A stretch of DNA of 64,000 nucleotides from contig JAUCBJ010008501.1 in NCBI GenBank assembly GCA_032718475.1, positions 1-64,000 of the forward strand, written 5' to 3'. The stretch is from Nemertoderma westbladi (taxonomy: Eukaryota; Animalia; Xenacoelomorpha). The position numbers were made by a program, and so were the translations under genes. The notes below the pieces were generated by a model. That model had not been told where the DNA came from, made no database searches, and was given only the letters and a program-made list of their open reading frames with translations. Positions 1 through 64,000 of this stretch are shown here, one piece after another. Each line of letters begins with the position of its first letter. Within the stretch, counting starts at the first letter, position 1.

Positions 1-2059
1 TGTTTTTGTCCACCCGCTAAAAAGGTCCCTTATCGCGAAAAAAAACGCAGCAGTGAAATATGGTTCCAAAAAATGAGTCCATTGTTATTGGCTTATGTTA
101 AGATGTTTAAAATCGCAGGTGCTCAGCTGCGCAATAATCAGTTCGAATAAAACTTGATTGAAGTTCATAACCACGGTTCATCATCATTCAGATCAATTGA
201 GGATGAATCAAGAAGATGAGGCTGAATCAACTGAGGAACTGATAGAAGTTCACATCACATAATAGACCTGACATTCTTGTGGCCGTAAAGGTCATCATCA
301 AATCCTAGAAACAACATTACTGTGTACGGGCAGTTGACATTGACATTACCCGCTGAAATCGTGTCAGTTAGGCCTTGTATGGTATAATAGTTCATAATAA
401 TTAAATTGGCCGCTAATTTAAATACGTCATATTCCAGAATAATTTGGCTTCTTGTCGGTTATCTTTGTTAGAATAAGTGTGGTATGTGTTGTTTAACTTC
501 TAACAGTTTTCAACTTATATGTTGTGAGGGTTGTTCTGGTTTGCGTTCTGGTTCGGGTTTGCTTGCTTTTTTTAAGGAGCGGGAACTTTAATTAACTACA
601 AATGTGGGGAATTCAGAACATTTCAGCGCTTTTGAAACTCAGATGATTATCGCAAATCGCGACCAAAGTGAAATACATAACGATAAAAAACTGATATATT
701 TTAATTCCAACGCTACCACCTCGCTAGTATTCTATAAATTGGTTTACTTACACTTATTATCTATCATGCTGAACACAAGTGGTAGACCTACTTATAAAAA
801 GTAAGCACTTCGCAAACCTTCTTGCTTCTTGTTTTTGAGTATGCTCGGTAAGCGTAAAGCAAACAGATCACGCACAAAGTTTTAAGTAAAAAATGAAGGC
901 CACAATGATTACGCACGCATTATTTCCTGTGCGGTCCCCCCAGAACTATACTCCCAAGAGGAAACTGTTACTCGTGTTGGAGTGTATGATGCTGACATCA
1001 TCAATACATAACTGCTTAAGTACAATTGGAGTGATTGGTAAGAACTTGGTAAAAACGATTAGAGACTGTTATTATCATTAAGGTGCAATTTAAAAGTTGT
1101 TATGATATAAATAAAGAAGCACCTAATGACGAAATTCTAATTTTTGGTTGAAGCAGTATGCCCCCAACCCCTCGATTGCACTCTTCCACAGGTCCAAAGG
1201 AGGTATTGTGAATATTACTATCCTACTATAATATTTACAAATTAGTCGTAATTTGTAACTGCTGCTATTAGCAACAAATTATTGCAGCAAAACCTGGAGC
1301 AATGTAATTTAATGGTGTAATCAATGACTCAGTAATGGTAATTTTCGACTCATTATTTTGTAACCTTTGATTTGCCATTTTCGAAAGAGCAATTTTGTAA
1401 CCTTTGACTCTTTGTAACCTTTGACACGGAATCCAAACACCCCCCCACCCCGCGCCAACCCACCCATAGCCCTACAAACAAGTGCATTTTAATTTCTTAA
1501 TAATGCTCTATTCAGTTGTATATTTCCGCAAACATAATATTTTACGGTACCAGCGAACAAATACAAACATCATCCAATCACATTATTTATTTCACTAGTT
1601 AATGTTCACACAACGTTTACTTCGATTTCTTTGCTTTACGATTGGTCCCTCGCTTAGCCATTCGACGATTTGATTGGCTGAGTAGAATAGCGGAGGTTTT
1701 ATGTAAGGCTGCCATCTCGTACCGTTTGGGGTCGTTTATCGGTATGGAATTGACAAGGCCGCTCACTGACTTATGGACAGCTCGTGGGTCCCAGTCCTTC
1801 CTTATTGCAACAGAGTGGATCTGTTTGTTTCTGGCTCGATTGATTCTTCCTGTGGAAAAAAATCAAACAAACAAGAATTATGACTTAATTACGGTACGGT
1901 AGGCTTAGGCAAAGACATCACTGTATAGAGTAAAGTAAAAGAAACTACAGTAGTTACATTACCAGCTGTTATTATAATGTAAAAGTGGTAAGCCTTTTAC
2001 AAGTGGTAACATATTGATTAAAAATAACAAATTATTTGAGGGTCTTTCAAGATCGAAGA

Positions 2060-2300
2060 AAAGCAAGCACTTTCTGCTGTTATATTTCACTTTGATGTTT
2101 ACCGCATGTGAAAAATACCTCAAACCAAAACAATAAACTAATTAGTATATGTACATGTTATAAGATAGAAATAAGCGCTATAAAAAAAACACTTAATTAG
2201 GATAAATAAAAATAAAAATAAAAAATATATCTTCACATATAAAATTCTAATACAATTTCGACCGAAAATTGAAAACCTAGAATTCTTCACATCGGCGAAA
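2060..2300. repeat. Diverged copy of a short repeat that is also nested in the MULE-like elements (about 25003-25310 and 44955-45260)
   Basis: Collinear matches, e.g. tttctgctgttatatttcactttg vs 25035 tttctgccgttttatttcactttg, and tcgaccgaaaattgaaa vs gtcgaccgaaaagtgaaa. Confidence 0.55.
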
Positions 2301-3239
2301 TAAAGTGTTTCTGACACCATAATATTTTCACACCAGTACCAATGATATACATATGAAGTCTCAAATAAACTGTAGATTATGATTGGTCTGTTGTAATATA
2401 AAGATATTAAAATACATGTTAAAATACACGTTGTACTATGTTTTTTGTTAGTTTGTGGGGTGTAAGACTCTATTGTTTACCTGTTTATTTTTTTATAAAT
2501 TACATGTTGTCAGTCATAAAAACTGACATATTACTTGAATAGCGGAGTAAAGAATGCTTCATTCAAGTTTAGAATACAATGTCGCTCTTTAGATGTATTA
2601 GTTAAGGAGTGTTCCTGCCTACATTTATTATTTGATTTGTTAAAGGAGGCCTATTTTAAAGAATATAAGGGCGGGGCGTGTAGCGTTCAATAACTATATA
2701 ATATTTAAAATGTTGCAGTAGTCCAGTTGTAGTATGTGAGATTGTACATTGTGTAAGACAGCTTGCGGTTGAGATACTAAAATTTAAGTAAAGCTGCGTC
2801 GGGATTCTTAATGTAATTTCGTAAATAAATGTTATTATCAACCCAGTTTAAGAGATGGCGTTTAGCTCATGTATTTAGTACATAGAGACACGCTGCTATG
2901 CTATGCGCCCGGCCCCATCCCTAGAAAACACTAAACACATACAATTAATTATATAAATTGTTATTGAAAATAAATACCAATAAATGGTAAGATAATTTTG
3001 TGGAAAGTGATTTAATCTAAATCACGCCATATTAATCACATACCACTGGTAAAGTACGCCCAAAGTTCATAAAAACACCTTTAGAATCATGGTGAAGGAA
3101 TTATTCTCACCCCGTTTACTTTCCACTTAAACAAGGTATCAACAATGCACATCCAAGAACAAGGAATCCAGGGTACGAACTCCAAAGTACAGAGTTCACT
3201 CCGTGGTTGACTGATGACGGGATATTGTCAGGCCGTTCC

Positions 3240-3460
3240 TTTCCTTTGATTGGCTCTACTAAAAATACATTCCACACTCAATTGGTTGCTATTATAAACA
3301 CTCCCTTCTATGGCTGATTCCTTACATAACGGGAGTGACGTAGCACAGCACGCCAAGGAAAGGGTTGTCACACAGCTAACATGTGAGATGTCGAAGGCTA
3401 TTGGACAACGGAGCTGGCATGGAGCGCTGTTATTGGTTTGATATTTACACGCCCCCTCAC
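3240..3460 (+). promoter_or_regulatory. Putative KLF proximal promoter: clustered reverse CCAAT boxes, CRE-like site, GC/CACCC-type box
   Basis: ATTGG near 3250, 3281, 3400 and 3432; GTGACGTA near 3335; ACACGCCCC near 3447; all within about 400 bp of the ATG. TSS not determined. Confidence 0.4.
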
Positions 3461-3653
3461 TAGTTGTGATCAGGTTGTGTAATAAAGATGACTAGAGGAG
3501 AGGGAATTCCATGGTACTGTATGAATGGATGGGTATTTCAGCTCAGTACTCTAGCTATCATTTTGTCATAAAATAACAAACACCTTCTTACAGTCTTATG
3601 CTTTGTATTATTAAAGGAAAAGTTAAAACTGATTTATTATTTAGCAACTAAAC

Positions 3654-4395
3654 ATGACGAAGTTCGATATTGAGATTGAGGGTAACTGTGACTCTAACGG
3701 ATACAGCATTACCCCTCCAAGTTCCCCTGAGTTCGATGCTTCCAGTTACGCCAACATCCACGATAGAGACATTGACGCGGCGGAAAGCCTCTTGGCAATG
3801 AGTTGTCTCGATTCAAACTCACAACACAGTGACCAGTTCCCTCTGGGAACTAAAAACTACAAGCCGATACAACAAAGAATCCCCGACAATTGTCTTCCTC
3901 ACAAAAAGCGCCACAACTCACTAGGCGCTTTAGAGGCGAGTTCCGCAAAGAAACAACGCCACTATATAACTCCTGTGACGTCATACTCTTGCCCGGTTTC
4001 TCCGGCGACTGTCACCGAACCTATTAAAGCGCCAAAAAAAGCGCCGCGCGAGACGATAGCGAGTAAAATAGCCCGATTAAATCGCGCCAACATAAAAACT
4101 ATATCGGAGAATGCCGCCATGGAGGTGCTAATTACAAAGCAGAAACTAATGCTTCGACAGACGCTGGGGGGCGTTGCGCCACAGCGGTGCAACCCGGTGC
4201 GTCTGCCGCTGCCTGGAGCTGCCGGGCGGCCCGTCGGTAAACAGGCGACCATCGCCCCATCGGTTCGCAGACAACAAACCCCGGACGCACTGCGCACAGC
4301 GACGGAGCCTAGCAGCGCTGCCAGTACGGGGATATACATAGTGGGGGATAATCCGGCGCAGAACTTAACCCAGATATTCGTGTCCAACACATCAG
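3654..4395 (+). CDS. Kruppel-like factor (KLF10/11, TIEG/cabut-like), exon 1
   Basis: ATG at 3654; TPPSSP motif and Sin3-interaction-domain-like helix DIDAAESLLAMS typical of KLF10/11/9/13; donor CAG|GTGAG at 4395/4396; exon length 742 (phase 1) joins in frame to exon 2. Confidence 0.85.
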
Positions 4396-4704
4396 GTGAG
4401 TTACTAAACGCCTACCGGTAGGCGGTAGCTGCTATTCTAACAAGACTAGTACAGTAGTATTATATACTGCGCTACAGCACTAGGTACCTACCTACCGGTA
4501 GTAGTGTTGATTTAAAGGAAAAGCAGGAAGATAGTTTAACTTACCAAACCAGAGTTTTAACAACCCTAACAATCTTAAATCCTACCCCCCCCCCCCCCCC
4601 CTTTTGTTAATTGTTAATTTTAATAATTTAATATTTTTTGTTAATTCTCCTATGACCTAACTTCAAGCCTAACTCGTAAAATTATAGAAAATGTTTCTGT
4701 TTAG

Positions 4705-5626
4705 GTGATGTTATGGTGCTGGTTGGTAACGGATTGGATAGGAAAGCGATTCGAATACAGAGAAACGATGCGACTGTAAGCGAACAGATTATGGGAACGA
4801 ATCCCGTTACAGTGAACCCAGACAACCGAACAACATCACCACAATGCCAACCAATAACGCCACAGCACCAACCCGCAGTGCCACAGTACCAACCCGCAGT
4901 GCCATCGTACCAACCCGCAGCGCCACAGCACCCACCCACTGTGCCACAGTACCAACCCACTGCGCCGCAACAACAACCCAATGCGCCGCAACAACAACCC
5001 ACTGCGCCACAGTACCATCCGACAGTGCCACAGTACCAACTCACTGCGCCACAGTACCAACCCACTGCGCCGCAACAACAACCCACTGCGCCACAGCACC
5101 AACCCACTGCGCCACAACACCATCCCACTGCGCCACAACACCAACCTACTGCGCCACAGTGCCAACCCACTGCGCCACAACAACAACCCATTGCGCCACA
5201 GCACCATCCGGCAGTGCCACAGTACCAACTCACTGCGCCTCAGTACCATCCCACTGCGCCACAGTACCAACCCACTGTGCCACAGTATCAATCCACTGCG
5301 CCACAGTGTCCGTCCACTGCGCCACCCATCCAGAGCCCGAAACTCCTCCAACCGTTAACCAACTACGCCCCGATCCAACCCTCCCAATGTATCCCCCAAT
5401 CCGACCCAACCCAACCCATTCACAGTCCCTACCAGCAGCTGTCTACCACCCCAACCCCAGGGACAACCACACCGGGCATCCAGCTCACGCCACATCGCAC
5501 GCCGCCCACGCCACCCTGCGTACAACGCGAACGCAACTACCTATGTGAGCAGTGCGGTCGCAGTTACCTTAAGAGCAGCCACTTAAAGTCCCACCTGCGG
5601 ACCCACACTGGAGAGAAACCATACGT
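4705..5626 (+). CDS. KLF10/11-like exon 2 (Q/P/T heptad repeats and zinc finger 1)
   Basis: Acceptor tttctgtttag| at 4704; in frame with ORF 4713; encodes [29 protein letters not shown] (KLF finger 1 and linker); donor GTAAGT at 5627. Confidence 0.9.
4845..5327 (+). repeat. Coding 21-bp tandem repeat, 23 heptads, consensus (Y/H/Q)QPTAPQ
   Basis: Counted directly from the translation of ORF 4713. Confidence 0.95.
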
Positions 5627-5796
5627 GTAAGTCAATAATTATTACTCAGGATAAATCGAATCCCTATCTAAAGATATTTACTATTATTATATTAATAACT
5701 GGTGTAATTATTTTTTTACCCTTCTAGACCAACAGCAATGTTACAACGAGATTATAAACAAACAATTATTATCTAATTAATTGATTTCCGTTACAG

Positions 5797-6037
5797 CTGT
5801 ATATTCCAGGAGGAGTGCAGTAAGAGATTCGCGCGTTCCGACGAACTGGCCCGACACACCCGCACCCACACCGGGGAACGCCGCTACCAGTGCGCTGTCT
5901 GCGCGCGGCGGTTCAACCGCTCAGACCATCTCCGGAAACACGCGCGGCTCCATGTCGCGGTTCCCACGATACAACGGAGTTCCAGACTGGTTCGGGCTGT
6001 CCTACCGAGACCTGTAGAGCAGCCGGCGGCCTATTAA
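5797..6037 (+). CDS. KLF10/11-like exon 3 (zinc fingers 2 and 3, stop)
   Basis: Acceptor ttccgttacag| at 5796; manual translation [52 protein letters not shown]...AAY*, with the canonical KLF/Sp RSDEL and RSDHL recognition helices; TAA at 6035-6037. Confidence 0.92.
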
Positions 6038-7626
6038 ATATGATACGGAACTTAATTCCTAGCGCTGCTGCGCTTCTATTGACTATTAATTATACTGTGC
6101 TAATAACTTTCAGTTTCAGTAACAACTGTCTATTAAAGAAGCTGCTGACAGTTTTGTTTCATTACTTTGTATTGTATTTGTATATAATAATTGCATCAGG
6201 GATACTGTATGTACGGAATGGTGTATTAGTACTTAATTAGATTTTAGATTTGCACACCTAATATAAATAAATATGCACTCAATATTATTGTTATTAAAAC
6301 GAGTTTGTTTCACTGTTCACTGTTTACAACGACGATCTTGCGACCTATTGGACAGATAAGGCTCAGTCTTTAGCGGCGGTATATTGAATTTATATACGTA
6401 TAAATAAAGCAATTACAAATGCTAAACCAACAGTGTTTACTAACAATACGTGGCTCGCCCCTTATAGTCTTACAGCTTACACGGGTAATGATCTGATTTT
6501 ATTGATTGATTTTATTTATTAGTGACTGATCACGCCGCTATACCGTTTCAATGATCAATCAAATGTAAATTTACATACATAGAAACATCGGCCAACACCC
6601 CATTCACCCCCATTCCCGGCCCACCACCCACACCCCTACTAACTCGCCAATTCACCCCCATTCTCAAGGTCAAGACTACTGTATCTTTCGGCAGACGTTT
6701 AGGGAATCTCAACGGCTGGCCACCACATTCCCTCTCGCAGCGTGCTGCCATGGAACAACATCAAGCACAGACTGATCACTTCTACGGTAGCAGTGGATTG
6801 GAAGCAAGTCGCATTGGCAGTGCCTGCAGGGTGATGTTGGATTTAGGAATAATTTGTTATCGAGGTGGTGCAATAATAATTCGGTTGTTAGATTAGCTGA
6901 TTTTATATTAATGCTATGAACCCTGCGCAGCTTCCTGGTGTATGAATGCATGTACCGTCACGCGGTGTCGGTAGTTGAGACTAAAAGCCGTAAGAGGTCA
7001 CTACAGTAAGGAAGGAGTGCCAGATACCGCAGGCTCTACTGAGTTCCGGAATAACCTCCATACGTAGCACCATGTCCACTACAAATAAACCAATAAAGGG
7101 GAAAGGAGAAAGCCTGTTAGTTACCATTACCAGCGTGTTACAATAACTGTGACTAATGTACAACCTGAAATGGATTTTTAGGTTCATTTTGGTTAAGGGT
7201 AGTTGGTTAGACCCAAACCATGCATGTATCCCTTGCCATTATTGGCGCGGGGGGAAAATGGTAGGATCCGAAATTCCACGAAACATCTTAAATTAGGAGA
7301 CAGGGGGGGGGGGGGAACTCGACCAAAATCCCCGTGGTGAATTAATATCCCGCCTCAATGTTAAATTCTCATTACTCAAATTTAGGGAAAGGATCAGGTT
7401 ACAGTAGCACGTTATTTTAACCAAAACAATAAACTAAGCACAATAGAACAGAACAGGTTACATCTCCACACACCCATCTCCATGGGAAATTCGACGCAAG
7501 TAACATCTGATTACTCCCAAAAATAAAACTGTATTCTGTTCTATTGAGTATCGTTTATTGTTTTGGTTAGAATAACGTGCTACTGTAACCTGCTCATTTA
7601 AAAAAAAAGGTACAATTAATATACAT

Positions 7627-9627
7627 TAGAGTTGTAACAGAGACTTGTCACTGATCTCTGGATTCTCTGGACAATTTTTTGGTCTCAGAATAGGTCTCTG
7701 GTTCCCTGGTTTATAAAACAGATATCTTACCCAGAGATCAGTGATTTTACAAATTAGAAATATATATTTAAAAATAGATCCTGTACAACACAAAATGTGA
7801 AATTATGATTATTTTTCACAATTTTTTTACAATTAATAATTTCTTTAATTTTGAACTATTTTTAATACTCCGCTTCAACAAAATTATATCTTCACTTTTA
7901 CACTATTTTTCATCTAACTCTAAAATAGACTCCAACTAAATGTACCGATAATCTTCTATTTAATGAATTTAATTTATATTATTTAATTTAATTGCGCCTC
8001 GGGAATGGCATTAAACCGGTAAAAACATACGTGGTAAATAATAAAAATATAATTAATTGATAAAATAAAAAAGAGTTAAGAAAGAAAAATCGCGTTTAGC
8101 TGTTAGACTCGGCCCAATATGTCAGTGACTTAGCGTTTTGTTTGCAATGTAAAAGGTGGTAGAGTGCGGCTGGCTCTCCACAGAGCAGACATATACAACT
8201 TCCCGTATCGGGGGCGTGAAACCGGGTAGTGGCGCAGATTTTGTGGTGGAAACCGTGGACCGATACCCTTGTTGCGACGTGTCGGCACGTTTGGTTTGGT
8301 TCGGTCCACTTCCGGTTCTGGAACCCGGGGCTGTTCGAGAATTCTGGAGGAATTTCCTGGTTTTTGGCGACTATGTCACTTCTATACTTCTGCAAGGAGG
8401 CCGTTTCGTTTAAGCGTAGCTGGGAAACGATGTTCTCTACAAAAGTATACCCACCACAGAGCGCTATAACTAAACGGTTACGAGTCGTTTTATGCAATCC
8501 AAGAGTTTTCTTTAAATAGTTGCATGTTACGCTGTCTATTTTATACAAGTTTCTTGAAGTCAAATGCGGCCAAATTAACTTTATGTTGTAGGTTATAATC
8601 GGTCGGATCTTTATATTGACTACTTTGAGAGCTGTTTCTAGCGAGAGTGAACGCGGATTTTTAATAGTGTGGATAGACAGGATGGATTTACAGCAGATAT
8701 TCGAGATATGATTCCAGAACGATAATGAAGTTTGAAAAGTTACGCCTAAATATGTATATGCATTCAATATCTTTACAGGTTGCCCATTGTAGAAGAACTC
8801 GTCCGCTTTACAAAGCCTGCCGCCCCGGCGGAAGTTTATTACGGCATTAATTAATTTAAGGTGAGTTTAATTTTAAGTTAAATTAGGACCTAAAGAGGGT
8901 TCTTCTTTAAGGATAAGGGTGCTTAATTAGAGCTCCGATAATGTTTAAAATTGAAAGAAAGGGCTGTTCTCCATTCAATTTGTTATAGGATAGATAATAT
9001 GACGACCAAATGAAGAGAGCGAGCGTAACGAGGCTTGTAAATGGAGCGAGTAGAGTACTATACCTGTGCACTGTATTCGTAAATGACTAAGTTTATTTTA
9101 TAGTACATTGAATGAAATGTATATGATTTGAACTATAATTGTAAAATAAGTGCCTTTAATTAACAAAGTACCGGTACCTATGGCGCAAAAAAAATTATGT
9201 AACATATTATTAACAATAACAAAATAAGAAGGAATTAATAAACAAATAACCAAATTAATATTAATTCCCCAAACTGTACGAGCGCTTATTTTCTTCCAAT
9301 GGTAATAAGTTAATTGTTGTGGGGTGAGTGACGGTGAATTAAATATATTTGTGCATTATCATATTGTCCTATTTACATTATATATTTCTTACAATGGGTA
9401 AGGGTTGAAATGGGTTGGCGTTGGATTTACTGTAATGCAATAATAGAAAAATAGTTCTCAGTCCGTGTATGTACGTCTGTTTGTGCGATAGGCAGATAGG
9501 GGGCTTAATTAGATTGCAAGTACAAAAATAAGCAAAGTCTCTGATCTCCGGTATTTTTCAAAATAACTCTCTGGGTAGGTCTTTGGTTCACCGGGATTAA
9601 GAAAAACAGGTTTATGTTGCAACTCTA
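7627..9627. mobile_element. Non-autonomous hAT-like DNA transposon carrying a LINE fragment
   Basis: TIRs TAGAGTTGTAACA ... TGTTGCAACTCTA; perfect 8-bp TSD ATATACAT at 7619-7626 and 9628-9635. Confidence 0.85.
8096..8845 (-). mobile_element. 5'-truncated non-LTR retrotransposon: RT thumb and C-terminal Cys/His motif
   Basis: FRRGGRL...YTYLGVTFQ..LSF, KIRPIITY, and C-terminal CICLLCGEPAALYHLLHC; 223-aa open frame. Confidence 0.85.
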
Positions 9628-9799
9628 ATATACATGATGATTTCGCCTTTTTATTTCCTAATTTTTACAATTAATTGTAACACGAAAAAGATGTTGTTAC
9701 AGAAACAGGTTCTCGAATTACCGAAATTATACATGGCGTTGTTGTCCATGTTTTGGTTTAGGTTTCATTTCGTCCAGTTTGATCGCAGTCAACTTTTTC

Positions 9800-10452
9800 T
9801 GAACATATCAATCATGTTTACAGGTGATCTATAAGTTTTCATAGTTTCTACGTTTTACAAAACTGTTTTGCAGTGCATTGGCTTACAATTTGCTCAACAA
9901 TTCCCTGTGAAAAGCCGCCCTACTAGTACCGACATCAAGTGGCTTATCATTAAATTTAGCTCAAAGAAAACTCTATTGAGAAAACATGGTTCAGGTCGGG
10001 TCTCGCTTGACGAAAGTGGGATAAATGTAATCGAGTCTCATTTTATAGACAACCCAGAGACTTCTCTAAGGAAGGCTGGACTCCTTGGGTTAAGTAAAAG
10101 CACCGCAAAATGAGTCATTAAAAATTTAAACTTAAAAAATTAAGCCGTACAAGTTACAGAAATTTCATGGTTTATGTAACATAAACCTGTCCAACTGACC
10201 TTAGTAACCGAGTGAGAAGGACGTATTGAGGTTTATTGGAACATTTATTACCTTCTTGGGTTTTTTTATGTATCTAATTAGAATATTAAAACAATCCATG
10301 TTGGTTGCCATATTTTATATCTTATCACCAATTTGCAAAAACTTGTACATTCTAGCTTTCCAATGACACCATAAATATAATTACTGAAAATTATTAATAT
10401 GAATCTGCCCAAATCAAAATACAAAAAGAATCAAATTTTGTGGGACACCCTG
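9800..10452 (+). mobile_element. Tc1/mariner-like relic (N-terminal HTH fragment and right TIR)
   Basis: ORF 9868 F..QFP...PT..I..L..KF....SGR.....I...F..NPETSLRKA, followed by KPYKLQ; terminus TGGGACACCCTG|TA at 10441-10454. Confidence 0.7.
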
Positions 10453-10519
10453 TATAAGAAAATCAAAGGGGTAAACGATCGACATCAGAAAACTACCCGA
10501 CTGAACTAAAGTATGTTGC

Positions 10520-11606
10520 AGACCTCGGGGGACAATTATTGCCCACGGCAATCACCCCCCCATTGACACTTACCAAAAATTGCCAAATAAATAAGGTCGT
10601 TCCTAACCAATTAGCAAGTTACTAAAGTTCCCAACTTGTTACATCATAAAAAAATATTTTATATAGCTAAGTCAAGTCCATTTTATATATTTTTTTAAAT
10701 CCTGTTTGCTAATTATTAATGTGCTCAATAATTCCGATAATTCCCAACTAAGGTTGTAAGGTATACCAAAGTTCTCCATAATGTTTTACTAATAAACAAA
10801 ATTCTGTGAAAACTACTGAATAAAATTTCATAAGATTTTGCAGGCAGATGAAGCTGAGGCTATCATTTTGTTTGTTTACATTTTACAATTACAACAACAA
10901 TTTATGTAAACAATAGGCCCTACATAGCTTTTGACTAAAATGTCAAAAATTAATAAACTATTTTTGTAATAGCTTCTCAAGGAAGCACGGTATAATCAAA
11001 ATTCTAGTTCAGCATAGGCTAATCGTGATTTCATCCAGTAGTTCCTCAGAAAAGTGTACCTTTGTGTCAAAAAATAGTGTTAGAGAAAAAGAAAATCAAA
11101 GTTTCAAAACTTCCCGCCATTATTTTTTATAAATGGACGGATGCCTAAAATTTCCGATAAAAAATAAGGGGTTTTCCTTTCCTGGTCGGTGATTTCATTT
11201 CCGATGTTTGAGTTTGGCTAATTCTAGACTGTGTGTCTGTCTCTTAGGCTGTCTGTCAGTATGTTCTAATATAAGCAAGAACCAAACCTAACTAAAAATT
11301 ATCAATCTGAGTTGTCGTGGTCAGGGATTTCATTTTTGATGATTGTTATCTTGTTTTAACACAATCTAGACTGTCTGTCGGTTTAGAAGTGATGATCAAG
11401 GTTGAATATGATTGAATATAGGTTGAATAAAACTTGAATTTTATAAAACCATAGGAAATCATTCAAATGATTTCAAGATATAAAAATATATATTCTGTAA
11501 ATTAAGATATAGGGGGGAAATTGTCCGGTGGCAATAGTCCGGGGGCAATTGTCCGTTGGCAATAGTCCGGGGGGAAATTTTCCGGGGGCAATTGTCCTAG
11601 TTCCGA
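10520..11606. mobile_element. Degenerate TIR element with GGGGCAATTGTCC subterminal repeats
   Basis: Repeat cluster at 11512-11604 and an inverted degenerate match (gggggacaatt..gccc) near 10527; TSD not convincing. Confidence 0.4.
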
Positions 11607-13659
11607 GAAAACTAAAAACGTTTTTTACTACAACACAAGTAGCTTAACGGCAGGTTAAAACTAACCTGTTTTATATGTAAATCGAATTCCTTTGCCATCC
11701 TTGTTTCCAGATATGGACACCGAAGTATTATTAACACTCGTGCTAAACTTTAGATTGTGTTTGTTGGTAAGATGACCGGGTTCTCGTGAAAAATCCTATA
11801 AGATTAGTTAAATGTTGTATTGCTGTATTGAGATTGTTAAATATTTATTATATTCTACTGATAATTACAGGTACCGGTAGCTAAATGAGAAGCGCGTTGA
11901 ACTTCTTGACATTGGGATGCAATGCTGCAATGTAAAGTGAAGTAATACTGTAATAGACCTACAGGCCTATCTATACTTGAGGCTTAGAAGTTGAAGTAAA
12001 CCCACCAGTAGGCGGCAGGTAGTAGTTTCTATACCGGTATAACTTTTAGTTGATGTTCTTTGGTTGGTTCGTTAAAAACTCAATAGTCTGATAGTGCTGT
12101 AGTGTGCGTCTTAAAATGACATATATACTGATATAGGCCTAGTTAGTTCTGTAGTTAAGCTTACAGCATAGGGCCCTATCAGGGGAAGTCACAATACCGT
12201 GCCGATGGACATTTTTTTTCAAAAGTGTCCCAAAACACCGTTGGGTTTCAGAAACACTGAAGTACTCAATTGAGGGAAAGGAGCCGGTTACAGAGGCAGG
12301 CTTTTCTAACCCAAACAATAAACGGCCACTTAACCAATTGAGGGAAAGGAGCAGGTTACAGAGGCATGCTTTTATAACCAAAACAATAAACTATCACTGT
12401 ACCAATTGAGGGAAACTATATGGTCAGACAGTCAGTAGTCACATGGTCAGACAGTCATCACTGGTACCGGTACCCCTAGTCACTCTATAACCCAAAATTA
12501 CCGATAGGGCCTACTGATTGTAGTAAGAAGTCAGTAGCAAAGCAATCATATCAGCATGACCATGTACCGGTCAGCCGGTATAGGCCTATGGCACTGGCAG
12601 TATGATACACTAACATCCATCGCTGCATCGGTACGCAAAAGTGATAGAACCGCATATCAAATGTAAGCTGAAGTTCTCATATTCACGTATCTAATATGTG
12701 AATAGGAGCCAAACTTCCTGAACTTTGGGACTGGGACCTCACCATACAGCATACACCATACTGGGTTATCGTTCATATGCGTACCGGTGGTGTTACAGTG
12801 GTGGTGTTTTCTAACCAAAACAATAAACTAATCTCCATTACTTAATTAACGGAAAGGAGCAGGTTACAGTGGTGGCGGTGGGCTTTTCTAACCAAAACAA
12901 TAAACAATATCTCAATAACATAGGCTAGGGTATTTCATACTTATAGTCTTATTTTTGCAATACGAAAATACCAACGGTACGGATATGAACTATAACTCCA
13001 TACTGCCCTGCCATACGTGTGTCTAAGTCCTCCATACTGCGACTGCGTAACGATCCCGGCCCGGTAAGCAAACTGCAAAACTAGCACCAAAACTCACCTG
13101 ATTCTTACGTTTAAGTCGAAAACAGCTGTGGCGTTTTGTTATTTGCCAAATTAGATCTGCCATTATATATTTTATATATAGGTAGGCCTAACAATTCCAG
13201 GCTGTGAGGAGAGGCAGAGAGGATGGCTGGATGGGCAGATAGGCGTCCAAGAAATTGTTTACAATCTGAAAATCAATAGGCTGATAGGCCTACACTACCC
13301 TACCAGACCGGAATACAGACAGGACACGAGTGTTAGTGTTAGTTTAGAGAGTTTAGTTTTAGCTAGTACTCAACTAGCAGACTAGTACTGTAATACTACA
13401 GTACTACCTGACTACAGGACTACCTGCCAGCCTGTCGTCAGCCTGCCTGCTGGCAGAGTGGCAGCTGGCATGTACCGGTACTACTGTACTAGTACCGGAT
13501 ATAGGATATTGACTTGCGGCGAGGTGTCCGATAATTTGCGGCGAAATGGCATTTATAGTGAGACACCTCGCCGCAAGACACCTCGCCGCACATTATCTGC
13601 GGCGAGATGACTTGCGGCGAAGTGGCAGTGCGGCGAGGTGACCAGCACGAGCACCCCAG

Positions 13660-15732
13660 CATGAGCACGCAGGTACGCTGTATGCTTAGTTGTTTCGAGA
13701 TCACTGCGGAGTGCGCACCTGATATTGACTCGTCGCGCACCTCATCAATCATCATAAAATCCATACAAAATCGCGCAGCTCATGCCAGCGTATGCTTAGT
13801 TGTTTCGAGATCACTGCGGAGTGCGCACCTGATATTGACTCGTCGCGCACCTCATCAATCATCTGATCATCATAAAATCCATATAAAATCGCGCAGCTCA
13901 TGTCAGCTCAGCATGTCATGTCCTGATGTCTGCATGTGATGTGTATCTCAAAAAATCGCGCAGCTCATAAGAACAATTTTACATTCCTTTTTTAGAAGTC
14001 TGCAAGTTCCAAGTTGGAGTTGAGCGTTTCCAGTGTTTTAGCTACGGTATCTTTACAGCTTTATTATTATTATTAAACACGGTGAAATATTATAAAAATG
14101 TTAACACCGGAGAAAAACAACAAGGTACACTTACGGTAAAACCAGGTACACTAATAGTTGAATTGAAATCAGAAAAACACGAATGAATAAAATTAGTGAC
14201 CAATGCATCTTAAGAAAATAAAAACGGACAGTACATACTAAAGAGAGAAATCAAGCGGAAATTTAAACGGAAATGAAGTAAAAATATTGAAATTATGTAT
14301 GTAAATACTATAAACAGTACATTAGAGCAGCATATTATTAAAAATTTACAAATCTTATAAAAACGTAACAATATGCCATATTAAATTAAAAACGTATACA
14401 TGAGTTACAAGTAGTACAGTAGAACAAATGACATTATTACAAATATAGATATAGAAGGCAGATAACAATTAATAGTATGTAGAAATTATAATAGATATGA
14501 TAAAAACATAAAGTAGAACAGATAAAAACATATATTATATTTACAGATGAAATTACAATAATTACACTAAATTCTGGTTAAACTTACAAAAAGAAAGTAG
14601 GTTAATTTCTTTGAGTCTTAGAGAAAATAACAGTTTATTACGGCAATTTACAACTTCAGCTGGAAGCGAGTTCCAAATGGGCACCACTCTATGGGAAAAA
14701 TTATTTTTGCACATCTGCAAGCGCGACTGTCAGACTGTTTATGAAACAGTTTACGGTCGTGACCTCTCAACCCACCCCTAGGGGCCAAGGTAAAGAAGTC
14801 AGCGAAGTTTAGGTCGACTTCGTTGTTCGAAAGAGCGAAGGTCATCTTGAGGTCAAAAATTATGCTGCGCACTTCCAGGGGTTGAAGTTGTAATACGTTA
14901 ATTCGATTCAAATAGCTTACTGTACAATCCAAATTACAACGTTTAAAAAGGCGACGCGTAAAATATCTCTGTACCCGCTCAAGTAAGTCTATACAACCTA
15001 AATGAAAAGGAGACCATATAGGCGTACAGTACTCTAATAAGGGACGCACATAAGATTTAAAAGCCGTAATTAATGCAGAACGATTCGAAGTTAAAAAGCA
15101 CTTGAAAATCAAATTTGTCATTTTTAGGGCCTTGGCAGCTTGTTCGCGACAATAAACATCGAAATTAAGAGAACTACACATTGTAATACCCAGGTCTCTA
15201 CAGGAAGTGTCAATTTTTAAACATTTACCACCTAACATGTACTGCGTATCATTTCGGTCTGCCGAACCGATGTAAAGCACGGTGCACTTATGGTTATGCT
15301 GTTATGAGCAGCAATTTTGAGTTGCCATGTATCAGCCCACTTTTCCAAAGTAGATAACTGTTTGTATGTCAGTATGTTGTAGTACCGGTACAGCGGTACC
15401 GGTCAGCCGGTAGTTAAAATAAATTCAGAAATTCATAAATTTCAACTCCTGTCAGCCTGTAGCGTGTAGGCCTAGGTCTGTAGGTCACAAGGTCAGTAGG
15501 TATTCTGTCAGTCTGTGCAGCTGTGGCAGTGGCTGGTGGCATGGCAGCATGGCTGCATGGTAAAATGACAGAGAGAGACATTTGACTGATTTAAAGATTT
15601 GAAAACGAAAAACAAACGCGAGCGAAGTGAGTGAAATTTTTTTTGTTTATTTTCGTGATTTAAATTAATTTCTGGTCCGTATCAGTATCAGAGCTGCGCG
15701 CTGCTGTGCAACGCTACCGCGCACCTGTCTCA
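13660..15732. mobile_element. Truncated relative of the 49702-53582 element
   Basis: 13665-13990 matches 49725-49870 (gcaggtacgc...gctcgtcgcgcacctcatc...ataagaacaattttacattcc); 15595-15732 matches 53335-53474; internal tandem duplication of about 110 bp at 13679-13905. Confidence 0.7.
14560..15360 (-). mobile_element. CR1/L2-clade LINE 3' fragment
   Basis: RDLGI, KSYVRPLLEYCTPIWSP, LERVQRYFTRR and LRGHDRKL motifs in ORF 14648-15280. Confidence 0.9.
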
Positions 15733-18700
15733 GGGTCATTCCATGCTAATTCGACCAATCGGTGTGGCAAGGGTCGGAAATTTTTGACGAAATTTTAACC
15801 ACTTATCAATTCTAGTGAAAAAACGATGTGGTGAAAATTTCAGCCGATTTGGTTTAGCCATTCTCGAAATATTGATGTTTTAAATTTGGCGAAATTCCAA
15901 AAACCAGTGAAGTACATTATTTGAAGTGGTGTCTACAGTTGATCTGATTATCAGTTTAATGTTAATTGTATGTGATTCTAAATAAACGATGCCTGAACTT
16001 CAATATTTTTATTACTAAATGAATAAACTATTAATCAGAAAGTTGTCAGACGATTTCAAAGTTGCCTCGAAAATGCGAATTTTTGAAAAATGTCCACATT
16101 TGAGACCTCAGTACATTAGTCTGACAACTAGTTTATCTGTTATTTTAGTTTTCCCGGTTAGAGTGACTCATAATGATTCGAATCATATAACTTTAGTAGG
16201 TAAACTGATAATCAGATAGTCTGTATGACTGAATATCTGGGTGAAGAATCTGAAAAATGTCAAAAAATGCAATATTGGAGGCTCTGGTGGAGAGCTCTGA
16301 TTAAAGCTATGTTCATGAGCTTTTTTACCTGACATCTTTGACACAAAATGAGCGCCATGTCAAAATTTGAAGAGTAAACTAGATGTTCTAGAGTGTGTAT
16401 GACTCATTTTAAAATTCTAATAAATTAAAATTTTAAATGGTCCTCAAGGTGGTCTGACAATTAGTTTTTTGATAAAAATACATTTTTTCAAACGATATCC
16501 GGGCAGAAGACTATATTTCAAAATTTAAAGCAAAAACGAACAGTCAGACCCATTATCTGACCTACTATTGAATTATTTCGAGTAAGTATCTGATCACGTG
16601 ATGCTCGAATTCTCGCTCGCTCGATATAAATCGATGTTATCCAACTATTATTATAATATAACAGTATAACAATACATTAATACGAAATATAAATCAAAAC
16701 AGCCAGACAAACAAAATATAATTCGTTTTTGATGTTAAGTAATAGTAGGCCAAATAATAATTAAAATTAATTAAAAATGCCGCAATACGGCAAGTTTTGG
16801 TAAACGGATACATTTTTCAAACGATGTAATAATGACAAAAATACGTCGTAATATAAAACAACAACAGCCAGACACATATATTATTAGTTCGGATTAGTAT
16901 AAGAAATTAATTAGGCCCCTAGTATAAAAATCACAGCTGCTCATTGGCCCAGAGCCGAATGCCTGTATGATGAGGCCTACTCTTCTATGCTAAGTTAAGT
17001 GGGGTATCACAATAAAAAAATATTAAATTCGAATAGTACAGTACATATAAATTTATCCGAACAGTATAAGGCCTTAATGAACTACACAATTCTCTAGTGT
17101 GACCTTCATTTATGAACTGATCAACAGTACTGGTATATAAATTTTGGTCGGTTATTGCACAACAATACTGATAGTTTTTGTAACATGTACATATATTTTT
17201 CAATGATATACGGTAATTAATACGGTGATAATTTACTTAACTACTCTTAAGCTGAACTAGTTTTATTGTTATATTTTTGAAAATTGTAATTTTTTATGTA
17301 TTAATTACCGGTACCGTATATCATTGAAAAATATATGTACATGTTACAAAAACTATAAACTATATATAGTATTGATAAAGTATAATATAAAACTATAAAG
17401 TATTGTTGTGCAATAACCGACCAAAATTTATATACCAGTACTGTTGATCAGTTCATAAATTAAGGTCAGACTAGAGAATTGTGTAGTTCATTAAGGCCTT
17501 ATATTGTTCGGATAAATTTACATGTAGTGTACTATTCGAATTTAATATTTTTTTTATTGTGATACCCCACTTAACTTAGCATAGAAGAGTAGGCCTCATC
17601 ATACAGGCATTCGGCTCTGCCCTCTGGGCCAATGAGCAGCTGTTATTTTTATAGTAGGGGCCTAATTAATTTCTTATACTAATCCGAACTAATAATATAT
17701 GTGTCTGGCTGTTGTTGTTTTATATTACGACGTATTTTTGTCATTATTACATCGTTTGAAAAATGTATCCGTTTACCAAAACTTTCCATATTGCGGCATT
17801 TTTAATTAATTTTAATTATTATTTGGCCTACTATTACTTAATATCAAACACGAATTATATTTTGTTTGTCTGGCTGTTTTGATTTATATTTCGAATTAAT
17901 GTATTGTTATACTGTTATATTATAATAATAGTTGGATAAAATCGATTTATATCGAGCGAGCGAGAATTCGAGCAGCACGTGATCAGATACTTACTCGAAA
18001 TAATTCAATAGTAGGTCAGATAATGGGTCTGACTGTTAGTTTTTGCTTTAAATTTTGAAACATAGTCTTCTGCCCGGATATCGTTTGAAAAAATGTATTT
18101 TTATCAAAAAACCAATTGTCAGACCACCTTGAGGACCATTTAAAATTTTAATTTATTAGAATTTTAAAATGAGTCATACACGCTCTAGAACATCTAGTTT
18201 ACTCTTCAAATTTTGACATGGCGCTCATTTTGTGTCAAAGATGGCAGGTAAAAAAGCTCATGAACATAGCTATAATCAGAGCTCTCCACCAGAGCCTCCA
18301 ATATTGCATTTTTTGACATTTTTCAGATTCTTCACCCAGATATTCAGTCATACAGACTATCTGATTATCAGTTTACCTACTAAAGTTATATGATTCGAAT
18401 CATTATGAGTCACTCTAACCGGGAAAACTAAAATAACAGATAAACTAATTGTCAGACTAATGTACTGAGGTCTCAAATGTGGACATTTTTCAAAAATTCG
18501 CATTTTTGAGGCAACTTTGAAATCGTCTGACAACTTTCTGATTAATAGTTTATTCATTTAGTAATAAAAATATTGAAGTTCAGGCATCGTTTATTTAGAA
18601 TCACATACAATTGACATTAAACTGATAATCAGATCAACTGCAGACACCACTTCAAATAATGTACTTCACTGGTTTTTGGAATTTCGCCAAATTTAAAACA

Positions 18701-18843
18701 TCAATATCTCGAGAACGGCTAAACCAAATCGGCTGAAATTTTCACCACATCGTTTTTTCACTAGAGTTGATAAGTGGTTAAAATTTCGTCAAAAATTTCC
18801 GACCCTTGCCACACCGATTGGTCGAATTAGCATGGAATGACCC
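15733..18843. mobile_element. Foldback element: about 1.49-kb near-identical inverted arms around a spacer of about 75 bp
   Basis: Termini GGGTCATTCCATGCTAATTCGACC ... GGTCGAATTAGCATGGAATGACCC; mirror ORFs 16019+ and 18357- differ by one residue; spacer about 17224-17298; no TSD seen. Confidence 0.93.
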
Positions 18844-19760
18844 AATTACCAGTGCTGTATGTAGAGATATGACAGTATGAGCTTCTGATTCTGTTATTCC
18901 ATTTCTGCATTTGTCTGATAATCAGATACCTGACTGCCTGATATATACCATATACCTGTAGGCCTATACCGATACTTGCCTAACAACTCAACCCTACCAG
19001 ACAGCCAGACCTGAAATGAAAAATCATTGTTATCAGGACTTCTACACGTAGCACCAGCACCTACTGACCTACGTCAGTACTGCACTACGTGTAGTCTCAA
19101 AATACCTACGCGTTGTTCCAAAATACCTACGCGTCTGCGCGTAATTGTTAAAAAGGCAGGATGTCTCGATGTCTGGCTCTACCAGTCTACCGGTCGGTAA
19201 ATGACAGGAATGGAACGCGTAGGTCGAAAAGATTTACTCGGCTGGTAGGTCTAGTCTAGGTACTGCAGCTGCAGTACTGTCACTGTCTGACTGTGATATA
19301 GCCTAGCTACCAAGGACAGAAGGACTACCTACCAGTAAGGGGGTAGGCAGTAGGTACCTCCTGAAGTGGTTAGTCTGTCAGTCCTTAATACAGCAAATAC
19401 GTTTACCCATAATCTGATAATACTGTAATAGTTCTGTAGTTCAGTAGTTAGGGCTCGATCGGAGTTTTTATTTTGCTGGAGCCGGAGCCGGAGTGGAAAA
19501 AAAATTGCCGGAGTTTGACCGGAGCCGGAGTTTCTTTCCCTATGTGTATTTTCCCTATCAGCCTATATCCGGGCCGGGTCGCCGTCGTTCGTTAGTACTC
19601 ATATCCGGGTCGCCTACTCGCCGTCGTCGTTACTCATATCCGGGCACTGGGTCGCCGTCGTTGGTACTTATACTGTTATATCCTGGTCGCGGACAGAACT
19701 CGTTGCATCATTCTCAGTCCATTTCCCTTCCAGAATTATAGTACATATAGGCCTAGCAGT

Positions 19761-22510
19761 CAGTCAGGGAGATCATCAAATTTGAGAATACCTCAAATTT
19801 CAAATTATAGACCCAATTTTGGAATTACCTCAAATTTAATACAAGGTTAGGTTAATTCTCTAAATTTGAGTTTTACCCCAAATTTGAATTTCATAGCAGC
19901 ATAGTCAGATACAGACAGAAGTCATAGTTGGCCTAGTTCAATAGTTGTTAGCTTGTTACTGTCACTGTATTGCAAAGGTAAATAAACTGATGTAGGCCTA
20001 GTGTCTGAGTGTTGTGAAATATAATATTTAAAACATATACAGTATTAGTTTAAAAAAGGCTTATACTTAAAAAGGCTAACTGGTAGGGTGAGGGGTGCAG
20101 TGCAGCAGTGGGGTGGTATGATCAGATGGTAGACATATAAGACGAAGTATAGAGCTTAAAGAACTTATATTTTTATATTGTTACTTTTCGCTTGAATATG
20201 CTCTAAAATCGGGAGAAAAAGTAGTAGGCCTACTTTTTTTTTCCTACTGGCAGACTGGTAGGGAAAAAGTTGTCCCCATAATATCTGAATATTGTAACTT
20301 TTTGTTGGCACAGCTTTTGCAAAGTCGGCAACACAGCAACCTGCAATAATATTGAATATATTGCCACATAATAATGTACCATAGAGCCATAATTTTGCAT
20401 TGATTTTACTTTTTCTCCCAGTAAAAAAAGTAAAATAAAACATTGGCACTTGTGTCAAATAGGGGACCCTCCTAGCTCCTAATCTTATAATCCTGAAATC
20501 CTCTAAACTAAAGTCACTTTCACTAGTGCCCGGTTACAGGGTTAGCAAAGGAGCAGGTTCAGAGGTTACAGAGGTGAGTTGAAAGTAACCAAAAAACAAT
20601 AAACAAGAGTTAGGAATATTGATATGACCTGCACTACATTTCAGGATTAGCTGGTGATTTCAGGGTTAGCAGATTAGGAGGGTCACCTATTTGATTTGAC
20701 ACAAGTGCCAACACATTTTTGGTGGAATTTCTAAAATTTCATTGAATGTCTGAATGTGTTGATCAAAATTTTTGATCGAAATTTGAGCAAAATCCATCCC
20801 TACACACTATTGCAATGCAACTTTAGTGCCTGCAAGGTGTACTACAGAAATGAGATAAAGCCTCGAGAATAGGTTAGTGAAAAAGGTTATACTTTTTGCT
20901 CAAGTTATAAATAATTCTGGTTCCTCATAAGGTCAATTTAAAAGGATGTATGTACTATGTATGTATAGTATAAACAAACAGATTTCTAAAACATTTCAGA
21001 TGTCTTGATAAGAAAGCAGAGTCTAAAGACTGTTTAAAAGAATAGCGATTAGTGATGATGATGTTTATACTGTGTTCCAGGTCCATCATGTTCCATATGT
21101 TAATGACCCTGATAAAGAAGAGGTGATGTATGGAACATGCAGATGGGCGGGGCATGGCCTTTGCTTCATAATTTTATATATATGGCCAGGTCATGATTGC
21201 ATTGGATGTCTGGCTGGGATATTAAAATAGTCTGCGAGGATGTTGCACATTGTTGTAATGGAGGATCAGGTTTAGATCTTTACATATAAGTTTAAAGCAC
21301 ATTATCAAATTGAACTTTAATTGATGTATACTGCAGTAGGTAGTGGTTCCAACTTTAGAGTCTCCAGTCGTATAGAATAACTAACAAAAGAATCAAGTCC
21401 ACATATATTGAATAAACAACGTCAACCTTTGCGGCAACATTTGTCTAGAAATAGGCTCCAAACTGTGGAAGAATGATGGTACAGTATTCCAATTGACAGA
21501 TAGAGCTAGGGCAGGCGAATATTACATAAGTCTTCAGGCTGTCAGGAGAGAGCTTCATTTGATATACAAAGTTTTAAAGAGGACATCAACAACCAGAAAA
21601 CATATTTTTTCTGAATATGTGTGATATGAATGATGAACAGAAGCGATATGTAAACTTCCAAATTCTGGAATTGATTCAACATCTACAAGATATAGTAGGC
21701 CTTCCTGAGTCTGTGCAGCTGTGTGAGCTTGAATCTCGCAACAGTGAGGATTTGGTCTATTTTTTTCCGAAGATGTGTGATATGAATGATGAACAGAACC
21801 GATGAATGCCAGCATATGTAAACTTCCAAATTCTGGAATTGATTCAACATCTACAAGATATAGTAGGCGTTCCTGAGTCTGTGACGGTGCAGCTGTGTGA
21901 GCTTGAATCTCTCAACAGTGAGGATTTGGTCTACTTTTCTTCTTACCAACAGTAAGGCTGTAAGGATACGGTAGCGAATTTCTCTAGTCTTCTGCATTTT
22001 TATCACCAATCATTAAAGTTATTGACTGTAAGTTGCTGTGCTGTAAGGTTAAGCCTACCCTGCATACATGTCATGCAGTCATGTCACAGGTTACACTGGT
22101 CACCCATTCTCACCAAGCCTATAAGCACTAAGCACAGAAGCAGGGAAGCAGCAAAGCCTACTGCTACATACACCCTACTGCTGGCAGGCTGGTGATGTTG
22201 TAAAGACTGGCGAAATTTGAGGTTTTGTCTCAAATTTGAGGTTTAACCTCAAATTTCAATTTTCGCCCCCAATAAAAGCATGTTTGCATCGGTGAAATAT
22301 TTTATTGCATCGATAAAAGTTCTTATTTTACATTATATTTTAACATATTAAAAGTAGAAGTTGCTCCAACAGTTTCCCTAAGTCGCAGCAACACTCGATA
22401 TTATGAGCCTAAAAATACCTCAAATTTGAACAAAAAACCCAAATTTTCGACAGTCTATTACCAGAATTCGAAATTTGGGGTAACCCCAAAATTGATGATC
22501 TCCCTGACTG
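19761..22510. mobile_element. Unclassified non-autonomous TIR element with a 5-bp TSD
   Basis: 19-bp TIR CAGTCAGGGAGATCATCAA ... TTGATGATCTCCCTGACTG; GCAGT on both sides; CTCAAATTTG-type subterminal repeats at both ends. Confidence 0.8.
20950..21560 (-). pseudogene. Highly decayed CR1-like LINE fragment
   Basis: FFIRVINIWN motif and frameshifted remnants of the LEY/WSP region. Confidence 0.55.
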
Positions 22511-22527
22511 GCAGTAGGGCCTATAGC

Positions 22528-24126
22528 CACACCACCCTTGAGTGGACATCTTGGTGAAGAAAAATGAACGCCAATTCTGTTTGCATATTTATGTAAGGTT
22601 TGGTGCCCTGAGTCAAAAAAAGGAAAAACGAAAATATTTCCTGGAGCCCTTTTAAAATTATTTAGTAATTAAATTATTAACTAATATTACTAATATTAAA
22701 TTTATTTAAAATAAATGAACAGACTAAATTCTTATCATGTTATGTTGGCAATGTTGCATGGAATCCAAAAAATGAAAAACAATATTAATTGGCGGAGTCC
22801 ATTTGTAATTATTTAATAATTAAATTATTAAATAATATTAATAATATTACTAACGTTAAATTACAATGAACTTTCGAAATACTTAATAACTCTTCTTCGC
22901 AAAGTTTCTTGAAGTCCAAAATATGGAATGAAGGAAATGGTTGAGTCCGTTTTTGATTAATATTTATTAGTTAAATTATATTATTAATTAAATAATTATA
23001 TTTTAACTAAATTAATGGACGAAATATAAGGCGTAGTGTGCTAGCTATGTTGCATAAGTTTTATAAATAGTGAAGGAAAATAATTGGCAGGGTCAATTTA
23101 TCACTACTGTTTAATGTTTTTGTAATCCAGATATTATAAACAAAAACATAAATATATATAGAAATATATATATACTGTAGGAAATCACACATGTTTTGAA
23201 TTGTATTCTGCTGTAGCTCGTAACAATTGCTCCCCATATTTAGGGTGGTTATCTCCTACTTTAAATTTTGCCCAAGTTGCCTCAAAATCGGCATGTACAG
23301 ATTCAGAAGCCTGTTTGCTGAAATATCTCAGGCCCAACTTCCGACTACTACAAAATTGTTCTACAAGAAAAAATACTGCGTGAACTTTTGGTGTAATACT
23401 GATCTTCAATTCCATGTATAGTTTGCGAAATTCAGCCACAGTTTCAATATAGTTTGGTTTGAGCCTTGGTGATTTCCTACAGTATATATATTTCTATATA
23501 TATTTCTGTTTTGTTTATAATATCTGGATTACATAAACATTAAACAGTAGTGATAAATTGACCCTGCCAATTATTTTCCTTCACTATTTATAAAACTTAT
23601 GCAACATATCTAGCACACTACGCCTTATATTTCGTCCATTAATTTAGTTAAAATATAGTTATTTTATCAATAATATAATTTAACTAATAAATATTAATCA
23701 AAAACGGACTCAACCATTTCCTTCATTCCATATTTTGGACTTCAAGAAACTTTGCGAAGATGAGTTATTAAGTATTTCGAAAGTTCATTGTAATTTAATG
23801 TTAGTAATATTATTAATATTATTTAATAATTTAATTATTAAATAATTACAAATGGACTCCGCCAATTAATATTGTTTTTCATTTTTTGGATTCCATGCAA
23901 CATTGCCAACATAACATTATAAGAATTTAGTCTGTTCATTTATTTTAAATAAATTTAATATTAGTAATATTAGTTAATAATTTAATTACTAAATAATTTT
24001 AAAAGGGCTCCGGGAAATATTTTCGTTTTTCCTTTTTTTGACTCAGGGCACCAAACCTTACTTAAATTTCCAAACAGAATTGGCGTTCATTTTTCTTCAC
24101 CAAGATGTCGACTCAAGGGTGGTGTG
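22528..24126. mobile_element. Chapaev-like (CMC/Transib-related) deletion derivative with about 655-bp TIRs
   Basis: Termini CACACCACCCTTGAG ... CTCAAGGGTGGTGTG; 4-bp TSD TAGC; the loop holds a transposase C-terminus ITPKVHAV...FSKQASESVHADF (ORF 23185-23439, minus). Confidence 0.85.
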
Positions 24127-24212
24127 TAGCTGTATAGTCAGATAGTAGTACAGTAGCTTGAGGTGCGGGATTGTCAGACTGTGTATTCAAGCTGTCAGGT
24201 AGGCCTACCGCT

Positions 24213-25757
24213 GAGGTAGAATAAAACGTCTGTCCTTATCTGATCTGATCTGATCTGACAGCATCTGATTCTATAACCAATCAGGAGAAAGAGATATAAT
24301 ATTTACCTAACTGTCTGTTAGGTAAATAGCCAATAGCTGACAGGCTGAATAGGGGATCACGTTTCAGGTTGCCTGTTACGTATCAGTATCATCATATGAA
24401 GTAGCAGTACAGGCATATCGGTATCATCTAAATGCACAAAGGCATGTTATTATATATTAAAAATGCGATATACAGTAGGATGAAGGATGGCGGATATGAA
24501 AGTTGTGTGATTGTCCCAGCAAAGATGGATAGTTTCAGATGTAAACAACTTTCGTAGATTTAGTTGGTGTTGAAACATTAAACTTTTATTAAAAATAATA
24601 CAGCCTTTGCTGCAATATTTGTTTCGTAAATCTTTCTTGTTAATAGTTATCTGTTAAATGTTAGTTTCTAGTTATCATTATTAATAGTTAAAGTTAATTA
24701 TATTAATTATAATTAATATTATTAATTAAGTACGGTAATGATTCTTATTAATATATTACATTTAAAATATGTATGAAATTTAAGAATTTTATTAATTTTA
24801 CTATTTATTAAAGAATATGGGAAGGTGGATGGGAATGTGGGAATTTATAAACACTTATTACCTTCCAATTGAAGGAAAAGAGCAGGTTACAGCGGCTGTA
24901 ATTTCTAACCAAAACAATAAACGACGTTGTTACCTACAAATTGGGAAAGGAGCAGGTTACCGAGACAGGGTTTTCTAACCAAAACAAACGATTTTGTTAC
25001 CTGGTATTCTTCACATGGGCGAAGAATACCAGACTTTCTGCCGTTTTATTTCACTTTGCAGTTACCCCTATGTGAAGAATACTAGGTTTTCACCAAAAAC
25101 ACAGGTTACAGAAGGGCTGAATATAACCAAAACAATAAACGAATTAGTATATGTGCAGGTTACTGTATAAGACATAAATAAGCTCTATAATACACTCAAT
25201 AAAGATAAATTAAAAAAGAATTAAAATCTTCAAATATAAAATTCCAATAAAAGTCGACCGAAAAGTGAAATCCTGGTATTCTTCACATGGGCGGTATTCT
25301 TCACATGGACCGACACCAAAATTTGGCACCAGCCGCTAAAAACAAATTTAAAATTTCTAGCTTATTTTATTTGAATTCCTTTTATAGTTCGTTTCAGTTA
25401 GTCTTTTAGTTAGTATCATTAGTTTCAGAGCGGGAAGTATTATATTGACACCCCCCCCCCCCCCCCCGGGTTTAAGGGGAATACCGGGGAAACTTCACAT
25501 GCTGACATAGGCAGAAAGTCCAGTACTCATTTAGCTACCATTTAAGGATGCAAGGCAGAGATGCCTCGCTAAACCCTTCAAAACATTCGTGCCGAAACGA
25601 AAACTACCTTGGCCCCATGCTGGGGTTGAACCCACAACCTCCGAGAGATGTGAATTCAATATAACCACTACACCAAGGTGCGCTCTGAACCAAGGTGGAA
25701 CAAGTGTCAGATACCGTCAGATCAGATCAGATAAGGACAGACGTTTTAGCCATCCTA
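24213..25757. mobile_element. Non-autonomous Mutator-like (MULE) element, copy 1
   Basis: TIR core AAAACGTCTGTCCTTATCTGATCTGATCTGA at both ends; perfect 9-bp TSD CCTACCGCT (24204-24212, 25758-25766). Confidence 0.85.
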
Positions 25758-26546
25758 CCTACCGCTACCAGTACAGCAGTTCCGGAATTAGATTAAGTCA
25801 GTGAGTACAGAAGTCAGGAAGTAGTACCGGTACTACTGTACTGCTGTAGTACGTAGTACTACCAGTACCAGCCTGCCAGTAAATCTAAGTTATTTAGTAT
25901 TACACTGCTCTACCAGTCTACTGTAGTATAGTAATACTTAAATAATAGTAGTATCAAAGTAGTACAGTCACTGATTGTCAGTCAGACAGTACTGCAGTAC
26001 TACCGGTACTGGACAGCTGGAGTAGGCTATTGGCTGATTGGAGAGCCGTACAGTGGAATATACTGCTGCCATATGCCTATCTGCCTATACAGCTATACTA
26101 GCCTATATATTATGTATTATGTACATTAATATAAAACATACATTATTAAAAAAACTCCGGCTCCGGTGATTTTTCTAACTCGCTCCGGTTCGGAGCCGGC
26201 TGTAAGAAACTCCGGCCGGAGCCGGAACTCCGATCGAGCCCTAGTAATAGTAATAAGCGCTCTAATCGGTTTGCGTAAGTTATAACTACAAACTACTGAA
26301 CTAGTTCGGCTCATGAATGCTGAACATCAACTTGCCGGAGCCGGAGCCGGACAAGCTTGTCCGGCCCGGAGCCGGAGCTCCGGTTGAACCCTACTATGTA
26401 CCATGTACCTAGGCTAAGGCTACCTTTTAACTGTGAAGTAAACCTGTTTCATGTTACTTAGGCCTACTAACTGACTAACTACTATACTACAGTACCGGTA
26501 CCGGTATGTGATGCCCGTGTATATCAGTATATGTATCTGGGAATAA

Positions 26547-27659
26547 ATGTATCAAGATCACGACTACTGTATTATTGGAGGTAAGACAGGGTTAACTACC
26601 TCTAAACCCACAAATCACCCTACTTACCCTAATGGAAATCCCAGGCGTCTAGCTGGCTACGAGCGAAATAAAGGCTATAAACATTATCGCACATTCCAAG
26701 CCATTTCCGACGGCCAGCAATTTATAATGGAGGAATACAAATTGAGAATCAAAGAGAGAAAACATTTCAAAGATGGGTACACCAAAATTATTTATCACTG
26801 CCCACTCAACCGCAGAAACTACACCGTTAGATGTCCAAAAGCTTGTTACTTGCTCTTAGCTCCAGACAGTTCAGATTGCGAACTATTTATGTCTATTGCT
26901 GACCATAACCACCCGCTATCCATCTGTAACTTTTCAATATCCAAATCTACAAAGACTGCCATAATAACTATGTACACCGATGGAATTACTAAACCAGCTC
27001 ATATTATTCGTAAATTGGAGGAGCGTGGTATACAAATCGGTATACTTAAGTTGCGTAATTTCATATACCGCTATAAGCGGTCTGTTGGTTGCTACTCGGA
27101 TAGAATTATTGGAGGTAAGACAGGGATAACTACCTCTAAACCCACAAATCACCCTACTTACCCTAATGGAAATCCCAAGCGTCGAGCTGGCTACGAGCGA
27201 AATAAAGGCTATAAACATTCTCGCACATTCCAAGCCATTTCCGACGGCCAGCAATTTATAATGGAGGAATACAAATTGAGAATAAAAGAGAGAAAACATT
27301 TCAAAGATGGGTACACCAAAATTATTTATCTCTGCCCACTCAACCGCAAAAACTACACCGTTAGATGTCCAAAAGCTTGTTACCTGCTCTTAGCTCCAGA
27401 CAGTTCAGATTGCGAACTATTTATGTCTATTGCTGACCATAACCACCCGCTATCCATCTGTAAATTTTCAATATCCAAATCTACAAAGACTGCCATAATA
27501 ACTATATACAACGATGGAATTACTAAACCAGCTCATATTATTCGTAAATTGGAGGAGCGTGGTATACAAATCGGTATACTTAAGTTGCGTAATTTCTTAT
27601 ACCGCTATAAGCAGTCTCTTAGCTGTTGCTACTCGGATAGAAAATGGTTCCAATATTGA
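26547..27659 (+). CDS. Protein with two tandem WRKY/GCM1/FLYWCH-like zinc finger plus helical units (MULE transposase N-terminus-like)
   Basis: 370-aa open frame built from a 534-bp duplication; each unit has C-x10-C-x23-H-x-H (YHCPLN...CPKAC...DHNHP) followed by a helix-turn-helix-like segment; no DDE domain seen. Confidence 0.6.
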   Translation: MYQDHDYCIIGGKTGLTTSKPTNHPTYPNGNPRRLAGYERNKGYKHYRTFQAISDGQQFIMEEYKLRIKERKHFKDGYTKIIYHCPLNRRNYTVRCPKACYLLLAPDSSDCELFMSIADHNHPLSICNFSISKSTKTAIITMYTDGITKPAHIIRKLEERGIQIGILKLRNFIYRYKRSVGCYSDRIIGGKTGITTSKPTNHPTYPNGNPKRRAGYERNKGYKHSRTFQAISDGQQFIMEEYKLRIKERKHFKDGYTKIIYLCPLNRKNYTVRCPKACYLLLAPDSSDCELFMSIADHNHPLSICKFSISKSTKTAIITIYNDGITKPAHIIRKLEERGIQIGILKLRNFLYRYKQSLSCCYSDRKWFQY

Positions 27660-28974
27660 CCCCCCCCCCCCCCCCCCCCCCCTCAGTTCTTCCATATAAC
27701 TATTTGAGCTGGTAGGCCTATACTGTAAACTAGTATCGTAGTGTCGGGCGGTTGGCAATCAGGCAGGATGGATTAATTGTTGGTGATGATTTTGACGTGT
27801 TTTGGATCACTTATTTTTTGTTAATGATTAATAATAATATTGCAAATTTTTAATAATTTTAGTTCATATTGTGTTTGACAAAAATAAATCGAATGAAGGA
27901 GTATTATTATGTCTCTTATTATAATTTAGTGAAGCCTAACAATATGTTTCCTGGGCGTTGAAATCAAACAAACGAAAAGTCACACCTACATCTAGAGAGC
28001 AGTCCGATCAAATTATATGCAATAAGGAACCCGTAAAGGGACAATATTTTATAGAAAAAGTTCCTCCACCTCGTGCGCAGTTGTATTGTACCATTTGGAT
28101 GATGAAATTCGAAATTTTTTTCCAGGATTTCTAAAACATATTCAGAACGCAGAGGCCGGTATTTCTTAATTAATGGTAACTACTGTAAATAAAGAAAATC
28201 ACATATTGCTTTAAAATATTACAGTTTATTAATATATCATGTAGTAACGATTTTATAAACTATAAAATGAGGTAAAATTCTTGCTTTGAAAAAAGTACAG
28301 TATAGTTGGTTGTTGGAAATGCATAAAACCGAATTGTTCTAAAAATGTTAGTAAAATGTTAGTTCTGTAAACTAATATTAATTCGACTCTATAGAAAATG
28401 TCCGCCCTCTACAGTAAATATATTAACACTGTATGAGAGCTTCATGGCCTGAATAAATAATATATTCTAGAAGTCCTTTGTTTTTTCTTTAAAACTCGTC
28501 CCTTTAGGGGCTCCCTAAGAATGCATAGTAAGGCTGTGTGATAGACCCCTCGCCTCCACTTCACATAACCTGAATTCGTTGATGTGTTGTTTGTGAATTT
28601 TTTTATTGAATATATGCCTTTCCTTTAGTCAAATTGATTGTTGAATTCTGTCCGAGTGGTTGAGTTTTTCACGAGTTTGTAAGTTTTTAGCACGAGCGAA
28701 GCCAGTTCTTAGAATGTCAACGAGGGCAGAACATCTGAATTTTGCATAAAATGGATGGAAATAGTGTTTCCATAATATTTTATTTTGTTTGAAAATTAAT
28801 CACCAGCGTTATCATTGTCTCCTTAGATTTAATAAGATGTTACTATTAGGGCTACCAGGTACGGCACCTCTCGCTGCCATTCTGCAGGATGGGCCGGAAC
28901 TCTTACACCAAATCCTTAGTAACCCCAATCCCACACTCCTTCAATGCTATGCCGGCTTAGCAAATCAACAAAAT

Positions 28975-30012
28975 TTCACCACCACTCCACTTCCACCGCC
29001 ATACCGCAACTCCACTTCCACCGCCACACCAGAGCCACACCATAACTTCATTTCCACCGCCACACCACAACTCAACTTCCACCGCTACACCACAACTCCA
29101 CTTCCACCGCAACACCACAACTCCACTTCCACCGCCACACCACAACTCCACTTCCACCGCCACACCACAACTCCACTTCGATCACCAGACCACAACTCCA
29201 CCGCCACACCTCAACTCCACTTCTACCGCCACACCACAACTCCACTTCCACCGCCACACCACAACTCCACTCCCACCACCACACCACAACTCCACTTCCC
29301 ACAACTCCACTTCCCACAACTCCACTTCCCACAACTCCACTTCCACCGCCACACCACAATTCCACTTCCACCGCCACACCACAACTCCACTTCCACCGCC
29401 ACACCACAACTCCACTTCCACCGCCACACCACAACTCCACGTCCACGTCCACCGCCACACCACAACTCCACTTCCACCGCCACACCACAACTCCATTTCC
29501 ACAGCTACACCACAACTCAACTTCCACCGCCATACCACAACTCCACTTCCACCGCCACACCACAACTCCACGTCCACCACAACTCCACTTCCACCGCCAC
29601 ACCACAACTCCACTTCCATAGCCACACCACAACTCCACTCCCACCGCCACACCACAACTCCACAGCCACACCACAACTCCACTTCCACCCCACAACTCCA
29701 CTTCCACAGCCACACCACAACTCCACTTCCACCGCCACACCACAACTCCACTTCCACCGCCACACCACAACTTCACTTGCACCGCCACACCACAACTCCA
29801 CGTCCACCGCCACACCACAACTCCACTTCCACACCACAACTCCACTTCCACAGCCACACCACAACTCCACTTCCACCGCCACACCACAACTCCTCTTCCA
29901 CAGCCACACCACAACTCCACTTCCACCCCACACCACAACTCCACTTCCACAGCCACACCACACCACACCACAACTCCACTTCCACCGCCACACCACAACT
30001 CTACTTCCACCA
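28975..30012. repeat. 25-bp minisatellite (CCGCCACACCACAACTCCACTTCCA)n, about 40 copies
   Basis: Direct periodicity, e.g. units starting at 29226 and 29251. Confidence 0.95.
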
Positions 30013-30136
30013 TGGCTTTCTCGAGATTATCCGCATCATCAAGGCCAGTGTCCTTTAAGATAAGATGTATCATGGATTCTCTTTGGGTTTTCGGTAATGA
30101 AGAATGATGCGGAATACAGTTATTTATGGGATGCAT

Positions 30137-30965
30137 CTTAAGGACGGGGGTTACCCCTTATCTTTTTTTCATCAGATTTTTTTTAATGTGTTTTCCGATG
30201 TAAATTTTTGTGGTGATTCCAAATCTGAAATCAGTTTTTCGATTACTTGTTTTGTTATCGAGTTATGGCAACTTTTGTAATTTTCATCCAAAATTTGAAA
30301 ATTTTAATTTTGGTGCAGCACCACATTTGACACCAAAAAATATTATGAAACACCCAGAAATGTCGAAATATTTTGCCATTTTCGGAATCAGGCCGAAAAT
30401 TAGCCTATAGGTATCAAAACCGCAGAAGAAGATCATTTTTGAAAAATTTAAGAAAAATTTCACTTTTGGTGCCTGTTTGGTTAGTTGTAATCAGGAGGAA
30501 ATTTAAAACATGTTTTTCTCGGTTTATCATTTTTTTCACATCATTCCCTACTGGTACTGTGATTTTTAACCGATTTTAATTCTGTTTGCGTTTTTTCGAA
30601 GCTCCTGGTGTCGCCAATAAACGATACTACCAGTTTTTTTGTTTTTAATTATATGAAAAGTTACAGCATTTATCAAAATATGCTAAAAATTCCCGAATTT
30701 TGAAAATACTAGAATTATTAGCACATTTTGATATTATAAATAATGTAACTTTTTATATATTTCAAAAAAAATAAATCTGGCAGTATCGTTTGTTTGCGAC
30801 ACCAGGAGCTTCGAAAACACGCAAACAGAATTAAAATCGGAAACCTATATTGATACCTATAGGCTAATTTTCGGCGCCGATTCCGAAAATGGCAAAATAT
30901 TTCGACATTTCTGGGTGTTTGATGGTCTTTTTGGTGTCAAATGTGGTGCTGCACCAAAAATAAAA
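30137..30965. mobile_element. Decayed palindromic MITE/foldback, left end TTAA|GG (possibly Kolobok-like)
   Basis: 30308-30417 inverted to 30850-30960, and 30570-30634 inverted to 30777-30840; right terminus missing. Confidence 0.6.
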
Positions 30966-31793
30966 ACAATGACTGCAAATTTGCTGATGACCTATTTATA
31001 ATTAATTATTATTATCTGGAAAGCAGTTAGGAAGCCGGATATAGAAAATGTTCGTGATAAAAATTATAAGGTAATAAAGGAGAGAAAAAAAATAAGTGAA
31101 GAAGATATTATAATATTATTCTGGTAAATGAGATAATAATAGATAAATGTTGTTCCTCCTGATTATCAAATGACTATAGGAATAAGTAACTTTTTATGCA
31201 TGTCGAGCAAGAGCATATCGGTCAGGTTATCATTAGGAGTGCTGACCAATGTCCCAAAACCCATACATTTGTGCAATTGTATAATAATATTCTGCTAAGA
31301 TAATGATAAACTACCTTTGTAAAAAAAATGGCTTTACACAAACAAAACACCGCCCATATTACTATGTAGATTCTAAATCGTAGATCAGGTTGTGTTGTCT
31401 AGATAATGTTGAACAAACAAACAGACAGACACACACGACAGACAAACAGAAACTAAATGTCGCCTGTTTTACATCATTACTTACTGCGAACGAACCCCTT
31501 ATAACAACATCCGATAATCTTGCAGATAGTCGCGCAAGTGAAATAAAGTATCGTTTATTGTTTTGGTTAGGAAATATGAATTGGAGTTGAGCTGTTAATG
31601 CAACTGTAATTAATGATGTAATATTATGGTTTTGTTCAGAAATTGAAAAAAGGAGGAAGCACATCACTGGGGGTTGAACCAGGGCTATACGTACGTCGCC
31701 CGCTGTTATATGATATGCAACTTAAGACTGTCCGTTCAATACAAGTGGATTGGATGGAAAAGTAAGTGTCAGGGGCTAGAGGCTGAACTGGTT

Positions 31794-31839
31794 AGCGCTA
31801 CTGATGAGGCCTGATAGGCTGAAACGTGCTTATAGCGCT
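31794..31839 (+). ncRNA. Minimal type I hammerhead ribozyme-like motif (Penelope/retrozyme type), probably degenerate
   Basis: Stem I AGCGCTA/TAGCGCT, core CTGATGA, stem II GGCCT-gat-AGGCT, GAAA, very short stem III with UA cleavage site (one stem III mismatch). Confidence 0.7.
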
Positions 31840-33009
31840 GGTACCCCCGGTGACGTGCTTCCTCATTTTTCCATTTCTGAACAAAACACTTATTTATTAC
31901 ATTATTGGTTAGACACCTGCAGTTCCGAGCACTCACAGGTCATGTATAAAGACGAATGACATGCATATCATATGCTCTAACTGTAATTTACATATACAAA
32001 TACAATACTGTAGAATATATGAAGGGCGCAAAAATTCGCAAAAGTTTATATGTAGACTGTTAGATGGAGCCGATTTTGCAGACCAATTCGACTCTGCCGA
32101 CCACCCCTGTATGTGATATATGTAAGCCGACAACTTGCGACTTTCTCGCAGTTTCCAGTGCCGAATCCAAGCCGACCACTTGCGACTTAGTCTCAGTTCA
32201 AATTGTCTCTACCTGTATAACCTGCTATAATATAAATATCATATAAATAGTAATATTTAATAGTAATTTTAGTACGTTAATGTATGCCAGAAAGTCATGG
32301 GTTGTCCACCTTGATTATTTTCTCCATGGGGCTGCTATATAGCACAATAATGTGCACAGCAAGCTGATTCTCACGGCGAAGCATTGTCCTGCATAGCGGA
32401 GGCGGTTCCGTTAAAGTGTCAAGCTAGGGGAGATTAATGGAACACCTCAATATCTGTAAATGTATCTGTAAATTTAAAAATGTTGATTAAATTAAATACG
32501 GATTTGTATTACGGCTGGGGTTATAATATTACATTGTAGAGTAGGCCTACATATCCCAGTTAAAACGGTGCTAGCATATTGCCAGCACCGTTCTGCATCA
32601 TTTGTGCTAACATTTTGCAAGCACAAATGTCATACCCTTACCCTGTCAAAATGCTAGCATTTTGCAAGCATTATTTCCAGCATTTTGCAAGCATATTGTA
32701 AGAATATTAAATCTAGACCCCAGCATTATGTTAACATTCTGCAACAAATATTTATTGACTTGAAACAGCCGCCCCAAATCACTCGGAATACTATACTCTT
32801 TGCAATGTTCTCAAGTCGAGAATCTATAGCTTAAGGGGGTGCCCCCACCACTGGCTTGGTAGTCATCATCTTGAACATTTTTTTTGAACATCTTGAATTA
32901 TAATATTAAATTGAATTGTAATAAAACAAAAGTGTCAATAAATTTGAAACATACTGCATTAGTAAACTACAATTTAAAGTAGATTATTCAAACACAAATA
33001 ATTATAGTT

Positions 33010-33160
33010 GACATGACTGACAGTTATTGCCCCATGTCCGACTATTCTGACGGTTATTAACTCCATGTCCGACAATACTGACAGTTATTGCCCCATGTCC
33101 GACAATACTGACAGTTATTAACTCCATGTCCGACAATACTGACTGTTATTAACTCCATGT
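33010..33160. repeat. 30-31-bp tandem repeat, about 5 copies
   Basis: Unit CCATGTCCGACAATACTGACAGTTATT(GCC/AACT). Confidence 0.85.
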
Positions 33161-34125
33161 CCATCCGGAACTTCTCCTCGTCGTCCATCCAATCGCACTG
33201 GTGCCCAAAGTGCCCTCGGAAGTTGCACTTTGAGCATCGGTTGTGCAGCCTCGGACATGCACCCATCCTATGGGTCGACTCGCGGCAGTAGAGACAGGCC
33301 GTCCCCTTCTGGAAACGCTACAGGCAGCTCTTTTGCTGGAATCGCAGCCCTGTATCAATGTGTCCCGCCCCAAGTCATCCTTGGCTCCGCGTGGCCTCCT
33401 GGGTCCATGGAGCCGTTGGTAGGCAAACATCTGGACGCTATGCTCCCTACCCATGTCGATGTCCTCCTCCACCCTCGGCATTGTTTCCCCAAACACTACC
33501 CATGGTGCTGTTCCCTGTTGCTCGCCCAACCTGATCGTACTCGCCGCGAAATCCATTGCCGGCTCCCCGTGCTCCCAGGCCCGCTTGCTGGGTTTGTCCC
33601 AGAAGGCTCTCGCCCTGCTGGCCGTCACCACCCTCCCGCCCACCCAGTCCGTATCTGAGTAGCCGATCCTCGCAATCGGCGTCATTGCACCGAACTCATC
33701 CTCTTCCTCTTCCCCCGCTGGGGCCACAATTCTCTCTATCAGCGGCATCACCCCCGAACTCGTCCTCTTCTTCCCCTCCCGTTGGAGAGTAGTCCGGTTG
33801 ATCCACTATGTCCCTTTCCACTTTGGTTTCCGCCCATGACTTTCCACCCCTCCAGCTCCCTCCGTCTCTTCCTTCCAACATCGCCCTCAGTGCCGCCTGG
33901 GATGGGCATCGCTTGCAATCCTGATGTCGACTATTTCGGTGATTCCAGAAACTCGCCTGAGGTCTTCGTCTTCGTCCAGGTTCTGGGCCTCGAACTCATA
34001 TTCATCTCCCCTTATATCCGCTTCTCTCTCCGCTGCCTCCCTCCTTTCTCTCCTCACGACCTCCTCCAGTCTCCTCTCCTCGACTCTATCCGCCTCCAGC
34101 TTCTTCCACCTCTTGTATGGTGTGT
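33150..34125 (-). pseudogene. Frameshifted continuation of the exonuclease ORF: E/R coiled coil, acidic linker, two CCHC zinc knuckles
   Basis: After a frameshift reads VDTPYKRWKKLEADRVEERRLEEVVRRERREAAERE; 33195-33296 reads CLYCRESTHRMGAC-PRLHNR-CSKCNFRGHFGHQC (two C-x2-C-x4-H-x4-C). Confidence 0.7.
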
Positions 34126-35223
34126 CTACCCCTCTGCCACTAGGTGCCGGGTATCAAGGAATACCGACTCGCCCTTCAGCCCCAGGTGGTCTACAAGACC
34201 TTCAAAGGCCACCTTAAAGGCTCTCCTGTGATTCAGAGGTGCTCCTGATAGTAGAAACGCCGTTGGCTCTCTTCCGATAACCAGGGTAATGAATAGGTTT
34301 AATAAACCTATCATTATCCAATCCTCCTGTAAGATATATCTCTTCTGATATATCTTTATCGCTCCCCTTCGGAACTGATATACCTCCTGCTTTCCTGGTC
34401 TCGCTCCCCATTTCAGCGAGTTCGCAAGTTCCGCTCCGTATTCCTCCCAGAACTTGCCCCAGGCCATCGGCTTGTGGCAGACAAGCCCCATCAGTTGGCC
34501 CATCGCCACGGCTCCACAATGTCCCGTGTTCTCTACCAATCCCAACCCCTCTGGTCCCGTCATAGCCATATAGACTACTTGCATGTCCAGGAGAATGGAG
34601 GTGTCCGGTCCAATGATCCTATCCGCTTCGTCGCAGATTGCCGATCCCACCTTAACTGTATTTTTCTGCCTCACTAGCTCCTGCACCGCCCTCGGCAACC
34701 TGTTCAACTTCAGCCCGCTTTTCTTTCCGTAGGTCCCCAGGTCGAATAGAAAGATATCCCCGTTTGGCGCCGCCAAATGCAGTAATATAATTCTAGCCGA
34801 TCCCGCCAACCCCCTTCTCGAGCCCTCGTCATCCTCCATAGTCCCTTCGTCATCTAGGACCATGTACCCGCCCCTCTCCACGGAATCTACAAACCTCCTC
34901 CACTCCTTCCTCGGTGGTTCCCTCGGATACTTCGGCATCCCGAACTTCGCCTTGTCTCCCTTTACTACGTAGCAAATATGCTTGAGGATCGCATTGTCCA
35001 ACAACGGCGCCCCGTAGGTCCCAACCAGTCGTTGCTCGTGCATCTCCCTAAACTGGTCCTGTAGCACATGCGCTCTATGACCCTTCGGTAGCAGTTTGTA
35101 GCATCCTTTCGTCTTCTCCTCTGGATGCCTCTGCGTGAAGTCCACTAGTAACTCCTTCCCAGTCTTATCTGCCTTTCTCTTCTTTACCAACCTCTCTGCC
35201 ATAACGAACTTTCCCGCGCTCAC
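34126..35223 (-). CDS. DEDD (DnaQ-like, WRN/EXD-type) 3'-5' exonuclease-like ORF
   Basis: ExoI MVLDDEG, ILLHLA...IFLFDL, LPRAVQELV...VKVGSAICDE (ExoII region), LLDMQ, and YQKRYILQED (ExoIII-like), in the order expected for WRN_exo-type domains. Confidence 0.7.
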   Translation of the reverse strand: MSAGKFVMAERLVKKRKADKTGKELLVDFTQRHPEEKTKGCYKLLPKGHRAHVLQDQFREMHEQRLVGTYGAPLLDNAILKHICYVVKGDKAKFGMPKYPREPPRKEWRRFVDSVERGGYMVLDDEGTMEDDEGSRRGLAGSARIILLHLAAPNGDIFLFDLGTYGKKSGLKLNRLPRAVQELVRQKNTVKVGSAICDEADRIIGPDTSILLDMQVVYMAMTGPEGLGLVENTGHCGAVAMGQLMGLVCHKPMAWGKFWEEYGAELANSLKWGARPGKQEVYQFRRGAIKIYQKRYILQEDWIMIGLLNLFITLVIGREPTAFLLSGAPLNHRRAFKVAFEGLVDHLGLKGESVFLDTRHLVAEG

Positions 35224-35709
35224 CCAATTGGTGGGGCCTTACAAAGGCTCAATTTAAGTGAGAGCTGTTAAACAAGGTGTTATTGTTTCGTTCAGTGATA
35301 GCCTATGTCCTACATTATGCCTTTCTTGGTATATTTGTACAAATATACCCCCCAAAATGCCAATTTCCTCTAATTTATGAAATTTTGTCCGTTACTTTAA
35401 TTATGATTCCAGAATTTCCTCCCCCTAGTTGCTATAATTTATTAATTTTCTAATTTTGGTGTTATTTATATTCCCCCTCCCTGTGCTATTAATAACTGTC
35501 ACCAGATTACTCACTTAAGTAATCAATTCACTTGTATACAGAGAAGACTAGCTATAATTTTTTTAATACTGCGCTAGCTTCCTACCAGACAGCTTTCTGG
35601 CTCTGTAACAATAGCCTATACCTATACTATGGACTATGTGGTACAGTAGTCTATTTCGTGCGGCCTACATGGTTTATCCTGCTGTACCCACGTGCCCCCC
35701 TCTTCCATC

Positions 35710-36080
35710 CTTGGCGCCCTCAGTTCCCACAAGCTTTATGGTACTATGTACCCTACTGCTCCGGTATGCGTACAGGTATATATCCCCCTATTCCTCATGT
35801 GGCACCCTCAGCGCCCACAGGTTCTACGGTACTATGTACCCTACTACTACGGTATACGTACATACCCCCCAATTCCTCACGTGGCGCCCTCAGCGCCCAC
35901 AGGTTCTATGGTACTATGTACCCTACTACTACGGTATGCGTACATACCCCCCAATTCCTCACGGGGTGCCCTCAGCGCCCACAGGTTCTACGGTACTATG
36001 TGCCCTACTACTACGGTATGCGTACATACCCCCCAATTCCTTACGTGGCGCCCTCAGCTCCCACAGGTTCTGCGGTACTT
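35710..36080. repeat. 82-bp tandem repeat, about 4.5 copies, between integrase and exonuclease ORF
   Basis: CTCAGCGCCCACAGGTTCT recurs near 35807, 35889, 35971 and 36053. Confidence 0.9.
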
Positions 36081-36229
36081 AAATTAGGTACGTTGGTACA
36101 TTATTGTACCCTTCCAACGTACATAATTCTAACTACCTACTACCTAATATCTACATTACTAAGTATTTATTTTATTATTTTGCTTATATTTTTTTTGTTT
36201 TTATGTGTGGGAATGGCGTCTTGCCCTCA

Positions 36230-36243
36230 TTCCCACCCCCCTC
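36230..36243 (-). other. Candidate polypurine tract followed by TG
   Basis: Minus strand GAGGGGGGTGGGAA then TGAGGG, about 30 bp after the integrase stop. Confidence 0.5.
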
Positions 36244-36269
36244 AGTCCAGCATATTGGACAACTAAACT

Positions 36270-39200
36270 TTAAGGCGACCCTTCCAATAGGCAACACTTT
36301 CCTACTGCCCTCCTGTAGGTCTTCCTATCTTTGGCCACTATCTTTCCTTCGATCCTCACTTCTATGGATCTAATCCTTCCGTCCTCATCAGGGTAGGTTT
36401 CTACTACCCTAGCTAGTCTCCACTGGTTATTGATAATTGTGTCGTCTGTGCCAATTATCAAGTCACCCTTCTTTAGTTCTCTGTGACTGTTTCTCCATGT
36501 ACTCCTCTTATGTAATGTTGGTATACGTCGATACTCTTGTATCCACCTCGTCCAATACTCCGCGCTTATTGCCTTGGCGACTTTCCAACTTTGACGCGAA
36601 TGTATGTCGTCTGGATCTACACTCCGCATGTCAATCGTCGCTGGCCTCTCCATGAGTAAATGTGCTGGTGTTAGGACGTCCAGTGATTCCGGGTCATTGT
36701 TCTCGGGATATAGCGGTCGGCTATTAATAATCCCCTCGCATTTGGCTAACACCATTCTCAATTATTCTTCCGTGACCATATGGTTGTTCATCAGTTTGGT
36801 CATCAGTCTCTTGGAGCTTCCCACAAGCCGCTCCATACACCCTAATGTATGTGGCCCGTATGGTGTTCTCCTCTCCCACCTTATAAGGTGTTTCCTCATC
36901 GCCGCCCTGACATCATCTCCCTCCAGGATGTCGAGAGCTTCAGCTAACTCGTTCTCCGCGCCGACGAAGTTGGTCCCATTATGTGAATATAACACCTCTA
37001 CCGTCCCTCCCCTGCAGGTTACAAACCTCTCTAAAGCATTAATAAATGCCGATGCCATAGCGTCCTGGGCAAGTTCTATTCTCACCGCCCTCATGTTATT
37101 GCAGACAAAGATGATGCCATAGCGTTTCTCTGTATGCCGCATCACCTTTATCTTAATTGGCCCAAACATATCGATGCCGCAGTGTGTAAATGGCGGGTCG
37201 TGATGCCTCACCCTGTTGGCCGGTAATGGCGCCATCTCCTGTATGGCCCTCTCTTTCTTCGTCCGTCGGCAGGCCCATATGATCTGGTGGGCTATTGGTG
37301 ACTTATTGGGGATTATTATAGGTTTCGGTGGAATGACTGGGCTGTTGTTGTTTACCACCCTGGAATTCATCACTGGGATCCCGTCATCGTTTAATTGCAG
37401 CAACAGCGCGTTGAGTTCGCTGTCTTGACGAAGGCGCTGTTGCTTGCTGACTCTGTCCACTTCGTCCGCGTACCCCTTCCTTTGCTCGTATCGTATCACG
37501 GCTTTGGCCACCCCTTCCAGAGCGATAATGGGTCTTGTTTTGATATCCTTATCAACTCCCCTGAGGAAATCCCTTTAGGCCCTCAAATATGCTACCAACT
37601 TCTTAGTCTTATACCAGCTGGAGCTATATCTGAGCAACCTATCTGTCGCATGGTTCTCTCGGTTTCGGTGGCGCCTCCTTAATCTCCCTCGCCAATTGGC
37701 TGTATATTTCTTCCCCCTCCGACTCCTCTCCCTCCTCTTCTACTGCTACTTCCTCCATACCTGGGTCTACCTTCCTCATTGGTGGCCAACTCGACCTATC
37801 GTTAAGAAAGTGCAGCCCATGCTGCCACAACTCCTGCTTTCTCGAGAAAGCATGGCGTACAACGCCCCTCGATAGCAGATCTGCTGGATTGTCGTCGGTT
37901 GGGCAGTAGTGCCACTTCTCCAGATCGGTCGTTGCCCTTATCTCGTCTACCCTGTTCGCCACAAATATAGGGTAACGTGTCTTCTTGTTTTGTAGCCATC
38001 CTAACACTACCATGGAATCCGTCCAGTAGTGCGTCTCCACTATGCTGGGTATGGTGTCCATCAAGTATGATGTTGCCCTTACTCCTAATCTCGCAGCCGT
38101 TAGGTCGAGTTTTGGCACCGATGCTGAATCTGGTGGCGTCGACTTTGCTTTACTAAACGCAAGCCTGGGCTTTTGAGCCCCCTTTCGCTGTACCAAATAA
38201 AGTGCCGCTCCATATGCTTCCAAGGATGCGCAGAAAACATATATAGGTCCAGATCAGTCATGTCTCCGTCTGGGAAGTATACGCGTGGCATAATGTACAT
38301 CCCCATCTCCTCAAGGCCCAATTGTTCACTGTCTAATTATTTCCTCTGGGACCTCCGCATCCCAATCGTCTTTCAACTTATACACTTTCTTTAGTATTTG
38401 TTTCCCCGTGACTAACAACGGGGATGCCAGGCCTAGAGGATCGTATATCCATGCTATGTACGATAAATAGCCTTGTTTGGTATGGATTTCGGCACTCTCC
38501 TGATTTAGTTGATACTCCAACTCATCCGTCTCCTGGTTCCATACAATCCCTAGTGCCTTTTGCTGCGACTCCATCCTCTTATCTGCCATAATCTGTCCTT
38601 TTGCCATTGTGGGGTTGTCCATCGTTGTCTCTGGTCGTTTGTCTTCTATGGCCTCCATGAATTCCTTGGAGTTGGACTGGAATTTCGTGAGGTTGAACCC
38701 GGATCCTTTTAGGATGTCGCGAACTTCGCGTCATATCTTGAGTATATCTTCAACCGTATTTCCAGATCCCATCCCGTCATCCATATAGAATCCGTGTCGA
38801 ATCATGTCCATCGCCTTCCCACTGTATTCTCCCTCCTTACCCTCCACTGTGTCTCTCACAGCTGTAGTCGTTGTGAATGAGGACGATTTGGCCCCCATGT
38901 TCTGTACCACCATCTTGTACATCGGTATCTCGGATGGTTCTTCATCGCCATTGTACCACAGGAAGCGCTGACTATCGCTGTCTTCCTCCATCACTCAGAC
39001 CTGGTTGAACATGCCTTCGATATTGCACATGAAGGCGTGCCTTCCGCTTCTGAACCTTAACAGGACCTCTATCCCTGAGTTGTAAATGTTGGGGCCTTCC
39101 AGCAGGTAGTCATTCAAGTTCTTGCCATTAGTCTTGGCCGACGTGTCGACCACCATCCGTAGTTTGCCCTTCTTAGGGTCCAAAGCCACATGCAGTGGCA

Positions 39201-42200
39201 AATAGTAGGTCCTGTCTGTGTTTGGTTCATCGACCGGTAAATCCACGGCCCACCCTCTGTCCACATATTTCTTAATCGTCTTATGGATGTACTCATCCTT
39301 TTCGGGGCTCTGTTTGAGTGTCTGCTTCAACTTTCGAAGCCTCGTCAAGACCATCTTCTTATTATCTGGTAGCGGTAACTTCGATTGTTTCCATACCATC
39401 CCTATGGTATACCGCCCCCCTTCACACTTCATTGAGTTCTTCACGCTCTCCAGCGCCTGCTTGTCCTCCTCCGAAGCCCCAACCCCGGTCTCCTTCAACC
39501 CCTTGAAGTCCTGCCACAGCAGCCTCCTGAGTTTCTCCTCTGCTCCTTCGTCCTCCATTTCCTTCATTGTGCAAGCAAACATGCACCCTGAGGATTCCGA
39601 CACGCTAAACGGGATTTTGGTCTTAATTGGGCCGCTGAGTGTCCATCCGAATGGCGTAAGAATCGCAATCACATCTCACTCCCTATCCTCTCCGAATATG
39701 GTCTGTAGTCTCTCGTGGGCCATCGGGCAGTCCATGCCGACTATGAGAGATACCTTCGGGACGTCCAGTTCAGGTACGGGGAAATCGATATCGTCCAGGA
39801 ACCTCTCAACCTCGATCTTTGTGGGCTGCCTGGCGTTTATATTAATCGGTTCTATTATTTGGATGGGATCGATGGTTGCCCCATAATCGCACCCTGGTGT
39901 TATGGCTGATATCAGTCAATGCCCCATTCTCATCCTCAAGACCTCGTCCTTACTCGAGATAGTGGTTACTGCCATCTTGCTTGGCCTCATTCGCAACCCT
40001 ATCTCTTCAGCTACCCAACTTTCCGCTAGTGTGAACACTGCTCCGCTGTCGACCAACATTAACGTCATGACCGACCGACCGCCCGCCCTCTCCTATTATC
40101 CTCACCGGTACCATCCCGAGTAGTACCGTTCCCCTTCTCTTCGCTCCCATGGTGCTTGTCGCTATCGTTTGGCCTCCACTTCCACCTACCTCGTCGTATT
40201 TTACTGGTGTTTCTTTGCACTCGGCGAATCTGTGCCCTCCTACCACACATCGATGGCATAGTCCATTTATACCAGTGTATGCTGCCCGATCTTGTTTAAG
40301 TAACGCTTGCCAATGCCTACAGTTCATGGTCTTGTGGAATCCGTTTTTATGCAATTGGCATTTGTATTTTGGATTGTAGCGTTCCTTGTATAGCGCTTCA
40401 CGTATCGTGCGTAGATTCATATCTAGTGGTTTAGTGTTTTGGTTATTTGGACTCGGCCTACTGTGGATATTGGGATTGTATTTGTTTGTATTGTTGTTTT
40501 GTTTCTGTCCCTGCCATGGTGTGGCCCTACTACCAGCTACTTGTGGACTACAAGTCCCCTGAGTTGCCGCGTACGGTAGTGATTGTCTTATTTTTGGTAG
40601 TGCATTCGCCGCACTGTGTTTGGGTTTAGGCCTGTTGTATTCAGCTTTAGGCACCTTCCCCAAACTGTCCTCGCTGTAGACTGGATCTGTAATCAATTCC
40701 GCTTCATAGTTAAGGAAGTTTGACATCTCCTCCAGCCCTGGCTCCGCACTTTTCTTCTCCCAGGTGGAGAAGGCGATCTTTCTCCACTTGTTCCTCAGTC
40801 AGATCGGTAGTGCCTGCGCTATTGTAGTGATGTTGTTTGATGCATTGAGTACGTAGGGTGCATCTAGGGTCTTTAGTACAATCAGCGCCTTTTCAACTTT
40901 ATTCGCAAAGGTTTTATGCTGACAGGGTTATCCTGGAGTCTGCCTGATGTTATTCCCCTCAAGGTTTGTCGGATAATCTTCGCAGGATGCCCGAATTCCC
41001 TGTCCAGGGCTCGCCATGCAGTTGTGAAACCTCCTTCAATACTTTGGTATTGTCTCACGATGTCGTATGCTGGCCCCCCTGTGTAGACTTGTAAGTATTT
41101 AAGGGACTCTGCCTGCATCAAGTTCTTCGCTAAAATTTCATTGCTGTACATACGCCGGAATTGCAGATATTCCTCCAGCTTACTACTATCGAATTTGAAG
41201 GGCTCCACTGGCAGTGCCTCGCTGCTCGATCCTGGTCTTCAATGCATCGATGAGTGTTGCCATTCCCATCGCTTGTACTTCTAGCGCGCTTGATGGTAGA
41301 GACTCTACAAAGATACGGGATGCTACAGACTCCCTTGCTGTTGGGTGCGGTTCATCCTTTGGGTCCATCGACTTTCCTTGCTTTGGATATATCATTGGGG
41401 GTAACAGTCCCCTCCATATCTCCATGTCGCACGACTTATTTGGGTCTGATGGGTTTGGGGTTTTTGTTCTTGGCTGCGTGTATTGCTGATACTGCAATGG
41501 GGGAATGTCACCCTGTCCCCCCCCCCCCCCCCCACCGGCGTTATGTTTGGTACTGGGGTTGATGTTATCATATTGGGGCCCATGCACCTATCGGCAATAC
41601 CTCCCCTGGGTATATGTTATATCCCTGCATGTTATAGTCATACTGGTGTGCAGGTACCGGTATAGGCCTATCCGACCTCCGGGTTTAATCCCGTCGTCTG
41701 CGCTACCCTATCGCCTACACTATCTCTCCCAGCATGGCCTATAGTATGTGCAGTAAGGCCTACAGTATGTCATTTCGACAGGAAGCCCTCTTCGATCCCC
41801 TCTCCTGTTTTACCCCTCTCCCGGTGTGTGGTACATTTCACCAGGTTGTGTTTCTCCGGGGCGACGGCAATCTCCCGGAGTACGACCCCACCGGCTCTCT
41901 GTCTCCATCTCAATTACTGACGGTTCACTGTCCGTCCTTCCCCTCCGGTTGCTCGTAGCAATGCTTTCTCGCTTCTCCTTGCCTCATCCGATTCCAGCGT
42001 AGTGTTCTCCCTCGTGAGATCTCGCTTCGACCTCCCGGATAAACTCCACTGTTCTTCTTCCATCTTCTGACTGGGCTCAACGTTTTCTCACTCGCCCGCT
42101 CAAGGCACCAATGTCTCTTCTTCTGCCAGGTTGGATGGCCCTGGGGATATTCGCAGTCCCCCTACTATTCTCTGTCGCCGGGTGCTACGGCTCACTTAAC

Positions 42201-44300
42201 TCGCTGCACGCATTACCTGTCTATGCTTGTGGGACATTCTCTGCCCCCCCCCCCCCCCTCTCATCCGCCATTGCATGCCGCGGTTCACTTAACTCACCAT
42301 CCACATTACCCGTTGACACTTGTGGGACATTCTCTGCCCCCCCCCCCCCCCCCTCTCGTCATTAATTGCTTGTGGTGGGGTGCCCGTAGCCCCCCCCCCC
42401 CCCCCATCCGTCACCTCTAACTTCGCCCCCACGCTCCCCTCTAGGCAACGCATTATCTCTACCCTTGCTGGGTCTATTCACCCCCGCTCCTCCCTGCGCA
42501 ATTGCGTGGCCTTGCAGACTCTCATTGGGCACATCGCTTGTTCCCCCTACGTTTGTATTAATTGCACTGTTAATAGTTTCGCCCTGCTGGTCCACTGCGT
42601 TATTAATTGCATTATTTTGATTATTTTCTCCACCGTTATTTATTATATTATTGTTTGGATTATTACTATTTAGATTATTTAAATTATTTTGCCCTACATT
42701 ATTTATATTATTATTTAAATTATTTTGCCCTACATTATTTATATTATTATTTAAATTATTTTGTACAGCAATATTAGGATTACTACTACCGGGTAAAATA
42801 TTATTTCCTGCAAGAAAGGTTTGATTAGGATTACCTATTATGGTACTATTAATATTAACTTCACCAAACGTATTATTATTACTCCCCCCCCCCCCCCCCC
42901 CCCCCCCCTTGCCTGTACGGTCACACCAGTCTTGGGTCTGTTGTCCGGTATCTGTAAGTGGGGTATTAACAAAGGTTTCCATCACCTCTGGTTCATCATA
43001 GATACTACCCAAACCAGCCTCACTCTCCGATAAACCCATTTTTGCCAGTTCTAACCAGTGCTTTTGCTTCGCTTGATACTGCATTAACCTCCTCAACTGG
43101 GTATGCATATCATCCCTAAGCATTTACCCACCCTCATACTCTGATCAGCCAATTCTGCCTCCCTCGCCTCCCGCTCTCTACGTTCATTCACCTCCCTCGC
43201 CTGCCGCTCTCTACGCTCGTTCACCCCCCTTGCCTCCCGCTCTTTACGCTTGCTTTCTGCTCTCCCCTCCCGCTCTTTACGCTCGGTTTCCACCCTCTCC
43301 TCCCGCTCTTTGCGCTCATTTATCTCTCTCTCCTCCCGCTCCCTATAGTTTCTCGCCACCCTCTCGGCTCTCTCTTTACACTCACTCGCTAATTCTCTCT
43401 CCCTCTCTAATAACGCAGTTCCCTCACCCAACTGCCTTTCTAGTTCCTTTTGATCCAGTGCAACAATGTCTAATTGACACGCCAGATCTATCTCTAACAC
43501 CCATCTTTCTTTCACGGAGGATGTAGCGGACTTATCGGTTGCGACGGACTCCCATCGCCTGTCTGTCCTACTAATTTTCCCCCGTTTGCTGGGGTTCCTA
43601 CTAACCGACAACACCAAATCCTCGGGGTTAACCTCGGATTCGCCGTCGTGTGGGTCCGCCCATCCCACTAACTTAATCCCCCTCGCATCCATTAAGTAAG
43701 GCCCTACGTACACCACGTCTGCCTCTATCACCTCGGATTGCCACAATTCAAACAGTTCCGTGGCGACCCCCTCTCCCTCTCACTCGCCTGTTCCCCCTGT
43801 CCAAAACGGACTAAATAACGGAAATGTTTATTAGACTCACCTAGCCTATGATATAGTTTAGGCTGGTCTACCTTCCTCCCTTCCTTAGCGTCCTTTAACA
43901 TCCTCTTGGTGGCGTTGTACACCCGTCGCAGGTGATCACTCATCCCGACGTCTTCCTCATTGACTCTACCTTCCCTCCTCATTCGTTGTTGTACCGTCGG
44001 ACCCACCGTCGCCGCTCCGGTGGGCCGTTCGCCACCCTCGGCCTGTGGTTGGCTGGCGACTTCGGTACTTTGACCGCCGTTGTCACCTCGCGTCGACTCC
44101 TCGCTTTTCCCTCCTCGTTGTCGGCCACCCTCCTCTTGGGTATCCACATCGTCCCTCGCTGGCGAATCCGGGGTGGCAGGCCGGTATCGTCACATCGCGG
44201 CCTCACGGATCGTTTGGTCTGTGTCGTCCGGGGTCCGTGGCGTCGTTCTTTCTCCCTCGGAGCTTCAGGTCATCTCGTCTCGTTGTTCACTCATGTTAGT
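36270..44300 (-). mobile_element. Decayed BEL/Pao LTR retrotransposon internal region (gag-PR-RT-RNaseH-IN)
   Basis: Domain order and motifs: gag (FKFD...LKYLQVYTGGPA, 40882-41208), knuckles CQLH..H..C and CHRCVVGGHRFAEC, protease LVDSGA near 40050, AILTPFGWTLSGP, RT YYLPLH/LNDYLLEGP/FYMDDG, IYDPLGLASP, Pao RNaseH WTDSMVVLGW/NPADLLSRG, IN GIDMFGP/NGTNFVGA/INSRPL/W.LARVVETYP.DGRIR; many stops and frameshifts; paired LTRs not found. Confidence 0.92.
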
Positions 44301-44510
44301 TAGTTGCCTGATGGTAAGTTTTTGACTGTGTCGGGATCGTGGAGTTGGCAGTGAGATCCCGACCGGGATAGATTGTACGCGTCACTTTGTTGCTGGGCTG
44401 CTGGGCCAACGGGATAATATCTTTGGCCGAAGGCCGATGGGAAAACAATACAGTTCGTTTCTCAGTATTAATAATCACAGCGATAATAGCACAGTCAGAC
44501 TGATAATTAT

Positions 44511-46067
44511 TAGGATGGCTAAAACGTCTGTCCTTATCTGATCTGATCTGATCTGACGGTATCTGACACATGTTCCACCTTGGTTCAGAGCCCACCTTGG
44601 TGTAGTGGTTATATTGAATTCACATCTCGCGGAGGTTGTGGGTTCAATCCCGGCATGGGGGCCAAGGTAGTTTTCGTTTCGGCACGAATGTTTTGAAGGG
44701 TTTAACGAAGCATCTCTGCCTTGCATCCTTAAATGATAGCTAAATGAGTACTGGACTTTATGCCTATGTCAGCATGTGAAGTTTCCCCGGTATTCCCCTT
44801 AAAGCTTCCCGGGGGGGGGGGGGGGTCAATATAACACCTCCCCCTCTGAAACAACGATACTAACTAAAAGACTAACTGAAACGAACTAAAAGGAATTCAA
44901 ATAAAATAAGCTAGAAATTTTAAACTTGTTTTTAGCGGCTGGTGCCAAATTTTGGTGCCGGCCCATGTGAAGAATACCAGGATTTACCTTTTCGGTCGAC
45001 TTTTATTGGAATTTTATATATGAAGATTTTAATTTGTTTTTTATTTATCTTTATTAAGTGTATTATAGAGAGCTTATTTATGGCTTATAACCTGTACATA
45101 CAGACATATACTAATTCGTTTATTGTTTTGGTTATATTCAGCCCTTCTGTAACCTGTGTTTTTGGTGAAAACCTGGTATTCTTCACATGGGGGTAACTGC
45201 AAAATAAAATATAACGGCAGAAAGTCTGGTATTCTTCGCCCATGTGAAGAATACCAGAATACCTTACTAGTACATAATAGTACTTAACTAATTATGTTTA
45301 TGCTAATTATTTATCAACCTATTATTGCCACATGGGTGGGTGGGTGGATGGGAATGTGGGAAGGTGCCCGCTGGTTGTTTATTGTTTTGGTTAGAAAAGT
45401 CAGCCGCGGTAACATTCTCCTTTCCCTCAATTGGTAGGTAACAAAATCGTTTATTGTTTTGGTTAGAAAACCCTGTCTCTGTAACCTGCTCCTTTCCCTC
45501 AATTGGTAGGTAACAACGTCGTTTATTGTTTTGGTTAGAAATTAAAGCCGCTGTAACATGCTCTTTTCCTTCAATTGGAAGGTAACAACAGCGTTTATTA
45601 ATTCCCACATTCCCATCCACCTTCCCATATTCAGATATTCCTTCATCGTCTGGGTATACTGTAAACACCACTGTATCAGCTGGCAATATGGGGCATGTTA
45701 AGTGTTTCTTCATATACATATACACACACACTAGGCCTACACAGTAGGCCTAGAGAGATTCCCCTTCCTGCCTTCCCTTTCTGCCTTTAGCGTAACAAAC
45801 CTTCATCCTATATCACATTTTTAATATATAATAACATGCCTTTGTGCATTTAGATGCATACCGGTATGCCTGTACTGCTACTTCATATGATGATACTGAT
45901 ACTTAACAGGGCAACATGAAACGTGATCCCCTATTCAGCTATTGGCTATTTACCTAACAGACAGTTAGGTAAATATTATATTTCTTTCTCCTGATTGGTT
46001 ATAGGATCAGATGCTGTCAGATCAGATCAGATCAGATCAGATAAGGACAGACGTTTTATTCTACCTC
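44511..46067. mobile_element. Non-autonomous MULE-like element, copy 2 (inverted relative to copy 1)
   Basis: Same TIRs as 24213-25757; perfect 9-bp TSD GATAATTAT (44502-44510, 46068-46076). Confidence 0.85.
44590..44664 (+). ncRNA. tRNA-derived (pseudo-tRNA or SINE head) sequence inside the MULE; second copy at about 25608-25683 on minus
   Basis: A-box TGGTGTAGTGG, B-box GGTTCAATCCC, ends in GCCA; anticodon arm does not pair well. Confidence 0.55.
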
Positions 46068-47156
46068 GATAATTATGAGTTGATCATATAACAGTATAGC
46101 AACAGCAACAGCAACAGTATAGTATATAATGACGGTCAAAAGCTATGCCAGTTTGCAACTGTGAGGAAATCAACTGACCGGTAATCAGTAATTAGATTGA
46201 TTATATAATTGACACATATTGGTTTCAGCCCTACACTACTGTGTGGCCTCTGGTACCCAATGGATGCGTTCCTATCCTCCCAATCTACTTCCTTGCCAGC
46301 TATTGGCTTAACTATTAATTCTCGCCTCGCCACTCCCTGTTGGTGTTACCCCCTGCTGCTAGCCTCACTAGCTGGTTTGTCCCTCTGAGGTGGTTTGACC
46401 TCTCACCTCTCTCTGTGGCTTATGGCGTGTATCCCCCCCCCCCCCCCCCCCCAATTGGTTATGAGGCGAGATTATTATTGGTAATCTCGCATCGCCAACT
46501 ATATTGGTAAAATGCCACTGGTCCCATTTTCGGTGGGTAATGTAGGGAATTGAATCCGCTTACAAGCTGCAATGCAGCATGCCGATCCTAGTAGTCAACC
46601 GCCCTCTTAATCTGCACCACCCCAACCCAAAGGAGCACAGAGGATAAATGAAAGGCTGAGGATAAAGCAAGCTGGCTTATTAGTTACACTAGTACAGTAG
46701 TAGTGCCCTGTCTTTATGTCCTATATAGATGTAATTACCCATTGCCAAGTAGTAGGCAATAGCTAGCTACAGTATTATGCCAATAAGGAATGAGGGAGGT
46801 ATAGAGTGGGGAGGGCATTTTGATACTTAATAACGTTTAGATCAATTAAAAACATATTTCTTAAAGGATATCACTTGAACTAATTAAAAACTACTGTATA
46901 ATGGAATGGGGGTATGTGGATTTACAGCTGTATAACTTTTGCTAGACTACATGTGTACCAATAAGTTTGGATAGATTTTATCGATATTTGGCTGAATTTA
47001 TTAACGTTTAAAATTGAACACAACAGAACAACATACACACCTATTGAGTTAGTGGTACCTGTATGCTAAGCTCGCTTTCTTTCGTGGCTCGCCCCATATA
47101 CCCCTTCATCCCTTGACACGAACTCAGAATTGTGAATGTAAATTTCAGCCTCCTGT

Positions 47157-49364
47157 CCCTGCAAACATTTTACGTTAATTACGCTAATCTAACGTTAGAC
47201 TTTAGTCTGTTTTAGGTTAGAAAAATAAAGTTATAAAAATAACTTAGAACAAACGTTTTCTAACGTCTTATAATCGTTTAAAAACTACATGTCTAATATC
47301 AACTAAACCCAAACGTTAAACTGACGTTCAATTTTAACATAGATTTTTAACGTTATTTTGAAACGTCTGACATTGGTTAAATTTAATCATGTACAAAAAT
47401 GACTAAACCCAAACGTTAAACAGACGTTGAATTTTAACATCAATTTTTAACGTTATTTTGAAACGTCTGACATTGGTTAAATTTAATCATGTACAAAAAT
47501 GACTAAACCCAAACGTTAAACAGACGTTGAATTTTAACATCAATTTTTAACGTTATTTTGAAACGTCAGACATTGGTTAAATTTAATCATGAACATAAAT
47601 CACTAAACCCAATATTAAACAAACGTTGAAATTTAACATCGATTTTTAATGTTAATTTAAAACGTCTGACATTGGTTAAATAGAAACATTCTTGTATTAG
47701 AAAATTGTAATGTAATTTAATCACGTTAATATTTATTGCAACAGGTCCACTGGAATATAGTGTTGTAATTATTCAGTGTCATGCAACTATCACTCAAGTT
47801 GTACCTTGTGGTCTATCTTTTGTTCCTGGGGGGGGGGGGGGGGGGGGTGTGGTCTTACTTTTTTTACCTGGGGGGGGGGGTGTCTTACTTTTGTACAAGG
47901 GGGTCTTACTTTTGATTCAGGGTGTCTTACTTTTGTACCAGGGGGGTCTTACTTTTGTACTTGGCGGGGTCTTACTTTTGTACCTGGATGGGTCATACCT
48001 TTGAACCTGGGAGGTCTTACTTTTGTACCTGGGGTGGGTCTTACGTTTGTACCTGGGGGTCTTACGTTTGTACCAGGGGTTCTTACTTTTGTACCTTGGG
48101 GGGGGGGGGTCTTACGTTTGTACCTGGGGGTCTTCCTTTTGTACCTGGGGTGGGGCTCACGTTTGTACCTGGGGGCCTTACGTTTGTACCAGGGGGTCTT
48201 ACTTTTGTACCAGGGGGATTTACTTTTGTACCAGGGCGGGAAGGGGGGGTCTTACATTTGTAGGGTCTTGGGTCTTTATTTTGTACTCCCATAATATAAC
48301 TACCGTAACTGCAATATTAATTAGTTTACATGTTCTTCAATATATTATTGTGATGTGCAATATTATTGAATTTATAACGATGCAATATTGAATATTTCTT
48401 TCAATTTTGGTATTATTTTTTTATACTGTAGTTTTGTTTATTTCTCATATTTTTGTTTATTGAAGTTTATTTAGCCAATAAATAGTACAGTACGTTATGC
48501 CGATTTATATTACTGATATACTGTAAATTTAGCATTGAATTATTTTTTATTCCGGGAAAAAACGTTAAATGATTGGTGAGGTTTGATATACAGTGTACAG
48601 TATAGTTAATACAAACAATAAATTGGTTTCATTCTACCCCAAGTCTAACGTTAAATGACGTCAGACTCTAAATAGTTATTAATTTCCTATAATTAAATTT
48701 TAAATTATCAATTAAATTGTTTGATAACTAATAAATTTAAATAATTTAATCAAATGATTTATCTAACGTAGAGGTCAAATAGGTATGTGATAGTATTTTA
48801 TATAAATCTAAACAAATTTCTTAGCAATTGATCAAAAGTCATCATATTTCTTCTCAGAAATAATCCGATATTTATTTTGCCTAAATGCATTGAAGGTTCC
48901 ACTCCTAAGGTGTAGGTGTAGGGGCGTAGGCGTAGGCTGTGTAGGTTAGGGTTAGGTCCCCCTCAGTCCCTTGCAGGTCCACCAAGTAACTGCCGCTGTG
49001 GTCCATGAAGTAAATCTCAAATGTGAACTTTTTTATTCTTTTGAATCAAAAATAACGTATTAGTGACGTATTTTTTTAACGTATTATTGACGTATTTTTT
49101 TAACGTATTTATTTAACGCAGTAACCCCGGCCAATAATACGTTAATTTAACGTAATGGTACGTTCATAAATAACGTTCATAATATACGGCTGTTAACGTT
49201 ATTTTCAGACATGAGTTAATTAGTATGATTTGAGTAAAATTTAAGTATATTTTTAACGTAGTAACCCCGGCCAATAATACGTTAATTTAACGTAAGGGCA
49301 CGTTAAAAAATAACGTTGGAATGGTAGAATATTAACGTAAATTAACGTCAAAATGTTTGCAGGG
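47157..49364. mobile_element. Non-autonomous EnSpm/CMC-like element
   Basis: TIR CCCTGCAAACATTTT ... AAAATGTTTGCAGGG; 2-bp TSD GT; AACGTT-rich subterminal arrays (100-bp x about 4 at 47300-47680; duplicate at 49120/49260); internal G-rich repeat of about 21 bp at 47850-48260. Confidence 0.75.
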
Positions 49365-50013
49365 GTCAGCCTTCAGTGTTACACGGTTGCTACTGTGCTA
49401 TGTTATGTGCTAGGCCTTTGGTGTAGTACGGTAGTAGGCCTTGGGCTACGGAAGCCCATTACAGCCACCTTCGCGGACCTCTTGACAAACTGGGGAAACC
49501 AGCAAAAGTGCGCCGTTGTCTGGTTGTCAAATATTCTGTCAACGGTGCGCATTCTGCCAACGGCGCGCGTTCTGCCAACGGCGCGCGTCCTACCAATCAG
49601 CCAATGCTGCAATGGCGCGCGTTTTGCCAACGGCGAGCCCGAGCCCTGTTGTCAGATTGTAAAATATTTTGTCAACGGCGCGCACTCTGACAACCAACAG
49701 ACCAGGTTGGAATTCATGCATGAGCGCGCAGGTACGCTTTGTTGTTTTGAAATCACCGCGCACCTGAAATTGGCTCGTCGCGCACCTCATCATAATCCAA
49801 ACAAAATCGCGCAGCTCATGCCGTGCATATCTCAAAAAATCGCACAGTTCATAAGAACAATTTTACATTCCTATTTTACAAGTTTGAACGTGTTAAGCTT
49901 ATCTTTACGTCTGTCTGTCTGTACATTGAATCTAGGCTTACATAATAAATGTAATTTTTGCAACATCAAAATTGTTAATATTAAAAAATATTTTTTTAAT
50001 CCACTACTATGGC

Positions 50014-52957
50014 CCCTATTGAAAAGTTTTATTTTCTGCGCCGAACGCGGCGCCGGGTGCCAAAAATCCTGCGCCGGCTCTGAGCAAAACCACACCGCGT
50101 GCAAAAAATCCTGCGCCGGCTCTGTGCAAAACCACGCCGAGTGCAAAAAATCCTGCGCCGGCTCTGTGCAAACCCACGCCCATGCCAGGTGCAAAAATCA
50201 TGTGCCGGCTCTGTGCAAACCCACGCCCATGCCAGGTGCAAAAATCCTGCGCCGGCTCTGTGCAATGCAAAATGCTGCACTAGGTGAAAAATCTTCCACC
50301 GGCTCTTCAAAGCCGCACCGGGCTGACTGGTATAAAACATAAAATCTGCCTGTTATACTGTACAGTACCTGTAGTTTATTCGGTTATCTATAATACTGCA
50401 GCTGCACTAATCCGAGTTGTTACTTAAACGAACGAAAGTTGTGGTTGGGTGAAACGAAAATAAGGATACAGAGACGGAAAACCTTAATAAAGACAAATGC
50501 AACAAGTACAGTAGGTACGTTGTTTTATTCCAAAAGTGTAACATTACGAAACAACTACTTAAGAAACACTGCATGTAAATTTTTGTTGTCAAGTAAAGTG
50601 TACATTTTTTGAAATTACTCAAATGTTACAATATGAATTATAGAAAGAATATTAAAGACTACTTCAGTAGGCCTAGTCCTTGTATTTATGTACTACGTTC
50701 TACTTTACTACAGTACTACGTACTGTGGTCCGGTATACGTCTATGCTACAGATACGGTATGTCTGAATGAATAATGACTAGCTGTATGTTATGTTATGTT
50801 ATTACAGGATTAATATCGCCAGAATAACAATATAATATAAATTTTTGCACATGTACGTACGTACACGTACAGTACAGTAGATTAAAATAAAATGAACACA
50901 TATCTGGCAAAGTACGCTAATAAGCGTATGTACTATTGTAATAAAAATACGGATAATGGTATTCAGGTAAAATTAGTAAAATATTTAAAATTATAGTTTA
51001 TTTACAGTACTTCCAGTACAGTTGGTGAATATTAATTATTAAAAAAATGAAATTACACTAAAATTAAATTAAAAACCGGCAAAGCATACTTACAGTAGGT
51101 TCAAGGGCTTCAACAACATACAGTACTAAAGGCAAACATATTAATAAGGACACGTTTACAATACTCTATAGGATACAACACAACAATACGTAATTATACG
51201 GAACATAAATTTGGTACCGTAGGTATGTCGCATAAGTAAAATATTACAGCTGAAATAAAACGTGCAAAGTAAAGTAACTACAAAAGATAGGAAAACAATT
51301 AAACATAAAAAAAACACTATTTTAAAATTTAACACAAAACAATATTTTTTGGGATTGAAAAAATGAAAATAATAGGTACTGTAGCTTGATTTTAATAAAG
51401 ATATCGTTCTATCCGAAAGATATCGCTTTCGCTACTGCCACTTGGCGCACAGGAGTATCAATATATATTCATTTTAAGGGACATTTCGCAGTCTAGTCTT
51501 TTTTTGAATATGCTCAATCATGGAGTACCAAGGGTATTACGTGCATTAACAACACTTTCCGGCAATGGTAAAGGATTCCAAATGTTTACAACGCTGTCTC
51601 CAAAAAGTTGTTGCGTGTTAGCATTGGTGGAGTTAGGAACGAAACTGGAAGAAATTACTTCGCTCAATTTTGTCAATCCCGTTGATAAACTTGTATGTTG
51701 TTATAAGGTCGGCTAGTACACGGCGATATATTAATGTCGGTAGTTTGATTACAAGTAGTCGGTTTTCATATGACAACTCAGCCAGCGATAGTACAACTGT
51801 ACAAGGCGAGTGACCACATGGTGTTGTACTTGTTCAAGACGTTCAATATATATCATGTCGGAGGAATGGCGAACAAACAACTGTGTCGTATTCAAGGAGA
51901 GGCCGCACAAGGGATTTGTACAACTGGGTCAGAGAGTAAACATCGGAGCTTCCAAATATGTAAAAGTTCTTCGTATTAAATGTACGACTCGCATGGCGCG
52001 GGCTGCAGTCTTTGTGCAGTGAGCTGTGATGCTGTGAAGGACAAGTCTGGTGTAAATGTAATTCCAAAATCACGTTCCTCGGTTGCCGATAAAAGTGTCC
52101 GTCCATTCATTGTGTAAAAAGTTGCTTGGGGATTTCTAGAACCTAGATTCATGCATGACCTTGCACTTGGAGTCATTGAACTGCAATTTCCAATGGTTAC
52201 ACTACACATGTGTGTCGGTAATAAATTGTTTCATTATCAATAGTGCCATATAGTATAAGTCGTTTTGTTTTATTCACTGTTCAACTTAATTCTGTCTGCC
52301 TGTTTATTATATGTCCCCTATGTGCAGATTTATTTATATGCTTCTATGACAGCGGTGTCTCTATCCAAATAATATAATATAATATAAATATAGCTTATAC
52401 AATACAGCAATATTATGTAAATAAATAAACTGACTATGACCAATAGCAATAATGTGAACTGTGATAGCCTACCTGCCTACTGCATAACAGCATAAGGTTA
52501 AATACGTAAATAAATGACCAGTTGCAGTCAGCCAGTGCTGCAGTGTGAGTTTCCTTTCTGCCTCCTGCATGGCCAGTTGTTATTGTGTTGCTGTGCTGTT
52601 GGTCTGGTCTGATGTTGGTCTGGTGCTAGGTTCGGCTGATTTCTGATTTTCTGCGCCAGGCAAATATGTACGCCGGGTGTGCTGGGTTGATTCCTGCTCC
52701 AGCGCCGGGCAGCCGGGTCAATTTCTGCAGCGTCGACCCCGGGAATATTTCGACGCCTGCTTCGCCGAGCACAGCATCTCTACCATTGGCAGTGCTCCGC
52801 CGGCTACGCCTGCGTAGCACATCTCTGCGCCGACCCTTCCGGCTCATTGCCCGGCGTAGCACATTTCTGCGCCAGGTCCCGGCTGCCCGGCGCAAGTTCT
52901 AGTGCTGCGCCGAACTGCCGAACGTGCTCGGCGTACATGTAAAACTTTTCAATAGGG
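50014..52957. mobile_element. Unclassified TIR element with CCC termini and 8-bp TSD
   Basis: TIR CCCTATTGAAAAGTTTTA ... TAAAACTTTTCAATAGGG; TSD ACTATGGC (50006-50013, 52958-52965); CTGCGCCGG subterminal arrays at both ends. Confidence 0.85.
51490..52210 (-). pseudogene. Decayed CR1/L2 LINE fragment
   Basis: EERDFGITF and LYKSLVRPLLEY motifs in short frameshifted ORFs. Confidence 0.8.
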
Positions 52958-54245
52958 ACTATGGCGGCCCATCGGGCTCACTGCTTTTATAACAGAAAAT
53001 ATTATTTTAGATTACAAACAAAACATGCAATTTCAAAAAAACGAGTAGGCCTATTGAAATAGGTACCAGTCTGCCAGTAGGCCTAATACTTTGTATAGGC
53101 CTACCTAACAACAGAACAATTAGGCTTAAACATACAGTTGGCTTATAATTAAGTCATACTTATAATAGAATTAATACATTGTTACTTTGTGACTTTACCT
53201 GTTTACTAACGTAACATCGGCATAGCATAGACCTAATAACAATACAACAATAGAGTAGGCCTACTGTAATTAAAATAAATAGACAAATTCAGCTCTGGTT
53301 GCCGGTATTACAGTATTATGGTGAAGTGATTTGACTGTTTGAAGAATTGTAAATGAGAAACTAATGCGAGCGAAGCGAGCGAAATTTTTTTTGTGTATTT
53401 TCGTGATTTCAATTAATTTGTGGTGCGCATCAGAGGCAGAGCTGCGCGCTGAGGCGCAACGCGCACCTGTCTCACCCGAACGCGCACCTGTCTCACCCAA
53501 ACGCGCAACGCGCATCTGGCACTGGTTTGCGGTCATTCGCGCAGGTACGCGTCTGAGTTTTGCAGCATGAATTCCAACCTGGCCAACAGACCAAGCGACC
53601 TGCTGACATCGAAATGCCTATTCAACACGCAGTATTGGTACTGTGTTTACTTTCTGTACTTGTCTGCTTGTCAGCCTGACAGTTGTTAGGGGTATACCTG
53701 TATACTGTGGTAAACCAATCACCGATCAAGATCACCTGATAACCTACTGTCAACCTGAGAAACGTGTGGCTAAGTCACACGAATAGTTCCCAAAAGGCAC
53801 TTCGGCATTTTGGCATTTTTTCCAGGTACCGGTACCTAAATAATTGCAACCAGCGTAAATGCCAGAGTGCTTTTGGGGAACTGTAGTATAAATCCTTTAA
53901 TGAATGGGAGAATCTTTTAGGCTCGTTAACCCAAGGAATGCCTGTTCACCACCATGGGCAGATGGGTGATCTTCCACAGTAAACCCTTCCACTCCCGGGT
54001 TTATCCTTAAAAGGATAAATCCTTTAAGAGTTCCCTAAAGGCACTTTGGCATTCTGGCATTTAATTGTAAATCATTATTAGTGATTGTATTAGCGCGCGC
54101 CATTGACAGAATATTTGACAATTGGTGACAGGATTAGGCCTAGCGCTTAGGCCTATATCAGTAGCCTATATCTGTTTAAACATTATCTTATTATTTGCTC
54201 CTCGAACCGGGACAATCTGAATGACAACAATCAGACAGTCAGACA

Positions 54246-55212
54246 ATGGAACGGTTTACTTGTGAGTCGGACAACGCATTGGTAATTACCAAATCTATTT
54301 TCGCGAACATCTGTTCAGGAAATGACACGTTTGTGCGGACGTTTCTTGAAGAATACTTGGAAGTAAACTCGTATTTTCTGGATGATTATGTTGTTAAGAA
54401 TTGTACGGCTGGTCGCATTACTGAGTGGCTGCAGAGTTCACTCTCCTGTCCCTCTAACAGTCTAACAAACAACGCCGCCATCACCTCGGCTTTTCCCCAA
54501 TACATAACTCAATCACCGACCACAGTCCCGACTACCGGTTACCGCGAGACCAGTCTGCCACTGCGGCAAAGCCCGTTGAGGACATCGGCGACCATAAATG
54601 GCGGTACTAGGTTCCGCCACAATTACAATCCTGCGACCGGAATGGGTTCTTTCCACCCGAAATCTCGAAACTCTAATCAACGCAACCCACCTACCGAACC
54701 CTCATCTATGCACCCTGTGGTGAGGTTACCATATCTCAAGCTCAACCAGGCAGACGACCTCCCGGGAGAACAAAGACAAATGAACCCCAAACCTAAACCC
54801 ATCGAATCTGAATCAACTACTACAGCCAGTTCAACTTTATTATCTTATAATAACAACATATCGTATACACCTGCAGTAACCACAACCGACTCAAACCATT
54901 ATTATACACAACCTCTAACAGACCCGTCAGATGCTCCGGAAATCATATTCATTAAGACGGAAGACGAACTGGAATATAAACCCGTAGTAGGTGAGGTTGG
55001 AGATGGCTTGAATGAGTTGTACTTCGATATAAATAGACCACATGGAATCCATACAGACACATCGACCCCCCACGCCCACACCACCCAGGGTCTCTCCCCA
55101 CTCACCAACTACTTAACCCCCATCTCTACTCAGCCTCTAGGCGACTTCGATTTAGACCTTCCCAACACCTACAATCTCCCATTAAGACCCAAATCAACAG
55201 TTTCCGGTATCG
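54246..55212 (+). CDS. Probable first coding exon of an unknown, transcription-factor-like gene
   Basis: ATG at 54246, 322 uninterrupted codons of non-repetitive sequence, donor G|GTGAGT at 55212/55213; S/T/P-rich region with IKTE and PVVRL motifs; downstream exons not seen. Confidence 0.55.
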
Positions 55213-55249
55213 GTGAGTTACTATATGTTAGATTAAACAACATTTAGTC

Positions 55250-55503
55250 CGTATTGCCTGCAAAGGAAAACTTACGTACAAATGAAACACCATAGTGGAT
55301 GACAAAACTAAAGCTAAAATATTTGCTGAGGACCTGAGGTGCTTGGTGAAAATTGTAACAATGACAATAGCAATACGGTCGTTTTTTTGCGATGAATGTA
55401 CTTCCTTGTCTACTGCAGATTTTTCACCTGTTAGGGTTCTTAATGTTTTAAACAAAATTCCTGCCAAGAAAAGTAGGACACCCGACAACTTGCCGAGTAT
55501 TAT
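55250..55503 (+). pseudogene. LINE ORF2 pre-RT fragment
   Basis: DDKTKAKIF...FSPVRVLNVLNKIPAKKSRTPDNLP resembles the KA..F / V...L..L....S.GPD.IP region of CR1/L2 ORF2. Confidence 0.55.
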
Positions 55504-55699
55504 ATGTGTGAGTGGGTGGGTGTGTGTGTGAGTATGTATATGGGGCGAGCCATAGAGTAAGTATATATGTTTATATTCATATGAGTGTGTGTTGGGGTGT
55601 CAGTACATAGCCATGTAGTAAGTAAATATTATGATTGTATTACGTGCTAAAGTATAGCTAATTGAGATAGTGTAGGAGTGTCAGAGCAGAACAGTGCAT

Positions 55700-55978
55700 G
55701 GTAGCGGTCGATACACGTGTATGTGGTGAGAAGCTTAGTGTGGACTGTAATATTACCCCCAACTATTCATATTTGTTTTCAATTTTGACGTTGTTCCCCA
55801 TGTAAGTAAATCTGTCGGTATGTCCTAGTCGCCCCCTTTTCTGAATTTGACCACTTTCGTTTTCTTTAAATTGACTACCATCCGGTTGGTTTCGCACCAT
55901 ATGTACAACGTTAAAACCGTGTTGTGGCCGAGTTTGCATATAAGACATGGTCATCTGCGTAAAATATTATTTTGAGAT
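55700..55978 (-). pseudogene. Decayed LINE reverse transcriptase fragment
   Basis: Minus strand IIFYADDHVLYANS, then NLKKTKVVKFRKG / GRLGHTDRFTYMGNNVKIENKYE*LGVILQSTLSF, similar to the 8096-8845 LINE. Confidence 0.8.
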
Positions 55979-58900
55979 CTAATAGTTGTTTCTTTGCGAC
56001 ATTCGGAGTTGAACCAAGGTTTACTGTGTTCCAACTCTTATCTACTATTGTGTGTAGAGAGATGTTTGCTAGTAGATTTCTCTAATAGTTGTTTCTTTGC
56101 GACATTCGGAGTTGAACCAAGGTTTACTGTGTTCCAGTTCTTGTCTACTATTATTGTGTGTAGAGAGATGTTTGCTAGTAGATTTCTTTAATAGTTGTTT
56201 CTTTGCGACATTCGGAGTTGAACCAAGGTTTACTGTGTTCCAGCTCTTGTCTACTATTGTGTGTTGTAGAGAGATGTTTGCTAGTAGATTTCTCTAATAG
56301 TTGTTTCTTTGCGACATTCGGAGTTGAACCAAGGTTTACTGTGTTCCAGCTCTTGTCTACTATTGTGTGTTGTAGAGAGATGTTTGCTAGTAGATTTCTC
56401 TAATAGTTGTTTCTTTGCGACATTCGGAGTTGAACCAAGGTTTACTGTGTTCCAGTTCTTGTCTACTATTATTGTGTGTAGAGAGATGTTTGCTAGTAGA
56501 TTTCTCTAATAGTTGTTTCTTTGCGACATTCGGAGTTGAACCAAGGTTTACTGTGTTCCAGCTCTTGTCTACTATTGTGTGTTGTAGAGAGATGTTTGCT
56601 AGTAGATTTCTCTAATAGTTGTTTCTTTGCGACATTCGGAGTTGAACCAAGGTTTACTGTGTTCCAGTTCTTGTCTACTATTATTGCATGTAGAGAGATG
56701 TTTGATAGTAGATTTCTCCAATAGTTGTTTCTTTGCGACATTCGGAGTTGAACCAAGGTTAACTATGTTCCAGCTCTTGTCTACTATTGTGTGTAGAGAG
56801 ATGTTTGCTAGTAGATTTCTCTAATTCTTGTTTCTTTGCGACATTCGGAGTTGAACAAAGGTTTACTGTGTTCCCGCTCTTGTCTACTATTGTGTGTAGA
56901 GAGATGTTTGCTAGTAGATTTCTCTAATAGTTGTTTCTTTGCGACATTCGGAGTTGAACAAAGGTTTACTGTGTTCCAGCTCTTGTCTACTATTGTGTGT
57001 TGTAGAGAGATGTTTGCTAGTAGATTTCTTCAATAGTTGTTTCTTTAAGACATTCGGAGTTGAACCAAGGTTTACTATGTTCCAGCTCTTGTCTACTATT
57101 GTGTGTTGTAGAGAGATGTTTGCAAGTAGATTTCTCTAATAGTTGTTTATTTGCGACATTCGGAGTTGAACCAAGGTTTACTGTGTTCCAGCTCTTGTCT
57201 ACTATTGTGTGTTGTAGAGAGATGTTTGCTAGTAGATTTCTCTAATAGTTGTTTCTTTGCTACATTCGGAGTTGAACAAAGGTTTACTGTGTTCCAGCTC
57301 TTGTCTACTACTGTGTGTTGTAGAGAGATGTTTGCAAGTAGATTTCTCTAATAGTTGTTTATTTGCGACATTCGGAGTTGAACCAAGGTTTACTGTGTTC
57401 CAGCTCTTGTCTACTATTGTGTGTTGTAGAGAGATGTTTGCAAGTAGATTTCTCTAATAGTTGTTTATTTGCGACATTCGGAGTTGAACCAAGGTTTACT
57501 GTGTTCCAGCTCTTGTCTACTATTGTGTGTTGTAGAGAGACGTTTGCTAGTAGATTTCTCTAATAGTTGTTTCTTTGCGACTGTGTTCAAGCTCTTGTCT
57601 ACTATTGTGTGTTGTAGAGAGATGTTTGCTAGTAGATTTCTCTAATAGTTGTTTCTTTGCGACATTCGGAGTTGAACCAAGGTTTGCTGTGTTCCAGCTC
57701 TTGTCTACTATTGTGTGTTGTAGAGAGATGTTTGCTAGTAGATTTCTCTAATAGTTGTTTCTTTGCGACATTCGGAGTTGAACAAAGGTTTACTGTGTTC
57801 CAGCTCTTGTCTACTATTGTGTGTTGTAGAGAGATGTTTGCAAGTAGATTTCTCTAATAGTTGTTTATTTGCGACATTCGGAGTTGAACCAAGGTTTACT
57901 GTGTTCCAGCTCTTGTCTACTATTGTGTGTTGTAGAGAGATGTTTGCTAGTAGATTTCTCTAATAGTTGTTTCTTTGCGACATTCGGAGTTGAACCAAGG
58001 TTTACTGTGTTCCAGCTCTTGTCTACTATTGTGTGTTGTAGAGAGATGTTTGCTAGTAGATTTCTCTAATAGTTGTTTCTTTGCGACATTCGGAGTTGAA
58101 CCAAGGTTTACTGTGTTCCAGCTCTTGTCTACTATTGTGTGTTGTAGAGAGATGTTTGCTAGTAGATTTCTCTAATAGTTGTTTCTTTGCGACATTCGGA
58201 GTTGAACCAAGGTTTACTGTGTTCCAGCTCTTGTCTACTATTGTGTGTTGTAGAGAGATGTTTGCTAGTAGATTTCTCTAATAGTTGTTTCTTTGCGACA
58301 TTCGGAGTTGAACCAAGGTTTACTGTGTTCCAGCTCTTGTCTACTATTGTGTGTTGTAGAGAGATGTTTGCTAGTAGATTTCTCTAATAGTTGTTTCTTT
58401 GCGACATTCGGAGTTGAACCAAGGTTTACTGTGTTCTAGCTCTTGTCTACTATTGTGTGTTGTAGAGAGATGTTTGCTAGTAGATTTCTCTAATAGTTGT
58501 TTCTTTGCGACATTCGGAGTTGAACAAAGGTTTACTGTGTTCCAGCTCTTGTCTACTATTGTGTGTAGAGAGATGTTTGCTAGTAGATTTCTCTAATAGT
58601 TGTTTCTTTGCGACTTTCGGAGTTGAACCAAGGTTTACTGTGTTCCAGCTCTTGTCTACTATTGTGTGTTGTAGAGAGATGTTTGCTAGTAGATTTCTCT
58701 AATAGTTGTTTATTTGCGACATTCGGAGTTGAACCAAGGTTTACTGTGTTCCAGCTCTTGTCTACTATTGTGTGTTGTAGAGAGATGTTTGCTAGTAGAT
58801 TTCTCTAATAGTTGTTTATTTGCGACATTCGGAGTTGAACCAAGGTTTACTGTGTTCCAGCTCTTGTCTACTATTGTGTGTTGTAGAGAGATGTTTGCTA

Positions 58901-61900
58901 GTAGATTTCTCTAATAGTTGTTTCTTTGCGACATTCGGAGTTGAACCAAGGTTTACTGTGTTCCAGCTCTTGTCTACTATTGGTGTTGTAGAGAGATGTT
59001 TGCTAGTAGATTTCTCTAATAGTTGTTTCTTTGCGACATTCGGAGTTGAACCAAGGTTTACTGTGTTCCAGCTCTTGTCTACTATTGTGTGTTGTAGAGA
59101 GATGTTTGCTAGTAGATTTCTCTAATAGTTGTTTATTTGCGACATTCGGAGTTGAACCAAGGTTTACTGTGTTCCAGCTCTTGTCTACTATTGTGTGTTG
59201 TAGAGAGATGTTTGCTAGTAGATTTCTCTAATAGTTGTTTATTTGCGACATTCGGAGTTGAACCAAGGTTTACTGTGTTCCAGCTCTTGTCTACTATTGT
59301 GTGTTGTAGAGAGATGTTTGCTAGTAGATTTCTCTAATAGTTGTTTCTTTGCGACATTCGGAGTTGAACCAAGGTTTACTGTGTTCTAGCTCTTGTCTAC
59401 TATTGTGTGTTGTAGAGAGATGTTTGCTAGTAGATTTCTCTAATAGTTGTTTCTTTGCGACATTCGGAGTTGAACCAAGGTTTACTGTGTTCCAGCTCTT
59501 GTCTACTATCGTGTGTTGTAGAGAGATGTTTGCTAGTAGATTTCTCTAATAGTTGTTTCTTTGCGACTTTCGGAGTTGAACCAAGGTTTACTGTGTTCCA
59601 GCTCTTGTCTACTATTGTGTGTTGTAGAAAGATGTTTGGTAGTAGATTTCTCTAATAGTTGTTTATTTGCGACATTCGGAGTTGAACCAAGGTTTACTGT
59701 GTTCCAGCTCTTGTCTACTATTGTGTGTTGTAGAGAGATGTTTGCTAGTAGATTTCTCTAATAGTTGTTTCTTTGCGACATTCGGAGTTGAACCAAGGTT
59801 TACTGTGTTCCAGCTCTTGTCTACTATTGTGTGTTGTAGAGAGATGTTTGCTAGTAGATTTCTCTAATAGTTGTTTATTTGCGACATTCGGAGTTGAACC
59901 AAGGTTTACTGTGTTCCAGCTCTTGTCTACTATTGTGTGTTGTAGAGAGATGTTTGCTAGTAGATTTCTCTAATAGTTGTTTCTTTGCGACATTCGGAGT
60001 TGAACCAAGGTTTACTGTGTTCCAGCTCTTGTCTACTATTGTGTGTTGTAGAGAGATGTTTGCTAGTAGATTTCTCTAATAGTTGTTTCTTTGCGACATT
60101 CGGAGTTGAACAAAGGTTTACTGTGTTCCAGCTCTTGTCTACTATTGTGTGTAGAGAGATGTTTGCTAGTAGATTTCTCTAATAGTTGTTTATTTGCGAC
60201 ATTCGGAGTTGAACCAAGGTTTACTGTGTTCCAGCTCTTGTCTACTATTGTGTGTTGTAGAGAGATGTTTGCTAGTAGATTTCTCTAATAGTTGTTTATT
60301 TGCGACATTCGGAGTTGAACCAAGGTTTACTGTGTTCCAGCTCTTGTCTACTATTGTGTGTTGTAGAGAGATGTTTGCTAGTAGATTTCTCTAATAGTTG
60401 TTTCTTTGCGACATTCGGAGTTGAACCAAGGTTTACTGTGTTCCAGCTCTTGTCTACTATTGTGTGTTGTAGAGAGATGTTTGCTAGTAGATTTCTCTAA
60501 TAGTTGTTTCTTTGCGACATTCGGAGTTGAACCAAGGTTTACTGTGTTCCAGCTCTTGTCTACTATTGTGTGTTGTAGAGAGATGTTTGCTAGTAGATTT
60601 CTCTAATAGTTGTTTCTTTGCGACATTCGGAGTTGAACCAAGGTTTACTGTGTTCCAGCTCTTGTCTACTATTGTGTGTTGTAGAGAGATGTTTGCTAGT
60701 AGATTTCTCTAATAGTTGTTTATTTGCGACATTCGGAGTTGAACCAAGGTTTACTGTGTTCCAGCTCTTGTCTACTATTGTGTGTTGTAGAGAGATGTTT
60801 GCTAGTAGATTTCTCTAATAGTTGTTTATTTGCGACATTCGGAGTTGAACCAAGGTTTACTGTGTTCCAGCTCTTGTCTACTATTGTGTGTTGTAGAGAG
60901 ATGTTTGCTAGTAGATTTCTCTAATAGTTGTTTCTTTGCGACATTCGGAGTTGAACCAAGGTTTACTGTGTTCCAGCTCTTGTCTACTATTGTGTGTTGT
61001 AGAGAGATGTTTGCTAGTAGATTTCTCTAATAGTTGTTTATTTGCGACATTCGGAGTTGAACCAAGGTTTACTGTGTTCCAGCTCTTGTCTACTATTGTG
61101 TGTTGTAGAGAGATGTTTGCTAGTAGATTTCTCTAATAGTTGTTTCTTTGCGACATTCGGAGTTGAACCAAGGTTTACTGTGTTCCAGCTCTTGTCTACT
61201 ATTGTGTGTTGTAGAGAGATGTTTGCTAGTAGATTTCTCTAATAGTTGTTTCTTTGCGACATTCGGAGTTGAACCAAGGTTTACTGTGTTCCAGCTCTTG
61301 TCTACTATTGTGTGTTGTAGAGAGATGTTTGCTAGTAGATTTCTCTAATAGTTGTTTCTTTGCGACATTCGGAGTTGAACCAAGGTTTACTGTGTTCCAG
61401 CTCTTGTCTACTATTGTGTGTTGTAGAGAGATGTTTGCTAGTAGATTTCTCTAATAGTTGTTTCTTTGCGACATTCGGAGTTGAACCAAGGTTTACTGTG
61501 TTCCAGCTCTTGTCTACTATTGTGTGTTGTAGAGAGATGTTTGCTAGTAGATTTCTCTAATAGTTGTTTATTTGCGACATTCGGAGTTGAACCAAGGTTT
61601 ACTGTGTTCCAGCTCTTGTCTACTATTGTGTGTTGTAGAGAGATGTTTGCAAGTAGATTTCTCTAATAGTTGTTTATTTGCGACATTCGGAGTTGAACCA
61701 AGGTTTACTGTGTTCCAGCTCTTGTCTACTATTGTGTGTTGTAGAGAGATGTTTGCTAGTAGATTTCTCTAATAGTTGTTTCTTTGCGACATTCGGAGTT
61801 GAACAAAGGTTTACTGTGTTCCAGCTCTTGTCTACTATTGTGTGTTGTAGAGAGATGTTTGCAAGTAGATTTCTCTAATAGTTGTTTATTTGCGACATTC

Positions 61901-64000
61901 GGAGTTGAACCAAGGTTTACTGTGTTCCAGCTCTTGTCTACTATTGTGTGTTGTAGAGAGATGTTTGCTAGTAGATTTCTCTAATAGTTGTTTATTTGCG
62001 ACATTCGGAGTTGAACCAAGGTTTACTGTGTTCCAGCTCTTGTCTACTATTGTGTGTTGTAGAGAGACGTTTGCTAGTAGATTTCTCTAATAGTTGTTTC
62101 TTTGCGACATTCGGAGTTGAACCAAGGTTTACTGTGTTCCAGCTCTTGTCTACTATTGTGTGTTGTAGAGAGATGTTTGCTAGTAGATTTCTCTAATAGT
62201 TGTTTCTTTGCGACATTCGGAGTTGAACCAAGGTTTGCTGTGTTCCAGCTCTTGTCTACTATTGTGTGTTGTAGAGAGATGTTTGCTAGTAGATTTCTCT
62301 AATAGGTGTTTCTTTGCGACATTCGGAGTTGAACAAAGGTTTACTGTGTTCCAGCTCTTGTCTACTATTGTGTGTTGTAGAGAGATGTTTGCAAGTAGAT
62401 TTCTCTAATAGTTGTTTATTTGCGACATTCGGAGTTGAACCAAGGTTTACTGTGTTCCAGCTCTTGTCTACTATTGTGTGTTGTAGAGAGATGTTTGCTA
62501 GTAGATTTCTCTAATAGTTTTTATTTGCGACATTCGGAGTTGAGCCAAGGTTTACTGTGTTCTAGCTCTTGTCTACTATTGAGTGTTGTAGAGAGATGTT
62601 TGCTAGTAGATTTCTCTAATAGTTGTTTCTTTGCGACATTCGGAGTTGAACAAAGGTTTACTGTGTTCCAGCTCTTGTCTACTATTGTGTGTAGAGAGAT
62701 GTTTGCTAGTAGATTTCTCTAATAGTTGTTTATTTGCGACATTCGGAGTTGAACCAAGGTTTACTGTGTTCCAGCTCTTGTCTTCTATTGTGTGTTGTAG
62801 AGAGATGTTTGCTAGTAGATTTCTCTAATAGTTGTTTATTTGCGACATTCGGAGTTGAACCAAGGTTTACTGTGTTCCAGCTCTTGTCTACTATCGTGTG
62901 TTGTAGAGAGATGTTTGCTAGTAGATTTCTCTAATAGTTGTTTATTTGCGACATTCGGAGTTGAACCAAGGTTTACTGTGTTCCAGCTCTTGTCTACTAT
63001 TGTGTGTTGTAGAGAGATGTTTGCTAGTAGATTTCTCTAATAGTTGTTTCTTTGCGACATTCGGAGTTGAACAAAGGTTTACTGTGTTCCAGCTCTTGCC
63101 TACTATTGTGTGTAGAGAGATGTTTGCTAGTAGATTTCTCTAATAGTTGTTTCTTTGCGACATTCGGAGTTGAACCAAGATTTACTGTGTTCCAGCTCTT
63201 GTCTACTATTGTTTGTTGTAGTGAGATGTTTGCTAGTAGATTTCTCTAATAGTTGTTTCTTTGCGACATTCGGAGTTGAACAAAGGTTTACTGTGTTCCA
63301 GCTCTTGTCTCCTATTGTGTGTTGTAGAGAGATGTTTGCTAGTAGATTTCTCTAACAGTTGTTTCTTTGCGACATTCGGAGTTGAACCAAGGTTTACTGT
63401 GTTCCAGCTCTTGTCTACTATTGTGTGTAGTATATATGTTTGCTAGTAGATTTCTCTAATAGTTGTTTCTTTGCGACATTCGGAGTTGAACAAAGGTTTA
63501 CTGTGTTCCAGCTCTTGTCTACTATTGTTTGTTGTAGAAAGATGTTTGCAAGTAGATTTCTCTAATAGTTGTTTCTTTGCGACATTCGGAGTTGAACCAA
63601 GGTTTACTGTGTTCCAGCTCTTGTCTACTATTGTGTGTTGTAGAGAGATGTTTGCTAGTAGATTTCTCTAATAGATGTTTATTTGCGACATTCGGAGTTG
63701 AACCAAGGTTTACTGTGTTCCAGCTCTTGTCTACTATTGTGTGTTGTAGAGAGATGTTTGCTAGTAGATTTCTCTAATAGTTGTTTATTTGCGAATTCGG
63801 AGTTGAACCAAGGTTTACTGTGTTCCAGCTCTTGTCTACTATTGTGTGTTGTAGAGAGATGTTTGCAAGTAGATTTCTCTAATAGTTGTTTATTTGCGAC
63901 ATTCGGAGTTGAACCAAGGTTTACTGTGTTCCAGCTCTTGTCTACTATTGTGTGTTGTAGAGAGATGTTTGCTAGTAGATTTCTTTAATAGTTGTTTCTT
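55979..64000. repeat. 106-bp satellite array, about 75 copies, runs off the window
   Basis: Unit CTAATAGTTGTTTCTTTGCGACATTCGGAGTTGAACCAAGG...GCTAGTAGATTTCT; ORF track recurs every 106 bp; some 103-bp variants and one monomer with a deletion of about 24 bp. Confidence 0.98.

Follow-up and report, generated by a model that had tools for sequence, protein, structure and literature searches.

Whether a retrotransposon of the BEL/Pao group can carry an exonuclease of its own is the question raised by a locus in the 64,000-nucleotide stretch of Nemertoderma westbladi DNA analysed here (the window, contig JAUCBJ010008501.1). A preliminary description of its letters had read an open reading frame that follows the integrase, here called ORF3, as a WRN/EXD-type 3'-5' exonuclease with a coiled coil and twin CCHC knuckles. 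The element itself is one decayed member of a BEL/Pao retrotransposon that is present in many copies (Table 1). Its assignment to BEL/Pao (Belpaoviridae) rests on family-specific Pfam domains, found on the minus strand in BEL-type order: DUF1759, Peptidase_A17 (twice, E 2.9e-11 and 6.2e-11), and DUF5641 (E 5.9e-21). In agreement with this order, an intact BEL polyprotein used as a tblastn query matched colinearly, at 31% identity across 722 aa and 36% across 339 aa. The long 5' coding region holds an E/R-rich helix (43099-43779), an Asn-rich 36-bp repeat, and G runs, and it gave no meaningful match in Pfam.

Table 1. Features of the BEL/Pao copy and of ORF3, in coordinates of the window.
Feature	Position	Strand	Basis or remarks
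Long low-complexity 5' coding region, likely gag N-terminus, broken	41240..43800	-	Three-frame translation; purine skew; multi-copy
BEL gag core, broken	40010..41238	-	DUF1759 E 3.3e-07 at 40885-41238
BEL pol with RT, RNase H region and integrase, disrupted by stop codons and frameshifts	36270..39830	-	Pfam, tblastn
Non-coding spacer	35203..36269	-	82-bp tandem repeat 35712-36079 (4.4 copies), TATA-like box at 35470
ORF3 exonuclease frame, 358 aa (P0001)	34126..35202	-	DEDDy-like domain about aa 99-311
ExoI-like motif V-L-D117-D-E119	34846..34860	-	Aligned to D-x-E of RNase D profile; strand 1 of alignment-guided model
ExoII-like motif V-K-V-G-x4-D191-E192	34627..34656	-	Same register with RNase D and EXD2-like profiles and MAFFT alignment
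ExoIII-like motif Q287-x2-Y290-x3-E294-D295-W296	34315..34347	-	MAFFT
Following frame with a predicted E/R-rich helix (about 33980-34105), probably a coiled coil	33887..34153	-	Three-frame translation
Central part of ORF3 in two frames, the first acidic and G/E-rich, the second unassigned	33318..33890	-	Multi-copy
Two CX2CX4HX4C zinc knuckles, six residues apart	33195..33296	-	Translation
31-bp tandem repeat (4.8 copies), end of this copy's multi-copy sequence	33016..33162	.	Depth, other copies

ORF3 is a separate, intronless, and repeat-borne frame downstream of pol, unbroken in this copy. Its 370 stop-free codons (34126-35238, minus strand) give 358 aa if counted from the first ATG, at 35202, or, as originally proposed, 365 aa from a GTG at 35223. 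When the stretch was shuffled, none of 1000 sequences gave a frame of at least 358 aa (median 122, maximum 290). Between the end of the integrase frame at 36270 and the ATG, on the same strand, lie 1068 nt, in keeping with the distance of about 1 kb first reported. The purine richness said to be shared with the gag-pol strand was also recovered, with a minus-strand purine fraction of 0.60-0.65 across gag, pol, spacer, and ORF3, as against 0.48 and 0.52 in the flanks. By its location only, ORF3 sits where an env-like gene would; the 'env position' claimed for it holds as a place after pol, but no 3' LTR was found, and no homology to viral fusion glycoproteins (env) was detected in Pfam or PDB sequences.

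The linkage of ORF3 to the element can be followed in contigs from two samples and in the depth of runs X1-X3. ORF3, spacer, and pol are all multi-copy in the contigs, and every bin in 33093-36600 is far above single-copy depth in the three runs. In X1, where the unique flank has a depth of 21.6, values of 597-21,053 are reached in ORF3 and of 689-5,424 in the spacer, the latter being about 7 times below ORF3, which counts against linkage. A contig that is 80-84% alike (35227-35669) begins 25 nt upstream of the ATG and extends far into the spacer, and a second one (35147-35337) crosses the ATG. Deletion joints in other copies, at 34561-35462 (three runs), 35253-35930 (one run), and 33463-36287 (three runs, two studies), tie ORF3 to the spacer or to the integrase end, with a short side of just 20 letters in the direct ORF3-integrase joint; no contig spanning integrase to ORF3 was present among the matches listed. 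Three long contigs, 84% alike, cease aligning at 35253 with 426-751 letters remaining, which fits a diverged spacer and also a different context. Inside ORF3, five of the six contig pieces listed, at 6-20% divergence, have no gap and the remaining one has a single gap letter; all four spacer pieces listed have 5-18 gap letters. Third codon positions hold seven of the 11 segregating differences in ORF3 (p 0.039, drawn from 29 of the best 40 of 622 rows, with a threshold chosen after viewing them), and similarly four of five in the integrase. We consider it likely that ORF3 belongs to the BEL element and is not a chance neighbour. The earlier placement within a BEL family is thus probable from copy number, joints, and continuous skew, but no common LTRs or target-site duplications were found.

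At the ends of the element, depth drops to that of single-copy sequence below about 32960, and near 33168 the sequence of other copies continues differently. Neither an LTR pair, a PPT-TG junction, a target-site duplication, nor a direct repeat between the two ends was found within the window, and no counterpart of the spacer was found at the 5' side; this copy seems to be truncated at the 31-bp tandem and to be interrupted at 44495. Because no LTR or target-site duplication was found, the membership of ORF3 inside the element ends is inferred. As the unit is not closed by an LTR, the exonuclease-knuckle gene might instead be a separate mobile element, such as a gag-like ORF1 or an accessory gene of a DNA transposon, that landed behind a BEL copy or its 3' end. 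CCHC knuckles together with a coiled coil are typical of gag and ORF1 proteins. A 13-nt inverted repeat also flanks the cassette (35489-35501 versus the 31-bp tandem unit), with 0.2 expected by chance; however, its site is crossed by the 80-84% alike contig, so that the join is old. Although the ORF is absent from five distant BEL integrase loci, each with more than 1.7 kb of sequence downstream of the integrase match, and the upstream sequence of the 84%-alike ORF3 contigs is unalignable, in other copies the joints connect ORF3 with the spacer and the end of the integrase, and no clean, cassette-free empty-site joint appears among the best 15 of 59. The DEDDy domain is known from DNA transposons, namely Dada of Laccaria and Ectocarpus, for which 3'-end processing was proposed (PMC3706591), but there it sits inside a DDE transposase; here no transposase surrounds it, neither transposase nor RT follows the knuckles, and the purine skew is continuous. 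A separate element is, on balance, improbable.

Regarding the identity of the ORF3 product, neither PF01612, the family to which the preliminary description pointed, nor any other curated model in Pfam matched the frame at E up to 1 or 10, and we found no homologue among 1.84 billion representative proteins and no match in a PDB sequence search. Nevertheless, for aa 90-320, 25 of 30 matches in the ESM Atlas are PF01612 clusters (score 0.92). HHalign against a 122-sequence EXD2-like profile, whose own top PDB matches are WRN, Mut-7, and EXD2, gave a score of 26.9 (E 0.0019, probability 14.5%) that none of 150 shuffles reached, and it is with this profile that the L-x-L-A / F-x-F-x-L strands and the K-V-G stretch of ExoII align best; as a calibration, an RNase D sequence attains a probability of 98% and E 4e-15 with this profile, P0001 being far below. 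A 38-sequence RNase D profile aligned over 98 columns in register, from ExoI through ExoII to LLDMQ (score 20.9, E 0.02); an initial profile of 13 sequences gave no significant match with HHalign (E 0.15). The gap between the two subgroup scores is slight, both are weak, and both profiles are bacterial, the identity of ORF3 to bacterial EXD2-like proteins being 15-23%. With hmmsearch --max, P0001 obtained 3.3 bits, a score that 2 of 2000 shuffles reached, and ranked third of the 392 window frames, two unrelated frames scoring higher. An alignment-guided model resembles Nibbler, WRN, and RNase D (Z 7.3-7.8, rmsd 4.2-4.6, 160-176 aligned), a likeness that is not independent, its input alignment being EXD2-like.

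From these comparisons, a DnaQ/DEDDy fold is probable for ORF3, whereas the narrower WRN/EXD assignment made previously is without curated family support. A chance match of motifs in a fast-evolving accessory ORF, coding for instance for a membrane or env-like protein, would account for the absence of curated and database matches and for the single-sequence model, which is of low confidence (pLDDT 32) and has no Foldseek match. The strands that this model shows at 113-116, 138-142, and 150-154 speak for the DEDDy fold. We regard a chance match as very improbable, given that the Atlas features and two different DEDDy profiles place ExoI, ExoII, and the LxDxQ motif in one and the same register, and that Q-x2-Y-x3-acid-x-W stands at the ExoIII position. 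Even the hydrophobic stretch at aa 296-311, which might suggest a membrane protein, coincides with the last buried helix of the fold in the alignment-guided model.

The motifs originally quoted all occur, in the sequence given: VLDDEG starts at aa 115, VKVG..DE at 183, and QKRYILQED at 286, with a further LLDMQ at 204. A canonical DEDD active site is not apparent, the ExoII and ExoIII aspartates aligning to Glu. The putative site reads D117, E119, E192, and Y290/E294. At the end of strand 1, D117-x-E119 falls on the D-T-E of the RNase D profile; it lies within a 7-residue duplication, and a second D-x-E, the one picked by MAFFT, follows 7 residues later. The ExoII Asp is absent, E192 taking its position with both profiles and D191 adjoining. 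For ExoIII, outside the reach of the local profile alignments, MAFFT alone sets Q, Y, E, and W of ORF3 on the Q, Y, D, and W of the family, giving Y290-x3-E294 with D295 adjoining. Compared with a DEED arrangement, the ExoII Glu is present and the fourth position is a Glu or the adjoining Asp.

Judging from these residues, the chances that ORF3 would be catalytically active despite Glu at ExoII and ExoIII seem evenly divided. An element-borne protein that keeps the DEDDy fold but is catalytically dead, binding RNA as an adaptor or decoy in the manner of Exd1, Egalitarian, or Maelstrom, is a less probable reading, and a rather unlikely one. The two Asp-to-Glu changes, the duplicated ExoI loop, an insertion of about 33 residues, and the very high divergence from all cellular families point towards it, and the knuckles and helix would be enough for binding. 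On the other hand, the four metal-ligand positions are all still acidic, the ExoIII Tyr is kept, near-fixed differences miss the active-site codons among the 40 rows of each listing, and a rotifer family with Glu at ExoII was judged possibly active (PMC5408684).

Beyond the exonuclease frame, the E/R-rich stretch, called a coiled coil by eye, and the two knuckles of the preliminary description are present, while their continuity with ORF3 as a single protein is inferred through about four frame breaks. The knuckles match zf-CCHC_3 at E 0.002-0.005, below the curated cut-off; two knuckles occurred in none, and one in five, of 1000 shuffles of 33150-36270. Three segregating differences in the helix frame are at third codon positions, and the middle part gave no match in Pfam. 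A contig from X4 (34028-34347), at several times single-copy depth, is identical across the first frame break, and hence this break is common to some copies. Where copies are unbroken, exonuclease, helix, and knuckles are probably parts of a single protein of about 680 aa.

DEDDy ORF3s in the env position were already described in the Juno and Vesta LTR retrotransposons and the Athena/Terminon elements of bdelloid rotifers (Rodriguez, Kenefick, Arkhipova 2017, PMC5408684), and the architecture is therefore less new than first thought; the BEL/Pao carrier and the coiled-coil/twin-knuckle tail are apparently unreported, since our literature search found no BEL/Pao element with a DEDDy ORF3 and none fused to coiled coil and knuckles. 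As in rotifers, the predicted DEDDy-type ORF follows pol separately, has Glu at the third acidic position ('DEED'), and is family-specific, being absent from related lineages. The likeness is by description of the rotifer ORFs, none of which came up in the homologue searches; they are carried by gypsy-like elements, have no coiled-coil or TM domains, and are described without a twin CX2CX4HX4C tail (PMC5408684); here, ExoIII also aligns to Glu, with Asp adjoining. A predicted DEDDy exonuclease followed by CCHC zinc fingers recalls Trypanosoma brucei RNase D (TbRND; PDB 7C42), whose CCHC domain raises RNA binding and cleavage and strongly boosts small guide RNA trimming (PMC7797062). TbRND, however, is a cellular mitochondrial enzyme with four fingers, whereas ORF3 has two knuckles about 300 aa past the domain with a helix between, and the PDB sequence search detected no similarity between them. 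ORF3 differs from WRN exonuclease, EXD2, and Mut-7 (Nibbler) in its non-canonical acidic residues and in being intronless and repeat-borne. Extra ORFs are also carried by BEL/Pao elements of the env-like kind, such as Drosophila roo and mosquito elements with a Chuviridae-like glycoprotein (PMC13524379); those encode viral fusion glycoproteins, unlike the nucleic-acid-enzyme-like ORF described here.

We favour, with moderate confidence, a broken BEL/Pao copy with a third gene, likely an element-borne DEDDy-fold 3'-5' exonuclease with coiled coil and knuckles, predicted to trim single-stranded RNA ends. Either a message of its own or a spliced one would give rise to ORF3; the knuckles would bind single-stranded RNA and pass its 3' end to the two-metal site, a part that the CCHC domain plays in trypanosome RNase D, and the coiled coil may oligomerise the protein or tether it to the RNP of the element. 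RNA is a fairly likely substrate in preference to DNA. The likeliest predicted target, put forward tentatively, is a small silencing RNA aimed at the element; a binding-only role seems somewhat unlikely, and the element's own RNA or cDNA ends more unlikely still. It is doubtful that ORF3 is an active exoribonuclease, guided by its knuckles and belonging to a 'DEED' family specific to retroelements (shared by gypsy, Penelope-like, and BEL elements), and that it destroys or trims host small silencing RNAs, which would make it the transposon's own enzymatic suppressor of piRNA silencing.

With no detectable homologue in 1.84 billion representatives, such ORFs escape routine annotation; the exonuclease frame, unbroken in this copy, is assayable as it stands. 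The knuckle tail leads to a sharper prediction than the rotifer proteins, namely an RNA substrate and finger-dependent trimming as in TbRND. The arrangement would extend the rotifer gypsy-type precedent to a second group of retrotransposons. Whether animal retrotransposons encode anti-silencing enzymes is a question posed by the DEDDy ORF3s of rotifers, and a BEL/Pao case sharing their ExoII Glu would demonstrate that genes of this kind pass from one LTR superfamily to another or arise in them repeatedly.

The ORF3 frame 3′ of the BEL/Pao integrase is a real feature, and it is probably the lineage-specific ORF3 of a BEL/Pao family. The element itself is a decayed gag-pol, colinear with an intact BEL polyprotein found on a metagenome contig (31% and 36% identity), and its integrase frame stops at 36270. 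From ORF3 to the knuckles the coding sequence is interrupted by about four frame breaks within 2 kb. Neither the length of the ORF3 frame nor the twin knuckles was reached by any of the shuffled controls (0/1000 in each case), and both are beyond chance. The minus strand has a purine fraction of 0.60–0.65 over gag, pol, spacer and ORF3, and of 0.48–0.52 outside. The BEL 5′ coding region is unusually long, and the 5′ side of the BEL element is broken into by the right copy of a 1.5-kb repeat that carries short terminal inverted repeats. Metagenome contig L021 (1–6981) has a gag-like ORF after its BEL pol, and the contig ends repeat each other over 473 bp (98%); the element on it is likely in tandem or circularly permuted.

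Features of the BEL/Pao element, the ORF3 region and other repeats in the window
Feature	Position	Strand	Basis
Decayed BEL/Pao gag-pol: DUF1759, Peptidase_A17 x2, DUF5641, in order	~43800 to 36270	-	Pfam
Spacer, 1068 nt, with 82-bp tandem repeat	between integrase stop and ORF3	-	tandem-repeat detection
ORF3 frame, 358 aa	ATG 35202 to 34126	-	frame translation
E/R-rich stretch, second frame	3′ of the ORF3 frame	-	translation
Middle part over two frames	between E/R-rich stretch and knuckles	-	translation
Twin CX2CX4HX4C knuckles	33195–33296	-	translation
BEL 5′ coding region: E/R-rich helix (33-bp repeats), Asn-rich 36-bp repeat, several long G runs	41240–43800		
Very high-copy 1.5-kb repeat, two inverted copies, 91–92% alike	24213–25757 and 44511–46067		
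Long inverted arms	15733–18843 and 22528–24126		
370-aa ORF consisting of two tandem copies of 534 bp (97% alike), with Cys/His motifs	26547–27659		no Pfam match above cut-off
25-bp minisatellite	29034–30011		
Stretch with nested inverted repeats	30061–32289		
Satellite, 106-bp unit, 76 copies	55978–64000		

We consider it likely that ORF3 is linked to the BEL element. The copy data come from publicly available DNA contigs of this organism (four runs from two samples and two studies, one run possibly being the source of the assembly), which were aligned to the region in two rounds. In the run X1 the summed contig depth, which is a contrast measure and not a copy number, is 21.6 in the unique flank, 597–21,053 in ORF3, 689–5,424 in the spacer and 2,343–23,557 at the integrase end, and the multi-copy stretch stops at a 31-bp tandem near 33000. 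One diverged contig runs across the ORF3 ATG (35147–35337) and one over 35227–35669 at 16% substitutions. Among the 15 deletion joints listed of 59, two join ORF3 to the spacer in other copies, at 34561–35462 (three runs; short side of 29–35 letters) and at 35253–35930 (one run; 21 letters), and one joins ORF3 to the integrase end, at 33463–36287 (three runs; 20 letters, flagged as short). None of the 32 contig pieces listed of about 11,000 extends as a single piece from integrase to ORF3. A set of three long contigs, which probably represent one diverged copy, aligns gap-free at 84–85% up to 35253, where the alignment ends with 426–751 letters remaining; this fits either a conserved gene whose spacer has diverged or a different sequence context. 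At 11 distant BEL integrase loci, with best segments 28–46% identical and only five having more than 1.7 kb after the integrase match, P0001 (the ORF3 protein) found no match (best E 8.4); ORF3 is therefore probably lineage-specific.

As regards the boundaries of the element, self-BLAST at two stringencies found no LTR pair in the window, where no TSD was found either, and simple patterns detected neither a PPT followed by TG nor a pyrimidine-tract acceptor in the spacer. These results give no support for taking the spacer as the 3′ LTR. Thirteen nucleotides of the 31-bp tandem unit (33016–33162) recur in inverted orientation in the spacer at 35489–35501, with 0.2 occurrences expected by chance, the ORF3 cassette being flanked on both sides by this short inverted repeat; the spacer site does not resemble a recent insertion end, because a diverged contig crosses it. 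Beyond the cassette, contigs of three runs join across the stretch with nested inverted repeats, which suggests that these 2.2 kb were inserted into another repeat.

The pattern of differences between copies lends modest support to past selection on ORF3. Five of the six tabulated contig pieces inside ORF3 (6–20% divergence) are gap-free and the sixth has one gap letter; all four tabulated spacer pieces have 5–18. ORF3 length variants do exist, as three further pieces, outside the gap table, have 13–20 gap letters around 34522–35063. The codon-position test used 29 of the 40 differences listed, 11 being dropped (10 non-coding, one of uncertain frame). For differences at <90% of depth, third positions account for 7/11 in ORF3 (p 0.039) and 4/5 in the integrase (p 0.045), and the signal is also present in the helix frame (three sites) and the knuckle frame (one site); among near-fixed differences, mostly private to the window copy, they account for 2/10. 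The support is modest because the 90% threshold was chosen after viewing the rows, which are a non-random sample. A first variant set, mostly private to the window copy, was rejected as evidence of selection. At the first frame-break zone some contigs differ in length and one, at several times the single-copy depth, matches the window copy across the zone; given this disagreement, the break is common to some copies, not all.

The identity of the ORF3 product had been put forward in the preliminary description as a WRN/EXD-type exonuclease, of which the candidate DEDDy motifs and fold stand through weak profile matches, while the family assignment is not confirmed by Pfam, where the ORF had no match. 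P0001 also matched no PDB sequence, and no homologue was found among 3400 candidates of 196–627 aa, 662 candidates of 628–2000 aa, 1.84 billion representative proteins, metagenome and viral contigs, or plasmids. Its AlphaFold single-sequence model (pLDDT 32) had no Foldseek match, and HHalign in global mode gave a score of 1.5, equalled or beaten by 103/150 shuffles.

Three weaker lines agree in pointing to a putative exonuclease. With language-model features of aa 90–320, 25 of the 30 nearest clusters belong to the PF01612 set, with a score of 0.92, and the remaining five are unnamed; the whole protein gives 0.84–0.85, and shuffles get to 0.9 in 4–10 of 100. A profile built from bacterial EXD2-like proteins, whose best PDB matches are WRN, Mut-7 and EXD2, is matched by P0001 in HHalign with E 0.0019 (equalled by 0/150 shuffles) and in hmmsearch with 3.3 bits (equalled by 2/2000 shuffles; rank only third of 392 window frames). 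A separate RNase D profile (38 sequences) aligns over 98 columns in register (E 0.02), with D117-x-E119 at ExoI, then the next two strands, E192 at the position of the ExoII Asp, and LLDMQ opposite LFDTQ; in the MAFFT alignment the Q, Y, D and W positions of ExoIII are occupied by Q287, Y290, E294 and W296, respectively. As a true RNase D reaches E 4e-15 on the EXD2-like profile, P0001 is at best a very distant member. An alignment-guided model (pLDDT 58, core 70–87) resembles DnaQ-fold proteins, including Nibbler, WRN and RNase D; being circular, it shows compatibility only and is left out of the evidence. All together, a DnaQ/DEDDy fold is very likely.

Exonuclease-like ORFs have precedents in other elements. 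DEDDy ORF3s with a DEED motif (Glu at ExoII) are described in the rotifer elements Juno, Vesta and Terminons (Rodriguez et al. 2017; PMC5408684), where they have neither coiled-coil nor TM domains; reviews restate these ORF3s (PMC5718144, PMC6431247, PMC6338049), and Dada DNA transposons have a DEDDy domain (PMC3706591). Known extra ORFs of BEL/Pao are env-like glycoproteins (PMC13524379), and the accessible parts of PMC7998251 and PMC13524379 contain no exonuclease case. The literature searched yielded no BEL/Pao exonuclease ORF, a weak test of absence from print because the slash spelling is unsearchable and most subscription journals and Repbase Reports lie outside its coverage.

What the element gains can be considered by analogy. 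In Trypanosoma brucei RNase D, trimming by the DEDDy domain is greatly enhanced by RNA-binding CCHC fingers (PMC7797062). The ORF3 knuckles would likewise hold single-stranded RNA and guide the 3′ end of that RNA into the acidic site, and the helix may oligomerise the protein or tether it to the element's RNP. Knuckle proteins are gag-like in nature. A close rival, in itself doubtful, is that the protein would only bind; another close rival, rather improbable, is that it would process the element's own RNA or cDNA ends. ORF3 is probably a highly diverged DEED-like exonuclease with a predicted RNA-binding tail, and the most likely of the options, tentatively held, is that small silencing RNAs would be trimmed or lost to the benefit of the element.
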